A model generated the notes under the pieces. That model was not told the origin of the DNA. It was given only the letters and a program-made list of their open reading frames with translations, and made no database searches. Position numbers and translations under genes: made by a program. This document shows positions 1-64,000 of a stretch of DNA of 64,000 nucleotides, piece after piece. Positions within the stretch are counted from its first letter, which is position 1; every line of letters starts with the position of its first letter. The DNA is from Vicinamibacterales bacterium (GTDB lineage: Bacteria; Acidobacteriota; Vicinamibacteria; Vicinamibacterales; 2-12-FULL-66-21), in contig DATJFQ010000022.1 of assembly GCA_035495555.1 (NCBI GenBank), positions 61,273 to 125,272 of the forward strand. Direction: 5' to 3'.

Positions 1-915
1 CGGCCGTTGCATGTCCGTGACGATTTCGCGGATGACCGTCTTCTGATCGCCGGTCAGCCGGAACGGCAGGACCTTGCGCACGGCCTCGCGCACCGCGTCG
101 GTCACGATGACGGGCCGGGATTTTCGTTCGCCTTCGGCGCGCCGCTTCCGGAGGACGATCCCGAGCTGGAAGAGGAAGAACTCTTCGAAGATCAATCGCC
201 GATGCGCCGCCGATCGAAAGGCGTTGAGTGCCTCGATCGATGCGTCTGACGACGGAAAGTGGACGCCCTCGATGGCCGCGCGGCGGCTGACGAGTCCCAG
301 CCGGTCACGGAGCGACGGAGGCAGCGGGTCCGGCAGGTCATCGGGCAGGTGCTCGAGCGCCTGGTGCACCAGCGCGCGCTGCACTTTCGCCGTGAGCTGC
401 CCGGTCTTCTCGTAGATGGGAACGATCCGTCCTGTGTGTACCGTCTGCGGTAACTCCCCCTCGTCTGGCGCTTCGGCGGCCGGTTCGTCGTCTGGGAGGA
501 TTTCGTACTGCGGGCTCTGCATCTGCAGCCCGTGTGACGTGAGTTCGAGCTTTCCGTACAGGATGACGCGCTGATGCGGATGAAAAATGTCGTTGAGGAA
601 CGGCTGATTGAACCAGATCGCCCGCAGGCTCCCGGTCGCATCCCGCACGAGCATTTCGAAGATGCGGAAGCGCGGACGCCGGGTTGGCCGAATCCCGCAC
701 GAAAGGACCTCGCCGGTGATCGTGGCGGCGACACCCGGCTTCAGCGTATCGATCGTTTGAAAATGTCCCCGGTCTTCATAGCGGATCGGGAACCGATACA
801 GCAGGTCTTCGACGGTTTCGAGGCCGACGCGCCGGAGGTCGGCCGCGCGGCGCGGGCCGACGCCCTTCAAATACTGCAGCGAACCCTGCAGCGGATGGAC
901 ATCGGTCTGCGTCAG
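1..915 (-). CDS. recG: ATP-dependent DNA helicase RecG, N-terminal part (gene continues beyond position 1)
   Basis: My minus-strand translation gives LQYLKGVGPRRAADLRRVGLETVEDLLYRFPIRYEDRG...LYGKLELTSHGLQMQSPQYEI...FRLTGDQKTVIREI, typical of the RecG N-terminus and wedge domain. The frame is open to the window edge. The start is unresolved: there is only a CTG at 915, and the in-frame ATG at 999 would overlap the upstream gene by 74 nt. Confidence 0.8.
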   Translation of the reverse strand, partial: MTQTDVHPLQGSLQYLKGVGPRRAADLRRVGLETVEDLLYRFPIRYEDRGHFQTIDTLKPGVAATITGEVLSCGIRPTRRPRFRIFEMLVRDATGSLRAIWFNQPFLNDIFHPHQRVILYGKLELTSHGLQMQSPQYEILPDDEPAAEAPDEGELPQTVHTGRIVPIYEKTGQLTAKVQRALVHQALEHLPDDLPDPLPPSLRDRLGLVSRRAAIEGVHFPSSDASIEALNAFRSAAHRRLIFEEFFLFQLGIVLRKRRAEGERKSRPVIVTDAVREAVRKVLPFRLTGDQKTVIREIVTDMQRP

Positions 916-925
916 GTCCGCACCC

Positions 926-1519
926 CTACTGCAGGACGGTCGCCGTGCCCGTGCCGACGCGGATTTCCTTGATGCGCGCGGGCAGTTGAAACGGCGCATC
1001 CATATCGATGCCGTTGGGAGCCTCAGGCGTGCGCGAATAATAGCTGAGTAATTCCTGCAGGACGAACTTCGGGACGGTTACCCCCGAGAGTTCAGCGGAT
1101 TCGAGCTGGAACCGGCCGGTCCCATTCGACGTCGTCAGCGTGCCCGCGGCGGTGACCGGGACCTTGCCCGACAGGTACCCGATCGGGTCCATCCAGCCGC
1201 GCTGCTTCTGCCGCCGCACGGCATCGAGGTCGACGATGGCGCGGCCCGCCACCCTCCCGTTCCCGAGCGCGTTCAGCGTCGGTTCCGTGATCCCGACAGG
1301 CACCTGCGCTCCGGCCATATAGCGAAGATATGAGTTCACTTCCGTGTCGCTGAGTTCGATGGACTGCCCCCGCGAGGCGTGCGTGGTCGCCGCCGCAAAC
1401 GCTTCGATCCTGGCGAGCTTCGCCCCGAAACGAGCGGCGTCCTGCTGCGTCAGCCGCGGCTGCGCGCCGAGCGCGATAACGGAAATCAGGACGAGGAAAG
1501 CAGCAACTCGAGCCTGCAC
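926..1519 (-). CDS. hypothetical secreted protein (N-terminal signal-like hydrophobic segment)
   Basis: 197-aa ORF with a GTG start. The N-terminus [21 protein letters not shown] looks like a signal peptide. TAAAAT (1531->1526) lies 6 nt upstream of the start. Confidence 0.6.
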
Positions 1520-1550
1520 GCTTCTATTTTAGAACCTTCCGCGCACCGGC

Positions 1551-1620
1551 TTGGGACTTGGGAATTGGGACTTGGGAGTTGGGACTTGGGAGTTGGGAAT
1601 TGGGAGTTGGGAGTTGGGAG
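1551..1620. repeat. tandem heptamer array, 10 x TTGGGAN
   Basis: Read directly: ttgggac ttgggaa ttgggac ttgggag ttgggac ttgggag ttgggaa ttgggag ttgggag ttgggag. It lies between two co-directional minus-strand genes. Confidence 0.95.
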
Positions 1621-1638
1621 GAGTTAACTTTGATACTC

Positions 1639-2157
1639 CTACTTCGCCCGCCCCTGCCGTGCGTTCTGACGGGCTTTCATCAAAAGCTCGAGTTTCCGCG
1701 CTTCCATCCGTTCTTCGAACAACCGGAACCGCGCCTGCTGCTGCACGTCGAGCACGCCGTCGACCTCGTCGGCAGCTTTCCGAATCTCCCCGGCGGCCCG
1801 ATCGTCTTCGTCCCGCAGCGCCCTCAGCTTGTCGCGAAGCGACACGTCGGCCGGTGACGACCCGTTCAGGGTGCGGCGGAGATCCGCCAGCAACTGCGTG
1901 CGCGCGACCTGATGACGCCGCCGCGTGTCCTGAAGCGCCTTCAGCTTCGCGACGAATTTCCCGTATTGCGCGTCCGAGAGGCTCAACGCGTCCTGCGCCT
2001 GCACGATCGTCCATGCGTCGAACATGCGCTGGACTTCCGCGGGCGTGATCGGCGCGGCGTCGTCGGTGGCGGCCGGCGCTTGCCGACGCTCCGCACGCTG
2101 AGCCGCGGCGGCGGGCATCGCCATGAGCAACGACACGATGATGACGAACACGCGCAT
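1639..2157 (-). CDS. periplasmic Spy/CpxP-like helical protein, third gene of the ECF operon
   Basis: Signal peptide [20 protein letters not shown] followed by charged helical repeats ([16 protein letters not shown]..., [21 protein letters not shown]). It sits directly downstream of the anti-sigma gene. Confidence 0.6.
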
Positions 2158-2158
2158 G

Positions 2159-2716
2159 TCAGTTCCCGGGCCTCTTCATCTCGTCCTCGAGCAGCCGGCG
2201 CAGTTCCCGTCGTTCCGCGGCCGACAGGTTCACGACGGCGCGATCGACCTCCGACGGGCGGACGGTGAGCGGTGCCGCCTGCGGATCCTGCTGCTCGACG
2301 CTCGACGCGACTTCCGTCAACAGATTCCACGCCGGATCATCGGTGGGGGCAGGCGCTGCAGGTCCGATCGCCGAAGGCGCCACGACGACGGGCGGCGACA
2401 CCCGCGCGTCGCGCCCGCCGATCAGCACGGCCGCGACGACGGCGACGGAACAGGCGATCGCCCATGCAGGATGCCGCCACCAGGCCACCGGGTCTGGTCT
2501 GCTGTTCCGCACGGCGTCGCTGACGCGAACGGAAAAATGATCCCAGAAGAGCGGCGACGGTTCGGGCACGTCTGTCTCGTGCGCTTCACGGAGTGTGTCG
2601 CGCACGATTCTTGCCTGCTCCGCGCAGGCGCGGCAGGCGTCCAGATGCGTGCGGCGTCGGTCGGGCAGACGTCCTTCGACATCGTCGACGAACTCGGCCG
2701 CGGAAAGATGCTTCAT
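2159..2716 (-). CDS. anti-sigma factor (zf-HC2-like N-terminus, one TM helix)
   Basis: HLDACRACAEQ motif and TM segment AWAIACSVAVVAAVLIGG. It overlaps the sigma factor gene by 4 nt. Confidence 0.7.
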   Translation of the reverse strand: MKHLSAAEFVDDVEGRLPDRRRTHLDACRACAEQARIVRDTLREAHETDVPEPSPLFWDHFSVRVSDAVRNSRPDPVAWWRHPAWAIACSVAVVAAVLIGGRDARVSPPVVVAPSAIGPAAPAPTDDPAWNLLTEVASSVEQQDPQAAPLTVRPSEVDRAVVNLSAAERRELRRLLEDEMKRPGN

Positions 2717-3324
2717 GCCTCGGTCATCAGCTTCCTGAGATTGTTGAGCGCGTGAAAGAAGTTTGCCTTCACCGCGCCCACGGAACTGCCGAGAATCCGC
2801 GCAATCTCTTCGTGCGGCAACTCGTGATACACGCGCAGAATCAACGTCGCGCGCTGCCGTGGCGGCAGGTTGCGGATCGCCGCACGCACGTGTTTCGCCC
2901 GCTCGCTGCGCAGCACCGCGTCGACCGGTGCTTCGTCCGTTGAACGAAGATCATCGAGGACCACGGGCGCGAGCGGTTCCAGAGTCTTCTTCGACGCCGC
3001 GTGGTTGAGACACACGTTGATCGCGATTCGATACAGCCACGTCGCGAGCGATGCCTGCCCTTTGAAGGAACGCAGTCCTTTGTATGCGCGCACGAAGGCA
3101 TCCTGCGCGAGATCGCTCGCGTCTTCGTGCGTGCCCGTGAACCGGTAGCACACGCGATACACCACCCGCTGGTGCCGTTCGACAATCGTGTCGAACGCGT
3201 GCCGGTCTCCATCGAGACAGGCCTGCACCAGGTCGGCATCCGTCGGGTTCGTCAGGGTCACGGTCGCGTCGAGCGCGACAAGCTTCTCCGGGTGCCGGGT
3301 TCGCGGCCACACACGCGTCAGCAT
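2713..3324 (-). CDS. ECF (sigma-70 family, group IV) RNA polymerase sigma factor
   Basis: Region 2 (DLAQDAFVRAYKGLRSFKGQASLATWLYRIAINVCLN) and region 4 (LPPRQRATLILRVYHELPHEEIARILGSSVGAVKANFFHALNNLR) are both recognisable. Confidence 0.9.
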   Translation of the reverse strand: MLTRVWPRTRHPEKLVALDATVTLTNPTDADLVQACLDGDRHAFDTIVERHQRVVYRVCYRFTGTHEDASDLAQDAFVRAYKGLRSFKGQASLATWLYRIAINVCLNHAASKKTLEPLAPVVLDDLRSTDEAPVDAVLRSERAKHVRAAIRNLPPRQRATLILRVYHELPHEEIARILGSSVGAVKANFFHALNNLRKLMTEA

Positions 3325-3335
3325 GCCTCACCTAT

Positions 3336-3364
3336 TTAGACCGAAGCCGGGGTGAAAAGTTACC
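3336..3364 (-). promoter_or_regulatory. candidate ECF-type promoter (GGTAAC-N17-GTCTAA) upstream of the ECF sigma gene
   Basis: The minus strand reads GGTAAC ttttcaccccggcttcg GTCTAA ataggtgaggc ATG. It resembles the AAC/-10 TCTAA pattern of autoregulated ECF promoters. Motif match only. Confidence 0.35.
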
Positions 3365-3371
3365 TCGACCG

Positions 3372-3400
3372 TTGACTTTCGCTTTTCCTTTGCGTATAGT
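3372..3400 (+). promoter_or_regulatory. sigma-70-type promoter of lexA (TTGACT-17 nt-TATAGT)
   Basis: TTGACT at 3372-3377, exact 17-nt spacer, TATAGT at 3395-3400. The lexA ATG (3407) starts 6 nt after the -10, which implies a leaderless transcript. Confidence 0.6.
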
Positions 3401-3406
3401 CCCCGC

Positions 3407-4012
3407 ATGCTGCCATTGACGAAGCGTCAACGGGAAATCCTCGATTACCTGAACGACTTCATCGCCCGTCACGGCTACGCGCCCAGCCTGGAAGAGATCG
3501 GCCGCCGGTTCGGCCTCTCGTCGCTCGCGACCGTTCATAAACATCTCACCAACCTTCAGGAAAAGGGCTTCATCAAGCGCGCGTGGAACCGCAGCCGATC
3601 CGTCGAGCTCGTCTCGGCGCCCGTCGGCGGGCGGGCCGTCGAACTTCCGCTTCTGGGATACGTCGCGGCCGGCGCTCCGATCGAGGCCGTTGTCGGGAAC
3701 GAAACGATCGTCGTACCCGAGGACCTGGTCGGCAAACGGGACACATACGTGCTGCGCGTCAAAGGCGATTCGATGATCGACGAGCAGATCCGCGACGGCG
3801 ACTTCGTCATCGTGGAGGACCGCCATACCGCCGACAACGGCGAGATGGTGATCGCGATGCTGCACGCGGGGGACGTCACGCTCAAGAAGTTCTACCGGGA
3901 ATACGGTCACATCCGCCTCCAGCCCGCCAACCCGGCCATGCAGCCGATCCTCGTGCATCCTGACCAGGTGCAGATTCAGGGCGTCGTCGTGGGGGTCATG
4001 CGCCGATATTGA
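3407..4012 (+). CDS. lexA: LexA repressor / SOS autopeptidase
   Basis: N-terminal winged HTH (LTKRQREILDYLNDFIARHGYAPSLEEIGRRFGLSSLATVHKHLTNLQEKGFI) and C-terminal S24 domain (VKGDSMIDEQIRDGDFVIV...VTLKKF). Confidence 0.95.
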   Translation: MLPLTKRQREILDYLNDFIARHGYAPSLEEIGRRFGLSSLATVHKHLTNLQEKGFIKRAWNRSRSVELVSAPVGGRAVELPLLGYVAAGAPIEAVVGNETIVVPEDLVGKRDTYVLRVKGDSMIDEQIRDGDFVIVEDRHTADNGEMVIAMLHAGDVTLKKFYREYGHIRLQPANPAMQPILVHPDQVQIQGVVVGVMRRY

Positions 4013-4038
4013 TCCGTGCCCTCAGGCATACTAGGCGC

Positions 4039-4353
4039 ATGAACGAACGCAAACAGATCAATTTCACGATCGTGCCCGACGATGAAAACGATTCACCGCG
4101 CACGTATGCGAACTTCTGCGCGATCTCCCATACGCCGTTCGACTTCACGCTGTCGTTCTGCGAAGTGCAACCGTTGTCGCAGCGCGACATCGAGAACGCC
4201 GAATCCGATCACGTCGTCCGCGCGCCGGTCCGTGCGCGCGTCGTGCTGCCGCTGCAGGTCGTGCCCAACCTGATTGCCGCCCTCCAGGAGCACATGCGCG
4301 TCTTCGCGGATTCGACGGGCACCGCCGCGTGGAACAAGGACCCGGTGCACTGA
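4039..4353 (+). CDS. DUF3467-family protein
   Basis: YANFCAISHTPFDFTLSFCEV core typical of DUF3467. I prefer the ATG at 4039 (MNERKQINF) over the ORF-track start at 4009, which overlaps lexA. Confidence 0.7.
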   Translation: MNERKQINFTIVPDDENDSPRTYANFCAISHTPFDFTLSFCEVQPLSQRDIENAESDHVVRAPVRARVVLPLQVVPNLIAALQEHMRVFADSTGTAAWNKDPVH

Positions 4354-4375
4354 GCCGCGGGCAGGAGTGACCGCG

Positions 4376-5110
4376 ATGAAGTCAGCGGCCGAAACGCGCG
4401 CGATCATGAGGAAACTGCGCGCGCAGCATCCCAACGCGGACACCGAGCTGCATTTCCGCAACGCGTACGAACTGCTCGTTGCGACGATCCTCTCGGCACA
4501 GTGCACCGACGAGCGGGTCAATCAGGTCACGCCGGCGCTCTTTGAACGCTACCCCGAGCCAACCGTGCTCGCCAGGGCGACGACGGCGGAATTGGAACCG
4601 CAGATTCAGTCCACCGGCTTCTTTCGCATGAAGTCGAAGTCGCTGGTCGGTATGGCCACGGCCGTCGTCAAGGATTTCGGCGGTACCATCCCCGCGAGGA
4701 TGGAGGACCTGACGTCGCTGCCGGGTGTCGGCCGAAAGACGGCGAACGTGGTCCTGGGCCACGCGCTCGGAGTGCCGGGGCTGCCCGTCGACCGGCATGT
4801 CCTGCGTGTCTCCAACCGGATTGGAATCGCCGAGGGCGACGATCCGGAACTCGTCGAAGAACAGTTGTGCACGGCGATGCCCCGAGCGGAATGGACGCGC
4901 ACGTCGGACACCCTCATCCTGCACGGCCGCCGCATCTGCAAGCCGCGGCCGCTCTGCGAGCGGTGCGCCGTCCGCAACGAGTGCGACTACTACCGCACGA
5001 CGCTCGGTGCCACGGGAAAGCACCGATCGCCCAAGAGTTCCAGCCGCTCTGCGTTCTCAGGCAAGGCTCGGAAGCCGCAGTCCGGCCGCCGCGCGAGGCC
5101 GAAGTCGTGA
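4376..5110 (+). CDS. nth: endonuclease III (DNA glycosylase/AP lyase)
   Basis: HhH-GPD motif LPGVGRKTANVVL and an Fe-S cluster motif C-x6-C-x2-C-x5-C (CKPRPLCERCAVRNEC). AGGAG Shine-Dalgarno 8 nt upstream of ATG 4376. The longer ORF-track N-terminus looks spurious. Confidence 0.92.
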   Translation: MKSAAETRAIMRKLRAQHPNADTELHFRNAYELLVATILSAQCTDERVNQVTPALFERYPEPTVLARATTAELEPQIQSTGFFRMKSKSLVGMATAVVKDFGGTIPARMEDLTSLPGVGRKTANVVLGHALGVPGLPVDRHVLRVSNRIGIAEGDDPELVEEQLCTAMPRAEWTRTSDTLILHGRRICKPRPLCERCAVRNECDYYRTTLGATGKHRSPKSSSRSAFSGKARKPQSGRRARPKS

Positions 5111-5508
5111 CCAGGGAGAGGTTCTCAGAACTTGTAGAGGAAGCGCTTGGCGACATCCCGGAACGCTTCCGGGAAGCCATGCAGAACGTGGCACTCGTCG
5201 TCGAGGACGAGCCCTCCCCCGCCTTGTTGCGCGATCTGGGGATGCACCGGGGCGAAACGCTGCTCGGTCTCTACCACGGCACCCCGCTGCCCCAGCGATC
5301 GTGGGATTACGGAAACACCCTGCCGGATCGCATCTCTATTTATCAACGCCCGATCGAGCACGAGTGCGGCGACGAGGAGGATGCGATTCGCGACTGCATC
5401 GCGGAAACGGTCATCCACGAGTTCGGGCACTACTTCGGGCTGAGCGAAGAAGAGATCCAGGACATCGAAGAGCGGTTCTGGCGCGGCGACTCCGTGCAGG
5501 ACGCATGA
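5107..5508 (+). CDS. zincin-like metallopeptidase (DUF1025-like, HEFGH motif)
   Basis: IAETVIHEFGHYFGLSEEEI. GTG start at 5107 overlaps the nth stop (GTGA). The upstream part of the ORF-track frame lies inside nth. Confidence 0.8.
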   Translation: MTRERFSELVEEALGDIPERFREAMQNVALVVEDEPSPALLRDLGMHRGETLLGLYHGTPLPQRSWDYGNTLPDRISIYQRPIEHECGDEEDAIRDCIAETVIHEFGHYFGLSEEEIQDIEERFWRGDSVQDA

Positions 5509-6311
5509 AGCCGCGGCCGCGAAAGCGCTTCGGACAGCACTTTCTCGAGCCCGCCTGGGCGGATCGCGTAGTCGACGCGATTGACCCGCAGCCGTCGGAC
5601 CGCTTCCTGGAGATAGGCCCCGGACCCGGGGTGTTGACGCGGCGGCTCGCACCGCGCGTCTCCCACCTCACCGCGATCGAAGTCGACCGGGACCTCGCGG
5701 CCGCACTCGCGCATGAGGCCCTCCCGAACGTCGACGTCGTCGCAGGCGACGTCCTCGAGATCGATCCGGGTCCGGTCGTCGGCGGCGAGCCCCTGCGAAT
5801 TGCGGGAAATCTTCCGTACAACATCTCATCGCCCATTCTCTTCCGGCTGCTGGACTGGGGCCGGCGTTTCAGGAAGATTGCGGACGCCACGCTGATGGTG
5901 CAGCAGGAGTTCGCCGACCGCCTCGTGGCGGCGGTGGGGACCAAAGACTATGGCGTGCTGACGATCTTTACGACGATGGCCGCGGAGGTCCGGCGGCTGT
6001 TCGACCTGCCGCCGGGTGCTTTCCGGCCGGTGCCGAGAGTGCGATCCTCGGTGGTCCGCCTGCGGTTCAGACCGGCCGGAGTGGCCGTGCGCTCGGAAAC
6101 GACGTTTACCGAGGTGGTGCGGTCCGTGTTCACGCAGCGAAGAAAAACCATGGCCAATGCCACCCGGACCGTCGCCGAAAGCCGCCGCGTCACCGCCGCC
6201 GCCGCCCTCGCGGATGCGGGCATCGATCCCCGCCGACGGCCCGAGACCCTCACCATCGAAGAGTTCGCGCGTCTGGCGAACGTCTTGTCGCGCGACGTTC
6301 CGCCGGCCTAG
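5505..6311 (+). CDS. rsmA: 16S rRNA (adenine1518/1519-N6)-dimethyltransferase
   Basis: MKPRPRKRFGQHFL..., SAM motif FLEIGPGPGVLT, and NLPYNISSPILF. ATGA overlap with the preceding gene. Confidence 0.93.
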   Translation: MKPRPRKRFGQHFLEPAWADRVVDAIDPQPSDRFLEIGPGPGVLTRRLAPRVSHLTAIEVDRDLAAALAHEALPNVDVVAGDVLEIDPGPVVGGEPLRIAGNLPYNISSPILFRLLDWGRRFRKIADATLMVQQEFADRLVAAVGTKDYGVLTIFTTMAAEVRRLFDLPPGAFRPVPRVRSSVVRLRFRPAGVAVRSETTFTEVVRSVFTQRRKTMANATRTVAESRRVTAAAALADAGIDPRRRPETLTIEEFARLANVLSRDVPPA

Positions 6312-6526
6312 TTCCGCTGCCGCGGCGTTCTCGGCGGCCCGCGCTCTCCCACATCGCTTCCGCGCGTAACTCTTTTCTGCTGAGCAGCTTTCGCAACCTG
6401 TGCTATAGTGCATCGCGTTCTGCTTCACTGTCCCAGCGGTGTGGCGGAAAGGGACATGCCTGCCTATGCGGCGCCAGCCGCGGCCTGTCCATGCGGCCTG
6501 ACCTTGTCCTCTGACTGGGACTCGAT

Positions 6527-8218
6527 TTGACATACGGTTCGGAAACCGCCGGTGCGTCCGGCACGCCACCACTCGACCCGCTCGAGATTATCCCGCTCGG
6601 CGGGCTGGGTGAATTCGGGATGAACATGATGGTTGTCGCGTGCGGCGACACCGCCATCCTCATTGACGCTGGTGTGATGTTCCCCGAGCCGGAACTGCTC
6701 GGGGTCGATCTGATCATCCCCGACCTGCGCCAGCTCCAGCAGTATCGGCTGAAGGCGCTGGTGTTGACGCATGGGCACGAGGATCACATCGGCGCCGTCC
6801 CCTACGTGCTGCCGTATATCGACGGTCCGATCTACGGGACTCCGCTCACCCTCGCCCTTGTCGAGCCCAAGCTGCAGGAGCACGGGGAGGACGTCCGCGA
6901 TCGGCTCGTCACGGTGCAGCCGCGCGAACGGGTCCGCATCGGCGACTTCACCATCGAATTCATCCGCGTGACGCACAGCATGCCGGATTGCGTGGCGCTG
7001 GCCATCACGACGCCGGCGGGCATCGTGGTCCACACGGGCGACTTCAAGATCGATCAAACGCCGCTCGACGGCGAGCACGTCGACTTCCACCGGCTGGCGG
7101 AACTGGGCGCCGCTGGTGTGCGCGTGCTGCTCGCCGACAGCACCAACATCGAGCGGAAGGGCGTCAGCGGGTCCGAGCGCGACGTCATCGACGCCTTCGA
7201 GGAGATCTTCACCAGCGCGCAGGGCCGTATCGTCGTCGCGGCGTTCGCGTCGAGCATCTACCGGATGCAGGTGCTGCTCGACCTCGCACGCCAGTTCGAC
7301 CGCAAGGTGGCGTTCGTCGGCCGCGGGGTAAACGAGAACTCCCAAATCGCAGAACGTCTTGGATATCTCCGCATCCCGCCCGGCGTGCAGATTCGCGACA
7401 GCGACGTCCGCAGCTACCCGGCCCAGGACGTGGTCTGCATCTGCACAGGCTCTCAAGGAGAGCCGCAGGCAGCGCTCCCCCGGATTGCCATCGACGACCA
7501 TCGCCACGTGAAGCTCGACCGGGACGACGTCGTCGTCTTTTCCGCCAGGGAGATTCCCGGCAACGAGAAGGCCATCGGCCGCGTGATGAACCACATCGCC
7601 AGGCGCGGCGCCGAGGTGGTCCACGAGGGGATCAAGCACGTCCACGTTTCCGGCCACGGATCCGAAGAAGAGCTGAAACTGATGCTTTCCCTCATACGGC
7701 CGGAGTTCTTCGTGCCGATACACGGGGAGTACCGGCAGCTCGCGCGGCACGCACGGGTCGCCGCCCGCGTCTCCCCCAGAACGCGGGTCGTGCTGGCGGA
7801 GAACGGAGACGTGATTCGCGTGGATGCCGAGGGAGCCCGGATCGCCGACAAGGTGCCGGCGGGACGGATCCTGATCGACGGCACCCACACCGGCGAGGTC
7901 GGAGACGAGGTGCTTCGCGACCGGAGGCATCTCGCCAACGACGGACTCGTGGTGCCGGTGGTGGCCATCGGCAGCAAGTCCGGCGCCGTCGAGGACCAGC
8001 CCGACGTCATCACCCGCGGCTTCGTCGTCGACGCGCGCACGGAAGCGCTGCTCAAGGAAGTGCCGGCGCTCGTCAACGCAGCCGTCGAGAGCGCCAGCCT
8101 CGAGGAGCGCACGGATCCGGGACTCATCAAGGAGAAGATTCGAGTGGACCTCCAGCGGTTCTTCCGCAAACGTTCGGGCCTCCGGCCGCTCGTGCTGCCC
8201 GTGGTGATGGAGATCTGA
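6527..8218 (+). CDS. rnj: ribonuclease J
   Basis: Metallo-beta-lactamase/beta-CASP signature: IIPLGGLGEFGMNMMVV, LTHGHEDHIGAVPYV, GDFKID, HVSGHGSEEELKLM. TTG start. Confidence 0.93.
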   Translation: MTYGSETAGASGTPPLDPLEIIPLGGLGEFGMNMMVVACGDTAILIDAGVMFPEPELLGVDLIIPDLRQLQQYRLKALVLTHGHEDHIGAVPYVLPYIDGPIYGTPLTLALVEPKLQEHGEDVRDRLVTVQPRERVRIGDFTIEFIRVTHSMPDCVALAITTPAGIVVHTGDFKIDQTPLDGEHVDFHRLAELGAAGVRVLLADSTNIERKGVSGSERDVIDAFEEIFTSAQGRIVVAAFASSIYRMQVLLDLARQFDRKVAFVGRGVNENSQIAERLGYLRIPPGVQIRDSDVRSYPAQDVVCICTGSQGEPQAALPRIAIDDHRHVKLDRDDVVVFSAREIPGNEKAIGRVMNHIARRGAEVVHEGIKHVHVSGHGSEEELKLMLSLIRPEFFVPIHGEYRQLARHARVAARVSPRTRVVLAENGDVIRVDAEGARIADKVPAGRILIDGTHTGEVGDEVLRDRRHLANDGLVVPVVAIGSKSGAVEDQPDVITRGFVVDARTEALLKEVPALVNAAVESASLEERTDPGLIKEKIRVDLQRFFRKRSGLRPLVLPVVMEI

Positions 8219-8220
8219 GG

Positions 8221-10644
8221 TTGTCGACGAGCGCCCTCTCCCGGCGGCTGAGCGAGTTCGCAGGTGTCGCGCTGTTTGCCGCCGCGCTCATCTGGTTCAT
8301 TTCGCTCGCCAGCTACAGTGCGTCCGACCCGGTGTGGTTCTTCAACACCGGCTCCGATCTCGCGCCGGCCAACTTCGCGGGCCGCGTCGGCGCGTTCCTC
8401 GCGGAGCTGTCGTTTCAGGTGTTCGGCTACGCGGCGTACCTGATTCCCGCGATTATGGCGGTCATCGGCTGGCATTATTTCTGGTGCCGCGTCGTGGATG
8501 CGGCTTACACGAAAATCCTCGGCGCCATTCTGCTCTTCAGTTGCGCTGCGGCGTTCCTGGCGCTGGCCTTTGGCGCCGCCGGCGCGGGCGGCAAGGATTT
8601 CCGGCCCGGCGGGGTCGTGGGCGATCGCCTCGCCAGCCTGTTGTCGGCATACCTGAACCGCACCGGATCGATCATCCTGATCCTGACGCTGCTGTTCCTC
8701 GCCGTGATTCTGTCGACGCAGTTCTCCTTCGGCAGGCTCTTCGGCGCCCTGTTCCAGCTCGCCCACGATCGCTGGACGACGATCCTGGCCGCGATGCGGG
8801 AACGGCGGGAAGAGAAGCGCCGCGACAAGCAGCGCCAGGAAGTGCTCAGGAAGCACCTCGGCAAAGACGGCAAGGATCCGAAGCCGGGCAAAGACACCAG
8901 GGAGCCGCAGATCGAACGCGCCGCGCGGGAGAAGGCGATCGCGGTGGCCAATGTCGAGAGCGCTCCCCGCGCGGCTCGCGAAGCGGAAGAATCGACGGCT
9001 GAGCCGCCGAGGAAAGCGTCGAAGACGGCTGCCATGGTCAACGCGGCTGCCGCGGCGTTGAAAGCCGCGTCGTCGAGGCCGACGCCTCCGCCGCCCATCA
9101 AGCGGCCGCCACCCGTCGCCGCGGCTCCGACGCTGCCGCTCTCCGAGCCCGAGAAGGCGCCCATCGAACGGCGGAAGGGCGCGTTCACGCTGCCGCCGCT
9201 GGCGCTCCTCGATGCCGCCAAGGGGGAGCGCAAGATCGACGAGCGCGAACTGATGGAGGGCGCCCGTCTCCTCGAGGAGAAGTGCCGCGAGTTCTCCGTC
9301 GAGGGCACCGTCGTCCAGATCCACCCGGGTCCGGTGGTGACGACCTACGAATTCAAGCCCGACGCGGGCGTGAAGTACAGCAAGATCACGGGCCTTGCCG
9401 ACGATCTCTGTCTGGCGATGCAGGCGGAGTCCGTCATCATCGACCGCATACCCGGCAAATCGACGGTGGGCATTCAGATTCCGAATCCCCATCGTGAAGC
9501 GATTTCGCTGCGCGAGCTGCTCGAGTCGGACGCCTACAAGCGCTCGCATTCGAAGCTGACGATCGCGCTCGGGAAAACGATCCACGGCGAACCGTTCGTC
9601 AGCGATCTCGCGACGATGCCGCACCTGCTCATCGCGGGCTCAACGGGCGCGGGCAAGTCGGTCAGCGTCAACGCGATGATCACGAGCATCCTGATGCGCG
9701 CGACGCCGGACGACGTGCGATTCATCATGGTCGATCCCAAGCGCCTGGAGCTGGGGATGTACGAAGACATCCCGCACCTCCTCACGCCCGTGGTGATGGA
9801 CCCGAAGCTGGCGTCGAACGCGCTGCGGTGGGCCGTCCGCGAGATGGAAGAGCGCTACAAGATCCTCGCCGCGTTCGGCGTCCGCAACATCGAGCAGTAC
9901 AACCGCAACGTCCGGGCGATGCAGGAGGAGAAGAAAGGCGAGCCGCTCCTCGACGACAAAGGCAACGAGATCAAGCCGCTCCCGTTCATCGTCGTGCTGA
10001 TCGACGAGCTGGCGGACCTGATGATGGTGGCCGGCAACGAAGTCGAAGAGTCGATCGCGCGACTGGCCCAGATGGCGCGCGCGATCGGCATTCATCTCGT
10101 GCTCGCCACGCAGCGTCCGTCGGTCGACGTCATCACCGGCCTGATCAAAGCGAACCTCCCCGCCCGCATCTCGTTTCGGGTCTCGTCGAAGATCGATTCC
10201 CGCACGATCCTCGACGGCAACGGCGCCGAGCAACTGCTTGGCAAGGGGGACATGCTGTATCTGCCGCCCGCGTCCTCCCGCTTCCTGCGGCTGCACGGCC
10301 CGTACATCTCGGAACAGGAAAGCGCCCGGCTCGCGAGCTTTCTGCGGAAGCAGGCCAAACCCTCGTACGACACCACGATCACGGCGGACGAGAAGGGCGG
10401 GCAGGAAGCGATGCAGTTCGAGAAGGACGACTTGTACGACGAAGCCGCCCGGATCGTCGTGTCGAGCGGACAGGCATCGATCTCGTATCTGCAGCGGCGC
10501 CTCCGGATTGGATTCAGCCGCGCCGCGCGGCTGGTCGACATGATGGAAATGGACGGCCTCGTGTCCCCCGCCGCGGGCGGGAAGGCCCGCGAGGTCCTCG
10601 TGAAGAAGGACTATTTCGACGAAGTCGACGCCCAGCTTCGATAG
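8221..10644 (+). CDS. ftsK: DNA translocase FtsK
   Basis: N-terminal TM helices, a K/E/P-rich linker, a motor domain (MPHLLIAGSTGAGKSVSVNAMI, VVLIDELADLMM) and a C-terminal gamma domain (SISYLQRRLRIGFSRAARLVDMME). TTG start at 8221, just after the rnj stop. The ORF-track extension back to 6988 overlaps rnj. Confidence 0.9.
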   Translation: MSTSALSRRLSEFAGVALFAAALIWFISLASYSASDPVWFFNTGSDLAPANFAGRVGAFLAELSFQVFGYAAYLIPAIMAVIGWHYFWCRVVDAAYTKILGAILLFSCAAAFLALAFGAAGAGGKDFRPGGVVGDRLASLLSAYLNRTGSIILILTLLFLAVILSTQFSFGRLFGALFQLAHDRWTTILAAMRERREEKRRDKQRQEVLRKHLGKDGKDPKPGKDTREPQIERAAREKAIAVANVESAPRAAREAEESTAEPPRKASKTAAMVNAAAAALKAASSRPTPPPPIKRPPPVAAAPTLPLSEPEKAPIERRKGAFTLPPLALLDAAKGERKIDERELMEGARLLEEKCREFSVEGTVVQIHPGPVVTTYEFKPDAGVKYSKITGLADDLCLAMQAESVIIDRIPGKSTVGIQIPNPHREAISLRELLESDAYKRSHSKLTIALGKTIHGEPFVSDLATMPHLLIAGSTGAGKSVSVNAMITSILMRATPDDVRFIMVDPKRLELGMYEDIPHLLTPVVMDPKLASNALRWAVREMEERYKILAAFGVRNIEQYNRNVRAMQEEKKGEPLLDDKGNEIKPLPFIVVLIDELADLMMVAGNEVEESIARLAQMARAIGIHLVLATQRPSVDVITGLIKANLPARISFRVSSKIDSRTILDGNGAEQLLGKGDMLYLPPASSRFLRLHGPYISEQESARLASFLRKQAKPSYDTTITADEKGGQEAMQFEKDDLYDEAARIVVSSGQASISYLQRRLRIGFSRAARLVDMMEMDGLVSPAAGGKAREVLVKKDYFDEVDAQLR

Positions 10645-10653
10645 GCGGTCCCT

Positions 10654-12468
10654 ATGAAACACTCGATTCTGACTCTCGCGCTCGCGTTCGGCCTGCTTGC
10701 CGCGCCTCCGGCATTTGCCGCGAACAGCGCGCGCGACATGTACAACCGCGCGCAAGGTGAGGAGCACGCCGTTCGATCGGCGTCCAGCCCGTCACAAGCG
10801 GCGGTGCGGCGTGTGGTCGCCGCGTACGAACGCATCGTCCTGAAATATCCGGCGAGCGGGTACAGCGATAACGCACTCTGGCAGGCCGCCAATCTGTCCC
10901 TGCTCGCCTATCAGCGTTTCGGCGATGAGGCGGACCGGGACAAAGCGCACAAGCTGTTTGCGGCGCTCAGGTCGCAGTACCCGTCGAGTAAGTTCGCGAA
11001 GAGCGCGAGAGCCGCCGATGCGGCCGCCGTTGGGGATGCGGACTCGACCCCCGCGTCCCCTGCGGACGCGGAATCCACGGATGCCGATCGGACGGCGGCG
11101 CCGGCCATCGGCGCCGCGCAGACATCAGCCGATACGAAGGGCGCTACCGCCACTACAGGGAAGAAGGAATCCCGGCCGGTCCCTGGCACCGTCCTGCTCA
11201 AGGACATTCACCGCACGCTCATGCCCGATGGCGTCCGGATCACGATCGATCTCGGGAGCGAAGTGTCCTACCACCAGGAAGAAGTGGACAACCCGAAGCG
11301 CGTGTTCTTCGATCTGAAGGGCGTCAGCGCCGCGAGTTCGCTGCAGGACACAGCGCTGAAGTTCGACGACGACGTCGTGCGCGAGATTCGGCTGGGCCGC
11401 CATCCCCAGAACACAACCCGGGTCGTCATGGATCTCGAAGGCATCGACGCCTACAACGTGTATCCGATGTACGCGCCATACCGGCTCGTCATCGACTTCA
11501 AGCGATCCGCGACGGCGAAGGCGACGGGGACGGTCCCGCCGCCGCTCGTGGCATCGCTCCCCGCTCCGCAGCCGCCGACCGAATCGAACCCGGCCCCGCT
11601 GGCCGCGCCCGCCGCGCCGCCGGCGCCCAAGCCCGACGTGAAGGCCGCAAAAACGGATGCCAGGGCCACCCTGCCGTCGAAACCGGCAGCCAGCGTCGCG
11701 GTCGCGCCTCCCGCCGCGAACTCGAACGGCAAGTTCTCGCTCTCGCGGCAGCTCGGCCTCGGTGTTTCGCGCATTGTCATCGACGCCGGCCACGGTGGCC
11801 ACGATCCCGGCGCACAGGGTAACGGCATCAACGAATCGGAGCTGACGCTCGACATCGCGCAGCGGCTGGAGAAGCTGCTCGACAAGCAGCCAGGCGTCGA
11901 TGTGGTGATGACGCGCGATACCGACGTCTTTATCCCGCTCCAGGAACGCACCGCGATCGCGAACCGCGAAGGCGCCGATTTGTTCCTGTCCATTCACGCG
12001 AACGCCAGCCGCAGTCCGGCCGCGCGCGGCATCGAGACGTACTTCCTGAACTTCGCGACGAATCCGGAAGCCGAAGCCGTCGCGGCGCGCGAGAACGCGG
12101 GTTCCGCCCAGTCGATGCACAACCTGCCGGACATCGTGAAAGCGATCGCGCTCAACAACAAGATCAACGAGTCGCGCGACTTCGCCGAGACGGTTCAGAA
12201 GTCGATGGTGCGCCGGCTGAAAACGAAAAACAAGACGCTGCGGGACCTCGGCGTGAAGCAGGCGCCGTTCGTCGTGCTCATCGGCGCCGGGATGCCCAGC
12301 GTGCTCGCCGAGATGTCGTTCCTGACGAACAAGCAGGAAGGTGCGCTGCTCAAGACCGGCGCGTACCGGCAGCAGATTGCTCAGGCGTTGTTCGACGCCG
12401 TGGTGTCGTACCAACAGGCATTGAAGAAGCAGACGACCGTGACGGCGAAGAAAGCCACTGAGTTCTAA
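10654..12468 (+). CDS. N-acetylmuramoyl-L-alanine amidase with N-terminal TPR-like and AMIN domains
   Basis: Signal peptide, then an AMIN-like segment (VRITIDLGSEVSYHQEEVDNPKRVFFDLKGV), a Pro/Ala linker and an Amidase_3 core (IVIDAGHGGHDPGA...DLFLSIHANA...GIETYF). Confidence 0.9.
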   Translation: MKHSILTLALAFGLLAAPPAFAANSARDMYNRAQGEEHAVRSASSPSQAAVRRVVAAYERIVLKYPASGYSDNALWQAANLSLLAYQRFGDEADRDKAHKLFAALRSQYPSSKFAKSARAADAAAVGDADSTPASPADAESTDADRTAAPAIGAAQTSADTKGATATTGKKESRPVPGTVLLKDIHRTLMPDGVRITIDLGSEVSYHQEEVDNPKRVFFDLKGVSAASSLQDTALKFDDDVVREIRLGRHPQNTTRVVMDLEGIDAYNVYPMYAPYRLVIDFKRSATAKATGTVPPPLVASLPAPQPPTESNPAPLAAPAAPPAPKPDVKAAKTDARATLPSKPAASVAVAPPAANSNGKFSLSRQLGLGVSRIVIDAGHGGHDPGAQGNGINESELTLDIAQRLEKLLDKQPGVDVVMTRDTDVFIPLQERTAIANREGADLFLSIHANASRSPAARGIETYFLNFATNPEAEAVAARENAGSAQSMHNLPDIVKAIALNNKINESRDFAETVQKSMVRRLKTKNKTLRDLGVKQAPFVVLIGAGMPSVLAEMSFLTNKQEGALLKTGAYRQQIAQALFDAVVSYQQALKKQTTVTAKKATEF

Positions 12469-12477
12469 ATTCCGGCT

Positions 12478-12512
12478 CAATCACCAATCACCAATCATCA
12501 ATCTACAATGGT
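12478..12512. repeat. tandem heptamer array, 5 x CAATCAN (degenerating)
   Basis: Read directly: caatcac caatcac caatcat caatcta caatggt. A TACAAT hexamer (12504-12509) is embedded in it. Confidence 0.85.
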
Positions 12513-12515
12513 GAG

Positions 12516-12752
12516 GTGCTCCAGCAACACGGCCCGATCATCGTTCAGGTCGTCGAACAGCCGGTCAAGCAAACCTCTTACGGCGACGTCATCCTTGGCG
12601 CCATCGGGGTTGTGGGCGTCGGCCTGGTGCTGGCCGCGGTGCTCGGCGCGATCCTCGGCGGGATTCTGATCCTCATCAAGCGCTGGCGCGCGCAGCACGG
12701 CTACGAGCCGGATCCAGTCGCCGAGAACCCCTACCGTATCTCGCCGTTCTGA
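12516..12752 (+). CDS. small membrane protein (one TM helix), hypothetical
   Basis: 78-aa ORF with a GTG start and a clear TM segment VILGAIGVVGVGLVLAAVLGAILGGILILI. High GC3. Confidence 0.5.
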   Translation: MLQQHGPIIVQVVEQPVKQTSYGDVILGAIGVVGVGLVLAAVLGAILGGILILIKRWRAQHGYEPDPVAENPYRISPF

Positions 12753-12774
12753 AGCCCGCCCGACCGGCTGCGTT

Positions 12775-14289
12775 TCATTTCATTCTGAACGCGAGCTCCG
12801 CGAGCGTTCGGACGGCCACGCCGGTTGCGCCTTTCGGCTGGTACGGCTTCCCGTCTTCGGCCCACGCCGTGCCAGCGATGTCGAGATGACACCAGGGCCG
12901 ATCACCGGCGAACTCCTTCAGGAAGATCGCGGCGGTGCACGCGCCGGCCGGCCGGCCGCCCGAGTTCATCATGTCGGCGACCTCGCTCCGGATTTGATCG
13001 CTGTACTCCTCGTAGAGCGGCAGCGGCCACGCGCGGTCGCCTGCGACTGCCGCCGCGTCGCCCACCGTATCGCGCCACGCGTCCGGCGTGCCGAACAGCC
13101 CTGACGCCGCTTTTCCAAGCGCCACCACGCATGCGCCGGTAAGCGTGGCGACGTCGACCAGATGCGTCGCGCCGCGCTGCTGCGCGTACCACAGGCCGTC
13201 GCCCAGAATCAGGCGTCCTTCCGCGTCGGTATTGATCACTTCCACGGTTTTGCCGCTCGCGCCCGTCAGCACGTCGCCAGGCTTGATCGCCCGCCCGCCC
13301 GGCATGTTCTCCGTCGTCGGGACGACGGCAACGACGCGGATGGGCGCACGGAGGAGAGCAATCGCGCGCATCGCACAGATGACCGCGGCACCCCCTGCCA
13401 TGTCGTCTTTCATCCGTTCCATGCCGTCGGCGGGTTTGATCGAGATGCCGCCCGTGTCGAAGGTGATGCCCTTTCCCACGAGCCCGAGCACCGGCGCGGC
13501 CGGCGCGCCGGGCGGCTCGTGACGCAGCACGATCAGCCGCGGCGGCTCGGCGCTGCCGCGAGCCACGCCGAGGAGCAGCCCCATTTTCAGGCCCGCGATC
13601 GCGTGCTCGTCGAGGATCTCCACGCCAAGCCCGGCGGCGCGCGCGATCTGCGCCGCGCGATCCGCGAACACGCGCGGCGTGAGCACGTTCGAAGGCTCGT
13701 CGCAGAGGCGCTTGGCGATGTTGACCGATTCGCCCATCACCGTGCCGCGCTCGACGGCGGCGACCAGCGCGCTCGAATGCGGCGCCGGCACCACGACGAC
13801 AATCTCTGTCGGCGGGGCGCCACCGCGGTCGCCCGTCTTGTACAACCCGGCTTCGTAGGCGCCGGTCATGAGCCCTTCCGCCGCGGCCTGTGCGGCCTGC
13901 GCGTCGGTAATCCCCGACACCTCCTCCGCGTGCCGCACGAGGAACGCAATGCGGGTCAGCCTGCGCTGGCGCGCTGCGAGCGCTGCGGTCGCGGCGATGC
14001 GACGGAGGCGCTCGAGGTCGAACGACGCGGGCTTGCCCGCGCCGACGATTGCGATGCGGCGCGCCTTCCAGTCGCGCACGAGCGGGGTGACAAACAATTC
14101 GTACGGGCGCCCGGCGAGTTCGCCCGATTGCAGCGCCCGTGTGATCTCCCCGCCGGCCGCGACATCGAGTCCGTCAACGGGGGCGCGCGCCTCCCCTTCG
14201 AATATCGGAATGACGAACAACTCGGTTTCAATCGCCGGCGGCGCATCGACACTCAGCCGTACTAGAGACGCAGACACAGGAACGGACAT
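12775..14289 (-). CDS. pepA: leucyl aminopeptidase (M17)
   Basis: M17 signatures VGKGITFDTGGISIKP and NTDAEGRLILGD. Confidence 0.93.
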   Translation of the reverse strand: MSVPVSASLVRLSVDAPPAIETELFVIPIFEGEARAPVDGLDVAAGGEITRALQSGELAGRPYELFVTPLVRDWKARRIAIVGAGKPASFDLERLRRIAATAALAARQRRLTRIAFLVRHAEEVSGITDAQAAQAAAEGLMTGAYEAGLYKTGDRGGAPPTEIVVVVPAPHSSALVAAVERGTVMGESVNIAKRLCDEPSNVLTPRVFADRAAQIARAAGLGVEILDEHAIAGLKMGLLLGVARGSAEPPRLIVLRHEPPGAPAAPVLGLVGKGITFDTGGISIKPADGMERMKDDMAGGAAVICAMRAIALLRAPIRVVAVVPTTENMPGGRAIKPGDVLTGASGKTVEVINTDAEGRLILGDGLWYAQQRGATHLVDVATLTGACVVALGKAASGLFGTPDAWRDTVGDAAAVAGDRAWPLPLYEEYSDQIRSEVADMMNSGGRPAGACTAAIFLKEFAGDRPWCHLDIAGTAWAEDGKPYQPKGATGVAVRTLAELAFRMK

Positions 14290-14313
14290 GAGGCGAAATT
14301 ATAGTCTGCTAAG

Positions 14314-14784
14314 ATGGCAGGAGCCCGTCTCCTGGGGAACGCCATGAAGAAGTACTCTCTGCCGCTCGTGATCGCCTTCACACTCTCCGCGGCTGCGGTG
14401 GTGTCCGCTGGCGCCGACAAGAATTCCGACAAGGCCAAGAAACCCTCGCTCAAGGTGAAGGCCTCTCCCGCGATTGCGTTCTCTCCCGCCAGGGTCGTCC
14501 TGACAGGCGATCTGAGCGGCGGGAACAGCGACAACGAACAGTTGTACTGTGCGGCCATCGAGTGGCAGTGGGGCGACGGCACCAAGTCGGATCAGAAAGC
14601 CGACTGCGATCCGTACGTCGCCGGCAAGAGCGAGGTCAAGCGCCACTTCGTCGTCGATCGGGTGTTCGACACGTCGGGCGATTATCACGTGACGCTGACC
14701 TTGAAGCAGAAGGACAAGGTCGTGGCGATCGGCAGCACGCTCGTCAAGATCAGACCCGGTCTGCGGGACGGCGGCGGGATTTAG
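14314..14784 (+). CDS. secreted beta-sandwich (PKD-like) hypothetical protein
   Basis: Signal-like KKYSLPLVIAFTLSAAAVVSAGA and a PKD-like WQWGDGT...GDYHVTLTL. The start is either ATG 14314 (leaderless, TATAGT 8 nt upstream) or ATG 14344. Confidence 0.65.
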   Translation: MAGARLLGNAMKKYSLPLVIAFTLSAAAVVSAGADKNSDKAKKPSLKVKASPAIAFSPARVVLTGDLSGGNSDNEQLYCAAIEWQWGDGTKSDQKADCDPYVAGKSEVKRHFVVDRVFDTSGDYHVTLTLKQKDKVVAIGSTLVKIRPGLRDGGGI

Positions 14785-14796
14785 AGGGATCAAGAA

Positions 14797-14866
14797 AACT
14801 CCCAATTCCCAACTCCCAATTAAGTCTCAATGCGCGTTGGGAATTGGGAGTTGGGAATTGGGAGTT
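14797..14866. terminator. perfect 25-bp inverted repeat built from TTGGGAN heptamers; likely terminator between convergent genes
   Basis: aactcccaattcccaactcccaatt (14797-14821), a 20-nt loop, then aattgggagttgggaattgggagtt (14842-14866). On the minus strand the hairpin is followed by TTTTCTTG, downstream of the thiolase gene. Confidence 0.6.
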
Positions 14867-14879
14867 GACGTCGCCAGCG

Positions 14880-16058
14880 TCAGACCTCTATCACCATTGC
14901 CGTTCCCATCCCGCCGCCGATGCAGAGCGATGCGGCGCCCCGGCCGCCGCCACGGGCGAGCAGGGTGTGGACCAGCGTGACCAGCACGCGGGCACCGCTC
15001 GCGCCGATCGGGTGGCCGAGCGCGATCGCGCCGCCGTGGGCATTGACCTTCGAGGGATCCAGCTTCAACTCACGGACGACCGCGAGCGATTGCGACGCGA
15101 ACGCCTCGTTCAGCTCGATCGCGTCGAGCGCCTCGAGCGTCACCTGTGCGCGCTCGGCGGCGCGGCGAAGCGCTTCGACCGGGCCCATCCCCATAATCAT
15201 CGGGTCGATCCCGACGGTGCAGTACGACAGAATCCGCGCAAGCGGCGTTCGGCCGTTCTTCGTCGCCCACGATTCCGTCGACACGACGAGCGCGGCCGCG
15301 CCGTCGTTGATCCCCGATGCGTTCCCGGCGGTGACGCTACCCTCCTTCGTGAATGCCGGCTTCAGGACCGCCAGCTTCGCGGCGGTCGTTCCGGGACGCG
15401 GATATTCGTCTCTGGTCACCTTCAGCGTCGGGCCTTTGCGCTGAGGGACCTCGACCGGCACGATCTCCGTGTCGAACACGCCTGAATTGACGGCGCGTTC
15501 GGCGCGCGCCTGACTTTCCGCCGCGAACGCGTCCTGATCGGTCCGCGAGACGTTGTAGCGTTTCGCCACTTCCTCCGCTGTCATCCCCATATGGCACCGG
15601 TTCAGCGCACACGTCAGCCCTTCGCTGAGCATCGAGTCGATGACCTCGCCATTGCCCATCCGGTACCCCCAACGCGCGCCCCTCAGCACGTACGGCGCGT
15701 TGCTCATCGACTCGGTTCCCCCCGCGAGCATCAGGTCGATGTAGCCAGCCTTCACGGCTTCCACCGCGTGCACGACGGCCTGCAAGCCGGATCCGCATAC
15801 GCGATTGACGGTCTCGCCCGGGACTTCCACCGGGACCCCGGCCGTGATCGCGGCCTGGCGCGCGACGTTCATGCCGGCGCCGGCCTGCAGCACGCAGCCC
15901 ATCACGACGTCGCCGATATCAGCCGCCTTGACGTCCGCGCGCGCGATCGCTTCGCGAATGACGACGGCGCCGAGATCCACCGCGGTCAGGTCCTTGAACA
16001 CGCCGCCGAACGAGCCAATCGGCGTGCGGCAGGCAGAGAGAATGACGGCATTTTCCAT
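14880..16058 (-). CDS. acetyl-CoA C-acetyltransferase (thiolase II)
   Basis: [19 protein letters not shown]..., active-site regions [10 protein letters not shown] and [17 protein letters not shown], and CIGGGMG. Confidence 0.93.
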
Positions 16059-16059
16059 A

Positions 16060-18021
16060 TCAGGTCGAAAGCTCCGGTCTGTGGCTGAATTGTTCGAGCG
16101 CTTCCGGGTTGGCCAGCGCTTCCCTGTTCTTCACCTCGCGTCCGTGGACGACGTCGCGCACGGCCAGCTCGACGATCTTGCCGCTCCGGGTCCGCGGAAT
16201 GTCCGTGACCTGCACGATGCGCGCCGGCACATGACGCGGCGTGGTATTCGCGCGGATGTGCCTTCGGATGCGCTCACGGAACTCATCGTCCAGTGATGCG
16301 TCCCCCCGCAGGCGGACGAACAGGACAATGCGCTCGTCGCCGTGCCATTGCTGCCCGATCGCCAGGCTCTCGACGATCTCCGGAAGCTGTTCGACCTGCC
16401 GGTAGATCTCGGCGGTGCCGATCCGGACGCCGCCGGGATTGAGGACGGCGTCGGAGCGGCCGTAGATGATCACGCCGTTGTGCGCGGTCAGCTCGACGTA
16501 GTCGCCGTGCGTCCAGACGCCCCGGAACCGGTCGAAATACGCGGCGTGATACTTCCGGCCGTCAGGGTCGTTCCAGAATTCGACCGGCATCGAGGGGAAC
16601 GGCTGCGTGCACACGAGCTCCCCTTTCCGCCCGCGCACCGGCTGTCCGTGCTCGTCGTACACCTGGACGTTCATGCCGAGCGCTCTCGCCTGGATCTCGC
16701 CGCGCCAGACCGGCGCCGCGGGATTGCCGCCCACGAAGCAACTGATGATGTCCGTGCCTCCCGAAATGGACGCGAGGTGGATGTCGTGCTTGATGCCGCT
16801 GTAGACGAAATCGAACGCGTCGGGTGCCAGCGGCGATCCCGTCGACGTCATGGTTCGGAGCGACGCCAGCGAATGCGTCCGGATCGGGCGCATGCCCGCC
16901 TTTGCGACGGCATCGATGAATTTCGCGGATGTGCCGAACAGCGTCATGTGCGTCTGATCCGCCACATCGAACAGGACCGCGCCGTCGCGGTGCATCGGCG
17001 ATCCGTCGTACAGCACGATGGCCGCAGACGAGGCGAGCACCGACACCAGCCAGTTCCACATCATCCAGCCGCACGTCGTGAAGTAGAACACGCGGTCGTC
17101 CCGCTTGACGTCGCAGTGGAGCTGATGCTCCTTGAGGTGCTGGATCAGGGTGCCGCCCGCCCCGTGCACGATGCACTTGGGCACACCGGTCGTGCCGGAG
17201 GAATAAAGGATATAAAGCGGGTGGTTGAACGGCAGCGGCTCGCATTCCAGGGGGGCACCCCTGTGCGGCGCGACAAAGGCCTCCCACGACGTCGCTCCCG
17301 CGACATCCATGCCGCTGCCGCAGTCTGCGGCATCCGCGTGCGGGATGACGATGACGCGTCGCAGTGACGGGAGTGCCGGGACGATCGCGCGCGTCCGGTC
17401 AGTGCACGTGAACGGCCGGCCGCCGTAGTAATAGCCGTTCGCGCACACCAGAAGGCGGGGTTCGATTTGCCCGAACCGGTCGAGCACGCCCTGCACGCCG
17501 AAGTCGGGTGAGCACGACGACCAGACCGCCCCCACGGCGGCGGCGCCCAGCGCCGCGATCACCGTTTCGGCGATATTGGGAACGAAGCCCGCGACGCGAT
17601 CGCCGCGGCCGATGCCGCACGTCCGGAGCGCCCGTGCGAACGCCGCGGTTTCGCGGCGCAGCTCGGCCCAGGACCACGTGTGGAACGTCCCGCGTTCGTC
17701 CGTTGCGATGATCGCCGCCGCATCGTCCGTTCGCACGAGCGCGTTTTCCGCGAAGTTGAGTGTCGCGTCCGGAAAGAAGTGCGCGCCCGGCCGCATCTCG
17801 AAGGGCCGATCGGCGACGCGCGCGGTCCGCGTGCCGCGAATGCCAAAGAACTCCCAGCTCTCGGACCAGAAGCGTTCCGGGTCGCGCAGGCTCCAGTGGT
17901 AGAGATCTTCGTAGCCACCGAGATCCCGGATACCGGCGGCCTCCAGGTGCTCGCGGAATCGCGTCATCGTTGCGGCGGCAATTCGCTGCGGAGAGGGCAC
18001 CCAGAGCGGCTGGCCGCTCAT
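16060..18021 (-). CDS. acetoacetyl-CoA synthetase (acetoacetate-CoA ligase)
   Basis: AMP-binding motif [20 protein letters not shown]-type N-terminus ([17 protein letters not shown]...[23 protein letters not shown]) and C-terminus [15 protein letters not shown]. Confidence 0.88.
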
Positions 18022-18878
18022 TGCTCGCCTCGCGCCCGCAGCAGCGCCTCGCGCCAGCGGCGGGCGGACGCGAACGTGGACTCGATCACCGCGCCATCTG
18101 ATAGTCCATCGCGCAAGTGCTCCAGCGCTCTGATCAGTTCGTCGAGCGCGCCGCGCAGCGCGTCCTCGTTCGTCGCGGCAATGTCCCTCCAGATCCCCGG
18201 CGGACTGCTGGCAAGACGAGTGCTGTCCGCCAGTCCCGGGCCGGCCAGTTCGAGCGCCATGTCCCCGCCCGTCTTCCCCACGACGTGCATGAGCGCGCTC
18301 GACGCGAACTGCGGGAGATGACTGATGATGGCGAGATAGCGGTCGTGCAGGTCAGGCGTCATGACGTGCGGCGTGCTGCCGAGGCCTCGGACGAACCATT
18401 CCAGGCGCTCGAGCTGCGGCGCGTGGTCGGCGCGCGGCGTCAGGATCCAGGAATGGCCGTCGAAGAGATCGGCCCGCGCGTAGCGGCAGCCCGAGTGGAC
18501 CGCGCCGGCAATCGGGTGGCCACCGATGAAGGGAACGGGCGCCGCTTCCGCCGCAGCGACGATCGCCCGTTTGGTGCTCGCGACGTCGGTCACGAGCGCG
18601 TCGGCGCGCAGCACCGGCGGCAGCAGCGGCAGGAACTTGATGCTGGCGAGGACGGGCGCTGCCAGCACCACGAGGTCCGCGTCATTCAAGAGTTCGAGGT
18701 GCTCGCCGGCGCGATCGGTCAGCCCGGCTTCCGCCGCGTGCCTCGCGACGGCGCCATGATCGACCGCGACGATCTTGATCTTCGGCCAGCGCCGCCGCGC
18801 CGCCAGCGCAATGGATCCGCCGATCAGTCCGAATCCGACGATTCCGATCCGGCGAAACGGGGCGTCCGCATTCGTCAT
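18018..18878 (-). CDS. tyrA: prephenate (arogenate) dehydrogenase
   Basis: Rossmann motif IGIVGFGLIGGSIA and the PDH core (GGHPIAG...HDRYLAIISHLPQ). 4-nt overlap with the downstream synthetase gene. Confidence 0.85.
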   Translation of the reverse strand: MTNADAPFRRIGIVGFGLIGGSIALAARRRWPKIKIVAVDHGAVARHAAEAGLTDRAGEHLELLNDADLVVLAAPVLASIKFLPLLPPVLRADALVTDVASTKRAIVAAAEAAPVPFIGGHPIAGAVHSGCRYARADLFDGHSWILTPRADHAPQLERLEWFVRGLGSTPHVMTPDLHDRYLAIISHLPQFASSALMHVVGKTGGDMALELAGPGLADSTRLASSPPGIWRDIAATNEDALRGALDELIRALEHLRDGLSDGAVIESTFASARRWREALLRARGEQ

Positions 18879-18894
18879 TCGGCAGTCAGTATAT

Positions 18895-19944
18895 TCAGAC
18901 GCCCCATCCCCTCCGCGCGACGGGCTCGAGGCAGATGCTGCGCCCGATCGCAGGGGCGATGATTCGCAGTTCCGCCATCAGCCGATCGAACTGGGACGGA
19001 AACATCGACTGCGCGCCGTCGCTCAGCGCGTGGTCGGGGTCGCAGTGCACCTCGATGAGCAGGCCGTCGGCGCCCGCGGCCACCGCCGCGCGCGCCATCG
19101 GAGCGACCTTGTCGCGGATCCCGGTGCCATGGCTCGGATCGACGAACACCGGCAGGTGGCTGAGTTTCTTGACGACCGGAATAGCGGAAATGTCGAGCGT
19201 GTTGCGCGTGTAGCTTTCGAAGGTCCGGATCCCGCGCTCGCACAGAATCACGTTCATGTTCCCGCCGGCGAGAATGTACTCGGCCGAGAGCAGCCACTCC
19301 TCGATCGTGGCTGAAATGCCGCGCTTCAGCAGGACGGGTTTGCGCGCGCGCCCGAGTTCCCGCAGCAGGGTGAAATTCTGCATGTTGCGCGCGCCGACCT
19401 GCAGGATGTCGACGTAGCGCTCTTCCAGCTCGAGCTGGCTGATGTCCATGATCTCCGACACGAGCTTGAGGTTGTGCCGGTCCGCCGCGGCCCGCAGCAG
19501 CCGCAACCCTTCTTCCCCGAGGCCCTGAAAGCTATAGGGGCTGCTGCGGGGCTTGAACGCGCCGCCGCGCAGCGCCTTGGCGCCCGCCCGCTTCACGGCC
19601 GCCGCGGTCGCCTCGACCTGCTCTTCGCTTTCGGCGCTGCACGGGCCCGCCATCACGATCACCTCGTCGCCGCCTATCCGGAGATCGTCCATCGTGATCA
19701 CCGTGTCGTGCTGCTTGAACGTGCGGCTCGCCAGCTTGTACGGCTCGGTAATGCGATGGACTTCCTGGACGCCGTCGAGCACTTCGACGAGCCGCGTGTC
19801 GAACTGCCGCGTGCCGCCAACCGCGCCGAGCACGGTGCGCAGCGCGCCCGTCGAGCGGTGGACGTCGAATCCCATCTCCACGAGCTTTGCGATGACTTTC
19901 TGGACCTGCTCGTCGGAGGCCCGTTCCTGCATGACTACGACCAT
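18895..19944 (-). CDS. 3-deoxy-7-phosphoheptulonate (DAHP) synthase, type I-beta with N-terminal ferredoxin-like regulatory domain
   Basis: N-terminal MVVVMQERASDEQVQKVIAKLVEMGFDVHRS, followed by GPCSAESEEQ...LRGGAFKPRSSPYSFQGLGEEGL...KRG...DPSHG. Confidence 0.9.
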   Translation of the reverse strand: MVVVMQERASDEQVQKVIAKLVEMGFDVHRSTGALRTVLGAVGGTRQFDTRLVEVLDGVQEVHRITEPYKLASRTFKQHDTVITMDDLRIGGDEVIVMAGPCSAESEEQVEATAAAVKRAGAKALRGGAFKPRSSPYSFQGLGEEGLRLLRAAADRHNLKLVSEIMDISQLELEERYVDILQVGARNMQNFTLLRELGRARKPVLLKRGISATIEEWLLSAEYILAGGNMNVILCERGIRTFESYTRNTLDISAIPVVKKLSHLPVFVDPSHGTGIRDKVAPMARAAVAAGADGLLIEVHCDPDHALSDGAQSMFPSQFDRLMAELRIIAPAIGRSICLEPVARRGWGV

Positions 19945-19975
19945 GGTTGTCCTTCTCTATTCTACTGACGCACGC

Positions 19976-20284
19976 CTAACGGCCTGCGCTTCGGTCTTCG
20001 GCAATGCGCTCCAGGTGGCGAGCCTCGTCGATCACGCGCTCGAACAGCCGCCGCATCGCGGGCTGATCGAGCGGCCCGTTGTTGTACCGCTGCACGTTGT
20101 CGAGTACCTGCGCCTCGCGCTCCGGCTGATAGATGGGAATGCCGCGCTCGCGCTTGATCCGCCCGATTTCGAGCGCGCACGCCGCCCGCGCATTGAGCAG
20201 CCGGACGAGCGTTTCGTCCAGCAGGTCGATGCGATCCCGCAGTTCCTCGATGGTGTGACTCACGCTCGACCTTCCTTCAGCCAC
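19976..20284 (-). CDS. chorismate mutase (AroQ class)
   Basis: LRDRIDLLDETLVRLLNARAACALEIGRIKRERGIPIYQPEREAQVL is typical of the CM_2 fold. Confidence 0.85.
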   Translation of the reverse strand: MAEGRSSVSHTIEELRDRIDLLDETLVRLLNARAACALEIGRIKRERGIPIYQPEREAQVLDNVQRYNNGPLDQPAMRRLFERVIDEARHLERIAEDRSAGR

Positions 20285-21054
20285 CGTACGAACCTCCCGG
20301 CCTGCGACGCGACGTCCGCCGCGGCGCCGTGTTCAGCGATCACATTTACCAGCGCGCTGCCGACGACGGCGGCGTCGGCCCAGCGGCAGACTTGCGCGAC
20401 GTGCTCGGGACGGGAAATCCCGAATCCGACCGCCAACGGCAGCGTGGAATGCGCGCGCACGCGCCGCGCCAGCCCTTCTGCCTCCGCCGAGACGTGATCC
20501 CGCGCGCCCGTGACCCCCAGGCGCGAAATGAGATACAGGAACCCGCGACCCATGTCGGCCGATGCCTCGATCCGTACATCGGTTGTGGTGGGGCTCAGCA
20601 GAAAAATGGGATCGATCGATGCCGGGATCAGCGTCGAGCGCAGCGGCCCTGCTTCCTCCACCGGCAGATCCAGCAGGAGAACGCCGTCAACGCCCGCGGC
20701 CGCGGCGGCGGATACGAACGCGTCTTCGCCAAACCGCAGAATCGGATTGACGTACGTAAAGAGCACGATCGGCGCCTCGATCCGCGATCGCGACCGGGCG
20801 ATCATGTCGAGCGTCCTGCGCAGCGTCGCGCCGCCCGCGAGCGCGCGTTCCGACGCACGCTGAATCACCGGGCCGTCCGCCAGCGGATCAGAGAACGGGA
20901 CGCCCACCTCGAGCACGTCGGCCCCGCTGTCGGAGAGCGCCGTCAGAATGTCCGCCGTCCGATCGATCGTCGGATCTCCCGCGGTGACATACGCGACCAG
21001 CCCCGGACCGCCGCTGCGTCGCAGACGTTCGAAGGCGTTCGAGATGCGCGACAT
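20260..21054 (-). CDS. trpA: tryptophan synthase alpha chain
   Basis: [11 protein letters not shown]...LVAYVTAGDP...LEVGVPFSDPLADGPVIQ...GFGIS. The start ATG shares one nt with the trpB stop. The rest of the 530-aa ORF-track frame overlaps trpB and is spurious. Confidence 0.93.
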   Translation of the reverse strand: MSRISNAFERLRRSGGPGLVAYVTAGDPTIDRTADILTALSDSGADVLEVGVPFSDPLADGPVIQRASERALAGGATLRRTLDMIARSRSRIEAPIVLFTYVNPILRFGEDAFVSAAAAAGVDGVLLLDLPVEEAGPLRSTLIPASIDPIFLLSPTTTDVRIEASADMGRGFLYLISRLGVTGARDHVSAEAEGLARRVRAHSTLPLAVGFGISRPEHVAQVCRWADAAVVGSALVNVIAEHGAAADVASQAGRFVRWLKEGRA

Positions 21055-22274
21055 CAGCGCATCCCCTCCATGGCCGCCTGCACGCTGAGCACGTCCTTGT
21101 CGCCGCGCCCGGACAGATTCACGAGCACGATGTCGTGCGGCGACATCGTCCCGGCGAGTTCGCACGCATAGGCGATCGCATGCGACGACTCGAGCGCCGG
21201 CAGGATCCCCTCTTCGCGCGCAAGCCGCTGGAATGCGGCCAGCGCGCGGTCGTCGTCGCACCACGTATATTCCGCTCGGCCGCGCTCTCGCAGCCACGCG
21301 TGCTCGGGACCAACCGACGCGTAGTCGAGCCCCGCGGAAATCGAGTGGGTCAGCTCGACGTTGCCGTCCGCGTCCTGCAGCACGTAGCTCCTGGTGCCCT
21401 GCAGCACACCAGGGGTGCCGCCCGCGAATCGAGCCGCGTGCTGCCCGGGTTCGAGACTGCGGCCGCCGGCCTCGACCCCAACGAGGCGCACCGATTGGTC
21501 GTCCACGAATGCGTCGAAAATGCCCATCGCATTGCTGCCGCCGCCCACGCAGGCCACCACCGCGTCGGGGAGCCTGCCGAGTTGCTCGAGCGATTGTGCG
21601 CGTGCCTCGCGTCCGATGACCGATTGAAATTCGCGCACCATCAGCGGGTACGGATGCGGCCCCAGGACCGAGCCGAGCAGGTAGTACGTGTCGTTCACGT
21701 TGGCCACCCAGTCGCGCATCGCCTCGTTGATGGCGTCTTTCAACGTGCGGCTGCCGCCGCTCACTTCCACGACGTCGGCACCCAGCAGCCGCATGCGAAA
21801 GACGTTCAGCGACTGGCGCGCCATGTCGTCCGACCCCATGTAGACTCGACACTCGAGGCCGAGCAGCGCGCAGGCGGTCGCACTGGCAACCCCATGCTGG
21901 CCGGCGCCCGTTTCCGCGACGATGCGGCGCTTGCCCATGCGTGAGGCCAGCAGTGCCTGGCCGAGCGCGTTGTTGATTTTGTGGGCGCCGGTATGTGCCA
22001 GGTCTTCACGCTTGAGGACGATCCGGGCGCCGCCGCTCGAAGCGCTCAGGCGCGCCGCCTCATACAGCGGCGTCGGGCGTCCCACGTAATTGCGGAGCAG
22101 CGTTCCGAGTTGTTGACGGAAGTCCGGGTCGTCGCGGGTGCGGAAGTACGCGGCCGTGAGTTCCTCGACGGGCGCCACGAGCGTCTCCGGCACGAAACGG
22201 CCGCCAAACGCTCCGTAGTAGCCACGCGCGTCAGGATCGCGGGCGCCGAACACGGGAATCGAGATCTCGGTCAT
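21054..22274 (-). CDS. trpB: tryptophan synthase beta chain
   Basis: GRPTPLYEA...[16 protein letters not shown] (PLP lysine)...GGGSNAMG. Confidence 0.96.
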
Positions 22275-22888
22275 AGCTCACGGACTGCGGCAAACAGCGC
22301 GCGCAGTCTGGCTGGATCCTTTCTGCCGGGCGCGTATTCGACGCCCGACGATACGTCCACGGCATACGGGCGCACGGCCCGGATCGCTTCGGCGACATTG
22401 CCGGCGTGGAGCCCCCCGGAGAGCACGATCGGGCGCACGGCGGCCACGCGCGCCGCAAGCATCCAGTCGATCGTTCGTCCGGTGCCGCCGCGCTTCACGG
22501 GATCATGAGCATCGAGCAGCGGAAGCACCGGCGATGGCAGCGCGCGGGCTGTCTCGACGTCCGCCTCTTCGCCGATCGCGATGGCCTTCATCACCTTGCA
22601 TCCGTCGATTGGGTACGCGTGCACGTCCTCGTCGCCGTGCAACTGCACCGCCGCGAGGCCGACGGCCTGCGCGACGTCCCGGACGGCGTCGGGCGTTTCA
22701 TCGACGAAGACGCCGACGGGATCAACTCCGCGCGGCAGGGCCGCGACGACCGCTCGCGCTGTATCGATGCTCACGTTCCGTGGGCTCCCCTTCCAGAAAA
22801 TCATCCCGACGGCGAACGCGCCCAGTTCCGCAGCGAGCCGCGCGTCGTCCGGGGTCGTGACCCCGCAGATCTTGATCCGCGTCATCAT
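22271..22888 (-). CDS. trpF: phosphoribosylanthranilate isomerase
   Basis: [16 protein letters not shown]...AVQLHGDE...LSGGL, the typical PRAI pattern. Confidence 0.92.
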
Positions 22889-23113
22889 TTCAGTCGCATC
22901 AATCGCGGGCTACGCCCGCGTTCCGCGCTCCGTGCAATGGGGCCCCTGCTCGGACAGCCCCCCTTCGTGCTCGGCGGCCCAAAAGACGGGTCGACGGGGC
23001 GCCGCCTCCGCGCGAAGCGGGGCACCCCGTCCTCGCCCCATCGCGGCTGAACCGTCCGGCCCCGCCCTCCGCACGCCGCCTCCGCGTTTCTTCCGCTACG
23101 TGTTCGCTCGCTG

Positions 23114-23914
23114 TCACGCGATCCCTCGAAGGCGCCGAAGCGCTGCTCCCGGATCCGGTTCGGTGATCAGACGCTCACCGACGAGAAACGCGCGGTAGCC
23201 GCAGTTCTCGAGTCGATCGAGATCGTCACGGGACCTGAGTCCACTCTCCGCGATCGCGATCACGCCTGACGGAAGCTCGCGCGCCAGGCGCTCGTGGATC
23301 GCGGGATCGACGTCCAGCGTCCGCAGATTGCGGCTGTTGACGCCCACAATCGCAGCGCCTGCATCGAGCGCTCGTGCGAGTTCCGCCTGATCGTGGACTT
23401 CGACGAGCGCGGCGAGCCCGATCTCGCTCGCTGCAGCCAGCAGCTCGTGCAGCTCCGCGTCGCTCAGCGCACCGACGATCAGCAGAGCCGCGTCGGCGCC
23501 CGACGCCGCGGCCTCGAGGAGCTGGTATCGCGAGACGATGAAGTCCTTCCGCAGGAGCGGCACATCAACGGTCGCGCGGACGCTCCGCAGGTGCGCGAGC
23601 GAACCGTCAAAAAACGTCGGTTCGCTGAGGACCGAGATCGCGGCTGCGCCAGCCGCCGCATACGCTCGCGCATGTGCCGGCGGATCGTAGTCCTGCCGCA
23701 GGATGCCGCGTGAGGGCGACCGCCGTTTGCACTCGGCGATGATGCGCGGCGACGCGCTCGTCGACACGGCCGCGGCGAACGCGGCTCCGCGCGGCGGACG
23801 CTGCGCTGCCTCGCGCTCGAGCAGCCGCTCAGGCGCGTGTGCGTGGCGCACGTCCGTGATGCGCCGGGCCGCCGCCACGATCGCCGCGAGCAGGTCCGGC
23901 GCGCTCGTCGTCAT
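23114..23914 (-). CDS. trpC: indole-3-glycerol phosphate synthase
   Basis: IIAECKRRSPSRG...ISVLSEPTFFDGS...LRKDFIVSRYQ...VEVH...GVNSRNL...ESG. ATGA overlap with the trpD stop. The ORF-track extension up to 24700 overlaps trpD. Confidence 0.93.
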   Translation of the reverse strand: MTTSAPDLLAAIVAAARRITDVRHAHAPERLLEREAAQRPPRGAAFAAAVSTSASPRIIAECKRRSPSRGILRQDYDPPAHARAYAAAGAAAISVLSEPTFFDGSLAHLRSVRATVDVPLLRKDFIVSRYQLLEAAASGADAALLIVGALSDAELHELLAAASEIGLAALVEVHDQAELARALDAGAAIVGVNSRNLRTLDVDPAIHERLARELPSGVIAIAESGLRSRDDLDRLENCGYRAFLVGERLITEPDPGAALRRLRGIA

Positions 23915-24936
23915 GCGACGACCTCGACATTCGACGCTCGCACCAAGTGATGGAGTGTGGCCGCCGCCCGCCCTTCGTCGATCGCGGCCGCCGCGATTGC
24001 GATCCCCTCTGGAATCGAGGCGACCCGGCCGGCGATGAGCAGCGATGCTCCGGCATTCAGCAACACCACGTCGCGTGCGGCACCTGACGCCCCGCTCAGC
24101 ACCGCCCGGACGACGCCGGCGTTCTGTGCGGCGTCGCCGCCTTTGAGTGCCTCCGGGGCAGCTTTCGAGAGACCGACGTCCGCCGGGTGCAGGTAGAAGG
24201 TGTTGACCGCGCCATCCCGGCACTCCGAGATTTTCGTGTAGCCGGTCGTGGAAATCTCGTCGATCCCATCGGCGCCGTGGACGACCCAGGCCCGTTCCGA
24301 TCCGAGCAGCGCGAGCGATTTCGCCACGAGTTCGGTCAGCTCCGGCTGCGGCACGCCGACGAGCTGCCGCTTCGCGCCTGCCGGATTCGTGAGCGGTCCG
24401 AGCAGGTTGAAGGCAGTCCGGATGCCGAGCGAACGCCGTGTCGGCGCCGCGTGTTTCATCGCGGGATGGAACGTCTGGGCGAAGAGGAACGCGATGCCGG
24501 CTTCGTCGAGGCAGCGCATCGCGACGCCGGGCGCCGCCGCCACGTTCACGCCGAGCGCTTCGAGCACATCGGCCGTCCCGCATCGGCTCGACACGCTGCG
24601 GTTGCCATGTTTCGCGACGCGCACGCCGCACGCCGCGACGACGATCGCCGCCATCGTCGAGATGTTGATCGTGTGTGCACGATCGCCGCCGGTACCGCAC
24701 GTGTCGAACACGCTGCCCGCCGGCGCCGGCAGCTTGACCGCGCGCTCGCGCATGGTTCGCGCAAGGCCCACGATTTCGTCGGGGCGCTCGCCCTTCATGA
24801 CGAGGCCGACAAGAAAGCCGGCAATTTCCGCCGGCGAGGCGGACCCGTCCATGATCGCCGCCATCGCGGACGCCGCCTCCCCTTCTGTCAAGTCCACCCG
24901 CCGCCGGAGTTTCTCGATGAGATCAGGGAACATCAC
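23911..24936 (-). CDS. trpD: anthranilate phosphoribosyltransferase
   Basis: DTCGTGGD...NISTMAAIVVAACGVRVAKHGNRSVSS signature. Confidence 0.95.
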   Translation of the reverse strand: MMFPDLIEKLRRRVDLTEGEAASAMAAIMDGSASPAEIAGFLVGLVMKGERPDEIVGLARTMRERAVKLPAPAGSVFDTCGTGGDRAHTINISTMAAIVVAACGVRVAKHGNRSVSSRCGTADVLEALGVNVAAAPGVAMRCLDEAGIAFLFAQTFHPAMKHAAPTRRSLGIRTAFNLLGPLTNPAGAKRQLVGVPQPELTELVAKSLALLGSERAWVVHGADGIDEISTTGYTKISECRDGAVNTFYLHPADVGLSKAAPEALKGGDAAQNAGVVRAVLSGASGAARDVVLLNAGASLLIAGRVASIPEGIAIAAAAIDEGRAAATLHHLVRASNVEVVA

Positions 24937-25493
24937 AGCTCCAGGAAGTTGCGCAGGATCTTCTTGCCCTCACCCGTCAGCACGGACTCGGGATGGAACT
25001 GGACGCCGTGGATCGGATACTCGCGATGCCTGACCCCCATGACGATGCCGTCAGCGGTTCTGGCGCTCACCTCCAGGACATCAGGCACCGGCTCCGAAAC
25101 GACCAACGAATGGTACCGGCCGGCGACGAACGGCTGTGTGACGCCCGCGAACACGCCGCGGCCGTCGTGTTCGAGCGACGAGGTCTTCCCGTGCATCAGG
25201 CTCGGCGCGCGGCAGATGGTGCCGCCGAATGCATAGCCGATCGCCTGGTGTCCCAGGCACACGCCGAGCAGCGGGACGCGGTCCCCGAAGGTGCGAATCG
25301 TGTCGACGCTCACGCCCGCGTCTTCCGGGCGCCCTGGACCCGGCGAAATGACGATGCGCTCCGGGTGGAGCGATTCGATGTCGCCAACCGTGATTTCGTC
25401 GTTCCGCCGCACTACAGGCGGGGCCCCGAGCTCGCCGAGGTACTGGGCCAGGTTGAACGTGAACGAATCGTAGTTGTCGAGGAGGAGAATCAC
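24933..25493 (-). CDS. trpG: anthranilate synthase component II (glutamine amidotransferase)
   Basis: ILLLDNYDSFTFNL...ISPGPG...PLLGVCLGHQ...HGVQFHPES. Confidence 0.95.
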   Translation of the reverse strand: MILLLDNYDSFTFNLAQYLGELGAPPVVRRNDEITVGDIESLHPERIVISPGPGRPEDAGVSVDTIRTFGDRVPLLGVCLGHQAIGYAFGGTICRAPSLMHGKTSSLEHDGRGVFAGVTQPFVAGRYHSLVVSEPVPDVLEVSARTADGIVMGVRHREYPIHGVQFHPESVLTGEGKKILRNFLEL

Positions 25494-26980
25494 AGTTCGA
25501 CTTCCGCCATCGTGATCGCCTGCAGGAGTGCCCGCGCCTTGTCGCGCGTCTCCTCGTATTCCGCGGCGGGATTCGAGTCCGCCACGATGCCGGCGCCCGC
25601 TTGTATTCGCGCGACGCCATCGCGAATCGTGATCGTGCGAATCGCGATGCAGGTGTCGAGGTTGCCGGCGAAATCGATATAGCCCACGGCGCCGGCGTAA
25701 AGATCACGCCGCGTCGGCTCCAGCCCCGCGAGAATCTGCATCGCGCGGATCTTGGGTGCGCCCGAGACGGTCCCCGCTGGAAAGCACGCGACGAGGGCAT
25801 CGAGATGGTCGTTCGCTTCCGACAGGCGGCCTTCGACGGTCGATACCAGGTGCATGACGTGCGAGTAGCGCTCGAGCGCCATGTATTGCGGCACGCGGAC
25901 CGTGCCGATCTCCGCCACGCGGCCCACGTCGTTGCGTCCAAGATCCACGAGCATGACGTGCTCGGCGCGCTCCTTCTCGTTGCGTTTCAGCTCTTCGGCG
26001 AGACGCAGATCTTCGTCCTCGCTGCGGCCGCGCGGCCGCGTGCCGGCGATCGGATGCGTCTCCACTCGACGCCCTTCCACTCGTACCAGCATTTCCGGTG
26101 ACGACCCGACAATCGTCAGTCCGCCCATGCGGATGTAATACATATACGGTGACGGGTTCACGTGCCTGAGCGCCCGGTACACCGTGAATGGTTCCGCGTT
26201 GACCCGCACTTCGAACCGCTGTGACAGGACGGCCTGATAGATGTCTCCGGCCGCGATGCGTTCCTTGATCGCGCGCACTCCGGATTCGAACGCTTCCCGC
26301 GTGACGTTCGAGGCGACGTCTGGCACAGGCCGATCGCCCCGTGCCGCGTAGGACAGCCCGCGTTCGAGCTCGCGCTCGAGGAACTGGATCTTCGCGCAGG
26401 CGAACTGATAAAGCGCCGACAGGTCCTCGTCGGCGGTGACGCGCGCGTTGGCGATCACCAGGATCCGATGCTTGACGTGGTCGAACGCGAGCACGGTGTC
26501 GAACAGCATGAACCCCGCGTCGTCCTCTTCTTTCCGGCTGTGAGCCCAGGCCGCCTGCTCCCACGCGGAACGCAGGGCGGGCTCGAATTCGATGCTGGCG
26601 TCATAGCCGATGAACCCGACGGCGCCGCCCGTGAAGCGCGGTAGATCCGGTACGAACGGCGCGCGGAACTCCGCCATCAGCCGGCGCAGCGTCGGCACGA
26701 ACGGTTCCGCAGACGACGTCGTCACGCCGGATCGGTCGATGATCGTCTGCCCGTCGCGGGACCGCAGCACGAGGAAGGGGTCTTTGCCGAGGAACGAATA
26801 GCGGGCGACCTGCTCCCCGCCTTCGACGCTCTCGAACAGGAAGGCGTAGTCCGAGTGTTCGGCGATCTTGAGAAAGGCAGACACCGGCGTCAGCAGGTCC
26901 GCCATGATTTCCTTCACGACCGGCACGAACGTCCCGCGCCGCGCGAGTTCCACGAATTCTCCGTACGTCGTCTGTCTCAT
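25490..26980 (-). CDS. trpE: anthranilate synthase component I
   Basis: LLTPVSAFLK...LFESVEGGE...SPSPYMYYI...GSSPE...GTVSGAPKIRAM. Confidence 0.95.
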   Translation of the reverse strand: MRQTTYGEFVELARRGTFVPVVKEIMADLLTPVSAFLKIAEHSDYAFLFESVEGGEQVARYSFLGKDPFLVLRSRDGQTIIDRSGVTTSSAEPFVPTLRRLMAEFRAPFVPDLPRFTGGAVGFIGYDASIEFEPALRSAWEQAAWAHSRKEEDDAGFMLFDTVLAFDHVKHRILVIANARVTADEDLSALYQFACAKIQFLERELERGLSYAARGDRPVPDVASNVTREAFESGVRAIKERIAAGDIYQAVLSQRFEVRVNAEPFTVYRALRHVNPSPYMYYIRMGGLTIVGSSPEMLVRVEGRRVETHPIAGTRPRGRSEDEDLRLAEELKRNEKERAEHVMLVDLGRNDVGRVAEIGTVRVPQYMALERYSHVMHLVSTVEGRLSEANDHLDALVACFPAGTVSGAPKIRAMQILAGLEPTRRDLYAGAVGYIDFAGNLDTCIAIRTITIRDGVARIQAGAGIVADSNPAAEYEETRDKARALLQAITMAEVEL

Positions 26981-28422
26981 GTTTGTCGTAATTCCCGGGC
27001 ACGCCGCGCCGCCGCGGCGAAAAGGCCGTTCGGCGGCCGCTGCCCCGTCCAGATCTCGAACTGACGTTCGGCTTGCGCGATGAGCATGTCGAGGCCGCCG
27101 ATCACCTGACAGCCGGACTCTTCGGCGCGGCTGATCAACTCGGTCCGCTCCGGGTCGTACACGAGGTCATAGACGAGGCTGCCATCCAGCGGATGCTCGA
27201 TCGGCAGGCCCGGAGTTCCGCGGCTTCCAACCGGCGTTGCGTTGATCAAGAGGTCCCACGATCCCGGCGGCGGAGGCCACGTGCAGGACTCCACACCCAC
27301 CGCCTGTGCCGCCTCGTCTCCCGCGGCCGCGCGGCGTGCGCTCATCGCGACGCGCGCACCTTGCGCCCGGAGTGCCACGGCCGCCGCCCGTGCCGCGCCG
27401 CCCGCGCCAAGGATCACTGCACGCGCGCCGAGCAGCGGAACATTCCGACGCTGCAGCGGCTCGAGGAATCCCTCGGCGTCGGTATTCATTCCGATCCACC
27501 GGCCATCGCGAATGGCGATGGTGTTGACCGCCCCGGCTGCGGCGGCACTCGGCGCCAGATCGTCGAGCGCCGCCATCACCGTCTGCTTGAAAGGGATGGT
27601 GACGCTGAAGCCGCGGACGTTCAGCGACGACGCCACGTCGCGAAGTCCCTGCAGATCGCCGGTGTCGAACGGCACGTAGGCGGCATTGAGACCGAGCGCG
27701 GCAAAACCGGCGTTGTGCATGGCGGGCGACAACGATCGGGAAACGGGACGCCCGAGGACACCGTAAACGGCGGCGTCGCCGCGAATCCGCCGGAAGCGGA
27801 ATTCCTGCAGGAGCCGCGCTGCAGACAGCTGTCCCGGCGCGACCTCGTCGCCCGCATACGTCCATCGCGAGTGGAAACGCCCTGCAAGCACACGCGTGGC
27901 AAGGCCCGCGTCGCCCATGCCGATGACGATTGACGGCGGGTCGTACGTCGCCGCCTGCGTCAGCCGGGTGAGCTCCGAGATCGAATCGACGGTCATGGCG
28001 AGCTTCGCGACCTCGGCGCCGGAGGTTCGCAACCCCCGTATCAACTCGCCCGGATCGGCGGAGGACTTCTCGAAGCAGTGACGCGAGACGATGACGCCTC
28101 GGCCCCGGCGCGCGCGGATCAGTTCCACCGAATCCGCGTCCCACTCGACGTCGACGTATTCGGCGCCCCGCGCGAAAGCGTCGCGCAGAATTCCGAGCCG
28201 TTCGGATTCCGGGCCGGCGAACCGGCCGCCTTCGCGGACAGGACGGCACGTCACGATCACCGGCTTGCGGCGCCCTTCGAGCGCCGCGGCGGCATCGGGG
28301 CGCGACACGAAGTCCAGCCGGAGCTCCACCAGGTCGGCGTCCGCTTCAGCGGTTTCGCGCGCGCGGCGGAGCGCCTCGGTCGTGGCGCCGGTGACCGTCA
28401 CACAAAGTTCGGGCTCGGACAT
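26977..28422 (-). CDS. aroDE: bifunctional 3-dehydroquinate dehydratase (type I) / shikimate 5-dehydrogenase
   Basis: The N-terminal half resembles AroD (LCVTVTG...DLVELRLD...VDVEW...KLAM). The C-terminal half resembles AroE (YGVLGRPVSRSLSPAMHNAGF...VTIPFK...NTDAEGF...ILGAGGAA). I prefer the ATG at 28422 (MSEPELCV). The ORF-track extension to 28539 runs through a terminator hairpin and the leader ORF. Confidence 0.85.
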   Translation of the reverse strand: MSEPELCVTVTGATTEALRRARETAEADADLVELRLDFVSRPDAAAALEGRRKPVIVTCRPVREGGRFAGPESERLGILRDAFARGAEYVDVEWDADSVELIRARRGRGVIVSRHCFEKSSADPGELIRGLRTSGAEVAKLAMTVDSISELTRLTQAATYDPPSIVIGMGDAGLATRVLAGRFHSRWTYAGDEVAPGQLSAARLLQEFRFRRIRGDAAVYGVLGRPVSRSLSPAMHNAGFAALGLNAAYVPFDTGDLQGLRDVASSLNVRGFSVTIPFKQTVMAALDDLAPSAAAAGAVNTIAIRDGRWIGMNTDAEGFLEPLQRRNVPLLGARAVILGAGGAARAAAVALRAQGARVAMSARRAAAGDEAAQAVGVESCTWPPPPGSWDLLINATPVGSRGTPGLPIEHPLDGSLVYDLVYDPERTELISRAEESGCQVIGGLDMLIAQAERQFEIWTGQRPPNGLFAAAARRARELRQT

Positions 28423-28465
28423 AAAACGCAAAAGCCCCCTCAACCGCTGGGATTGAGGGGGCTTT
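28419..28465 (-). terminator. intrinsic terminator in the 5' leader of the aro-trp supraoperon (attenuator terminator)
   Basis: The minus strand reads AAAGCCCCCTCAA tcccagcgg TTGAGGGGGCTTT TGCGTTTT ATG: a perfect 13-bp stem, a 9-nt loop and a U-rich tail. No minus-strand gene lies upstream, so it sits in a leader rather than at a gene end. Confidence 0.8.
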
Positions 28466-28499
28466 GGAATGCCGTTGGTGTCGTTGCTCGCGGCCGCAG

Positions 28500-28583
28500 C
28501 TAGCCGTTTGCCCCCTCGTGGGACGTAAACCACCACCAATACGCATACGGCGCGCAGACGGAACGGCGGTTGACGGCGGGCAT
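28500..28583 (-). CDS. putative aromatic/Trp leader peptide, 27 aa (MPAVNRRSVCAPYAYWWWFTSHEGANG)
   Basis: Own translation; the ORF is too short for the ORF track. Three consecutive TGG codons (28538->28530) are flanked by Tyr, Tyr and Phe codons. Codons 23-25 contain GAGGGGGC, which is complementary to the 5' arm of the downstream terminator. Confidence 0.7.
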   Translation of the reverse strand: MPAVNRRSVCAPYAYWWWFTSHEGANG

Positions 28584-28829
28584 GCTGCTCACGAGAGGTT
28601 CACGATATCACACGACAGCCGGGGATGAAACCGCGGCTTCACGACCGTTTTCAACGGGTCGCTCCGGCCGAATCGACCAGAATGTCGGCGGCGAGCGCCC
28701 ATTCGACCGTGAGCTCCGTCTGCGCGCGCCCACCGCCGCAAAACGTGCTATAAAGGGCTGATACACAAGGACATTTCTGTTTGCTGATTCGTCACTCAGC
28801 ACTCCGAAATCTCAGCTTCAATTCACCGT

Positions 28830-30665
28830 ATGAGAATCCGGGTTCTGCTCGCAGCCGCCGCGATCGCGGCCGGACTTGTCACTTCTCTGCCCGCGTCCAC
28901 CGCCCTGATGCCGATCGACGAGGTGCGTCCCGGAATGGACGGCGTCGGGCGGACGGTGTTCCAGGGCGCCGACCCCCAGGACTTCACCGTCCACATCATC
29001 GGCGTGCTGAAAAACGTGCAGGCGCCGCAGCGGGACCTGATTCTCGCCAGGCTCGAAGGCGGTCCGCTCGCCGCGACGGGCGTCATTGCGGGCATGAGCG
29101 GCAGCCCCGTCTACATCGATGGACGACTCGTGGGCGCCATCTCGTACTCAATCGGATCGTTCTCGAAGGAACCGATCGCGGGCATCACGCCGATCGGTGA
29201 AATGATCGATGCCACGGCGACGGCATCCACCCGGCGCGCGAACGCGCCGGCGGCGTCCCGCATTCCGCTGCCGATCACGCCGCAGAACCTCGCGTCGGCG
29301 ATCCGAAGCGCGTACGCGCAGGTCGCGGCGTTCGCCGACCGGCCCGCCGACGTGCAGTCGATCGGGATGCCCGCTGCGTCCGGCGCGCAGATCGGTGCGA
29401 TGCTCAGGCCGATCGCCACTCCGCTCGTGCTGAGCGGCTTCGACGCGCGTACGGCGGATCTCGTCACGTCCATGTTCGGCGGCGCGGGGTTCACGCCGAT
29501 GCTGGGCGGCGCGGCGGGAACCCCGGATGACACGAAGCCGGCCCCGCTGCGGCCGGGCGATCCCGTAGGCGTCCAGCTGCTCAGCGGCGATGGCGAAATG
29601 GGCGCCACCGGAACCGTCACACACGTCGACGGCACCCGCGTCTACGCATTCGGGCACCCGTTCTTCAACGTCGGGCCGGCGGAATTCCCCATGACGCGCG
29701 CGCGCGTTTACACGACGCTCCCGAGCCTGCAGTCCTCGTTCAAGATCGCGACGATGGGCGACGTGATCGGCTCTGTGCAGCAGGATCGGGCAACGGCGAT
29801 CGCGGGAACGCTCGGCGCAGGGCCCCGGCTGATTCCGATCCACGTGTCGTTGACGTCGGACCGCGGCCCTGAACACACCTTCACCTTCAACATCGTCAAC
29901 GACCAGTTGTTCACGCCGCTGCTCGCCTACGTGTCGCTGTTCAACACGCTCGGGAGCTACGAGCGGCAGTTCGGCGCGGCGACGTTCAGCGTCAAGGGCA
30001 GCGCGCAGTTCGCGGATCACGCGAGCCTCGACTTCGACGACATTTTCACCGGCGATGGCCCGATCGCCGGCGCCTCGGCGTACGTGGCGGGACCGCTGAC
30101 GATGCTGCTCGCGAACGATCTCGAACGTGTCGACTTGAAATCCCTGGACCTGAAAATCGCGGCGTCCGAAGAGTCGCGCAGCGCAACCATCGAACGGGTG
30201 TGGATCGACGAAGTGCGTCCGCGCGCGGGCCAGACTGTCCCGCTCAAGGTGCTCACGCGCAACTATCGCGGGGCCGAAACGATTTCGACGATCCCGATCG
30301 ACATCCCGTCGAACGCGAGCGGGCAGCTCACCGTGCTCGTGACCGACGGCAAGCAGCTCAATCAGCTCGAGGCGCACGAGCTTCGCCGCGAGCTCGAGCC
30401 GCAGAGCGTCGCGCAGATGATCCGCGTGCTGAACGAAACCCATCGCAACAACCGCATCTACGTGCGGCTGCTGACGGGAAGCCCGGGCGCCGTCATCAAC
30501 GGCGAGGCGATGACCTCGCTTCCCCCGTCGGTGCTGGCCGTCCTCGACGGTGACCGCAGCAGCGGCGACTTCACCCCGATCCGGAGCGCCGCGATCGGCG
30601 AATGGGAACTGCCGATGACGTCAGCCGTGTCGGGGACGCGCGCGCTCACCATCGACGTTCGTTGA
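28830..30665 (+). CDS. secreted peptidase S55 (SpoIVB-like) family protein
   Basis: Signal peptide, then the GVIAGMSGSPVYIDGRLVGAISY serine motif, as in SpoIVB-type proteases. Confidence 0.7.
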   Translation: MRIRVLLAAAAIAAGLVTSLPASTALMPIDEVRPGMDGVGRTVFQGADPQDFTVHIIGVLKNVQAPQRDLILARLEGGPLAATGVIAGMSGSPVYIDGRLVGAISYSIGSFSKEPIAGITPIGEMIDATATASTRRANAPAASRIPLPITPQNLASAIRSAYAQVAAFADRPADVQSIGMPAASGAQIGAMLRPIATPLVLSGFDARTADLVTSMFGGAGFTPMLGGAAGTPDDTKPAPLRPGDPVGVQLLSGDGEMGATGTVTHVDGTRVYAFGHPFFNVGPAEFPMTRARVYTTLPSLQSSFKIATMGDVIGSVQQDRATAIAGTLGAGPRLIPIHVSLTSDRGPEHTFTFNIVNDQLFTPLLAYVSLFNTLGSYERQFGAATFSVKGSAQFADHASLDFDDIFTGDGPIAGASAYVAGPLTMLLANDLERVDLKSLDLKIAASEESRSATIERVWIDEVRPRAGQTVPLKVLTRNYRGAETISTIPIDIPSNASGQLTVLVTDGKQLNQLEAHELRRELEPQSVAQMIRVLNETHRNNRIYVRLLTGSPGAVINGEAMTSLPPSVLAVLDGDRSSGDFTPIRSAAIGEWELPMTSAVSGTRALTIDVR

Positions 30666-30682
30666 TCGGACGCACGAGCCAC

Positions 30683-32953
30683 ATGCCACCACGTCTTTTC
30701 CGTTTCGGGCGGGCCCTCGTGTGGCCGCTCGCTGGCATCGCCCTGACCGTCACGCTTGGCGCCGCGGCGCCGACGTTCTGGACCGTGTCGACGCAAAGCG
30801 ACTTTCTCAAAGGCGACGTCGAGAACCTCTCGATTGATGCCGACGGCCGCGTGTCACTGGGGCCGGAGACCAGGCGCCTCGCCGATACGTCCGCGCCATT
30901 CATCTGGTCCGTTGTCGCCGCGAGCGATGGCGCCCTGTGGGCCGGGACCGGCAACGAGGGGCAGGTCCTCCGCGTGGCGAAGGACGGCAAAGCGACGACC
31001 ATTTTCGACGCGACGGAGATCGAAGTGCACGCGCTCGCGCCCGCGCCAGACGGCGGCATGTATGTCGGAACGTCTCCTGACGGAAAGATCTATCGCGTCG
31101 CGGCCGATGGCAAGTCGACGACGTTTTTCGACCCCGACGATAAATACATCTGGGCTCTCGCGGTCGCGTCCGACGGCACCGTCTACGCGGGCACTGGCGA
31201 GAAGGGCGTCATCTATCGCATCGGCGCAGACGGCAAAGGCTCGGTGTTCTACAAGACGAACTCGACAAACGTCGTGTCGCTCGCCATCGACCACGAGGGC
31301 AACGTCATCGCCGGCACCGAATCGCCCGGCCGGATCTTCCGCATCGATAAAACGGGCAAGGCTTTCGTGCTGCTCGATTCGCCGTTCAAAGAGATCCACG
31401 CGGTGCGCGTGGCGGACGACGGGAGGATCTACGCGGCCGCGTTCAGCGGAACGCCGGGCGGCGAAGACCGGCCGTCGGTTCCGGTGTCCTCGGCGCCGTC
31501 CGAGCCGTCCACGGCGAGTGCGTCCGTTCCGAACGTGACGGCGGAAGTAACGTCGATCACCGTCGTCGACGCCGGGGCGTCCACCGGAGCCGGACCGACG
31601 ACGCGCGAGTCGCGAGCGCACAACGCGAAGGGGGCGATTTATCGCATCCGTACCGACGGCCTGTGGGACACCGTCTGGGAACCGACGGACGACTGGCCGT
31701 TCGATCTCCTGATCGAGAACGACGGATCGCTGCTCGTCGGCACGGGGAAGGAAGGCAAGCTGTTCCGCATCGCAGGCGAGCCCGCGCGTGCCACGTTGAT
31801 TGGGCGCGCCGGCGCGCGGCAGATCACGTCGCTCGTCCGCGACGGCTCCGGCCGCGTCGTCGCCGCGACCAGCAATCCCGGTCGGTTGTTCGCGGTCGCG
31901 AGCACCCGCGCCCCGACGGGCAAGTACGACTCAGACGTCCGCGACGCGGGCACGGTTGCGACGTGGGGCGCGATCCGCTGGCGCGCATCGGGGAATCCGG
32001 CGGACGTGCAGCTCTTCACGCGCTCGGGAAATACCGCGACGCCGGACGATACCTGGAGTGCGTGGTCGCAGGCGTATACGAGGGCCGGCGGCGAATCCAT
32101 TACGAGCCCGAATGCGCGATACCTGCAGTGGCGCGCGGTACTCTCGGCAACCCCGAGCGGGGGCGCCGGACCCGTGCTCACCTCCGTGACGACGGCGTAC
32201 CTGCCGCGCAATCTGCCGCCCGCCGTTTCAAGTATCACGGTGCATCCGCCGGGCACGGTCTTTCAACGGCCCTTCTCGACCGGCGAACTGGAGATTGCCG
32301 GATTCGACGACAACACCTCCGACGGCCGCGTGCAGGCGCAGCAGGCCTCGCAATCCTCGAGCGCCGTTCCGACGCTGCCGTCCCCGGCACTCGGACGGAA
32401 GGTCTATCAGAAGGGGCTGCAGACATTCGTCTGGAAGGCGGACGACGACAACGACGATCGGCTGCAGTACGACGTGTACTATCGCCGCGAGGGGGAAACC
32501 GCGTGGCGACCGCTGAAGCGCGGCTTGTGGGATCCAATCTTCGTCTGGGACACCACGTCGGTGCCCGACGGCACGTACTACATCAAGGTGACGGCGTCCG
32601 ATGCGCCGTCCAACTCACCGGCGACCGCGCTGACGGGTGAGCTCGAGAGCACGAGCTTCGACGTCGACAACACAGCGCCTCATATCGAGGTCCTCTCCGC
32701 GGTGCGCAACGGGAGCAAGGCTGTTATCACGTTCGTGGTGCGGGACGACCAGACCGCCGTCCAGCGGGTCGAGTATTCGTTGGATGCGAGCCGCTGGCAG
32801 GTGGCGTATCCGGTCGACGGGATTGCCGACTCACGGGAGGAGAAATACCAGGTCACGATAGACGGCAGCGAGGCCGTCCGCAGCGTGATCATCCGGGCGT
32901 CGGACGCGATGAATAACGTCTCTACGGCCGTAGCGGAGGTGAAGCGGCCATAG
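30683..32953 (+). CDS. beta-propeller repeat protein with C-terminal Y_Y_Y/Ig-like domains
   Basis: Repeated ...DG.(I/V)Y(A/V)GT...G.(I/V)(Y/F)R(I/V)..DGK... blades. C-terminal LQYDVYYRREGETAWRPL (Y_Y_Y-like). ATG 30683 (MPPRLFRFG, signal-like) lies just after the S55 gene stop. Confidence 0.7.
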   Translation: MPPRLFRFGRALVWPLAGIALTVTLGAAAPTFWTVSTQSDFLKGDVENLSIDADGRVSLGPETRRLADTSAPFIWSVVAASDGALWAGTGNEGQVLRVAKDGKATTIFDATEIEVHALAPAPDGGMYVGTSPDGKIYRVAADGKSTTFFDPDDKYIWALAVASDGTVYAGTGEKGVIYRIGADGKGSVFYKTNSTNVVSLAIDHEGNVIAGTESPGRIFRIDKTGKAFVLLDSPFKEIHAVRVADDGRIYAAAFSGTPGGEDRPSVPVSSAPSEPSTASASVPNVTAEVTSITVVDAGASTGAGPTTRESRAHNAKGAIYRIRTDGLWDTVWEPTDDWPFDLLIENDGSLLVGTGKEGKLFRIAGEPARATLIGRAGARQITSLVRDGSGRVVAATSNPGRLFAVASTRAPTGKYDSDVRDAGTVATWGAIRWRASGNPADVQLFTRSGNTATPDDTWSAWSQAYTRAGGESITSPNARYLQWRAVLSATPSGGAGPVLTSVTTAYLPRNLPPAVSSITVHPPGTVFQRPFSTGELEIAGFDDNTSDGRVQAQQASQSSSAVPTLPSPALGRKVYQKGLQTFVWKADDDNDDRLQYDVYYRREGETAWRPLKRGLWDPIFVWDTTSVPDGTYYIKVTASDAPSNSPATALTGELESTSFDVDNTAPHIEVLSAVRNGSKAVITFVVRDDQTAVQRVEYSLDASRWQVAYPVDGIADSREEKYQVTIDGSEAVRSVIIRASDAMNNVSTAVAEVKRP

Positions 32954-32960
32954 CGACTGA

Positions 32961-33158
32961 CCGATAGCCAGTGGCCAGTTCCCGGTGGCCAGTAGGCAGT
33001 TCCGAGTAGCCAGTTCCCAGTGGCCAGTTTCCAGTTCCCAGTAGGCGGTTCCCAGTAGCCAGCTCCCGATAGCTAGTTCGCAGGTACAGCTGGAGACTGG
33101 CAACTGGGAACTGGCTACTGGCTACTGGCTACTGGCTACTGGCTACTGGCTACTGGTT
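32961..33158. repeat. about 200-bp inverted pair of heptamer arrays: about 16 x NNCCAGT, then 9 x ACTGGNN (including 6 perfect ACTGGCT)
   Basis: Read directly. The left arm (32961-33075) has a 7-nt period ending in CCAGT. The right arm (33096-33158) is its complement. It fills the gap between two convergent genes. Confidence 0.9.
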
Positions 33159-33904
33159 CAGCCGCGCTTCCCTTTTCCGGTCACGGTCATGTGCTCGACG
33201 AGCCAGACCATGTTGACCGCGACGGGATCGCCGCCGTCGCGGGCAGGTTCGAGTTGCGCGCCGGTCAGCCCGCGCAGCAGCGCCTGATGACGACGGTCGC
33301 GGTCGTTCGCGAGCACCTGCAGGCCTGAGATCCGTCCTTCACGGGTCACGATCGCCGCGAGCGCCACGCTCAAGTCGCCTTCCGAGCCGGACCGCTCCAG
33401 GGCCGCGCTGACGATCCCGTCTTCCGGCACGGTGGGCGCCTGAATCCATCCGTCGAGGCTCGCCGGATTCAGGTCCGATCCGGACGGCGCGGCCACTGCC
33501 GCGATCATCGCGGCCAGCGAATCGTCGCGTTCCGGCGAGGCGAAATGCAGCATGCCGAACACGATCACCCCGCAGAGAATCGTGCCGGCGGTCGCCGCCA
33601 GACCGATCCACACGAGGTGCATGTCATCGAACATGCGGGCGACACGCGCCGTGAGCGATTCGTACGCTTCGGCGCGCATGCGGCTGATGACGCCGGGACG
33701 AAGCCCCGTCCAGTCGTCGGCCGGCCCCGGGGCTGCGCCTATCCGCATGGCGCTTCCCAGATCGAAGAACTCCTGGAGAGCCGTCGCGCAGCGCGGGCAG
33801 CCCCCAAGATGGTTCTGCACCGAAATCCGCTGCTGGATCGGCAGTTCGTCGTCGTAAAACGCGGCGAGGTGTTTCCGCACCGCCGCGCAGGTCAGTACGG
33901 TCAT
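33158..33904 (-). CDS. anti-sigma factor (zf-HC2, one TM helix)
   Basis: CAAVRKHLAAFYDDELPIQQRISVQNHLGGCPRCATAL (H-x3-C-x2-C) and a TM helix VWIGLAATAGTILCGVIVFGML. 4-nt overlap with the sigma gene. Confidence 0.8.
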   Translation of the reverse strand: MTVLTCAAVRKHLAAFYDDELPIQQRISVQNHLGGCPRCATALQEFFDLGSAMRIGAAPGPADDWTGLRPGVISRMRAEAYESLTARVARMFDDMHLVWIGLAATAGTILCGVIVFGMLHFASPERDDSLAAMIAAVAAPSGSDLNPASLDGWIQAPTVPEDGIVSAALERSGSEGDLSVALAAIVTREGRISGLQVLANDRDRRHQALLRGLTGAQLEPARDGGDPVAVNMVWLVEHMTVTGKGKRG

Positions 33905-34518
33905 GCGTCCCTCAACTGTCCGCGAAGGCTCTCACGGGCGCGGGCCAGGCGGGATTTCACCGTGCCAACCGCAATCCCGAGCGAGTAGCCGATTTCTTCA
34001 TAACTGAGGCCGTCGAGTTCCCGGAGGACCAGCGCCGTTTTCTGGTCGAACGGCAGCCGATCGAGGGCCGTCCGAATCCGCTCCGCCAGGAGCTTTTGAC
34101 CGAGCAGCCGGTCCGGCGATGCACCTTGCGCGGGCTCGGGCACGTCGCCGTGGTCCTGAATGTGCTGATCGAGCGACACCTGCTGCGCCCGGTGCCGCCG
34201 CCGCCACCACCTCTGCCTGTTCCGCGCCTGATTGACGACGATCCGGTAGATCCAGGTCCGGAGGCTGGAGTGCCCGCGGAACGTGTGAATGGTCCGGAAC
34301 ACCCGGAGAAAGACCTCTTGGGAGAGGTCGAGCGCTTCGTTGTGGTCGTTGAGGAGGTTCAGGGAGAGCTGATACACCATGCGCTGGTGCTCGCTCACGA
34401 GCTGGGCGCACGCGTCCTCGTCGCGCGCAGCACAGCGCTGGATGAGGGCGGCTTCCTTGCCGCCGACATCCGACCATGTAATGGCTCGGACCTGTTTCAC
34501 CGACAGCTCTTCCGCCAT
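33901..34518 (-). CDS. ECF RNA polymerase sigma factor
   Basis: Region 2 (ALDLSQEVFLRVFRTIHTFRGHSSLRTWIYRIVVNQARN) and region 4 (LPFDQKTALVLRELDGLSYEEIGYSLGIAVGTVKSRLARARESL). Confidence 0.9.
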   Translation of the reverse strand: MAEELSVKQVRAITWSDVGGKEAALIQRCAARDEDACAQLVSEHQRMVYQLSLNLLNDHNEALDLSQEVFLRVFRTIHTFRGHSSLRTWIYRIVVNQARNRQRWWRRRHRAQQVSLDQHIQDHGDVPEPAQGASPDRLLGQKLLAERIRTALDRLPFDQKTALVLRELDGLSYEEIGYSLGIAVGTVKSRLARARESLRGQLRDA

Positions 34519-34598
34519 TGTACTCCGCCTGAAACGTTAGATCCCGGTTTCGGGGGAAAGTTCCGGCGCCTTCGCAGGTTCCTGTTACGATCCACGCC

Positions 34599-35978
34599 GT
34601 GAAACGCCTGATCGCCGGCATCACCCTGCTCCTGCTGACGGCGGGCGGGGTGTACGGGTACATGGTCAGCCGGCGCGAGCGGACCTATGCGCGCTGGGTG
34701 GCGCAGGGAGAGGCCGACCTGGCGTCCGGAAATCTGTCTGCCGCGGTAGAGGCGTTCAGCGGCGCGATCGTGCTGAAACCGGAGGCGATGCTCGGGCACC
34801 TGCGGCGGGGGGAGGCCTATCGCCGCCGGAACGAGCTGGACGCGGCCGAACGGGATCTCCTGGAAGCCGCCGCCCTCGATCCAACCGCGACGCGGCCGCA
34901 GGAGGAACTCGGGGACGTCGCCGTCGCGCAGCAGCGGTTCGCGGCAGCCGCCGATCGTTACCGCGCCTACGTTCGGATCGACGATCGCGCGCCGCGCGTG
35001 CTGTACAAGCTCGCCTATGCCGAGTACAACGCGGGCCGGCCGGCCGCCGCCATCGAACCCCTTCGCAAGGCGCTCGCAATGGACGATCGTCTCGCGGAAG
35101 CGGCGTACCTGCTCGGCCTGTGCCAGCGCGCGCTGCAACAGACGGAACCCGCGCGGGTCGCGTTCGAGCGGGCCCTGACGATACAGCCGACGCTCTTCCG
35201 CGCACGCGAGGAGCTCGCGGATCTCTACGGCGCGCAGGGAAAGACGGAGAAGCGTCTCGATCAGCTCGAGGCGCTCGCCGCCCTGGATCCCGGCCCCGCT
35301 CGCGCGATCGCGCTCGGATTGGCGTATGCCGGGGCCGGGCAGACGGACCGGGCCGTCCTGACGCTCGCGCGCGCGTGCGAGCGCTATCCCGATCAGCAGG
35401 CCACCTATCTCGCGCTCGGCCGCGTCTGGCTGCAGGCCGCCCAGGATCGGAAGGACCACGTCGCGCTCAGTAAGGCCATGGGCGCGCTCGAGGGCGCGAT
35501 GGCGGGCGACAACAGCGATGCGATGACGCTCTTCGGCCGTGCGTTGCTGCTCGCGCAGGATCCGCAGTCGGCCGAACGCATGCTCGAGGACGCCACGCGT
35601 CGCCTGCCGGTGGATCCGGCCGCCTACCTTGCGCTGGCCGAGGCCGCCGAACAGTCGGGTGACTACAACGTCGCGCGGGACGCCCTCCTCGATTACCAGG
35701 CGATCTCGCTGGAAGATGACGCCCGGCATGTGGCGGCCGAGGATGCGCGGCTCGCCAATCTCTCGCTCCGGCTGAAAGACACGACGGCCGCGGTGAAGTA
35801 CTTCCTCGCCGCCGCGGACGCAGCCAACGACGCCGCGTACCTCGTCGATGCGGCCGCAACACAGTGGCGCGCCGGTGCGGCCGACGCCGCCCACCGGACC
35901 CTGCAGCGCGCGCTGGAGCGCGATCCGCACTATCCGGCTGCCATCGCTCTGAAGCAACGGATCGAACGAACAAAATGA
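34599..35978 (+). CDS. TPR repeat membrane-anchored protein
   Basis: N-terminal TM helix (LIAGITLLLLTAGGVYGY) followed by multiple TPR-like A/L/Y-rich repeats. GTG start. Confidence 0.75.
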   Translation: MKRLIAGITLLLLTAGGVYGYMVSRRERTYARWVAQGEADLASGNLSAAVEAFSGAIVLKPEAMLGHLRRGEAYRRRNELDAAERDLLEAAALDPTATRPQEELGDVAVAQQRFAAAADRYRAYVRIDDRAPRVLYKLAYAEYNAGRPAAAIEPLRKALAMDDRLAEAAYLLGLCQRALQQTEPARVAFERALTIQPTLFRAREELADLYGAQGKTEKRLDQLEALAALDPGPARAIALGLAYAGAGQTDRAVLTLARACERYPDQQATYLALGRVWLQAAQDRKDHVALSKAMGALEGAMAGDNSDAMTLFGRALLLAQDPQSAERMLEDATRRLPVDPAAYLALAEAAEQSGDYNVARDALLDYQAISLEDDARHVAAEDARLANLSLRLKDTTAAVKYFLAAADAANDAAYLVDAAATQWRAGAADAAHRTLQRALERDPHYPAAIALKQRIERTK

Positions 35979-35989
35979 ACCCCAACTTC

Positions 35990-36047
35990 TTGGAAATTGG
36001 GAATTGGGAATTGGGATTGGGAGTTTTCTTCATTCACCCAATCCCAA
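35990..36047. repeat. TTGGRAN heptamer array (5 units) plus inverted partial copy forming an 11-bp hairpin
   Basis: ttggaaa ttgggaa ttgggaa ttggga ttgggag. ttgggattggg (36011-36021) pairs with cccaatcccaa (36037-36047). The right arm lies in the last codons (LGIG*) of the sigma-54 activator gene. Confidence 0.85.
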
Positions 36048-39000
36048 GCCGCTTCAGCATCTTGTCCAGTCCCTGACGGCTGACCCCGAGCTGCGCGGCC
36101 GCGATCCCCTTGCGTCCCGCCGCCCGCGCAAGAGCGGCCTGAACGAACCGGCGCTCGAATTCCACGCGTGCTTCATCGAACCCGACCGGCGACCGTCCGG
36201 CGGTCTCGGCAATCCGTGGCGGCAGAAGAGACGAGGGCACACGGCCGCGCGGCGGGGCGTGCACGGCAAGCGCCGCGAGCACGTTCTGCAGTTCGCGTAC
36301 GTTTCCCGGCCACGAATACCTGGCGAGCCCGTGCACGAGATCCGGCGCGAGCGTCGCCCGAGTGCCGACACGCGCCGCGGCATCACGCCAGATGCGCTCC
36401 GCCAGCGCCGGGATCTCGTCGGCGCGCTCCCTGAGCGGAGGGACGACGATGCGGATCACGTCGAGGCGGAAGCGGAGGTCCTGCCGGAATCGGCCGCCTT
36501 CGACCTCTCGTTCGAGCGGACGGTTGGTGGCGGCCACGATCCGGACGTCGACGCGTCGCGGCAGGTTTTCGCCAACCCGCCGCACCTCGCCTTCCTGCAG
36601 CACCCGCAGCAGCTTGGCCTGGGCGCGCGCCGACAATTCGGCGGCTTCGTCGAGGAACAACGTGCCCTGATCCGCATCCTCGAACAGCCCGGCGCGTTCG
36701 GACGCCGCGCCCGTGAACGCGCCGCGCGCGTGGCCGAACAGCTCCGCCTCGAGCAGATCATCGGTAATGGCCGCGCAGTTCAGCGCGCAGAAGCGCCGGC
36801 CGCGGCGCCCGCTGCGGGCATGGATGGCTCGCGCGACCAGTTCCTTGCCGCTGCCGCTCTCGCCTTCAATCAGCACCGGAAACGGAGCGCCCGCTGCGCG
36901 GGCAATCAGTGCCCGCAGCCGCTCCGCTGCCGGCCCGGCGCCAAGAAGCGCGTCAGGTGAATCCGTGCGGAGAACGACGGTTGGCCGGGGTGCATTCAGC
37001 GCCGCGATCGCCGGCGCGACGGCGGCAGCGGCCACGCGCAGCACGGCACGCGCACGCGCTTCGGCCGGCGCCTTCCCAGCCGTCCACCTCGCGCCTATGC
37101 AGCCGATGGTCCGTCCGCCGGCCCGCACCGGCTCGGCGGCTTCCGTGATGACACCCGGCGTAAACGCGCACGCCCCCGAATTGACGACGAGCCGCACGAG
37201 CGCGGCGCCGGGCCACGCGCGTCCGTGTGCAGCCACCTGGCGGGCTTCTTCTGCAGTCCACGCAGCGGTCGACGTCGCCCCCAGCCGTTCGTGCACGTCA
37301 CAGACGACGGCCAGCACCGCGCTTTCGTCGTCTGGCGCCGCTTCGGTTAACCCGAGCAATGTCTCGAGCACGTCTGCCTCAATCCTGGCGACGGGCCGGC
37401 CGTGGTCCGCAGACGCGAGTATGGCGCGCAGATCGCCGGCACATGCCGCAGGCAGGCTCGACGCGGTCGCCACCAGCCGCTGCCGGCGTGCCGTGTTCCG
37501 CGGAGACACGGGGTCGGCGGCGACGCGGACGGCCCACGCGAGCCACTGCAGCGCGCGATCCCGCGCCGTCCTCGCCGCCCTCATCCCTTGCCTGGCTTCC
37601 TCGGTCGCCCCACTGCGCTCCCCCATCGCGAGCTGGATGCGCGCGAGGACGAGGTGCGCCTCGCACGCCACATCTGGCGCGAGACCCGGTGTGAGCGCGT
37701 CGCGTGCGCAGGCTGCGGCGCTTCCGAGGTTCCCGGCACGCAGATGGATTCGCGCCAGGACGAGGGCGCCGAGCGGCGTTCGCTCCGCGCCATGTTCGCG
37801 CAGCAGTTCTTCCGCGCGGTCGTCGCTTTCGGCCCGCACCAGCACGTCGGCGAGCCGCGCGGCGCCTTCCCGTCGCAGGGCGTCGTCTTCGTGACCGAGC
37901 ACGGCGCGAAACGCCGCCTCCGCGTCGGCCTTCGACCCGTTCAGCGCGTGCGCCCGGCCAATCGACAGCAGCAGCCGAGGCTCGAAGTCAGCCGCCTGCA
38001 AATCGCGGGCACGCTCGTACGCGCGCAACGCCGCGTCCGGCTCGCCTCGCCGGAGCAACAGATCGCCAAGGACGATCGATCCCTCGGCGGCCCGCGCTGT
38101 CGCGCCGCGTGCGACGAGCGCGTCGACGCAGCGTCGCAGCAGACGTAACGCACGGCTGTGCCGCCCACGACCCGCGACGTGCTCCGCGGCGCGCAGCACT
38201 CTCATCAGCCGGCGCACACCTGCATCCGCGCGCCGGTCGCTGTGCGGATCGACATCCGGGCGCAAGGACGATGCGGAAACCGCGTACCGCGGGGACGCCT
38301 CGTGCACCATCAGCACCGTCGGAGCCGGGTGTTCCGTTGCGAGCCTTTGAATGAATGACCCGGGCAGGCCTTGCGACTGCCGGATCGCGGCGCGGACGTC
38401 GGATTCTTCCGGACCGTGTTCGGGATCTCGATACAGCATGGTCGTCATCTCCACTGGAGAAAGCGGGTCGAGCGGGATCGCGCAGGTTCCGCGCACAGGT
38501 TCGCGGGAGAACCGCAGCCACAGATGGCGGGCTGTGCCAGCCGTCGCGGCATGTGCGAGCAGCGTGGGGAGGACGTGGCCGCCCGGCAGCCAGTCGAACA
38601 CGCAACAGTGACGCTCGCGCAGGTGCGGGAGCACGAAGGGAAACCGGCTGTCGACCACCACGAATCCGCACAGCCGCGCGGCTCGCGCCAGGAGCACGCG
38701 CGCGGTGCGCAGGCCGCAGCCAACCGCGCCCGAAAGCGTGACGCACGTCACGCCGGGCGGTCCGCCGCTCTCCATCGTCACGCGGACGGCATCGACGGCG
38801 GCGCGCCACGCCAGGCGCCATCCGATCGGGGTCGGCGACGCCGTCGAGCCTTTCTCGATCGCGGGGCGCACGTGCCGTGCGCACATCGAGGCGGAAATCT
38901 CGAGACCGTGAGCGCGAAGGAACCGCACGAGATGCAGCGCCAACCGACGCGACCCCATTGCTCCGGTCTTCAACGGCGGCCGGAGCGCGTGCGCCTCAAA

Positions 39001-39204
39001 CCACGTGTCCTCCGTCGTCCCGTAATCGAGGAGCGGCACGAGCAGCGGATGACGAAGCGTTGCGGCGACGTCGCAGAAGTGCGTGCGCTCGGCGATCGTA
39101 CGCGCAGCGGGATACCGTTCGATCGTCAGCCGCACGAGTTCACCGGTCGCGAGATCCACCGCCTCGCCATCGTCCAGCAGAAATCGATCGCCAAACACGC
39201 GCAT
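36034..39204 (-). CDS. sigma-54-dependent transcriptional activator with a long N-terminal sensory region (kinase-like, TPR-like, GAF-like)
   Basis: C-terminal AAA+ core ([42 protein letters not shown]) and a Fis-type HTH ([22 protein letters not shown]). I prefer the start at ATG 39204 (MRVFGDRF). ATG 39252 is also possible. The extension to 39423 would overlap the aroC start. Confidence 0.85.
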
Positions 39205-39322
39205 GGGGAATGCGGCTGCACATTGCAAGACGGTCGCCCGGATGAAAACCATCGGATTCACGAAGGATCGGAATGGCGCCGCTCCAAAAGCGCGCAGAAA
39301 CTTCGTATACAATTTCGCGTCG

Positions 39323-40534
39323 ATGCTGCGTTTTCTCACCGCGGGGGAATCGCACGGCCGCGCGCTCGTGGTGATCGTCGAAGGACTTCCCGCAGGCCTG
39401 TCGATCGATTTCGACGCGATCACGCGCGAGCTGCGACGGCGCCAGGGGGGCTACGGGCGCGGCCGGCGGATGGCGATCGAGTCGGATCGCGCCGAGATTC
39501 TCAGCGGCGTACGTGCCGGCCAGACGCTTGGCGGCCCGATCGCGATGCTGATCGAGAACCGCGACTGGCCCAACTGGCAATACACGATGCGTCAGACGGT
39601 CGAGGCGCCCCCGGGTGCGGGCGGCGCACGGCGTACACCCGTGACCCGGCCGCGTCCAGGCCACGCCGATCTGGCTGGCGGAGCGAAGTACGAACGCGAC
39701 GATCTTCGCGACGTGCTCGAACGTGCCAGCGCGCGCGAGACCGCGGCGCGGGTGGCGGCGGGTGCGCTGGCACGTCAGCTCCTCGCCGCCGCGTCAATCC
39801 GCATCGCAAGTCACGTCTTCCGGATCGGCTCCGTCGGCTTCGGCGATCCGCTCGCGGTGACGTTCGCTCAAGCGGCGGCGCTGGATCCGGAAGGGCCCAT
39901 CCGGTGCGCCGACGCGTCGCTCGAATCATCGATGATTGCAGAAATCGATCGGGCGCGCGAAGCTGGCGATACCCTGGGCGGCGCGTTCGAGGTGATCGCG
40001 ACGGGGGTTCCCGTCGGGCTCGGCAGCTACGTGCAGTGGGACCGCAAACTCGACGGCCGTCTCGCGCAGGCGATGATGTCGATTCCTGCAATCAAGGCGG
40101 TCGGCATCGGCGCGGGACCGCTCGTGGCGGAGCGGCCCGGATCCGCAGTGCACGACGAAATGGTACCGGCCGGCGACGACAGCCGCGCGACGGGTATCGC
40201 GCGGCCGACCAACAACGCCGGCGGGCTCGAGGGCGGCGTCACCAACGGTGAAGACGTGCGTGTCTCGGCCTTCATGAAGCCGATCTCCACTTTGATGAAA
40301 CCGCTGCGGTCGGTGGATGTCACCACCATGGAACCGGCGGCAGCGGCGATCGAGCGAAGCGACGTCTGCGCGGTCCCTGCCGCTGCCGTCGTCGGCGAAG
40401 CGATGCTCGCGCTGGTGCTCGCGGACGCCCTGCTCGAGCGATTCGGCGGCGACTCCGTTCCGGCGCTCACCCGCGCGATGCAGGCCACCGACGAACAGCT
40501 CCGCCGCCGGTTTGCGCCGTCACCGTCCCGATGA
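39323..40534 (+). CDS. aroC: chorismate synthase
   Basis: MLRFLTAGESHGRALVVIVEGLPAGL...RRQGGYGRGRRM...RPGHAD...NNAGGLEGG. Confidence 0.93.
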   Translation: MLRFLTAGESHGRALVVIVEGLPAGLSIDFDAITRELRRRQGGYGRGRRMAIESDRAEILSGVRAGQTLGGPIAMLIENRDWPNWQYTMRQTVEAPPGAGGARRTPVTRPRPGHADLAGGAKYERDDLRDVLERASARETAARVAAGALARQLLAAASIRIASHVFRIGSVGFGDPLAVTFAQAAALDPEGPIRCADASLESSMIAEIDRAREAGDTLGGAFEVIATGVPVGLGSYVQWDRKLDGRLAQAMMSIPAIKAVGIGAGPLVAERPGSAVHDEMVPAGDDSRATGIARPTNNAGGLEGGVTNGEDVRVSAFMKPISTLMKPLRSVDVTTMEPAAAAIERSDVCAVPAAAVVGEAMLALVLADALLERFGGDSVPALTRAMQATDEQLRRRFAPSPSR

Positions 40535-41040
40535 TCCGGCCGATTCTGCGCTACGGCGACCGGCTGCTTCATCAGCGGGCCGCCGCGGTCACCGTCTTCG
40601 ATGATCGCCTCCAGCGCCTGATCGATGACATGATCGAGACGATGTACGCGGCGCCGGGGATTGGGCTCGCCGCAACGCAGGTGGGCGAACCCGTGCGCGT
40701 CTGCGTGATCGATCTGTCGGTCGGCCGCAACGCTGCGGATTTGATCGTGCTCATCAATCCCGAGTTCGTCGAGCGCGATGGCACGCAGTTCGAAGACGAG
40801 GGCTGCCTCAGCGCTCCCGGCTTCAACGCCACGGTCGTCCGCCCTGCTCGAGTCGTGGTGAAGGCGCTGGATCGTCACGGGGAGCCGTTCACGAAAGAGG
40901 GCACGGGCCTGCTCGCCCGCGCGTTCCAGCACGAGATCGACCACCTCGACGGCGTCGTCTTCATCGATCTGCTCCGCGGGATTAAACGCGATCTCATCGT
41001 CCGACGAATCAACAAGCTGCGAAAGACCGGCAAGTGGTAG
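40531..41040 (+). CDS. def: peptide deformylase
   Basis: GIGLAATQVG, EGCLS and HEIDHL motifs. Confidence 0.95.
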   Translation: MIRPILRYGDRLLHQRAAAVTVFDDRLQRLIDDMIETMYAAPGIGLAATQVGEPVRVCVIDLSVGRNAADLIVLINPEFVERDGTQFEDEGCLSAPGFNATVVRPARVVVKALDRHGEPFTKEGTGLLARAFQHEIDHLDGVVFIDLLRGIKRDLIVRRINKLRKTGKW

Positions 41041-42029
41041 GAAATCAGCCGCTGCGGATCGTCTATTTCGGAACGCCGGCTTTCGCCGTGCCATCGCTCG
41101 AGGCGCTGATCCGTTCACATCATCAGGTCGTCGCACTTGTGTCACAGCCGGACCGCCCACGCGGACGGGGGCAGCAACTGCAGGCGACGCCGACGCGACA
41201 GGTGGCGCTGGCACACGCGATTCCGGTCCTCCAGCCTTTGAAGATCCGGGACGAAGGATTTCTTGGCGAAGTCCGCGCGTACGAGCCCGATCTTGGCGTC
41301 GTGGCCGCGTTCGGCCGGATTCTGCCGGATGCGCTGCTCGCGATCCCGCGGCTCGGGATGATCAACGTGCACGCATCGCGGCTGCCGAAATATCGCGGTG
41401 CGGCGCCCATTCAGCGCGCGGTTCTGGCCGGCGAGCGAGAGACCGGCGTCTCCATCATGCGAGTGGTGACCGAACTGGATGCGGGCCCGACGTTCGCGAT
41501 TGCCGGCATGCCGATCGGGCCGGACGAAACCAGTGGCGACGTCGAGGCGCGGCTTGCGATCGTCGGCGCCGAGGCGCTGATCCCGGTGGTCGACGATCTT
41601 GCGGCTGGCCGCGCGATCGAAACGCCGCAGGACGCGTCGCAGGCGACCTTCGCGCCGAAGGTAACGAAGGAAGAGAGCGAGATCGTCTGGACGGAGCGCG
41701 CGGGCGTCATCCACAACAAGGTCCGTGGGCTGCAGCCGTGGCCGCTCGCGTCCACCCACCTGGCGGGCGCCCGCCACGTCATCCGCCGCACCGAGTGTGT
41801 AATCGAGCGACCGGGGTCTGACCCCATTCAGCGGGAGTGTGTAACTGAGCGACCGGGGTCTGACCCCGGAGACGTCGTGCGCGCGGGGGGGGACCACCTG
41901 GTGGTCGCCTGTGGCGAGGGTACGGCGCTCAGAATCCTCGAGATCCAGCCCGAAGGGCGCCGCACGATGACCGCACGCGAGTTCCTGGCAGGCAGACGCC
42001 TGACAGCGGGCGACCGGTTCGGGACGTGA
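41034..42029 (+). CDS. fmt: methionyl-tRNA formyltransferase
   Basis: LRIVYFGTPAFAVPSLEAL...NVHASRLPKYRGAAPIQRAV. It carries an in-frame tandem duplication in the C-terminal domain. Confidence 0.92.
   Translation: MVGNQPLRIVYFGTPAFAVPSLEALIRSHHQVVALVSQPDRPRGRGQQLQATPTRQVALAHAIPVLQPLKIRDEGFLGEVRAYEPDLGVVAAFGRILPDALLAIPRLGMINVHASRLPKYRGAAPIQRAVLAGERETGVSIMRVVTELDAGPTFAIAGMPIGPDETSGDVEARLAIVGAEALIPVVDDLAAGRAIETPQDASQATFAPKVTKEESEIVWTERAGVIHNKVRGLQPWPLASTHLAGARHVIRRTECVIERPGSDPIQRECVTERPGSDPGDVVRAGGDHLVVACGEGTALRILEIQPEGRRTMTAREFLAGRRLTAGDRFGT
41793..41867 (+). repeat. in-frame 42-bp-period tandem duplication inside fmt (two 33-nt copies, 31/33 identical)
   Basis: gagtgtgtaatcgagcgaccggggtctgacccc (41793-41825) and gagtgtgtaactgagcgaccggggtctgacccc (41835-41867). 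They encode ECVIERPGSDP and ECVTERPGSDP. Confidence 0.9.
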
Positions 42030-43339
42030 TCGCGCCCGCACGCCTCGCGGCGTATGCAGTGCTCCTGGAACTCGAGCGCACGCCAATGCACCTCGGCTCT
42101 GCGCTCGAGCGCGCGCGGAGAAATCTGCCAGACGAGCGGGACCGCGCACTCGCTGGCGAGATCGCGGCCGGTACGCTGCGATGGCGTGCCGCGTTCGACC
42201 ACGTGATCGCAGTTTTTGCGAAGCGCCCGGTCGCGCGCCTCGATCTCGAGGTCCTCACGATCCTTCGCCTCAGCCTCTTTCAACTGCTCCACCTCGATCG
42301 CGTGCCCGCGGCTGCGATTGTCGACGACGCGGTGGAGATGACGAGAAAGGTTTCCAGGAAGAGCGCGGCGCCGTTTGTGAACGCGCTGCTCCGCCGCGCC
42401 TCGCGGGAACGGCACAAGCTGCCGCTGCCTCCTCGTCCGCACGACGACGGGACTGACGACGCCTGGATCGCGTACCTCTCGACGACGCGCTCCCATCCCC
42501 GGTGGCTGATCGAGCGCTGGCTGGCGCGCTGGGGGCGCGGCGAAACCGAAGCCTGGGCGACCTTCAACAACTCGGCTGCGCCGCTGACGATCCGAGCGAA
42601 CACCTTGAAGACGACGCGGGAGGCGCTCGCGTCCGAGCTTGCCCGCTGTGGTGTCGAGACCGACCCGTGCACACACGCGCGCGACGGATTGATCGTGCGG
42701 AGCGGAAATCCGCTTGCCACTCCGCTGGCGCACACCGGCGCGTTCGTGGTGCAGGACGAAGCCTCGCAGCTCGTCGCGCAGTTCGCCGATGCCCGGCCGG
42801 GCGAGCGCGTGCTCGACGCCTGTGCCGCTCCTGGGGGCAAGACGACGGCGATGGCGTCGTCGATGCGGGACGAAGGGATCGTCGTCGCGTGCGATGTTCG
42901 GGAACGCCGCGTCAGTCTGCTGTTGCGCACCGTGCGTGAATCGGGCGCGCGCGTCATCCGCGTCGCGAGGCTCGACGCGTCACGCCCGCTTCCCTTCGGT
43001 CCGGTGTTCGATCTGGTGCTGATCGATGCGCCGTGCTCCGGGCTGGGAACGGTCCGCCGTGATCCAGACATCAAATGGCGCCGGTCACCCGCCGATCTGC
43101 GGGAACTCGTCGAGCGGCAGCTTCGGATGCTCTCCTCGGCCGCAGCCGTCGTCCGCCCCGGCGGGCGCGTGATCTATTCGACGTGCTCGAGCGAGCCGGA
43201 GGAGAACGAGGAGGCGATCGAGCAATTCCTGTCTGTGACCTCAGCGTTCTACGCCGACGGCGAGCCGTTGCGAACGCTTCCCTTCCGCGACGGCCTGGAG
43301 GCCTTCTACGCGTGCCGTCTGATTCGGGTAAACTGTTGA
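42026..43339 (+). CDS. rsmB: 16S rRNA (cytosine967-C5)-methyltransferase
   Basis: N-terminal NusB-like domain plus FVVQDEASQLV...LDACAAPGGKT...DAPCSGLGT...YSTCS. Confidence 0.9.
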   Translation: MIAPARLAAYAVLLELERTPMHLGSALERARRNLPDERDRALAGEIAAGTLRWRAAFDHVIAVFAKRPVARLDLEVLTILRLSLFQLLHLDRVPAAAIVDDAVEMTRKVSRKSAAPFVNALLRRASRERHKLPLPPRPHDDGTDDAWIAYLSTTRSHPRWLIERWLARWGRGETEAWATFNNSAAPLTIRANTLKTTREALASELARCGVETDPCTHARDGLIVRSGNPLATPLAHTGAFVVQDEASQLVAQFADARPGERVLDACAAPGGKTTAMASSMRDEGIVVACDVRERRVSLLLRTVRESGARVIRVARLDASRPLPFGPVFDLVLIDAPCSGLGTVRRDPDIKWRRSPADLRELVERQLRMLSSAAAVVRPGGRVIYSTCSSEPEENEEAIEQFLSVTSAFYADGEPLRTLPFRDGLEAFYACRLIRVNC

Positions 43340-43343
43340 ATTC

Positions 43344-44066
43344 ATGGCCCTATCGCCGCGCCTCTGGGGAGCGGGCAGGCGTCTGCTCATCGCCGGCGGC
43401 CTGCTCGTGACCTATCTCGTGTTCGCTGCCGCGTCGATGCGGGTCGCGCTGCGTTCGCGCGACGTGATCGTGCCCTCCCTCAGCGGGAAGACCGTGAACG
43501 ATGCGAGCGCGGTGCTCCTCAACAGCGGTTTGAACCTGAAAGTCGAGGACGCGCGTCGTCCCGATCCGACGGTGCCGGCAGGGCGCGTCATCAGCCAGGA
43601 CCCGAGCGCCGGCACGCGCACGCGTCGTCAGCGCAGCGTCAAGGTGTGGGTCAGCGCGGGGCCGCGGGTCAAACAGGTGCCTCTTCTCGTGGGGGAATCA
43701 GAGCGCACGGCACAGCTCCGCGCGCAGCAGGACGGACTGACGCTTCTGCCCGAATCAGAAATCCGTTCGGCCGACTATCCGGTGGGCGCCGTCATCGCGC
43801 AGAATCCGCCGCAGAAGACGAACGCCGATCAGGTGGCACTGCTCGTCAACCGCGGCGAACGCAGCACGACGTATGTCATGCCGGATCTGATTGGCGTCAA
43901 CGGCGATCGCGCCGCCGACGTGCTGCGGGCCAGCGGCTTCCGCGTTTCCGTGGTCGGCGACCATCCCTATCCTGGCGTGCCCGCCGGGATCGTACTGCGA
44001 CAGAGTCCACAGGGCGGATTCCAGGTCAGTCCCGGAGAGGCCATCTCGCTCGAGGTGAGCCGCTGA
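43344..44066 (+). CDS. membrane-anchored protein with three PASTA domains and no kinase or transpeptidase domain
   Basis: TM helix LLIAGGLLVTYLVFAAA, followed by three repeats of the VP.L.G......A...L...GL......PAG.VI.Q.P..G type. Confidence 0.8.
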   Translation: MALSPRLWGAGRRLLIAGGLLVTYLVFAAASMRVALRSRDVIVPSLSGKTVNDASAVLLNSGLNLKVEDARRPDPTVPAGRVISQDPSAGTRTRRQRSVKVWVSAGPRVKQVPLLVGESERTAQLRAQQDGLTLLPESEIRSADYPVGAVIAQNPPQKTNADQVALLVNRGERSTTYVMPDLIGVNGDRAADVLRASGFRVSVVGDHPYPGVPAGIVLRQSPQGGFQVSPGEAISLEVSR

Positions 44067-44746
44067 TGAAACCGGCCGGGCATCTCCAGATTGCACCCTC
44101 GCTGCTGTCGGCAGACTTTGCGGCGCTGGGGGACGCCATCGCGCGCGTGGAGGCGGGCGGCGCGGACCTGATCCACGTGGACGTCATGGACGGCCACTTC
44201 GTGCCGAACATCACGCTCGGGCCGCCCATCGTCAAGGCCATTCGCAAGCGTGCCCATGTGCCGCTCGACGTGCATTTGATGATCGAGTCTCCGGACCTGT
44301 TCGTCGAGGCGTTCGTCGAGGCAGGCGCCGCGAGCCTGACGGTTCACGCCGAAGCGGTCGTGCACCTCAACCGCACCGTGAATTTCATCAAGAGCTTCGG
44401 CGTGCGGGCCGGCGTGGCGTTGAACCCCGCGACCCCGGTCGTCGCCCTCGAAGATATCGCGTGCGATGTAGATTACGTGCTGGTCATGACCGTGAATCCC
44501 GGGTTCGGAGGTCAGACTTTCATCCCCCGGTCGGAGTCCAAAGTACGTCAGGTGCGCGAACTGCTCCGCCGGGAAGGCAGCACGGCGCCAATCGAGGTCG
44601 ATGGCGGAATTGACATCCATACGGCGCCGCGGATCGTGGCGGCCGGCGCCGACATTCTGGTCGCGGGAAACTCCATCTTCAACACGCCGGACCCGACGGC
44701 GGCTACGCGCGCGCTGCGCGCGGCCGTGCTGGAGTCCGCCTCCTGA
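44066..44746 (+). CDS. rpe: ribulose-phosphate 3-epimerase
   Basis: IAPSLLSADFA...HVDVMDGHFVPN...DVHLM...MTVNPGFGGQ...VDGG. The ATG overlaps the preceding stop. The upstream ORF-track extension is spurious. Confidence 0.95.
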   Translation: MKPAGHLQIAPSLLSADFAALGDAIARVEAGGADLIHVDVMDGHFVPNITLGPPIVKAIRKRAHVPLDVHLMIESPDLFVEAFVEAGAASLTVHAEAVVHLNRTVNFIKSFGVRAGVALNPATPVVALEDIACDVDYVLVMTVNPGFGGQTFIPRSESKVRQVRELLRREGSTAPIEVDGGIDIHTAPRIVAAGADILVAGNSIFNTPDPTAATRALRAAVLESAS

Positions 44747-45141
44747 TGCCCACCTCGGTCACTCGGCTTCGGGTGCGGTACGCCGAAACCGATAAGATGG
44801 GCGTCGTTTACTACGCGAATTACTTCGTCTGGTTCGAGGTGGGGCGGACGGATCTGCTCCGCGAACTGGGGTGGTCGTACCGGGAGATGGAACACGCAGG
44901 CGTGTCGTTGCCGGTCATCGATGCGCGCTGCGAGTACAAGCGGCCGGCGAAGTACGACGATGAAATCGAAGTGAGGACGGCAGGCCGCATGCTCTCTCCG
45001 ATCAGGATGCAGTTCGACTACGACGTCGTCCGCCTCGACGATGGCAGCGTTGCCGCAGCAGGCCACACCGTACACGCGGCGCTCGATCCACGGGGCCGTC
45101 CCTGCCGCCTGCCGAAACGAATCATCGAGGTGTTCGCGTGA
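44746..45141 (+). CDS. acyl-CoA thioesterase (4HBT/YbgC family)
   Basis: VRYAETDKMGVVYYANYFVWFEVGRTDLLRELG hot-dog fold signature. Confidence 0.85.
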   Translation: MPTSVTRLRVRYAETDKMGVVYYANYFVWFEVGRTDLLRELGWSYREMEHAGVSLPVIDARCEYKRPAKYDDEIEVRTAGRMLSPIRMQFDYDVVRLDDGSVAAAGHTVHAALDPRGRPCRLPKRIIEVFA

Positions 45142-46085
45142 GAGCGTTAGTGACCGGCTGCGCCGGCTTCATCGGCTCGCATTTGACGGGAGTGCTCCTC
45201 GACCAGGGGGCGACGGTCGTCGGTATCGACTGCTTCACGGACTATTACCCCCGATCGATCAAGGAATCGAATCTCGCCGCGAACAGCGGCCGGACGGGAT
45301 TCAGTTTCGTCGAGGATCGCATTCAGGATGCCGATCCCGGGCGGCTGCTCGACGGCGTGTCGCATATCTTTCATCTCGCCGCGCAGGCGGGCGTTCGAAA
45401 GAGCTGGGGTCGCGACTTCCGCGCGTACACCGAAAACAACATCGAGGCGACGCAGATCCTGCTCGAAGCCTGCGTGGGACGGCCGATCGAGCGGTTCGTC
45501 CACGCCTCGAGCTCCTCGGTCTATGGCGACAACGCGTCGATCCCGATGCGCGAGGATGCGATGCCGCGTCCGGTCTCGCCATACGGCGTCACCAAGCTCT
45601 CCGCCGAGCAGCTCGGCTATCTGTATTTCGTCAATCACCGCGTGCCGACCGTGGCCATGCGGTACTTCACCGTGTACGGACCGCGACAGCGGCCCGACAT
45701 GGCGTTTCATCGCTTTATCAGGGCGGCGCTGCGCGACGAGGAGCTGTCGCTCTACGGCGACGGCGAGCAGACGCGCGATTTCACGTTCGTCGCCGACGCG
45801 GTCGCGGCGACGGTTGCCGCGGCAACCCGCGGGGTGCCCGGGCGCTCGTACAACATCGGCGGCGGCTCCCGCGTGTCGATGAACGAGGTGATCGCCCTCA
45901 TCGGGCGCATCGCCGGCCGTCCGCTGCGCGTCACGCGCGAAGCGACGCAGAAGGGTGACATGCGGGACACCTATGCGGATACATCGCTCGCGCGACACGA
46001 CCTGGGATTTGCACCCTCGGTTTCGCTCGAGGAAGGCATCAAGGCGGAATATCAATGGTTGTCTTCGACCCCGGCGCTCGTATGA
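45138..46085 (+). CDS. NAD-dependent nucleotide-sugar epimerase/dehydratase (SDR)
   Basis: VTGCAGFIGSHL, SSSSVYG, and YGVTK (YxxxK). Confidence 0.87.
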   Translation: MRALVTGCAGFIGSHLTGVLLDQGATVVGIDCFTDYYPRSIKESNLAANSGRTGFSFVEDRIQDADPGRLLDGVSHIFHLAAQAGVRKSWGRDFRAYTENNIEATQILLEACVGRPIERFVHASSSSVYGDNASIPMREDAMPRPVSPYGVTKLSAEQLGYLYFVNHRVPTVAMRYFTVYGPRQRPDMAFHRFIRAALRDEELSLYGDGEQTRDFTFVADAVAATVAAATRGVPGRSYNIGGGSRVSMNEVIALIGRIAGRPLRVTREATQKGDMRDTYADTSLARHDLGFAPSVSLEEGIKAEYQWLSSTPALV

Positions 46086-46882
46086 CGCCACGGCCCGTAC
46101 GGATGCGCGCACTCGCCGTCATCGCCCTCGCACTGGTGGTCGGCGCGTGCGCGACGGGTGGAGCGCGAAAGCCGCCGACTGGCACGCCGGATCCGGACAA
46201 GTTCCTCTTCGACCGCGGCACGGACGCGCTCAACAAGAAGCACTGGGTCGTTGCGCGCGAGTACTTCCGGCAGCTCGTGGACACGTACCCGCAGAGTCCT
46301 TATCGAGCCGACGCGAAGCTGGGCCTCGGGGACAGCTACCTTGGCGAGAGCACCGCGGAAAATTTCGTGCTGGCCGTCAACGAATATCGCGAGTTCCTCA
46401 GCTTCTATCCGACGAACCCGCGCGCAGACTACGCGCAGTTCAAGCTCGCGATGGCGCACTACTATCAGATGCGCAAGCCCGAGCGCGACCAGTCGGAAAC
46501 GAGAGAAGCCATTGCCGCGCTCCAGACGTTCGTCGATCGCTACCCCCGGTCGGCGCTCGCTGAGGAAGGACGCCAGCGGCTGCGCGAGGCGAAGGACCGC
46601 CTGGACGATTCCGACTTCCGTGTGGGCCTCTTCTACTACCGCGCCAAGTGGTATCCGGGTGCCATCGATCGGCTCAAGCCGCTGCTGGACCGCGACCCGG
46701 AGTACACCCGCCGCGACGCGGTCTATTACTACCTCGCCGAATCGTACGTCGAGGTGAAGAAGGAAGCGGAGGCGCTCCCGCTGTTCGAACGGCTGGTCAA
46801 GGAATTCGAGCAGAGCGAGTTCCTGGAGCCGTCGAAGAAACGGATCGACGAGCTGAAGACGTCGCTCGCGGCCAAGAAGTAG
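46082..46882 (+). CDS. bamD: outer membrane protein assembly factor BamD (lipoprotein)
   Basis: Lipobox LVVGAC. YfiO/BamD-like TPR pattern (YFRQLVDTYPQSPYRADAKLGLGDSY...EYREFLSFYPTNPRADYAQFKLAMAHY). Confidence 0.8.
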   Translation: MTPRPVRMRALAVIALALVVGACATGGARKPPTGTPDPDKFLFDRGTDALNKKHWVVAREYFRQLVDTYPQSPYRADAKLGLGDSYLGESTAENFVLAVNEYREFLSFYPTNPRADYAQFKLAMAHYYQMRKPERDQSETREAIAALQTFVDRYPRSALAEEGRQRLREAKDRLDDSDFRVGLFYYRAKWYPGAIDRLKPLLDRDPEYTRRDAVYYYLAESYVEVKKEAEALPLFERLVKEFEQSEFLEPSKKRIDELKTSLAAKK

Positions 46883-46939
46883 GAATCCGTTCGGCTCCGA
46901 CCCGCAGGCGCGGTGCTCGTCGGTGGACGACGCGCGGGT

Positions 46940-47497
46940 TCACATCTTGACCACGTGGTTGAACTTCCGGTAGTAGTCGAATCCGGACACCAGGGCGGTG
47001 ATCATCGCGAGCCAGAGCGCGAGCGTGCCCAGGACGAACAACGGATTGCGCCCTTGATCGCTGGCGAGAATCAGCGCCAGAATCGCCACCACCTCCGCAA
47101 CCATCTTGATCTTTCCGAGCGGTGACGCCGCGATGATGACGCCGCGCGTCTGGGCCAGACTGCGCAGGACGGTCACGGCGAATTCGCGCCCCACGATCAG
47201 GACGGCGATCCACGCCGGCACCAGTTCCATTGCGACGAGCGAAAACAGCGCCGCGGTGATGAGCAGCTTGTCCGCGAGCGGATCCATCAGCTGCCCCACC
47301 GTCGTGATCTGCTTGCGGCGTCTGGCGAGATAGCCGTCGAGGAAGTCGGTCAGTGACGCGAGGCCGAAGATGCCGGCGCCGACGAGTTCCTTGCGCACGC
47401 CCAGAATCAGGCGTCCCTCGAATTTCGTCAGCAGCACGACGACGAGCAGCGGGATGAGGAAGATGCGGCCGATCGTCAGCGCATTCGGGAGGTTCAC
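46940..47497 (-). CDS. pgsA: CDP-diacylglycerol--glycerol-3-phosphate 3-phosphatidyltransferase
   Basis: CDP-alcohol phosphotransferase motif DFLDGYLARR...GQLMDPLADK. GTG start. Confidence 0.92.
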   Translation of the reverse strand: MNLPNALTIGRIFLIPLLVVVLLTKFEGRLILGVRKELVGAGIFGLASLTDFLDGYLARRRKQITTVGQLMDPLADKLLITAALFSLVAMELVPAWIAVLIVGREFAVTVLRSLAQTRGVIIAASPLGKIKMVAEVVAILALILASDQGRNPLFVLGTLALWLAMITALVSGFDYYRKFNHVVKM

Positions 47498-47540
47498 CGC
47501 GCGCAGATTCTATCAAAAGCGAATAAAATGGCGGATTGAC

Positions 47541-48593
47541 ATGAAGGCCATTCTCCTTGCCGGTGGCAAGGGCACGCGGCTGAGGCCCTTGACGGTTCAC
47601 ACGCCCAAGCCGATCGTCCCCATCCTCAGCCGTGCGTTCCTCTATTACCAGATCGATCTCCTCAAGCAGGTTCCGGAAATCGATGAAGTGATCCTCAGCC
47701 TGAACTATCAGCCCCGCCGGATCGAGGAGATGTTCGGCGAAGGCGAAGGCCTCGGCGTGCGGATTCGCTACGTCGTCGAGCCGATGCCGCTCGGCACGGG
47801 CGGCGCGGTACGCTACGCGGGAGATTCGTTGACCGAATCCGTTGTCGTGTTCAACGGCGACGTGCTGACGCAGGTCGATCTCGCCGCCGTGCTGCGGCTG
47901 CACCGCGAGCGGAAAGCCAAAGCGACGATCGTCCTCACGCCGGTCGAAAATCCGCGCGCGTACGGACTGGTCGAGACCGACGCGCAGGGCAACATCCAGC
48001 GGTTTCTCGAGAAACCCGGCGACAGCGAGATCACCTGCAACACGATCAACGCCGGGATCTACGTGCTCGAACCGGACACGTTCGATCGCATTCCAAAGGA
48101 CACGGCGTGGTCGATCGAGCGGAGCTTTTTCCCGTCGCTCATCGAGCGCGGAGAAACCTTCGTCGCCTACGTCTACGACGGGTACTGGATCGACATCGGC
48201 ACGCCGGCGAAGTACTTGCAGGTGCATCGCGACATCATGGACGGGAGCTACTCGGCGCCGCCGTTCAACGGCGCGCCGCTCGCCTGGATTTCGCCCGACG
48301 CGCGGATCGAGCCGGGCGCGGAGGTGCACGGGCCCTGCTTCATCGACGACGGGGTGGTCGTGAAAAACGGGGCGAAGGTCCTGCCCTACTCCGTCATCGG
48401 CCGTCAGACGCACATCGAGGAAGGCGCGCACGTCGAAGGCGCGATCGTCTGGCCCAATGGCTGGATCGGGCCCGACGCGTCGATCCGCGGGGCGATCCTC
48501 GGGCGCAACTGCCACGTGGGCCGAAGCGCCGTCGTGGAATCGTCGGCCGTACTGGGCGACAAGACCGTCCTCACGGATTACAGCCGGCTCTGA
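47541..48593 (+). CDS. NDP-sugar pyrophosphorylase (mannose-1-phosphate guanylyltransferase-like) with C-terminal left-handed beta-helix
   Basis: MKAILLAGGKGTRLRPLT...GTGGA...INAGIYV, then hexapeptide-repeat-like C-terminus. The ORF-track N-terminal extension overlaps pgsA. Confidence 0.87.
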   Translation: MKAILLAGGKGTRLRPLTVHTPKPIVPILSRAFLYYQIDLLKQVPEIDEVILSLNYQPRRIEEMFGEGEGLGVRIRYVVEPMPLGTGGAVRYAGDSLTESVVVFNGDVLTQVDLAAVLRLHRERKAKATIVLTPVENPRAYGLVETDAQGNIQRFLEKPGDSEITCNTINAGIYVLEPDTFDRIPKDTAWSIERSFFPSLIERGETFVAYVYDGYWIDIGTPAKYLQVHRDIMDGSYSAPPFNGAPLAWISPDARIEPGAEVHGPCFIDDGVVVKNGAKVLPYSVIGRQTHIEEGAHVEGAIVWPNGWIGPDASIRGAILGRNCHVGRSAVVESSAVLGDKTVLTDYSRL

Positions 48594-48601
48594 GAGAACG
48601 C

Positions 48602-49957
48602 ATGTCGATCAATCCTTCCATTTTCAAAGCGTATGACGTGCGCGGGCTCTACCCGCAGGAGATCGACGAGGATGCGGCACGGCAGATCGGCCGGGGCTTC
48701 GTCGCCTATGTGCAGGCCAGGAGCATAGCGGTGTCACGCGACATGCGGTTGTCGTCGCCCTCGCTCGCGGCGGCGTTCATCGAGGGTGCGCGCATGCAGG
48801 GCTGCGACGTCGTCGATTACGGGATGATGGGCACCGACATGCTCTACTTCGCCGTCGCGCGCGACGGCCACGACGGCGGCGCGCAGATCACGGCGTCGCA
48901 CAATCCGAAGGAGTACAACGGCATCAAGCTGGTGCGCCGTGAAGCGTTCCCCCTCTCCGGCGAGGCGGGCCTCGTGGACATTCGGGACATGATCGCGAAC
49001 GATCATCTGCCGCCGGCGGCGGCGCAGGAGGGCTCGCTCTCGAGCAAGGACGTGATCGGCGAGTACGTGAAACACGTGATGTCGTTCATCGATCCGTCAA
49101 TCATCAAGCCGTTCAACGTCGTGCTGGATGCCGGTAACGGGATTGCCGGCATGGTCGCGCCGAAGCTGTTCGAGAAGCTGCCGTGCCGGACGACCGAGCT
49201 GTGCTTCGAGGTGGACGGCACCTTCCCGAACCACGAAGCGAATCCGCTCATCGAGGAAAACCGCCGCGACATCGTCGAACGCGTGATCCGGGACAAAGCG
49301 GACATCGGCATCGCGTGGGATGGCGATGCGGATCGCTGCTTCTTCATCGACGGCGCGGGCGAGTTCATTGCCGGGGACTTCATCACGGCGCTGCTGGCCG
49401 AAGCCTTTCTGATCAAGCATCCCGGAGCGAAAATCGTCTACGACGTCCGCGCGAGCTATGCGGTGAAGGACACGGCGGCGCGCTACGGCGCACCGGCGCT
49501 GATGAACCGCGTCGGCCACGCGTTCTTCAAGCGGCGGATGCGCGAAGAGAATGCGATTTTCGGCGGCGAGGTGACCGGTCACTACTACTTCCGCGACAAC
49601 TTCTACGCCGACAACGGCTTCATCCCGGCGCTCCTGATCCTCGAGCTGATGTCGAAGAAGAACATGACGCTGCGCGATCTGCTCGCACCGCTGCGCGAGA
49701 AGTACTTCATCTCCGGTGAGATCAATACGAAGGTCAGCGACATGCACACCGTGCAGCGCAAGCTCGACGGGCTGAGTGCGAAATACGACGCCGGGCAGGT
49801 CTACACGCTCGACGGCGTCTCGGCGGAGTTTCCCGACTGGCACTTCAACGTCCGCGCATCGAACACGGAGCCGATGCTTCGCCTGAACCTCGAAGCAACG
49901 ACCCAGGCCGAAATGGAGCGCAGGCGCGACGAGGTGCTCGCGTTCATCAGGAGCTGA
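48602..49957 (+). CDS. phosphomannomutase/phosphoglucomutase
   Basis: IFKAYDVRG, active-site TASHNP, metal site GIAWDGDADR, and GGEVTGH. Confidence 0.9.
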   Translation: MSINPSIFKAYDVRGLYPQEIDEDAARQIGRGFVAYVQARSIAVSRDMRLSSPSLAAAFIEGARMQGCDVVDYGMMGTDMLYFAVARDGHDGGAQITASHNPKEYNGIKLVRREAFPLSGEAGLVDIRDMIANDHLPPAAAQEGSLSSKDVIGEYVKHVMSFIDPSIIKPFNVVLDAGNGIAGMVAPKLFEKLPCRTTELCFEVDGTFPNHEANPLIEENRRDIVERVIRDKADIGIAWDGDADRCFFIDGAGEFIAGDFITALLAEAFLIKHPGAKIVYDVRASYAVKDTAARYGAPALMNRVGHAFFKRRMREENAIFGGEVTGHYYFRDNFYADNGFIPALLILELMSKKNMTLRDLLAPLREKYFISGEINTKVSDMHTVQRKLDGLSAKYDAGQVYTLDGVSAEFPDWHFNVRASNTEPMLRLNLEATTQAEMERRRDEVLAFIRS

Positions 49958-49958
49958 G

Positions 49959-50171
49959 GTGCGCAATCCGGGCACGGCGGCGGTCCTCAGCGCGATCATC
50001 CCCGGCATCGGCCAGTTCTACAACGGCGACTTTCTGCGCGGGATCTTCTGGCTGATCGTCACGCCAGGCATGTGGATCGGCACCGGCGGCATGCTCGGGT
50101 GGGTGTGTCACGTGATCGCCGCGTTCACGGCTCATCGTCGCGCGAAGGTCAGGAACCGCGCCGCAATATAA
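49959..50171 (+). CDS. small TM2-like membrane protein
   Basis: AAVLSAIIPGIGQFYNGDFLRGIFWLIV with two predicted TM helices. GTG start one nt after the preceding stop. Confidence 0.55.
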   Translation: MRNPGTAAVLSAIIPGIGQFYNGDFLRGIFWLIVTPGMWIGTGGMLGWVCHVIAAFTAHRRAKVRNRAAI

Positions 50172-50190
50172 GCGCCGGTATAATCATCCG

Positions 50191-50382
50191 ATGTCGGACC
50201 CTTCGGATCGTGCGCCGCGGATCACCGTCCGACGGTACGAGTCCGCCGCCGATGCCGACCGCGACGATCTGGCCTACTGGCAGACGATCCCATCCACCGA
50301 ACGTGTGCTTCAGGTCTGGCGTCTGAGTCGGGAACTCTGGCAGCTCCGAGGCGATCGCATCGATGAACCTGGACTTTGTTGA
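50191..50382 (+). CDS. small hypothetical protein preceding the nucleotidyltransferase-like gene
   Basis: 63-aa ORF (…YESAADADRDDLAYWQTIPSTERVLQVWRLSRELWQL…). It overlaps the start of the next frame by 20 nt. Confidence 0.45.
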   Translation: MSDPSDRAPRITVRRYESAADADRDDLAYWQTIPSTERVLQVWRLSRELWQLRGDRIDEPGLC

Positions 50383-50797
50383 TCTATTGTGAGCGTTCGT
50401 CGCCGCTGACGTCAGGTTCCTCGTCGTGGGTGCCTATGCGCTCGCGCTGCACGGCCGGCCACGAGCCACCGGCGATCTCGACCTCTGGGTCGACGCGACG
50501 CCGGACAACGCCGCGCGCATCATGACGGCCCTGCGTGCATTCGGCGTTCCGCTGGCGGAAGTCACCCAATCCGATTTCGAGGCGCCCGGCGTCGTCTATC
50601 AGATCGGTGTCCCGCCCGGACGAATCGACGTGCTGACGGATCTGACGGGGCTCACGTTCGCCGAGGCGTGGAGCGGACGCGTCCGCCATCCGTTCGACGA
50701 CGTGGACGTGGACTTTATCGGCCTGGACGCCTTCGTACGGAACAAGCGCGCAACCGGACGTCCGAAAGATCTCGGCGATATCGAGGGGATGTCCTGA
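50363..50797 (+). pseudogene. nucleotidyltransferase-fold protein interrupted by an in-frame TGA at codon 10
   Basis: ATG 50363 gives MNLDFVDLL, then TGA (50390-50392), then AFVAADVRFLVVGAYALALHGRPRATGDLDLWVD... in the same frame. The first usable start after the stop is GTG 50426, which would cut off the first strand of the fold. Confidence 0.5.
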
Positions 50798-50816
50798 TGG
50801 TAAAATCGCTTGTCGT

Positions 50817-50887
50817 GCGGGCTTAGCATAGTGGTAATGCCCTGGCTTCCCAAGCCAGTTAGACGGGTTCGATCCCCGTAGCCCGCT
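50817..50887 (+). tRNA. tRNA-Gly (anticodon CCC), no encoded CCA
   Basis: Manual cloverleaf. Acceptor stem GCGGGCT/AGCCCGC, D stem GCAT/ATGC, anticodon stem CTGGC/GCCAG with loop TTCCCAA, T arm ACGGG-TTCGATC-CCCGT. Total 71 nt. Confidence 0.93.
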
Positions 50888-50900
50888 ATCCGGTCTTGAT

Positions 50901-50919
50901 CTGGGGGCGTCGCCCCCAG
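50901..50919. terminator. GC-rich palindromic hairpin between the tRNA and the convergent VWFA gene
   Basis: ctgggggcg t cgcccccag. There is no clear U-tract on either strand. Confidence 0.35.
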
Positions 50920-50991
50920 ACCCCCCTGCACGCTCACTCGCGGAGACCCGTACACCGCTCTGCGTGCGGGCTCCCCGCGTGCGAAGCGCGG

Positions 50992-52794
50992 TCAGTTGGT
51001 CACTCTGATCGCCACCAGGCGCTGCGCGTTCTGGTTGGGTTCGGTCGTCGTCAGCGACACGACGTAGTCGCCGGGGCCGAGCGGCGCCAGCGTCACGTCC
51101 GCGGTGAGCCATCGCTGCCCTGTCGCGGCGTCGGCGCGCTCGCCGACCGTGACGGGAACGACCGTCGGCTTGCCGGTGCGATCGAGCAGCGCGCCCGACC
51201 AGGTGATCCCGGCGCCCGGCGCTTCGAGCTCGAAGTGCAGCCGATCGGCGCGCGGGAAGATGTGCGTGGTCGACGGTTCGAGTTTGTTCCCCGTGCTCGG
51301 CCCGCGATGGAAGACGAGCGGCTCGTCCCCGCGCCGGCGCTTCGACGCCGCACCACGCGCGTCCGCATCGAGCGATCCAAGTGCGCGCGTCAACGCGGCC
51401 TTTTCATCGGACACCGGCGCATTGGCTGCGGCGCGCGCCGCATCCACTTCGGCCTGAGTGGCCGCTCGGTACCCGCGGCGTGAACGAAGATCGATGCCAG
51501 GCTGCTTCGACACAACCTTGATCTGCCGGTACTTGCCGTCAAGCTTCGTGTTGCTCGAGTAATAGCCGATCAGGTAATACGACGTCAGATCGTCGGACAC
51601 ACGCCGCACCATCCCCTTGAGATCGTTGCTGCCAAGCAGCGCGAGGCCATCCGTGTTGACCGCAAGCGTTCGCAGGCTGTCGCCGCGCTGACGCAGCATC
51701 GCGAGATCCTGGGCCAGCGGCAGCGGCGGCTCGGGCCCGATGTCACTGTCGAACGTCGCCATACCCCGCGGATCGATCGGATAGAAGCTCACGTCGGCGC
51801 GATTGGCTTCGCCCATGATGTCGCGGAACTTTTGGGCGTCGTCCATCATCGCGAGGTCCATCCGGTCGCGATCACACTGATACTTCAGCCCCTCGTACGA
51901 GTTGTCTTTCGTTGCGGTCGTCAATCCACCCGTCGGGCCGAGGCCGCCGATGGGAGGCATCCCGGGAATCGGCTCCTGCCTGCCGCTCGGATCCGACTGC
52001 AGCGTCGTCAACGACTGATCCGGTGTGTAGAGCGGCCAGCCAGGGGTAATCGTGATCACGGCCGTGCGCCCTTCCCGCGCGGCTCCCATGTAGCGGACCA
52101 GTTCCTCGAGACCGTCCATCACGACGCGTTCGCGGCGGCGCGCGATCATCGTCGATGCCGTGGGCGACCACGATGAGCGGTCGCCGGGCCGGGGCGGGAA
52201 ACACTGGGTGTAGCGCTGCTCGGTCTCGTCGAGTTGCAGCGAACTCGCTCTCCCCCAGTTCCAATGCTTCGCGAGTTCCTCTTCAATGACGCTCGTGCGG
52301 CGTGCGAAGGTCATCTGCATCGGATTCATGTCGGCCGTCATGATCGCGAAGAGATCGTCGTCCCCGATCACGCGGGTGAGGAGATCCACCAGCGGCTGCC
52401 GGATATCGTGCGAGCCAGCGACGCTGACATTCCCCGTGTCGAGATAGATGACGAAGACGCGGCGATGCGGGTCCTCGATCAACTGCCGTGATTCGCGCAC
52501 GGAATTCGGCTCTATGCGTTCGTCGGTGGGGCCGGCCGGCTGCACGAGAACGTGTTCGAAGGATTCGATCGTCTGGTGGACGCCGTCTTCGAACAGCTCG
52601 AAATCCGTTTTCGTGAGGTCCTGGACCGGGGTGCCGCCGCGCGTCGCAAAGACGTCGACGCGAACGAGGTTCGCCCCGCCGCGAAATCGCGGGAGCTGTT
52701 CCTGCTGCCTGACGGGTTGTTGTGCGTTGAAGACGAACGGGCACGCGAGCAGGAGCGCGGCGACGACGCCGCCGGTACGAAGCGTCACGGGCAC
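50992..52794 (-). CDS. VWFA-related (acidobacterial-type) secreted protein
   Basis: Signal peptide, then FRGGANLVRVDVFATRGGTPVQDLTKTDFELFEDGVHQTIESFE and VFVIYLDTGN, matching the pattern I associate with the TIGR03436 family. Confidence 0.8.
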   Translation of the reverse strand: MPVTLRTGGVVAALLLACPFVFNAQQPVRQQEQLPRFRGGANLVRVDVFATRGGTPVQDLTKTDFELFEDGVHQTIESFEHVLVQPAGPTDERIEPNSVRESRQLIEDPHRRVFVIYLDTGNVSVAGSHDIRQPLVDLLTRVIGDDDLFAIMTADMNPMQMTFARRTSVIEEELAKHWNWGRASSLQLDETEQRYTQCFPPRPGDRSSWSPTASTMIARRRERVVMDGLEELVRYMGAAREGRTAVITITPGWPLYTPDQSLTTLQSDPSGRQEPIPGMPPIGGLGPTGGLTTATKDNSYEGLKYQCDRDRMDLAMMDDAQKFRDIMGEANRADVSFYPIDPRGMATFDSDIGPEPPLPLAQDLAMLRQRGDSLRTLAVNTDGLALLGSNDLKGMVRRVSDDLTSYYLIGYYSSNTKLDGKYRQIKVVSKQPGIDLRSRRGYRAATQAEVDAARAAANAPVSDEKAALTRALGSLDADARGAASKRRRGDEPLVFHRGPSTGNKLEPSTTHIFPRADRLHFELEAPGAGITWSGALLDRTGKPTVVPVTVGERADAATGQRWLTADVTLAPLGPGDYVVSLTTTEPNQNAQRLVAIRVTN

Positions 52795-52830
52795 TGGGGG
52801 CCTCCTCCTGCGCTGGCGGGATCAGTATAC

Positions 52831-52924
52831 GTTCTCCAGGTTCTCGGGTTCTCGGGTTCTCGGGTTCTCCGGTTCTCGGGTTCTGGGGTTCTCGGGTTGG
52901 GTTCTGGGGTTCTCCGGTTCTGCG
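52831..52924. repeat. tandem octamer array, about 12 x GTTCTCGG (variants)
   Basis: Read directly. It lies 37 nt upstream (minus-strand sense) of the VWFA gene start codon at 52794. Confidence 0.95.
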
Positions 52925-53150
52925 AGGCTACTGGAGCTTGGGGGACGGGCCGATAAGCGGGTATCCACACCAGCAGCATCTGCGGACGGTTCGTTCGGAC
53001 CGCGGGTTCGTGTATCGGCCGGCTACGGCAGCGTACGGATTAAGTCCGGTGCGCGGCGGCTCTTGACGATCCGGGGCCGGATTTGGCGCGGCAGCCGCTG
53101 GCGCTGGATTTGTAGGACGCGCTCTGCTCCTTTTCGACAGGTCACCAGGA

Positions 53151-53345
53151 ATGGCGATGATGCGGACGCTGAGGAAAACTGACGATTTGACTATCGAGCG
53201 GTGGCGGACAGAACCGCGCCTCGTCGGACTGGAATTCAGTGAGTCCATCCGCGAAAGTTCACCGCCTCTCTGGAAGGATCTCGCGCTGGCCGCAGTAGTT
53301 CTGGCGATTGCCCTGATCGCCGTGGCCGCGTTCGTGCGCGTCTAG
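53151..53345 (+). CDS. possible small tail-anchored membrane protein
   Basis: 64-aa ORF with a C-terminal TM helix LALAAVVLAIALIAVAAF. GC3 is lower than in neighbouring genes, so coding status is uncertain. Confidence 0.3.
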   Translation: MAMMRTLRKTDDLTIERWRTEPRLVGLEFSESIRESSPPLWKDLALAAVVLAIALIAVAAFVRV

Positions 53346-53584
53346 GCCGTCTCTCGCTCGGAAACGTCGTGCCATCCCTGGGCCCGTAAGCGCTCCGCGT
53401 AGGCACGCGCCCAGTTCATCGCCATCCACTCCTCTTCGAAGAACTCGCTGACCACGACGTCGCGATCGTGGACGATCTGCACTTCGACCGGCACCCGCCC
53501 CGACACCAGACATCGCACGTCGACGATGCGGCGGCGAAGACACCACACGACACGCGCGCCAGGCTGCAGTGCGAAGCTGGACAC
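53342..53584 (-). CDS. small hypothetical protein (about 80 aa)
   Basis: The high-GC3 portion of ORF 53342..53782. I prefer the GTG at 53584, preceded by AAGGCAGG. The upstream part of the ORF is AT-richer and looks non-coding. Confidence 0.45.
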   Translation of the reverse strand: MSSFALQPGARVVWCLRRRIVDVRCLVSGRVPVEVQIVHDRDVVVSEFFEEEWMAMNWARAYAERLRAQGWHDVSERETA

Positions 53585-53734
53585 GAGGACCTGCCTTAAA
53601 ATTCGGGGAGCGGCCAGTCTATGACTAAATGGCAAAGGCGGCAAGCTGAACCTCGCGTGCCGTGCATATGTGTGCGGGTCCCCGAGGGAGTTGTTCGCCG
53701 CGCTGGCCATCGCCGGCAGTCGTCCCACCTGCGG

Positions 53735-53740
53735 TATAAT
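53735..53740 (+). promoter_or_regulatory. consensus -10 hexamer TATAAT upstream of the ABC-F gene
   Basis: A perfect TATAAT in a GC-rich context, 45 nt upstream of ATG 53786. No convincing -35. Confidence 0.4.
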
Positions 53741-53785
53741 TAGAGGTTCCGCCAACTGATTTTCGCCGCGGAGAGCCTCCATCCC

Positions 53786-55384
53786 ATGATTGCAGTCACT
53801 GGTGTGTCGATGCGGTACGGTTCGAAGATCCTCTTCGAGGACGTCACCGCCACGTTTTCGCCCGGGCGTCGCTACGGTCTCACCGGCCCGAACGGCGCCG
53901 GGAAATCCACGTTCATGAAGCTCCTCACCGGCGAGCTGCCGCCGCAGAAAGGCGCGGTCTCACGGCCGCCGAAGATCGGCGTGCTCCGGCAGGATCAGTT
54001 CGCCTTCGACGAGTTCCGCGTGATCGATACCGTGATCATGGGCAACCAGCGCCTCTGGCAGGCCCTCGAAGAGCGCGAGCGCCTCTATGAGAAGACGGAT
54101 CTCACCGACGCCGAGGGCATGCGGCTCGCCGAACTGGAAGGCATCGTCGGCGAAGAGGACGGCTACACCGCCGAGAGCGACGCCGCGGTGCTGCTCGACG
54201 GCCTCGACATTCCGGAAGCGCTCCACGAGCGCCGGATGTCGGAACTGCAAGGCGGCCAGAAGGTCCGCGTGCTGCTCGCGCAGGCGCTCTTCGGACATCC
54301 GCAGGCGCTGCTGCTCGACGAGCCCACCAATCATTTGGACCTCGACTCGATCCACTGGCTGTGCGATTTTCTGACCCGGTATGAGGGCACGCTGATCGTC
54401 ATCTCGCACGATCGTCATTTCCTGAACGCGGTCTGCACGCACATCGCCGACATCGATTACGAGACGATCATCGCGTATACCGGCGGATACGACGACATGG
54501 TGCTCGCGAAGATGCAGATCCGCTCGCGCGTCGAATCGCAGAACGCGCAGCGCGAAAAGAAAATCGCGCAGCTCCAGGATTTCATCGCGCGGTTCTCCGC
54601 CGGGACGCGTTCGAGCCAGGTGCAGTCCCGCCGGAAGGAAGTCGAGCGGCTGCAGACGACCGAGCTCGCCCGCTCGAACATCCAGCGTCCGTATATCAAT
54701 TTCAAGATGAACCGGCCGTCGGGCCGCATGGCGATGGAGATCAAGGGCATCTCGAAATCGTTCGAAAACCACGACGTGATCGACGGCTTCGGCGCGATCG
54801 TCAACCGCGGGGAGAAGATCGTGATCGTCGGCCGCAACGGCGTCGGCAAGACGACGCTGCTGAAAGCGCTGCTCGCGGACGCGCCGGGGGCCGAAGGGTC
54901 ACCGCACGATCGGGACGACGGATCGGTCCGCTGGGGACATGAAGTCTCGGTCGGGTATTTCCCGCAGGATCAGACAGGCGTGATTCAGAAGGGCATGACC
55001 GCTGTCGAATGGCTGCATCAGTTCGACCCGGAAGCCGCGCGGCAGGACATCCACGGCCTGCTCGGGCAGATGCTCTTCAGCGGCGAGGAAGGACTCAAAC
55101 CGACCGAGGCGCTCTCGGGAGGCGAAACGGCGCGGCTGCTCTTCTGCCGCATCATGCTCCAGAAGCCGAACGTGCTCGTGTTCGACGAACCGACGAACCA
55201 TCTCGACCTGGAATCCATCAACGCGCTCAACGTGGCGCTCCAGAAGTTCGAAGGGACGGTGCTGCTCGTCACGCACGATCAGGATCTGATCGAGGAGGTC
55301 GGCACGCGCGTATGGCACTTCGACGGTGACGCGATCACCGACTTCAAGGGCACGTACGAGGAATACGCCGCCACGCTGGCCTGA
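53786..55384 (+). CDS. ybiT: ABC-F family ATPase (YbiT-like)
   Basis: Two ABC cassettes without TM domains. Strong similarity along its length to my recollection of E. coli YbiT (RQDQFAFDEFRVIDTVIMGN, LLLDEPTNHLDLDSI, ISHDRHFLN). Confidence 0.88.
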   Translation: MIAVTGVSMRYGSKILFEDVTATFSPGRRYGLTGPNGAGKSTFMKLLTGELPPQKGAVSRPPKIGVLRQDQFAFDEFRVIDTVIMGNQRLWQALEERERLYEKTDLTDAEGMRLAELEGIVGEEDGYTAESDAAVLLDGLDIPEALHERRMSELQGGQKVRVLLAQALFGHPQALLLDEPTNHLDLDSIHWLCDFLTRYEGTLIVISHDRHFLNAVCTHIADIDYETIIAYTGGYDDMVLAKMQIRSRVESQNAQREKKIAQLQDFIARFSAGTRSSQVQSRRKEVERLQTTELARSNIQRPYINFKMNRPSGRMAMEIKGISKSFENHDVIDGFGAIVNRGEKIVIVGRNGVGKTTLLKALLADAPGAEGSPHDRDDGSVRWGHEVSVGYFPQDQTGVIQKGMTAVEWLHQFDPEAARQDIHGLLGQMLFSGEEGLKPTEALSGGETARLLFCRIMLQKPNVLVFDEPTNHLDLESINALNVALQKFEGTVLLVTHDQDLIEEVGTRVWHFDGDAITDFKGTYEEYAATLA

Positions 55385-55395
55385 CCGACACGCGA

Positions 55396-56658
55396 GTGAG
55401 CGACAACGCACAGGCGGGCGCCGCCGGATCGTCATCGGCCGCCGGGCACAGCGAACGGCCGGCGGCTCGCCGGATGACTCGCGAGCAGGCGGCTCTCGGC
55501 ATTCTCGGGGCGCTCAGCATCTGTCATCTGTTGAACGACATGATGCAGTCGCTCCTGCCTGCGATCTACCCGATCCTGAAGACCACGTTCGGCCTCGACT
55601 TCGGCCAGGTCGGGCTCATCACGCTCACCAATCAGCTCACGGCGTCGCTGCTGCAGCCGATCATCGGCACCTACACGGACAAGCGCCCACTCGCCTATTC
55701 GCTGGCGACCGGCATGTCCTTCACCCTGATGGGACTGTTGCTGCTCGCCGGCGCCGCCCATTATGCGATGATTCTCGCGGCTGCGGCGCTCGTCGGGCTG
55801 GGGTCGTCGATCTTCCACCCCGAGTCGTCCCGCATCGCGCGCCTGGCGTCGGGCGGCCGCCACGGGTTCGCTCAAGCGCTCTTTCAGGTCGGCGGTAACG
55901 CCGGTTCGGCCGTCGGGCCGCTCCTTGCCGCGTTCATCGTGCTGCCGCACGGTCAGGGCAGCATCGCGTGGTTCTCGATCGCCGCGCTGATTGCCATCGT
56001 GGTGCTCGTCCGCGTGGGCACATGGTACAAGGGCACGGGACGGCGGATTGCCCGGCACCACGACGCGATCGCGACGCCGGTCGGGTTGACCCGCGCGCGC
56101 GTCGGCATGGCGATCACGATCCTGCTGCTGCTCACCTTCTCGAAGTACATTTATCTCGCGAGCCTGTCGAGCTACTTCACCTTCTACCTGATCGCGCGCT
56201 TCCACCTGTCCGTTCAGAGTGCCCAGCTCCACCTGTTCCTGTTTCTCGCGGCCGTCGCCGCGGGGACGATGATCGGCGGACCTGTAGGCGACCGCATCGG
56301 GCGCCGCTACGTCATCCTCTGGTCGATCCTCGGCGTTCTCCCGTTCAGCCTTGCTCTGCCGTTCGCGAACCTGTTCTGGACGCGCATTCTCAGCGTCATC
56401 ATCGGCCTCGTCCTCGCCTCCGCGTTCTCGGCCATCATCGTCTACGGACAGGAATTGCTGCCGGGGCGCGTCGGGATGGTCGCGGGGCTGTTCTTCGGCG
56501 TCGCCTTCGGCGTCGGCGGGCTCGGCGCGGCGGTCCTCGGCGAACTGGCGGATCACTCCGGGATCGTGTTCGTGTACCGCGTGTGCTCGTTGCTGCCCGC
56601 GATCGGCGCGCTGGCCATCTGGCTCCCGCGGCTCGAGGCGGCTGAACGCGCCGGCTGA
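55396..56658 (+). CDS. MFS transporter (Fsr/fosmidomycin-resistance-like)
   Basis: About 12 predicted TM helices and the LNDMMQSLLPAIYPIL motif typical of the FSR subfamily. GTG start. Confidence 0.85.
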   Translation: MSDNAQAGAAGSSSAAGHSERPAARRMTREQAALGILGALSICHLLNDMMQSLLPAIYPILKTTFGLDFGQVGLITLTNQLTASLLQPIIGTYTDKRPLAYSLATGMSFTLMGLLLLAGAAHYAMILAAAALVGLGSSIFHPESSRIARLASGGRHGFAQALFQVGGNAGSAVGPLLAAFIVLPHGQGSIAWFSIAALIAIVVLVRVGTWYKGTGRRIARHHDAIATPVGLTRARVGMAITILLLLTFSKYIYLASLSSYFTFYLIARFHLSVQSAQLHLFLFLAAVAAGTMIGGPVGDRIGRRYVILWSILGVLPFSLALPFANLFWTRILSVIIGLVLASAFSAIIVYGQELLPGRVGMVAGLFFGVAFGVGGLGAAVLGELADHSGIVFVYRVCSLLPAIGALAIWLPRLEAAERAG

Positions 56659-56705
56659 GCGGCAGCGGGAACGATCGCGGTTCCCGGTGCATCTAATCCC
56701 CTGAG

Positions 56706-57344
56706 ATGCCGAAGCCCGCCGCGCAACAGAAACCCTCGCTCAGCGATTTCGAGTCGCTGATGCGCCGGTACAACACCCGGCTCTTCCGTGTGGCGCGTGC
56801 GATTCTCCGCGACGACGCGGAGGCAGAGGACGCGGTGCAGGACGCCTACCTCCAGGCGTATCGCAAGCTCCACGAGTTCCGTGGCGACTCGCAGGTGTCG
56901 ACGTGGTTGACGCGGGTCGTCGTCAATGCTGCGCTGATGCGCGTGCGGAAACAGAAGCGCGGCGTCGTCGTGCAGCTGCAGAGGCCGGCGGCCCAGGGTT
57001 CGGAGACGCCGATGGATGTGGAGGATCGGCGCGCGGCATCGCCTTCCGAGGTGACGTTTCGCGCTGAAGTGCGGCGCATTCTCGAGCGCCGGATCGATGA
57101 ACTGCCGCTGGCGTTTCGCACGGTGTTCGTGATGCGCGACGTCCAGGACATGTCGGTGCAGGAGACCGCCGACGCGCTGGGAATCCCCGAAGCCACCGTG
57201 CGAACGCGCCTGTTCCGCGCGCGCGGGATGCTCCGCGAGGCCCTGCAGCGCGAGATCGACGACGCGTCGATCGACGTCTTCTCGTTCGCCGGCGACCGCT
57301 GCGATCGCATCGTCGCGTCGGTGGTTCGACAGATCAACGGCTAG
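56706..57344 (+). CDS. ECF sigma factor with short Cys-containing C-terminal extension
   Basis: Region 2 (AEDAVQDAYLQAYRKLHEFRGDSQVSTWLTRVVVNAALM), region 4 (LPLAFRTVFVMRDVQDMSVQETADALGIPEATVRTRLFRARGML), and a tail FSFAGDRCDRIVASV. Confidence 0.88.
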   Translation: MPKPAAQQKPSLSDFESLMRRYNTRLFRVARAILRDDAEAEDAVQDAYLQAYRKLHEFRGDSQVSTWLTRVVVNAALMRVRKQKRGVVVQLQRPAAQGSETPMDVEDRRAASPSEVTFRAEVRRILERRIDELPLAFRTVFVMRDVQDMSVQETADALGIPEATVRTRLFRARGMLREALQREIDDASIDVFSFAGDRCDRIVASVVRQING

Positions 57345-57418
57345 GCTGCCCCGTTTTGGGGGCGGCGGGGAACATCAACACGCAGGGCGCTCTGTAACGG
57401 GCGCCGGGAGGAACCAGG

Positions 57419-57937
57419 ATGAAGGGTGTAATCGTGTTTGCTGCAGGAATGACGCTGGCGCTCGCGGGCAGCGCTCGCGCGCAGGCGCCGACCGATCCGC
57501 AGATCGCCGCAATCGTCGTCACGGCCAATCAGGTCGATATCGATGCCGGCAAGCTGGCGGCGTCGAAATCGTCGAACCCTGAGGTCAAGAAGTTCGGCCA
57601 GCAGATGGTCACGGACCACACCGGTGTGAACAAGCAGGCGAAGGAGCTCGTGACGAAGCTGAAGGTCACGCCGGAAGACAATCCGACGGCGCAGAGCCTG
57701 AAGAAAGGCGGCGAGGAGAACCTCGCGCATCTCAAGACCCTCAGCGGAAAGGCGTTCGACAAGGCGTATATCGACCACGAGGTCGAATATCACCAGCAGG
57801 TGCTCGACGCGCTCGACAAGACGCTGATTCCAAGCGCACAGAACGCCGAGCTCAAGTCGCTGCTCGTGAAAGTCCGCCCGGCGTTCGAGGCGCATCTCGA
57901 GCACGCCAAGCACCTTCAGGCGTCGCTCGGTTCGTAG
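57419..57937 (+). CDS. DUF4142 domain-containing periplasmic protein
   Basis: Signal peptide. IAAIVVTANQVDIDAGKLA...FGQQMVTDHT...FDKAYIDHEVEYHQQVL pattern. GGGAGGA Shine-Dalgarno. Confidence 0.85.
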   Translation: MKGVIVFAAGMTLALAGSARAQAPTDPQIAAIVVTANQVDIDAGKLAASKSSNPEVKKFGQQMVTDHTGVNKQAKELVTKLKVTPEDNPTAQSLKKGGEENLAHLKTLSGKAFDKAYIDHEVEYHQQVLDALDKTLIPSAQNAELKSLLVKVRPAFEAHLEHAKHLQASLGS

Positions 57938-57962
57938 TCCCGCTTCGGACGTTCTCTCCGCG

Positions 57963-57999
57963 CGCCCTGGTTCTGCCCGCTGCCCGCGGCAGGCCAGGG
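57963..57999. terminator. stem-loop between convergent genes
   Basis: GCCCTGG tt CTGCC cgctgcccgc GGCAG g CCAGGGC, followed by TTCGTGG. The U-tract is weak. Confidence 0.45.
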
Positions 58000-58029
58000 C
58001 TTCGTGGCCAACAGCGAGTTGACACATTC

Positions 58030-58839
58030 TCATCTCTCCGTCGCCTGCTTCGCGACCTCCCGGATATCGGCAGCGGGGAGCATCACGGGCACCATACCGA
58101 GCGCCTGCAACATACCGCCCTGCATCCCGTTCAGCGCGTTGTGGCGCGAGTCCGAAGAGGGTCTCAAGGTGAGGACGCCGGCGAACTGCCCTTTCGTATT
58201 GAAAATCGACGCACCGAGCGCGCCAGACGTCATCGGCAGCGCGATGAGGTAAAAGCGGCGCGGCTTGTCGACGACGGCTTCGATGCTGCCGAGCGCAGTG
58301 GCGGTTCCCCACCCCGTCAACTCCTGCAGACGCTGGACAGCGACGATCGGGTCAACCACGTTGAACACGGGCGAGACCGAGTCGACGCACGTGAGCGGCC
58401 TGGCTGGCGGCGCAACCGGCCGAACGAACATGAGATCGAGGTCGCTGTCGCGCAGGACGATCTTCGCCGGCAGTTCAGTCGCGTCCGCGAGACGCAGCTT
58501 GACGTCGGTCAGCTCGGTTTCGATGCTCACCTTCGCGGCGGCAAACGCCGGATTCTTGCCGAGCAGCGTCCCCGGATCGATCGCCGAGAGCGCGACGACG
58601 GTGAGCCCCTGCGGATCGAGTACGGTCGCCGACGCCTGGACTGCCTGGTCCGGGGCGGGCTGATCGCGTCCGGCGCGGCTCATGCGGGCTTTGAGGGTGC
58701 CCATGACGGTAATCACCGCATCACCGTGACGACTGGCGACGTCGCGCGCCGCCTGCCGCTCCTCGACCGACTGGCCGGCCGCGGTGGTCGCGACTGCCAG
58801 CGCGGCGATCGCGGCCGCGGCGCATCTCGTCTTGATCAC
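58030..58839 (-). CDS. secreted trypsin-fold-like protein, possibly a non-catalytic HtrA paralogue
   Basis: Signal peptide. Layout resembles an S1C protease domain (…SGALGASIFNTKGQFAGVL…), but I cannot find the TNxHV histidine motif. Confidence 0.55.
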   Translation of the reverse strand: MIKTRCAAAAIAALAVATTAAGQSVEERQAARDVASRHGDAVITVMGTLKARMSRAGRDQPAPDQAVQASATVLDPQGLTVVALSAIDPGTLLGKNPAFAAAKVSIETELTDVKLRLADATELPAKIVLRDSDLDLMFVRPVAPPARPLTCVDSVSPVFNVVDPIVAVQRLQELTGWGTATALGSIEAVVDKPRRFYLIALPMTSGALGASIFNTKGQFAGVLTLRPSSDSRHNALNGMQGGMLQALGMVPVMLPAADIREVAKQATER

Positions 58840-58852
58840 GTCTCCTCCCGCA

Positions 58853-60871
58853 TCAGTGTGGCCATGCCGGCTCGATCTCGACGAACAGCGTGCGAACGCC
58901 CCGGCGAACGCGGAGCACGACCGCTTTTGCCCGCGCGTCGCGCGACGTCTTCAGCCGCGCCGCGACCGCGTCGACGGCGCGCATCGCCTGGCCGTCGATC
59001 TCGAGGATCACGTCGCCGGTCGCCAGCTGCGCCAGGGCGGCCCACCCGCCGGGCTCGACGGCATCGACGATCACCCCTTTGGGCGCATCCTTCAATCGCG
59101 GATCGTCGAGGTCGCGTTCAGACATCTCGCGGACCCGGAATCCGAAATCCGCGTCATCATACCGTCGCATCTCGCTCTCGCGAGGCCACGCGGTACGGAC
59201 CGGGACCGTGACGCTCTGCTCGGCGCCGTCTCTGACGATGGTGAGCGGAACGGAGGCGCCGGGGCGATATTGGCGCAGCATCGCGCTGAACGTCTCCTCG
59301 TCGCCGGGTTCGCTGGCGCGCACGGGCCGGCCCTCGACGGCGACAATGAGGTCGCCGACGTGCAGCGGCAGGGCCGAATCGATGACTCGCGTGACGCGAA
59401 CGCCGGTGCGCCCGCGCACGTGGAGGTGCTCCGCCAGCGCCGGGGTCAGCACCTGGAATCCGATCGCCAGCCACGCCTTGCGCGCCTCCAGCGGTGGGTC
59501 GTCTGTGTGCGGCGTGCGAAGGTCCACGATCGCCAGACGGTGCTCGGATCGACGGTCAACGGAAACCAGCACGCTCGCCGAGCCGTTCACGAGCGCTGCC
59601 GCTGTTCTCTTGCGCAGGTCTTCGGCGGATTGAACCGGGTTGTCGTCCATGGCGACGATGACGTCGTCTGGCGCGAGCGGCGGTTTTGCCTGCTGCGCGG
59701 CGCCCCCGGCGCGGACGCTGAGCAACCGCACGCCGTCCGATGATGTGCGGCCAAGATCCCGTGCGGACGTCGCCGTGAGGTTCGACGCCACCATCCCCCA
59801 CTCCGGCAATTCCACCGGCTCTCCGCGGGCCGCGGAGCGCTCACGCGGGGTAACGGTGATCTTGCGCAGCGAGCCATTGCGCAGCAGCTGGATCGTTGCT
59901 GGACGGCCCGGCGTGAGCGCTGCCATTGCCTGATTCACGAGCGGGACCTGCTCGTCGAACGCGACGTCGACGCGTGCGCCGCCGATCGCCGTAATGATGT
60001 CGCCGCTGGTGATGCCGGCTGCCGCTGCGGGAGAATCCTCCTCCACCGACGCGACCAGTGCGCCGTGCTCCGTCTGGGTCGTCAACCGCGGCTGCACGTC
60101 GAGACCAATCCAGCCGCGGGTCACGTGACCGCGATCGATCAGCTCCTTCACGACGCTCTTTACGAGGTCGCCCGGAATTGCGGCGCTCAGGCCGTAGCTC
60201 AATTCGTTGACGCCGACGATCCGCCCGTGCAGGTCGACGAGCGGCCCTCCCGAGTTGCCCGGGAAAATCGCGGCGTCGTGCGCAATCCAGCGCACGATGC
60301 TGCCCACGTCTTCCCCGTCGAGGCTGACACCGGACGTCATCGCGCGCGGCAGCACCATTTCGGTGTTGCTGACGATCCCGAGCGTCACCGATTGCGAGAT
60401 GGCCAGCGGGCTGCCGAGCGCGAGCACCGCCTCGCCTCTCGCGAGAGACGCCGAATTGCCGAACGCGGCAGCCGAAAAGGCGCGCGGCTTCTCGGGACGC
60501 AGTTTCAGCACCGTGATGTCCGACAAGGGATCGGTGCCGACGACGTCTGCCGGAATCTCTTCGTTCGTCGAGAGCGAACACCGGACGCGTCGCGCGTGCC
60601 CGGCCACATGGTGGTTGGTGACGACGTAGCCGTCAGCCGACACGATCGTTCCGCTGCCGAACACCTCGGTGCGCCACTCTTTGCCGGCATTGAACGCCGC
60701 CGTGACGACTTCGATGCGCACGACGCTCGGGTAAATCGCCGACAGCGCGGCATCGATCTGCTCGCGCGACGCCGATTGCGCAGACGCCGCTGAGGCCGTG
60801 AGGAGGACAACGGCGAAAGGGATGAGCCGGTGCACGGGCGCATCTTCTGCCGTTGGAGCCGTCGCGGTCAA
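58853..60871 (-). CDS. HtrA/DegP-family serine protease with four PDZ-like domains
   Basis: GYVVTNHHV, DITVLK and GNSGGPLVDLHGRIVGVN form the catalytic triad context. Four successive segments of about 90-100 aa each have the GD.I..I.G pattern. Confidence 0.88.
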   Translation of the reverse strand: MTATAPTAEDAPVHRLIPFAVVLLTASAASAQSASREQIDAALSAIYPSVVRIEVVTAAFNAGKEWRTEVFGSGTIVSADGYVVTNHHVAGHARRVRCSLSTNEEIPADVVGTDPLSDITVLKLRPEKPRAFSAAAFGNSASLARGEAVLALGSPLAISQSVTLGIVSNTEMVLPRAMTSGVSLDGEDVGSIVRWIAHDAAIFPGNSGGPLVDLHGRIVGVNELSYGLSAAIPGDLVKSVVKELIDRGHVTRGWIGLDVQPRLTTQTEHGALVASVEEDSPAAAAGITSGDIITAIGGARVDVAFDEQVPLVNQAMAALTPGRPATIQLLRNGSLRKITVTPRERSAARGEPVELPEWGMVASNLTATSARDLGRTSSDGVRLLSVRAGGAAQQAKPPLAPDDVIVAMDDNPVQSAEDLRKRTAAALVNGSASVLVSVDRRSEHRLAIVDLRTPHTDDPPLEARKAWLAIGFQVLTPALAEHLHVRGRTGVRVTRVIDSALPLHVGDLIVAVEGRPVRASEPGDEETFSAMLRQYRPGASVPLTIVRDGAEQSVTVPVRTAWPRESEMRRYDDADFGFRVREMSERDLDDPRLKDAPKGVIVDAVEPGGWAALAQLATGDVILEIDGQAMRAVDAVAARLKTSRDARAKAVVLRVRRGVRTLFVEIEPAWPH

Positions 60872-60902
60872 GCTCCCTTACGGCAGATCCTCGCCACGCC
60901 TG

Positions 60903-63755
60903 TCAGCGCCGATTCAGTTCATCGAGCGCGCGTTTCAGCTCTTCGAGCTTCTGCCCGGCTTCGGCGAGCCGGCCTTCGGCGGTCAGCCGCTGGTAATCCG
61001 CCAGCGCCGCGGCGGCGCGCGCAATCAGCGCCCGCTCGTCGGGCCGCGGAGCCGCGGCAGACTGAGGCGATACCGACTGGGCTGGCGCCGCGGTGCCCGT
61101 CGCCGTTGCCGGAACGGAGATGCCGGCCGACGTGCCGTTGCCGAACAGCGCGGCGAGCGCCTCGTCGAAGGTCGGTGCGTACGCCAGCTTGTCCTGCATG
61201 GCGAGCACGATCAGCCGGAGTTCCGGCATCGGACTGCGTTCGGCCTGCAGATAGATCGATTCCACGTAAAGCAGCGCGCGCCCAATCGGGATGACGAGCA
61301 GTGACCCGCGCCGGACGTGGGAGCCCTGTTGATTCCACAGGGACAGCTGCCCCGAGAGTTGCGGGTTCTGATCGATCCGCGCCTCCACCTGCAGCGGGCC
61401 GTCCACGAGCCGTGTCTTTGGAAAGTCGTAGACGATGCCCTCGCCGTAGTGCTCGCCGTCGCTCCGGCCGGCAATCCAGCCGATCAGATTGTTCCGATTC
61501 GCCGGGGAAAACGGCAGCATCTCGACGAACTCGGCGTTGGTCTCTCCCGGGAGCTTCATCACGATGAAGTTCGGCTCCGTCGCGGCGCTCGAGGACGTCG
61601 ACTGCTGGGCCGTCGCCGCGTCGGTTGCAACCGTCCAGAGATCCTCGCGGTTGTAGAACACCTCCGGATCGGTCATGTGGTAGAGGCCGTAGACGTCGGC
61701 CTGAAGCGACAGGAGGAGCTCCGGGTACCGCACGTGCGCCCGCAAGTCCGGAGGCATGCTGGCGGCGTCCTTGAACAGCGTCGGAAACATCGTCCGGTAC
61801 GCGGAAATAATCGGGTCGGTCCCATCGAACACGTAGAACGTCGTCGATCCGTCGTACGCATCGATCACCGCCTTGACGCTGTTGCGGACGTAGTTGACCT
61901 GTTCTCCGTCGACCCGATACACCGTCGAGTACGGGTAGCGGTCCGACATCGTGAAGGCGTCGATCATCCACGCGAGCCGTCCGTCCTGCCTCACGACGAT
62001 GTAGGGATCGTCGTCGAACCGGAGGAACGGCGCGAGCGCCTGGACGCGCTCGCTCACGTTGCGCCGCATCAGGAGACGGCTGTCCGCGGTCACGTCGTCG
62101 CTGAACGGGAGCTTGGCCACGTCGCCGCGCTCCATCGCGATGAGCAGTTTGCGTAGTGTGCCGCCGACGCGGATCCCGCTGTCAGCAGCGTACGACGTGA
62201 GGCTGTTGGACTGCCCTTGCGGATAGTTGAATTCCTGCTGCCGCGTTTTGACGTAGACGTCCGTGTTCGTCGTCTCGCCAAAGTAGATTTCGGGCCGCGT
62301 GACCATGAGGCTCGGCACCTTGCTCAGCACGGGCATGTCCTTCAGCAGGAGGTCCGGCAGCCCCTCTGGAGTGAACCCGTTGACGTAGTTCATCGTGATG
62401 CCGTAGCCGTGGGTATAGATCAACCGCTCGTTGATCCAGTTGCGGCTGCTCACGGGAAGCTTTTCGACGTTCAGCTCCCTCGCGGCGAGCATGACCTGGC
62501 GCGGCTTGCCGTCGATCGGGTAACGGTCGATGTCGATGTCCGGGAAATCGTAGTAGGTGCGGATCTCCTGCAGTTGCCGCAGCGTGTCCTGCAGCACGCG
62601 CCAGTCCCACAGGCGAATGTTCTGGATCGTCGCCTGATTGTTCGCCGGGTCGGCGGCCTCGACGGACATCTCGGCGGGAAACGGCTGCTGAATCAGGCGA
62701 TTCAGGCCGTACGCCTGCCGCGTGAGCGCGATGTTGTGCTCGATGAACGGACGTTCCTTCACGAGCTCGTTCGGCTTGACGATGAAGCTGCTGACATACG
62801 CGGCAGTGAGGCCGATCGCGACATACGCGAGGACGGCCGGGATACTCGCGAACACCAGCCAGCGGAACGTGCGGCGTGTCGCGGCGCCGACGAGTGCGAC
62901 GAGTCCGCCAACGAGGAGCAGCGCGGCGATGAGCGTCATGCCGCCGATCGCGATGTGCGCGTCGGTGTAGCCGGCCCCGGTGAAGATGGTGTGCTCGTCG
63001 AACAACAGGTCGAACCGATTGAGCCACACGCGCACTGCCAGCGCGATCATGCCGAACGACCACGTGAACGCGACCCCGCGCGGCGCCTCGGCCGACCTGC
63101 GCCGTCGCGCAACGCGCGCAGCGACGCGCGCCGTTCCCGAGACGGCAGCAGCCAGCAGGGCCATCACGATCAGCACGATGGCGAGCGTGATGAGCCAGCC
63201 GGAGATCGCCTGCCAGGCTGGCAGGGAGAACAGATAAAACGTGATGGGACGTCCGAAGATCGGGTCGACGCTGCGATCGGCAGCCGATACGAACATCGAA
63301 GCCGTCGGGCGGCCGTACCACCAGAGCGCGAAGGTCGGCCAATCCGCCGCCATGCTGGCAGCGGTGGCGAGCGCGATAGCCGCGGAGAACGCGCCAGCGA
63401 GGAACCGCAGGACCGGGCCGACCGGAATGCGCACGGGCCGGCCGTTCACCATGATGAAGCCGCCGCTGCCGGTGGCGGCCAGTTCCGGCGGTTCGAGCAG
63501 GAGGAAGCCGCCAAACAAAATGGCAAAGGTCAGAATGCCGAATGCGAGAAAGACGGTTGCCTCCAGCGAAAGCGTCTTCCAGAACACCTGGCCGTAGCCG
63601 AGCGAGTCGAACCAGAGCGCATCGACGTAGAACGAGAGCAGCGTGCCGCCGGCGAAGAACAGCACCAGGAGTGCGATGACCAGCCAGAGAAGCGGCCGCC
63701 TCCGGCGCGGCACCGGGTGCATGGGAGGCGTGTCGATGATGTCTGCGGGATGCAT
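60903..63755 (-). CDS. UPF0182 family membrane protein
   Basis: 950 aa with N-terminal multi-TM region (LWFDSLGY, typical of UPF0182) and a large extracytoplasmic domain. Confidence 0.82.
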   Translation of the reverse strand: MHPADIIDTPPMHPVPRRRRPLLWLVIALLVLFFAGGTLLSFYVDALWFDSLGYGQVFWKTLSLEATVFLAFGILTFAILFGGFLLLEPPELAATGSGGFIMVNGRPVRIPVGPVLRFLAGAFSAAIALATAASMAADWPTFALWWYGRPTASMFVSAADRSVDPIFGRPITFYLFSLPAWQAISGWLITLAIVLIVMALLAAAVSGTARVAARVARRRRSAEAPRGVAFTWSFGMIALAVRVWLNRFDLLFDEHTIFTGAGYTDAHIAIGGMTLIAALLLVGGLVALVGAATRRTFRWLVFASIPAVLAYVAIGLTAAYVSSFIVKPNELVKERPFIEHNIALTRQAYGLNRLIQQPFPAEMSVEAADPANNQATIQNIRLWDWRVLQDTLRQLQEIRTYYDFPDIDIDRYPIDGKPRQVMLAARELNVEKLPVSSRNWINERLIYTHGYGITMNYVNGFTPEGLPDLLLKDMPVLSKVPSLMVTRPEIYFGETTNTDVYVKTRQQEFNYPQGQSNSLTSYAADSGIRVGGTLRKLLIAMERGDVAKLPFSDDVTADSRLLMRRNVSERVQALAPFLRFDDDPYIVVRQDGRLAWMIDAFTMSDRYPYSTVYRVDGEQVNYVRNSVKAVIDAYDGSTTFYVFDGTDPIISAYRTMFPTLFKDAASMPPDLRAHVRYPELLLSLQADVYGLYHMTDPEVFYNREDLWTVATDAATAQQSTSSSAATEPNFIVMKLPGETNAEFVEMLPFSPANRNNLIGWIAGRSDGEHYGEGIVYDFPKTRLVDGPLQVEARIDQNPQLSGQLSLWNQQGSHVRRGSLLVIPIGRALLYVESIYLQAERSPMPELRLIVLAMQDKLAYAPTFDEALAALFGNGTSAGISVPATATGTAAPAQSVSPQSAAAPRPDERALIARAAAALADYQRLTAEGRLAEAGQKLEELKRALDELNRR

Positions 63756-63773
63756 GAACCCGCGTTACCAGGG

Positions 63774-64000
63774 CGGCAGCGTCATGTAGAGAAACTCCTT
63801 CAGGTAGGCGTCCTGCGATTCGAGCAGGTCCGCCGCCGTGCCCTCGAACAGTATCCGCGCGTCGTGCAGCACCATGAAATGCGCGGTGCCCGTCTTGTCG
63901 GCATCCGCCTCGAGGATTTCGACCGAGCCGTCAGGCCGGCGGTGCGCCTCGTGGGTGGCGACGTAGTGGGCATCGCGGATCTGGTGCGTGACGATGATGG
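63774..64000 (-). CDS. ABC transporter ATP-binding protein, C-terminal end (gene starts beyond the window)
   Basis: My translation gives IIVTHQIRDAHYVA...MVLHDARILFEGTAADLLESQDAYLKEFLYMTLPPW*, with the H-loop THQ. It resembles MlaF-type ATPases. TAA stop at 63774-63776. Confidence 0.6.

Follow-up and report, generated by a model that had tools for sequence, protein, structure and literature searches.

The 64-kb stretch of DNA analysed here (the window), from a Vicinamibacterales bacterium of the Acidobacteriota, carries a block of genes for aromatic amino acid biosynthesis that begins with aroDE, and raises the question of whether an element on the minus strand directly 5' of aroDE controls these genes and, if so, in response to which signal. 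Classical leader-peptide attenuation has long been documented mainly in Proteobacteria and Actinobacteria. In E. coli trpL, a short ORF with tandem UGG codons precedes a terminator, and the antiterminator shares bases with the 5' arm of the terminator; the 14-aa leader peptide of Sinorhizobium meliloti contains WWW, and the leaderless polycysteine short ORFs of mycobacteria are Cys-responsive attenuators. In B. subtilis, the sensor is the TRAP protein, which binds 11 (G/U)AG repeats, and there is no leader peptide. The E. coli trpL mechanism has been summarised (PMC6614838), and the actinobacterial trp attenuators have a 'complementary triple' design with the boxes gGCC-rGCy-GGCC (PMC1262725). 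Moreover, the predicted leader peptides of Streptomyces ilvB and leuA failed mutational tests of classical attenuation, candidate Cys leader peptides lack an obvious intrinsic terminator (both PMC1262725), and the attenuator-derived rnTrpL of S. meliloti regulates trpDC in trans (PMC6614838).

Here, we propose that the element 5' of aroDE is very probably a transcription attenuator of the ribosome-mediated, leader-peptide type, which senses charged tRNA-Trp and controls the aroDE-trp-aro operon. This reading is based on the parts of the element, their conservation, covariation and geometry, and on fold energies.

Results

The operon downstream of the leader

The features of the locus are summarised in Table 1. 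In Pfam searches, the block downstream of the leader was found to encode an AroD-AroE fusion, TrpE, TrpG, TrpD, TrpC, TrpF, TrpB, TrpA, a chorismate mutase of the CM_2 family, DAHP synthase and TyrA, as listed in a first-pass annotation of the window. Most gene junctions in the block are overlapping or shorter than 35 nt, and relatives keep the synteny aroDE-trpE-trpG-trpD. Control of 13 genes by one leader, as that annotation suggested, is plausible and fits the gene spacing, but the gap between trpC and trpF is 225 nt in the window.

The aroDE start codon (ATG 28422) lies 77 nt past the leader stop codon. AroDE homologues are 475-490 aa long and have in common the N-terminal motif M-S/P-E/D-P-x-L-C. 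The aroDE frame is open farther 5', up to TTG 28539; we rejected a start there because the homologues begin at the equivalent of 28422. On the other side of the leader, the neighbouring gene is divergent and no minus-strand gene ends here; therefore, the hairpin described below cannot be the terminator of a preceding gene.

Table 1. Features of the aroDE leader and its surroundings (coordinates are positions in the window)
Feature	Position	Strand	Basis or remark
aroDE, 3-dehydroquinate dehydratase / shikimate dehydrogenase fusion, first structural gene	26977..28422	-	Pfam DHquinase_I, Shikimate_dh_N, SDH_C
Rest of the co-directional aromatic block: trpE, trpG, trpD, trpC, trpF, trpB, trpA, chorismate mutase, DAHP synthase, tyrA	18018..26980	-	Pfam
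Divergent gene 5' of the leader	28830-30665	+	Opposite orientation to the aroDE operon
Putative extended -10 promoter element TGATATCGT, hexamer TATCGT 28607->28602	28602..28610	-	TGnTAnnnT motif
Leader ORF (M)SSMPAVNRRSVCAPYAYWWWFTSHEGANG*	28500..28592	-	GTG 28592 (conserved start) or ATG 28583 to TAG 28502-28500
Aromatic run UAU GCG UAU UGG UGG UGG UUU (Y A Y W W W F)	28527..28547	-	Direct reading
GUCCC, candidate segment 1, pairs with GGGGC 28514->28510 in free RNA	28520..28524	-	MFE folds; weak, 5 bp
Segment 2, box GAGGGGGC, antiterminator strand within leader codons E-G-A	28510..28517	-	Pairs with 28462->28455
Spacer between segments 2 and 3, including the stop codon	28466..28509	-	Poorly conserved
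Terminator 5' arm (segment 3), core GCCCCCUC 28462->28455 common to the antiterminator	28451..28465	-	Sequence, covariation
Terminator 3' arm (segment 4) GGUUGAGGGGGCUUU	28431..28445	-	Hairpin prediction, covariation
U-rich tail UGCGUUUU, immediately 5' of the aroDE AUG	28423..28430	-	Direct reading

A conserved short ORF with tandem Trp codons

Direct reading of the minus strand gives an ORF from ATG 28583 to TAG 28502-28500 that encodes the 27-aa peptide MPAVNRRSVCAPYAYWWWFTSHEGANG*, and all coordinates that the first-pass annotation had given for the ORF, the WWW codons, the hairpin, the octamer copies and the spacings proved exact. The ATG 28583 that it took as the start codon is replaced by CUG in the closest relative, L080, and is not conserved, whereas an in-frame GTG or TTG at W1-54 or W1-51 is conserved in nearly all sequences, so that the W run lies 51-54 nt 3' of the conserved start codon in the relatives. 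In the window, this codon is GTG 28592, which suggests that the leader probably starts there and encodes a peptide of 30 aa. The frame of the W codons is open in 47/47 relatives compared to 27/47 and 33/47 for the other two frames, and in 47 of 54 sequences the stop codon follows the first W codon at a distance of 39 nt. Outside the aromatic core, the peptide is not conserved among relatives, and Pfam and NCBIfam contain no family matching the 30-aa or the 27-aa peptide at E <= 10.

The three UGG codons at 28538->28530 are the candidate regulatory Trp codons. WW or WWW is invariant in the alignment of relatives while the flanking residues vary; L015 and L134 have one W codon each. TGGTGGTGG occurs once in the 64-kb window, with 0.16 occurrences expected. 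In 45 of 52 sequences, the W run is immediately preceded by TAT, the minority Tyr codon. TTT is frequent at -4 and +3 of the W run in relatives; in the genes of the window, TAT and TTT make up 30% of Tyr codons and 10% of Phe codons, respectively.

Among related leaders, 44 of 47 contain a TGnTAnnnT motif ending 8-11 nt 5' of the conserved leader start codon, and in L007, L009, L010 and L119 TTGACA is present 5' of the -10 motif at 18-bp spacing. A strict TTGACA/TATAAT scan of the window did not call the putative -10 element at 28602..28610. We infer that this element serves as a -10 promoter element and that transcription starts near 28596-28594. Because GTG 28592 lies right behind the extended -10 element, the message may be nearly leaderless; moreover, a start codon 8-11 nt past the -10 element leaves no space for a Shine-Dalgarno sequence. 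In several clades, UUG is the sole conserved leader start, and this is a poor fit to strictly leaderless initiation.

A covarying terminator hairpin

The hairpin AAAGCCCCCUCAA / UUGAGGGGGCUUU at 28465->28431, followed by UGCGUUUUAUG, extends to 15 bp with a 5-nt loop, is GC-rich with a U tract after it, and has an energy of -25.8 kcal/mol. In relatives, U runs of 6-9 follow the terminator. Across relatives, 94.3% of cells in the terminator alignment are paired, changes on both sides occur in 7 of 15 pairs, and none of 500 shuffles was as good (0/500). Moreover, the 206-nt leader region folds at z = -3.0 relative to shuffles.

In the clade of the window, the 3' arm holds the sole purine-rich run before the aroDE AUG, and the first-pass annotation had raised the possibility that the hairpin also masks the aroDE Shine-Dalgarno sequence. 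Such masking would be confined to particular clades: many relatives have 50-190 nt between the terminator and the aroDE start, and masking of the ribosome-binding site can therefore not be the conserved function.

The box in the leader ORF can pair with the terminator 5' arm

GAGGGGGC is present at 28517->28510 and at 28441->28434 and its complement at 28462->28455; with both strands counted, all three of its sites in the window lie within 84 nt. The copy in the leader, i.e. the box, begins exactly 12 nt past the last UGG and ends exactly 7 nt before UAG; in relatives, the last W codon and the box are 6-14 nt apart (mode 12), and mostly ~7 nt separate the end of the box from the stop. The footprint of a ribosome extends from ~-15 to +15 around the P site. 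This geometry supports that a ribosome at the stop codon would cover the box and that a ribosome stalled on UGG would not.

The predicted antiterminator helix between the box and the 5' arm comprises 8 bp in the window, compared to 7-13 bp in relatives, and in the window it leaves a toehold of 4-5 nt on the 5' arm for the 3' arm. As the first-pass annotation proposed for the window, the box can pair with the 5' arm, and this duplex was found in every sequence, with energies of -16 to -24 kcal/mol; the mean was -19.2 kcal/mol compared to -5.3 kcal/mol for equal-length upstream windows (mean z = -3.0). Column by column, 81% of box and 5' arm cells are paired compared to 37-57% with the partner slid by 1-3 columns. 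Moreover, both partners of the 5' arm follow its changes: at position 6 of the 5' arm, five sequences have U instead of C, and all of these (5/5) have A instead of G in the box as well as in the 3' arm, while all 47 other sequences have C pairing with the box G. The sequences are related, and this covariation represents few independent events (~two lineages and the L014 type). The nucleotides of the box are also kept where the peptide reading differs (TRGQMR, DTRGIA, PRGEA), which places the constraint on the RNA.

The antiterminator domain and the terminator have mean energies of -24.9 and -25.7 kcal/mol, respectively. When the RNA was masked to W3+9 and the 3' arm was not yet made, the antiterminator had a mean probability of 0.96, and the probability was >0.5 in 48/48 sequences. 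In total, the conservation, covariation, pairing and geometry in relatives support the trpL-type switch of leader peptide, antiterminator and terminator that was originally proposed from the window.

Folding of the free RNA

In trpL-type attenuators, a 1:2 helix (anti-antiterminator or pause hairpin) brings about termination when the leader is not translated. The first-pass annotation had also suggested the weak GUCCC/GGGGC hairpin as the 1:2 element. This hairpin has no conserved counterpart: an RNAalifold consensus of 55 sequences contained no 1:2 helix and, besides the terminator, had just one hairpin, of 3 bp, at the 3' edge of the box. In the clade of the window, the 5' end of the transcript (28573-28595) and positions 28487-28507 are predicted to form a helix of -17 kcal/mol. 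As a general anti-antiterminator, this pairing is at most a candidate: in 45 sequences, self pairing (-10.5 kcal/mol) was barely better than pairing between sequences (-9.7 kcal/mol) or with shuffled partners (-8.4 ± 2.9 kcal/mol). CACG, which is complementary to CGUG at the start codon, stands out, being present within the first 12 nt past the stop in 25 of 47 sequences but within the following 12 nt in 3 of 47.

When folded from 36 nt 5' of W1, free RNA forms the antiterminator in 46/48 sequences, and in 27/44 when folded from the putative TSS. For the window, a nested fold from the putative TSS gave an antiterminator probability of 0.05 even with a stalled ribosome, owing to the above long-range helix that joins the 5' end to the region past the stop. 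In this nested fold, the ribosome is masked and the 5' RNA is free, pairing across the ribosome is permitted and pseudoknots are not; we judged it uninformative because helices may close around the ribosome and pseudoknots are forbidden.

The element is conserved in Vicinamibacteria

Vicinamibacteria loci with AroDE proteins that are only 46-93% identical conserve the ORF with its W run, the G-rich box and the terminator; where the flanking DNA is long enough, these parts recur 5' of aroDE in essentially all loci of the Vicinamibacteria type. A search of the orthologues along the lines proposed in the first-pass annotation recovered the whole arrangement, with a short ORF and tandem W codons, in ~65 related loci, as well as the compensatory changes in the octamers described above. 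The related leaders are not near-identical copies, as the mean column identity is 58%.

A covariance model built from 54 leaders gave a full-length sense match directly 5' of aroDE in 66 loci, most of which are the training set; the matches independent of the training set include L005, L014, L100, L103, L125 and L126. The match had E <= 1e-13 in 65 loci, and L014 scored 39 bits (E 4.6e-9). In the window, there was a single match (28410-28550, 101 bits). By contrast, no full-length match at E < 0.1 was obtained in 81 loci of Terriglobia, Blastocatellia-type, Brocadiia and other classes. L128 is without the element. In other Acidobacteriota in which aroDE and trpE are linked, no W-rich leader was found 5' of aroDE or between the two genes; apparent WW hits were rejected, as they lie inside the aroDE CDS in another frame.

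The element is new to Rfam, Pfam and NCBIfam, and we found no paper on such an element. Positions 26000-31000 gave no match to RF00513 (Trp_leader), a T-box or a riboswitch in Rfam at E <= 10, and RF00513 had no match in the whole window at the gathering score. The Rfam matches obtained were at chance level only, the best being an Enterococcus sRNA model on the opposite strand of the hairpin (E = 0.68). A TRAP-regulated trp leader has ~9-11 (G/U)AG triplets with 2-3 nt between them; in 28423-28620, the longest chain of such triplets was a single one. Full-text literature searches gave no account of a trp attenuator in Acidobacteria or Vicinamibacteria.

Discussion

We infer a start site, translation of the ORF, ribosome stalling and a response to Trp that would act together as follows. 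Transcription would start a few nt 5' of GTG 28592, and the leader would be translated at once. With plentiful Trp-tRNA, the ribosome would reach UAG 28502 and its footprint would cover the box at 28517-28510; with the box covered, the 5' arm (28465-28451) would pair with the 3' arm (28445-28431), leading to termination at the U tract before aroDE. With scarce Trp-tRNA, the ribosome would stall with UGG (28538-28530) in the A site, leaving the box outside, since the box starts 12 nt past the last UGG. The free box would pair with 28462-28455 once this segment has been transcribed, so that the 5' arm would be occupied and RNA polymerase would read through into the operon. The rare Tyr and Phe codons flanking the UGG codons would probably give the same stall upon shortage of Tyr or Phe.

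The switch could alternatively be real but set by a trans-acting factor, i.e. an RNA-binding protein or a small molecule acting on the G-rich box or the spacer, with the W-rich ORF being incidental or secondary. Such a factor would fit with the RNAalifold consensus, which has no conserved 1:2 helix, and with the Streptomyces ilvB and leuA leaders, which in mutational tests did not act like classical attenuators (PMC1262725); moreover, in many relatives the antiterminator is the default fold of the free RNA, and something must therefore favour termination. However, we consider it quite improbable: there is selection on the reading frame, with the W frame open in all 47 relatives and the start-W and W-stop distances fixed, and WW/WWW is invariant while its flanks vary. 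Also, there is no TRAP-type array and, apart from the chance-level hits, no match to a T-box, a riboswitch or any other Rfam family at E <= 10, and the spacer between the box and the terminator is poorly conserved, unlike a ligand- or protein-binding domain.

A post-transcriptional role, in which the leader RNA or peptide acts in trans similarly to Sinorhizobium rnTrpL and peTrpL, or in which the hairpin masks the aroDE ribosome-binding site, with cis attenuation being minor, has a precedent in the action of S. meliloti rnTrpL on trpDC (PMC6614838) and is compatible with the purine-rich 3' arm in the window's clade. Such a role would add to attenuation rather than replace it, and neither the peptide beyond the aromatic core nor the short distance between the terminator and aroDE is conserved, making it very improbable as the main function. 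A chance ORF beside an ordinary intrinsic terminator, for example one that ends a transcript from upstream or acts in both directions, would involve no switch at all. Short frames are common at 65% G+C, the other two frames are open in more than half of the relatives, and the total of three GAGGGGGC sites in the whole window is at chance level; nevertheless, this explanation is extremely improbable, as the upstream gene is divergent with no minus-strand gene ending here, TGGTGGTGG is unique in the window, and the ORF, box and hairpin occur at fixed spacing in ~65 loci, down to 46% AroDE identity. Moreover, the element is absent from the 81 loci of other classes and the three strands covary together, and these comparative data contradict a chance arrangement.

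For the leader-peptide attenuator that we favour, one variant combines leaderless or near-leaderless translation, integration of Trp, Tyr and Phe signals, and pairing of the start-codon CGUG with the post-stop CACG in place of a 1:2 hairpin. Taken jointly, these three features are conceivable but rather unlikely. If they hold true, ribosome and polymerase would be coupled from the first nucleotides, the conserved rare Tyr and Phe codons would be in keeping with an operon that in addition encodes enzymes of the common pathway and of the Tyr and chorismate branches, and the CGUG-CACG pairing would block re-initiation and set the default state.

The proposed attenuator resembles E. coli trpL (trpEDCBA; RF00513) in having a leader ORF with tandem UGG codons, a terminator before the first structural gene, an antiterminator that overlaps the 5' arm, and an outcome that depends on ribosome position. 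It differs in having three W codons instead of two, no match to RF00513, no conserved 1:2 pause hairpin that we could find, a start codon 8-11 nt past the -10 element with no room for a Shine-Dalgarno sequence, and aroDE rather than trpE as the first regulated gene. Also, segment 2 is inside the ORF, ending 7 nt before the stop, while in E. coli it is mostly past the stop.

With the trp attenuators of Corynebacterium and Streptomyces, the element has in common the high G+C content, double or triple UGG codons, GC-rich terminators with poly-U, and three mutually complementary boxes (PMC1262725), which here are GAGGGGGC / GCCCCCUC / GAGGGGGC instead of gGCC-rGCy-GGCC. The box sequences are unrelated and the phylum is a different one; here, a common-pathway gene is first, the operon in addition contains DAHP synthase, chorismate mutase and tyrA, and rare Tyr and Phe codons are conserved in the leader as well. 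S. meliloti trpL is similarly ribosome-dependent, with SL1, SL2 (antiterminator), SL3 (terminator) and a short leader peptide (PMC6614838); however, it regulates only trpE(G), its RNA and peptide have documented trans functions, and it is without sequence similarity to the element in the window. As in the B. subtilis aro supraoperon and trp operon, the trp genes are part of a larger aromatic operon (aro, tyrA) and a terminator/antiterminator switch is present; by contrast with the TRAP leader, there is a W-rich ORF and no (G/U)AG repeat array. Finally, the element is reminiscent of the mycobacterial Cys ORFs in that an ORF rich in regulatory codons is apparently located at or near the 5' end of the transcript, with a leaderless status that is putative here, but differs from these ORFs by its canonical terminator/antiterminator pair.

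With no entry in Rfam, Pfam or NCBIfam, the attenuator and its leader peptide are probably unannotated in these genomes and MAGs, and our alignment and covariance model could seed a family. The three-box terminator/antiterminator design would recur here in a third high-G+C lineage with unrelated sequence. The proposed attenuator predicts that tRNA-Trp charging, and perhaps that of the Tyr and Phe tRNAs, influences expression throughout the aromatic operon, and would give the Vicinamibacteria, an abundant and barely cultured soil lineage, an interpretable cis-regulatory RNA with a defined signal.

Leader ORF, start codon and putative promoter

The first-pass annotation had placed a short Trp-rich (W-rich) ORF, a UGG run, a hairpin and three octamers 5' of aroDE, and on a direct reading of the minus strand all of its coordinates for these elements match. 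TGGTGGTGG occurs once in the 64-kb window (0.16 expected).

Positions of the leader elements and neighbouring genes in the window
Feature	Position	Strand	Details
Leader ORF	ATG 28583 to TAG 28502-28500	minus	27 codons; product MPAVNRRSVCAPYAYWWWFTSHEGANG; direct reading
UGG triplet run	28538->28530	minus	direct reading
Extended -10 motif	28610->28602	minus	TGATATCGT; match to TGnTAnnnT
Terminator hairpin	28465->28431	minus	13 perfect pairs; 15 pairs with 5-nt loop when extended
aroDE	26977-28422	minus	AroD-AroE fusion
Chorismate mutase	19976-20284	minus	CM_2
AMP-binding enzyme and thiolase	14880-18021	minus	AMP-binding enzyme acyl/acetyl-CoA synthetase-like; directly after TyrA
Divergent upstream gene	28830-30665	plus	weak S55 peptidase match

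We collected loci around AroDE homologues, 79 from species-representative genomes and 80 from metagenomes; wherever named, the best homologues were from Vicinamibacterales (Acidobacteriota). A W-rich ORF, a G-rich box and a hairpin with a U run were present in every Vicinamibacteria-type locus (AroDE 46-93% identical) with enough upstream DNA, except L128. The peptide core reads …F-[T/A]-S-Y-W-W-W-[Y/F]…, with the side branches SYWWRR, SWWRF or AWWRFFYF, and the relatives' hairpin reads GCC(C/U)C(C/U)UCA…UGA(G/A)G(G/A)GGC. The W frame is uninterrupted from 51 nt before the first Trp codon to the stop in 47/47 sequences, compared with 27 and 33 for the remaining two frames. Moreover, the distance from the first Trp codon to the stop is exactly 39 nt in 47 of 54 leaders.

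Nearly all relatives carry an in-frame GTG, TTG or ATG 54 or 51 nt before the first Trp codon, and the counterpart of this conserved start in the window is GTG 28592. L080, the closest relative, has CUG in place of the start first assigned, ATG 28583, so that a 30-residue peptide from GTG 28592 is more likely. In 44/47 sequences, an extended -10 motif ends 8-11 nt 5' of the conserved start codon, and in four lineages TTGACA lies 18 bp ahead of this motif. Because the -10 motif leaves no space for a Shine-Dalgarno sequence, the message from which the ORF would be translated appears to be leaderless or almost so; the clades in which UUG is the only conserved start call for caution with this reading.

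In the largest clade of relatives (L001, L084, L089, L094 and others), TTAGACGCC is conserved about 30 nt 5' of the -10 element TGTGTTAGGCT, a position unlike that expected of a -35 hexamer and without counterpart in the window's own clade; TTAGACGCC may serve the leader promoter as an operator or bind an activator. The motif CCTTTATAGCA lies 5' of the leader (~28746-28756) and is also kept in the upstream regions of L001, L002, L004 and L008. Its reverse complement, TGCTATAAAGG, resembles an extended -10 directed at the divergent plus-strand gene, suggesting that a divergent promoter and the synteny have been conserved.

Of 52 distinct sequences, 45 have TAT and none has TAC immediately ahead of the W run; at -4, TTT is more common than any other codon (24/52), and it is also frequent at +3, all of these counts being inflated by the relatedness of the sequences. 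In the window's genes, TAT makes up 30% of Tyr codons and TTT 10% of Phe codons. Rare regulatory codons are typical of attenuators. Given these rare codons and an operon that encodes DAHP synthase, chorismate mutase and TyrA, it is plausible that the leader also responds to Tyr or Phe shortage.

Terminator and antiterminator

UGCGUUUU lies directly 3' of the hairpin and is followed by the aroDE AUG at 28422. The octamer GAGGGGGC is found at 28517->28510, i.e. as the box within the leader ORF, and in the hairpin's 3' arm at 28441->28434, with its complement in the 5' arm at 28462->28455; all three GAGGGGGC sites of the window, both strands counted, fall within these 84 nt. The 206-nt leader region folds more stably than shuffles (z = -3.0). 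Across 52 distinct sequences, 94.3% of terminator cells are paired, and 7 of 15 pairs have changed on both sides, which was equalled by 0/500 shuffles.

Every sequence has, between its W run and its stop, a segment that pairs with the terminator's 5' arm in duplexes of 7-13 bp and -16 to -24 kcal/mol (mean -19.2, compared with -5.3 for windows of equal length 5' of the W run; mean z against shuffles -3.0). In the box/5'-arm columns, 81% of cells pair, as against 37-57% with the partner slid by 1-3 columns. Core position 6 of the 5' arm is U in five sequences, all of which have A in the box and the 3' arm, and C, paired with G in the box, in the other 47; at core position 4, U stands opposite G (wobble) or A. 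We consider this three-strand covariation genuine but thin, with compensatory changes from only about two or three lineages. Finally, the box nucleotides are kept although they are read as EGA, TRGQ, TRGI or PRGE, so the constraint on the box lies in the RNA rather than the peptide.

Predicted stalling geometry and default state

A ribosome occupies about 15 nt on either side of the first P-site nucleotide. With this footprint assumed, stalling with any one of the UGG codons in the A site brings the ribosome's leading edge no further than 28520 and leaves the box free; when UAG occupies the A site, the ribosome covers 28520-28490, including the box. The paired part of the box starts 6-14 nt (mode 12) past the final Trp codon, and in most sequences about 7 nt separate its end from the stop. 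When a stall was simulated by removing the RNA up to 9 nt past the third Trp codon, ending the transcript before the 3' arm and folding the remainder, the antiterminator had a mean probability of 0.96 and exceeded 0.5 in 48/48 sequences. Full-length leader RNA folds into the terminator. Mean energies are -24.9 kcal/mol for the whole antiterminator domain and -25.7 for the terminator hairpin (-24.2 and -25.8 in the window); the choice between the two would be kinetic, as in classical attenuators.

No conserved 1:2 helix was found among relatives; the GUCCC/GGGGC hairpin suggested for this role exists in the window, though weak, but has no conserved counterpart. In the window's clade, the transcript 5' end (28595-28573) can pair with the post-stop region (28507-28487). 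This pairing suppresses the antiterminator in the nested fold of the window (probability 0.05) and is statistically weak across all clades. CACG, complementary to the start-codon CGUG, is enriched right after the stop (25/47 vs 3/47) and, as a lead only, may limit re-initiation or set an untranslated default. The first-pass annotation also proposed that the 3' arm could mask the aroDE ribosome-binding site. This is possible only where the terminator adjoins the AUG; many relatives have 50-190 nt between terminator and aroDE.

Operon and neighbouring genes

Downstream of aroDE, the minus strand encodes, in order, TrpE, TrpG, TrpD, TrpC, TrpF, TrpB, TrpA, chorismate mutase, DAHP synthase and TyrA, with mostly overlapping or very short gene junctions. 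The AMP-binding gene overlaps the tyrA end by 4 nt and the thiolase gene follows 1 nt further on; neither gene is aromatic, and both may share a transcript with the aro-trp block. A 225-nt GC-rich gap between trpC and trpF (22889-23113, minus strand), with stop codons in all frames, stands out in the otherwise tightly packed operon. It could hold a promoter internal to the operon, a structure resembling a terminator or the remains of a gene, and bears on whether one leader controls all downstream genes.

The hairpin lies between the divergent promoter region and the operon and, because the upstream gene is on the other strand, cannot be another gene's end. We rejected a longer aroDE (26977-28539, minus strand), the frame of which is open for 117 nt 5' of the AUG, through the terminator, to a TTG in the W run, because the homologues begin at the equivalent of 28422; an ORF caller could annotate the attenuator as part of aroDE, so that it goes unseen.

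Distribution among relatives

A covariance model built from 54 leaders gave full-length sense matches directly 5' of aroDE at 66 loci (65 at E <= 1e-13; L014 at 39 bits), most of them training-set members; L005, L014, L100, L103, L125 and L126 matched from outside the training set. The window has one match (28410-28550, 101 bits). The model had no full-length match at E < 0.1 among 81 loci belonging to Terriglobia, Pyrinomonadaceae, Bryobacterales, Brocadiia and further groups. In the many Terriglobia loci that link aroDE to trpE, no W-rich leader was found 5' of aroDE or between both genes. This absence from the loci of other classes indicates that the element is specific to one class.

In the Vicinamibacteria-type locus L128 (1-320; AroDE about 47% identical), ~130 nt separate a divergent gene from aroDE and contain neither leader ORF nor terminator; this lineage lacks the attenuator. 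In a divergent branch (L015 2560-2830, L134 680-945, L014 2640-2920), the L014 leader ends in …AWWRFFYFCSQSGEAAVRA, and the L015 and L134 leaders end in …AGWRCFYFS(S/T)QSGEAAVQA, with a single Trp codon, Phe/Tyr codons, and G-rich box and terminator retained. The L015 and L134 leaders could reflect changed sensing or a decaying element. In L005 (~2775-2903), from a long-read MAG, the leader ORF lacks the usual stop and continues through the terminator; given a 7-G run in the box, a homopolymer sequencing error is likely.

Relation to known attenuators

The leader lies outside every curated family. Rfam had no match for the leader, nor Pfam and NCBIfam for its peptide; a tRNA gene (50817-50887, plus strand) is all that Rfam finds across the window at gathering score. 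Neither a T-box nor a TRAP repeat array is present at the leader, and a full-text search of the literature on Acidobacteria found no description of such an attenuator. A 2010 survey knew leader-peptide systems only from Proteobacteria and Actinobacteria and added a Firmicutes case. In its logic the element follows E. coli trpL; the actinobacterial trp attenuators, in which antiterminator and terminator are made of three mutually complementary boxes (PMC1262725), are nearer, as they share the three-box design. As a note of caution, the predicted Streptomyces ilvB and leuA leader peptides, once mutated, did not act as classical attenuators (PMC1262725).

Altogether, the feature is real. The conserved frame, both alternative helices and the geometry make ribosome-mediated Trp attenuation of the trpL type, as originally proposed, the best explanation, held with high confidence. 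Possibly unusual details are the near-leaderless start, the rare Tyr/Phe codons and the 5'-end/post-stop pairing. We take the leader to be a class-specific Trp attenuator in Vicinamibacteria, a solid annotation-level discovery for specialists that carries little surprise.

Follow-up and report, generated by a model that had tools for sequence, protein, structure and literature searches.

A heptamer-repeat hairpin between convergent genes of a Vicinamibacterales bacterium belongs to a repeat family that also flanks a PF05635 gene

The window analysed in this study is a 64,000-nt stretch of the Vicinamibacterales bacterium assembly GCA_035495555.1 (contig DATJFQ010000022.1, positions 61,273 to 125,272). 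The genome that holds it, hereafter G000, is a 4.43-Mb draft of 123 contigs with 65.9% GC, and G001 denotes a congener (same genus). In the window, the genes of an ECF sigma factor and its anti-sigma factor form an operon that ends at a heptamer hairpin, and a beta-propeller gene converges on this operon. The features of the locus are listed below; no strand is assigned to the parts of the hairpin.

30602..32953, + strand: beta-propeller gene (Reg_prop repeats), 783 aa, stop codon TAG at 32951-32953
32966..33077: 5' arm, 16 NNCCAGT units in a single 7-nt register
33078..33095: centre or 'loop', decayed heptamer units TCGCAGG, TACAGCT and GGAG
33096..33158: 3' arm, nine exact ACTGGNN units, with NN being CA, GA, CT (six times) and TT
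33158..33904, - strand: zf-HC2 anti-sigma factor gene, 248 aa, stop codon at 33158-33160 (TCA on the + strand)
33901..34518, - strand: ECF sigma factor gene, overlapping and co-oriented with the anti-sigma gene

The positions of the two stop codons imply that the arrays make up the entire 204-nt spacer (32954-33157); the end of the 3' arm lies 1 nt from the anti-sigma stop codon or overlaps it. An earlier note on this DNA, made from the letters, had placed about 16 left units at 32961-33075. Sixteen units do share one register, at 32966-33077, but about seven of them are degenerate. When the arm was phased by 7, nine of the 16 cores were exact and 14 had at most one mismatch, and further degenerate units flank the arm out to 32959 and to 33084. 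The nine complementary units that the note had read at 33096-33158, six of them ACTGGCT, were all exact under the same phasing, and the stop position agrees with its remark that the last unit touches the anti-sigma stop codon (33158-33160). This arm is preceded by a degenerate GCTGG unit at 33089. The centre (33078..33095) contains no ORF and no conserved motif, and the loop as a whole amounts to 18-55 nt of decayed units without a PF05635 ORF.

Both arms carry signatures of replication slippage. The NN positions of the 5' arm are mostly AG, GG, TC or TT, with super-periods of 21 and 35 nt. TRF reported periods of 7, 14, 21 and 35 nt for this arm (83% matches for the 35-nt period), which points to duplications of several units at a time. 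For the 3' arm, TRF gave a period of 7 with 8.7 copies and 94% matches, and the six identical ACTGGCT units mark recent expansion by slippage. An ORF of 90 aa on the minus strand (32831-33103) that runs across the array was rejected as a mechanical ORF built of repeat units. Since the NNCCAGT and ACTGGNN units hold at most GG, they lack the G-run in each unit that marks G-quadruplex repeats of the GGGNATC type.

The arms are 84% complementary across 67 nt. The folding energy of the region as RNA was -141.5 kcal/mol (z -10.3) for the + strand and -131.6 kcal/mol (z -9.4) for the - strand, and none of 200 shuffles folded as well. The very long imperfect hairpin suggested in the earlier note can thus form on either strand. 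As in elements of the intervening sequence (IVS) type, the long stem arises from inverted terminal arms that contain tandem heptamers.

The orthologous spacer was compared across the order. The arrangement of a propeller gene facing an anti-sigma and a sigma gene was found at 28 of the 29 loci of relatives examined, and the distance between the stop codons ranged from overlapping stops up to 654 nt; in about half of the relatives, the stops overlapped or lay 0-20 nt apart. No relative examined had a CCAGT array in this spacer. G001 is collinear with G000 over the whole window at about 78% nucleotide identity, and its spacer is an ordinary 66 nt that folded no better than shuffles (z -0.6) and showed no usable homology to the G000 array. 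None of the six heptamer loci of the window was present in the syntenic 80 kb of G001. Among the orthologous sites that could be paired, most intergenic arrays of G000 corresponded to empty sites in the collinear DNA of G001, and one TTGGGAN hairpin was common to both. The hairpin of the window is therefore young and not conserved at its site.

The same spacer is occupied differently in other lineages. In G030, which belongs to another family of the order, it holds a 654-nt insert with GGGGTGA/GGGAAGA heptamer arms and a 125-aa PF05635 ORF (E 1.3e-17), i.e. a full cassette. In G037 the site is taken by a TCAGT/ACTGA hairpin without a gene, in G010 by a GTGCNNN/NNNGCAC hairpin, and in G021 and G017 by other repeats. 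The spacers of the remaining relatives were 90 nt or shorter (most 0-60 nt), except for one of 198 nt without an evident array. The propeller/anti-sigma spacer is thus a recurrent site whose content depends on the lineage: nothing, a hairpin without a gene, or a full cassette.

A bidirectional terminator had also been suggested for the hairpin. No T/U run follows either arm, a scan for consensus promoters and terminators came out empty, with no terminator-like site over 32000-34600, and an Rfam scan of 32600-33500 returned only sub-threshold miRNA-precursor models, that is, generic hairpins. Hairpins of the same CCAGT/ACTGG type lie within the str, S10 and spc operons of G000 (rpsG|fusA, rplC|rplD, rplN..rplE, rpsH|rplF and rplR|rpsE), whose genes are co-transcribed in essentially all bacteria. 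The missing U-tract and the hairpins inside ribosomal-protein operons rule out a Rho-independent terminator, and the structure is missing from the orthologous spacer of the congener and of most relatives. The feature is most likely not a purpose-built terminator, and it has no locus-specific conserved function.

The hairpin of the window is one member of a dispersed family. A simple detector found 298 period-7 arrays in G000 as compared to 0-32 for the other periods among 4-12, and merged TRF output gave 729 period-7 arrays spanning 39 kb. The main heptamer families were GCGAGGN, TCCCAAN/NTTGGGA, NNCCAGT/ACTGGNN, CGATGNN, GCAGATN and GGTGCTN. Adjacent CCAGT/ACTGG cores occurred at a spacing of 7 nt 106 times per Mb, at 14 nt 17.6 times per Mb, and at the other spacings from 5 to 13 nt 0.5-4 times per Mb, so that the 7-nt spacing was enriched about 30- to 100-fold over neighbouring non-multiple spacings. 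This excess, together with that of period-7 arrays, excludes a chance origin genome-wide. The earlier note had proposed a second heptamer family with the inverted architecture of the TTGGGAN repeats, together with a genome-wide search for further examples. The family is real and such examples were plentiful: a sensitive search detected about 88 CCAGT/ACTGG loci in G000, of which 32-33 are inverted hairpin pairs (median arm 33 nt, median centre 24 nt). The copy in the window is the fourth largest.

Gene contexts of the family were obtained with our own crude ORF caller based on codon bias, in which stops are exact and starts approximate. The arrays typically fill 60% of their spacer, with a median of 9 nt separating them from the 3' end of the adjacent gene. 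Loci in convergent, tandem and divergent spacers numbered 22, 40 and 7 against expectations of about 14.5, 39.7 and 14.9; convergent spacers were enriched and divergent ones depleted (chi-square about 8.1, p about 0.02, hand calculation). Solo arrays were biased towards mRNAs that read ACUGG (19 vs 7), and many 3' arms of the family stop just short of start codons.

Arrays of the same kinds bracket genes of the PF05635 (23S_rRNA_IVP) family, which encode four-helix-bundle proteins. Nine matches to this family were found in G000, one of which (C61) is truncated by a contig end, and all eight assessable genes are flanked by inverted arrays, each of its own repeat family. The arms are listed by contig.

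C25: CCAGT / ACTGG arms; gene at C25:10632-10979, between (NNCCAGT)n at 10466-10551 and (ACTGGNN)n at 11028-11094
C77: GCAGAT / ATCTGC arms
C37: CGATG / CATCG arms, gene decayed
C13: GGTGCT / GCACCGA arms
C32: GAAGTCG / CGACTTC arms
C109: ATCCCTG / GGGATTC arms
C68: 8-mer arms
C43: 6-mer arms
C61: GCGAGG on the sole assembled side

The C25 gene has a product of 116 aa (L061:1132-1482). Its cassette is enclosed by convergent genes, with a stop codon overlapped by the right arm, which is the same setting as that of the hairpin in the window. A gene-bearing copy thus exists for the CCAGT family, as it does for most of the abundant heptamer families of G000. The notable exception is TTGGGAN, one of the most abundant families and the one that forms hairpins most often; no TTGGGAN-armed four-helix-bundle gene was found in the G000 draft. 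From the shared period and architecture of the two families, the earlier note had argued for a common generating mechanism or a common function. A shared origin of the class is supported, in a form that was not foreseen, since the same repeats arm PF05635 cassettes in several families. Small genes of the DinB and Smr families were also observed between arrays of the same family.

The order of the arms is fixed. In every inverted pair of G000, the CCAGT array precedes the ACTGG array (33:0). The same holds for TCCCAA before TTGGGA (38:0), CGATG before CATCG (12:0), GCAGAT before ATCTGC (9:0) and GGTGC before GCACC (3:0), and the pairs in G127 and G138 also have CCAGT before ACTGG. This order is independent of gene orientation, since an inverted pair is its own reverse complement. 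In the CCAGT, GCAGAT, CGATG and GGTGC families, the arms of the cassettes follow the same order as those of the gene-less hairpins. Neither independent slippage nor chance juxtaposition predicts a fixed arm order, while descent from a polar progenitor does.

The CCAGT and TTGGGAN families differ in their distribution. The numbers of matches to (CCAGTNN)x4 and (TTGGGAN)x4 were 215 and 84 in G000, 1 and 65 in G001, 147 and 0 in G138, 51 and 1 in G127, and 53 and 0 in G091; G162 had 37 matches to (CCAGTNN)x4. Only 25 of the 151 sampled genomes of the order had any (CCAGTNN)x4 match. Since the congener shares the TTGGGAN family but not the CCAGT family, and other genera have CCAGT without TTGGGAN, CCAGT is a separate family with its own history, uncoupled from that of TTGGGAN.

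The arms of C25 homologues vary with the protein. The closest homologues lie in four genomes: that of G160 (59% identity) has CCAGC/GCTGG arms, that of G138 (58%) CCAGT/ACTGG arms, that of G024 (51%), a pseudogene, CTTCCGG-like arms, and that of G037 (46%) TCAGT/ACTGA arms including TAACTGA units. Homologues at 39-43% identity have TCAGT, ACAGT, TCAGC, ACAGC or CCAGC arms, and the arms of more distant ones are unrelated. Two complementary period-7 arms were present at 29 of 41 genes. Protein distance correlated with arm-unit distance (Mantel r 0.42, p 2e-4), a value inflated by kinship. Both this test and the co-variation draw on related genomes and so have the weight of about three independent lineages.

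The arrays scattered over a genome follow the arm core of its resident cassette. The matches to (CCAGTNN)x4 and (TCAGTNN)x4 numbered 215 and 11 in G000 and 147 and 0 in G138, where the resident cassette has CCAGT arms, and 6 and 275 in G037 and 0 and 37 in G030, where it has TCAGT arms. G001 has no close homologue of the C25 gene (best 31% identity). In G127 and G162, CCAGT arrays are present and no CCAGT-armed gene was detected. The CCGTT family gives weaker support, with 10, 12 and 0 matches in the cassette genomes and any match in 14 of 151 genomes.

The fate of a cassette could be followed at a second spacer. The C25 homologues of G138, G160, G024 and G037 all occupy one orthologous spacer between ABC-permease-like and EF-G-like genes. 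In G000, this spacer (C35:25261-25595) has kept CCAGT...ACTGG arms around a loop of ca. 150 nt, and the gene is absent. G001 has a decayed gene-less remnant at this ancestral site, and G162 has a gene-less hairpin of another family, its gene-bearing copy lying elsewhere in the genome. The comparison of the four gene-bearing spacers with that of G000 shows that the gene can be lost in situ with retention of the arms, and gene and arms reside at different sites in different lineages. The loops of C35, C100, C98 and C113 were searched by tblastn and Pfam without a trace of the four-helix-bundle gene, and the loop of the hairpin in the window has no gene remnant either.

Direct copying is seen in G037, in which a hairpin element of ca. 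125 nt is near-identical at at least 11 loci with unrelated flanks. The element combines a small hairpin with four to five TCAGT units, a loop of 19 nt and five ACTGA units. Within G000, no heterogeneous unit order was common to the CCAGT loci, which share only homogeneous words, and neither a flanking module nor common flank 8-mers nor a target duplication was found around the 33 hairpins. Copying in G000 is therefore suggested rather than demonstrated, and local slippage has been the dominant recent process. PF01797 (RAYT/Y1 transposase) was present in all five genomes compared, with or without CCAGT arrays, and no reverse transcriptase was found in G000. No mobilising enzyme is evident. An rnc (RNase III) gene is present in G000.

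With somewhat better than even confidence, we interpret the hairpin of the window as a gene-less, 'empty' relative of an IVS-type PF05635 cassette of the CCAGT/ACTGG family that was remodelled by slippage. This reading is based on the repeat sequence of the family, which is the same as that of the arms bracketing a PF05635 (Avd-like) gene in G000 and its relatives. After divergence from the congener, the hairpin would have entered, or grown in, a convergent spacer permissive for it, either as a copy from another CCAGT locus or by loss of a gene from its loop. Since then, replication slippage has extended its arms and made them more uniform, each on its own, which is visible in the six identical ACTGGCT units. 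We infer that the CCAGT-armed cassette lineage is the ancestor or the seed source of the copy in the window. Transcription from either side would produce a stem of about 67 bp, which, by analogy with rRNA IVSs, is predicted to be cut by RNase III and to form a structure at the 3' end of both mRNAs. Dispersed arms could recombine and thereby relocate the gene. Several results weigh against this reading: the CCAGT loci of G000 bear no signature of copying, neither the loop in the window nor that of C35 has a gene remnant, no mobilising enzyme was found, the TTGGGAN family has no gene-bearing copy in the draft, G127 and G162 have CCAGT arrays but no CCAGT-armed gene was detected in them, and small genes of other families also sit between arrays.

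A wider reading is tentative, and we would sooner doubt than assert it: the blooms of heptamers may be gene-less, MITE-like progeny of IVS-type cassettes, with each resident PF05635 gene specifying its own arm heptamer, the arrays being seeded or maintained across the genome while the gene is present, and the gene hopping between hairpins through recombination of the arms. If this were true, the cyanobacterial STRRs, the GGGAATC repeats of Xanthomonas, TAACTGA, CCAGT/TCAGT and the rRNA intervening sequences would share a single origin. STRR1 of the cyanobacterial STRR heptamers is CCCCAGT. Three puzzles that were kept separate for decades, namely the excess of 7-nt repeats, the nature of STRR and TAACTGA repeats and the origin of the ORF-bearing 23S IVSs, come into one frame with this locus and its relatives. 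The common generating mechanism thereby yields testable statements on the specificity of the protein for its repeat, on processing by RNase III and on copying from locus to locus.

An ordinary heptameric microsatellite, in which both arrays grew by slippage in situ from chance seeds without any relation to a cassette, is an unlikely explanation, though the likeliest of the rivals. Six identical ACTGGCT units and a super-period of 35 nt are hallmarks of slippage, the NN composition differs at each G000 locus so that only homogeneous words are common, and searches for a target duplication, a flank module and an enzyme were negative. Besides, heptamers are over-represented in many bacteria, which has been attributed to slippage (PMC4692102, PMC4679880). 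However, slippage at chance seeds does not explain the absolute arm order of 33:0, or why a 5-nt core with two free positions is conserved over 88 loci and in several genera. It also leaves unexplained the flanking of all eight assessable PF05635 genes by arrays and the switch of the whole family from one core to the other, CCAGT or TCAGT, to match the arms of the resident PF05635 gene.

It is improbable that the hairpin is an RNA or DNA structure selected for this gene pair, such as a bidirectional terminator without a U-tract, a roadblock or a 3'-end stabiliser that insulates the sigma/anti-sigma operon from the propeller gene converging on it. The exact fill of a convergent spacer, the strong folds on both strands, the enrichment of CCAGT loci between convergent genes (p about 0.02) at a median of 9 nt from a 3' end and the presence of other hairpin-forming repeats in the same spacer of several relatives would all suit such a structure. 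Yet the 66-nt spacer of the congener has no significant fold (z -0.6), the stops overlap or nearly adjoin (0-20 nt) in about half of the relatives, there is no T-run or terminator-like site, and hairpins of the family lie inside ribosomal-protein operons and directly upstream of start codons.

Least probable is that the arrays are multivalent sites for a trans-acting factor, either the cognate four-helix-bundle protein or a host RNA- or DNA-binding protein, that reads the CCAGT/ACUGG core every 7 nt in a dispersed regulatory or partition-like network to which the hairpin is incidental. Nucleic-acid binding is a property of four-helix bundles of the Avd type, arrays of binding sites typically combine a conserved 5-nt core with two free positions, and the bias of solo arrays (19 vs 7 for ACUGG in mRNA) agrees with this. 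Many arrays also end just before start codons, as do TAACTGA repeats (PMC4679880). However, neither side of the locus in the window has a start codon, the arms often outlast a decaying PF05635 gene (the G024 pseudogene, C35 of G000 and G001), and the Coxiella protein is probably not made (PMC4990558).

In genome annotation, such hairpins should not be recorded as terminators or regulatory elements of the neighbouring genes. Heptamer hairpins also break draft assemblies.

The CCAGT units resemble the GGGAATC repeats of Xanthomonas and the GGGGAYT repeats of Nostoc, which are 7-nt tandem repeats found mostly between genes and not far from the 3' end of the preceding ORF (Rehm et al. 2015, PMC4692102). 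In Xanthomonas, 70-75 facing heptamer pairs are potential stem-loops or cruciforms, and the repeats of both genera vary in length and sequence between close relatives (PMC4692102). The 7-nt tandem organisation, the strong genome-wide excess and the facing pairs are common to the CCAGT units. However, the repeats of that study are G-rich and were examined as formers of G-quadruplexes, whereas the CCAGT units have no G-runs and occur in the phylum Acidobacteriota, and the absolute arm order and the link with PF05635 seen in G000 were not reported there.

TAACTGA repeats of Beggiatoaceae, cyanobacteria and Bacteroidetes occur as short direct sets of 2-6 copies, with one inverted case (MacGregor 2015, PMC4679880). 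Their phyletic spread is patchy, and they lie in ribosomal-protein operons and just upstream of start codons, with empty spacers in relatives (PMC4679880). The TAACTGG, CAACTGG and TAACTGA units found in CCAGT-family arrays and in the G037 arms are near-identical to them, and the CCAGT family is likewise patchy, present in ribosomal-protein operons and at start codons, and faced by empty spacers in close relatives. Unlike these repeats, the locus in the window is inverted and lies between two stop codons, and neither a hairpin nor a link with a four-helix bundle appears in that work.

High-copy intergenic hairpins with a fixed internal polarity are also known as MITEs and REPINs (PMC3116915). 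Near-identical copies at many loci, which define such elements, were found for the TCAGT element of G037 (ca. 125 nt, at least 11 loci) and not in G000, where the loci have no conserved internal sequence, termini or target duplication and have tandem arms that vary by slippage; no correlation with RAYT was found among the five genomes compared.

The closest layout is that of the 23S IVS of Coxiella burnetii, in which a 28-bp stem encloses the S23p ORF and is excised by RNase III (Warrier et al. 2016, PMC4990558). Its arm contains tandem GACAGAT heptamers whose copy number varies by strain, RNase III cuts the heptamer-bearing stem, and a selfish or mobile origin has been proposed (PMC4990558). 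The C25 locus and the G030 spacer have the same layout, with heptamer arms and a PF05635 ORF in the loop. The hairpin of the window differs from it in lying between protein-coding genes rather than in rRNA, in having no ORF and in its far longer arms (16 and 9 units). As far as could be found in the literature searched, the absolute arm order, the recurrent occupation of a spacer by gene-less and gene-bearing forms and the switch between CCAGT and TCAGT that tracks the cassette have not been described. The feature itself belongs to a known kind, represented by the hairpins of heptameric SSRs (PMC4692102), by units like TAACTGA (PMC4679880) and by stems of the IVS type (PMC4990558).

The propeller/anti-sigma spacer of the relative G030, which is orthologous to the spacer holding the CCAGT/ACTGG hairpin, contains a complete cassette, that is, a gene of PF05635 (the 23S-rRNA-IVS four-helix-bundle protein family) between inverted arrays of one repeat family.

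L025:3730-4383, spacer, with cassette arms of GGGGTGA/GGGAAGA heptamers within it
L025:3930-4307, cassette ORF of 125 aa, PF05635

In the genome of the window (G000), a CCAGT...ACTGG pair with a loop of ~150 nt and no gene was found at C35:25261-25595 (L060:5261-5595). Since a four-helix-bundle gene occupies the matching site in the relatives G138, G160, G024 and G037, this pair resembles a cassette whose gene has been lost. Past the final gene of the ribosomal-protein cluster, the same contig carries, at C35:22956-23161, CCAGT arrays together with a short arm of ACTGG, and these surround a terminator-like site. The enclosed site has a GC stem (GAGCCGA...TCGGCTC) with a T-run after it and resembles a canonical terminator.

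Other repeat arrays lie in the window itself.

52839-52921, array of the 8-mer GGTTCTCG, 10.8 copies
1551-1620, TTGGGAG array, 10 copies
14800-14867, TCCCAAT/TTGGGAA hairpin
35990-36022, TTGGGAA array, 5 copies
12478-12509, CAATCAC array, 4 copies

None of the four heptamer loci in this list has a counterpart at the corresponding syntenic position in the congener G001. The inverted arms of the PF05635 gene at C68:3483-4007 of G000 consist of an 8-mer identical to that of the first array, and the link between arrays and cassette arms thus extends beyond 7-nt units. Small genes outside PF05635, encoding DinB (whose fold is also a four-helix bundle) and Smr, likewise lie between inverted arrays of the same family in G000 (C38:41592-42235 and C9:12031-12416). 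Therefore, either the cargo includes families besides PF05635, or the flanking arrays are coincidental in these cases.

Arrays of different families also meet in G000, in the combinations AACTCCC next to ACTGG or CCAGTTG next to GGGAGTT.

C7:47810-47907, heterologous junction
C116:7587-7716, heterologous junction
C79:50878-50926, heterologous junction
C16:9483-9518, heterologous junction

CCAGUUG and GAGUUGG can pair with the help of two G-U wobbles, in the RNA of one strand only; the four loci showed no consistent relation to gene direction. At the C16 junction, a heptamer array (9483-9518) adjoins the end of rnc, which encodes RNase III and lies on the minus strand at C16:9539-10213.

When reversed control patterns were searched across the order, a TGACCNN heptamer bloom was found in G056, G070 and G123, and a TTGCCNN bloom in G127. 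These blooms are lineage-specific, and the heptamer repertoire is particular to each genome of the order. In G037, comparison of 16 loci (L116-L131) revealed a dispersed element of ~125 nt, near-identical at at least 11 loci with unrelated flanks and no obvious target duplication. This MITE-like element has two parts, first a small hairpin (CTACAGCG-N10-CGCTGTAG) and then a hairpin of TCAGT/ACTGA heptamers.
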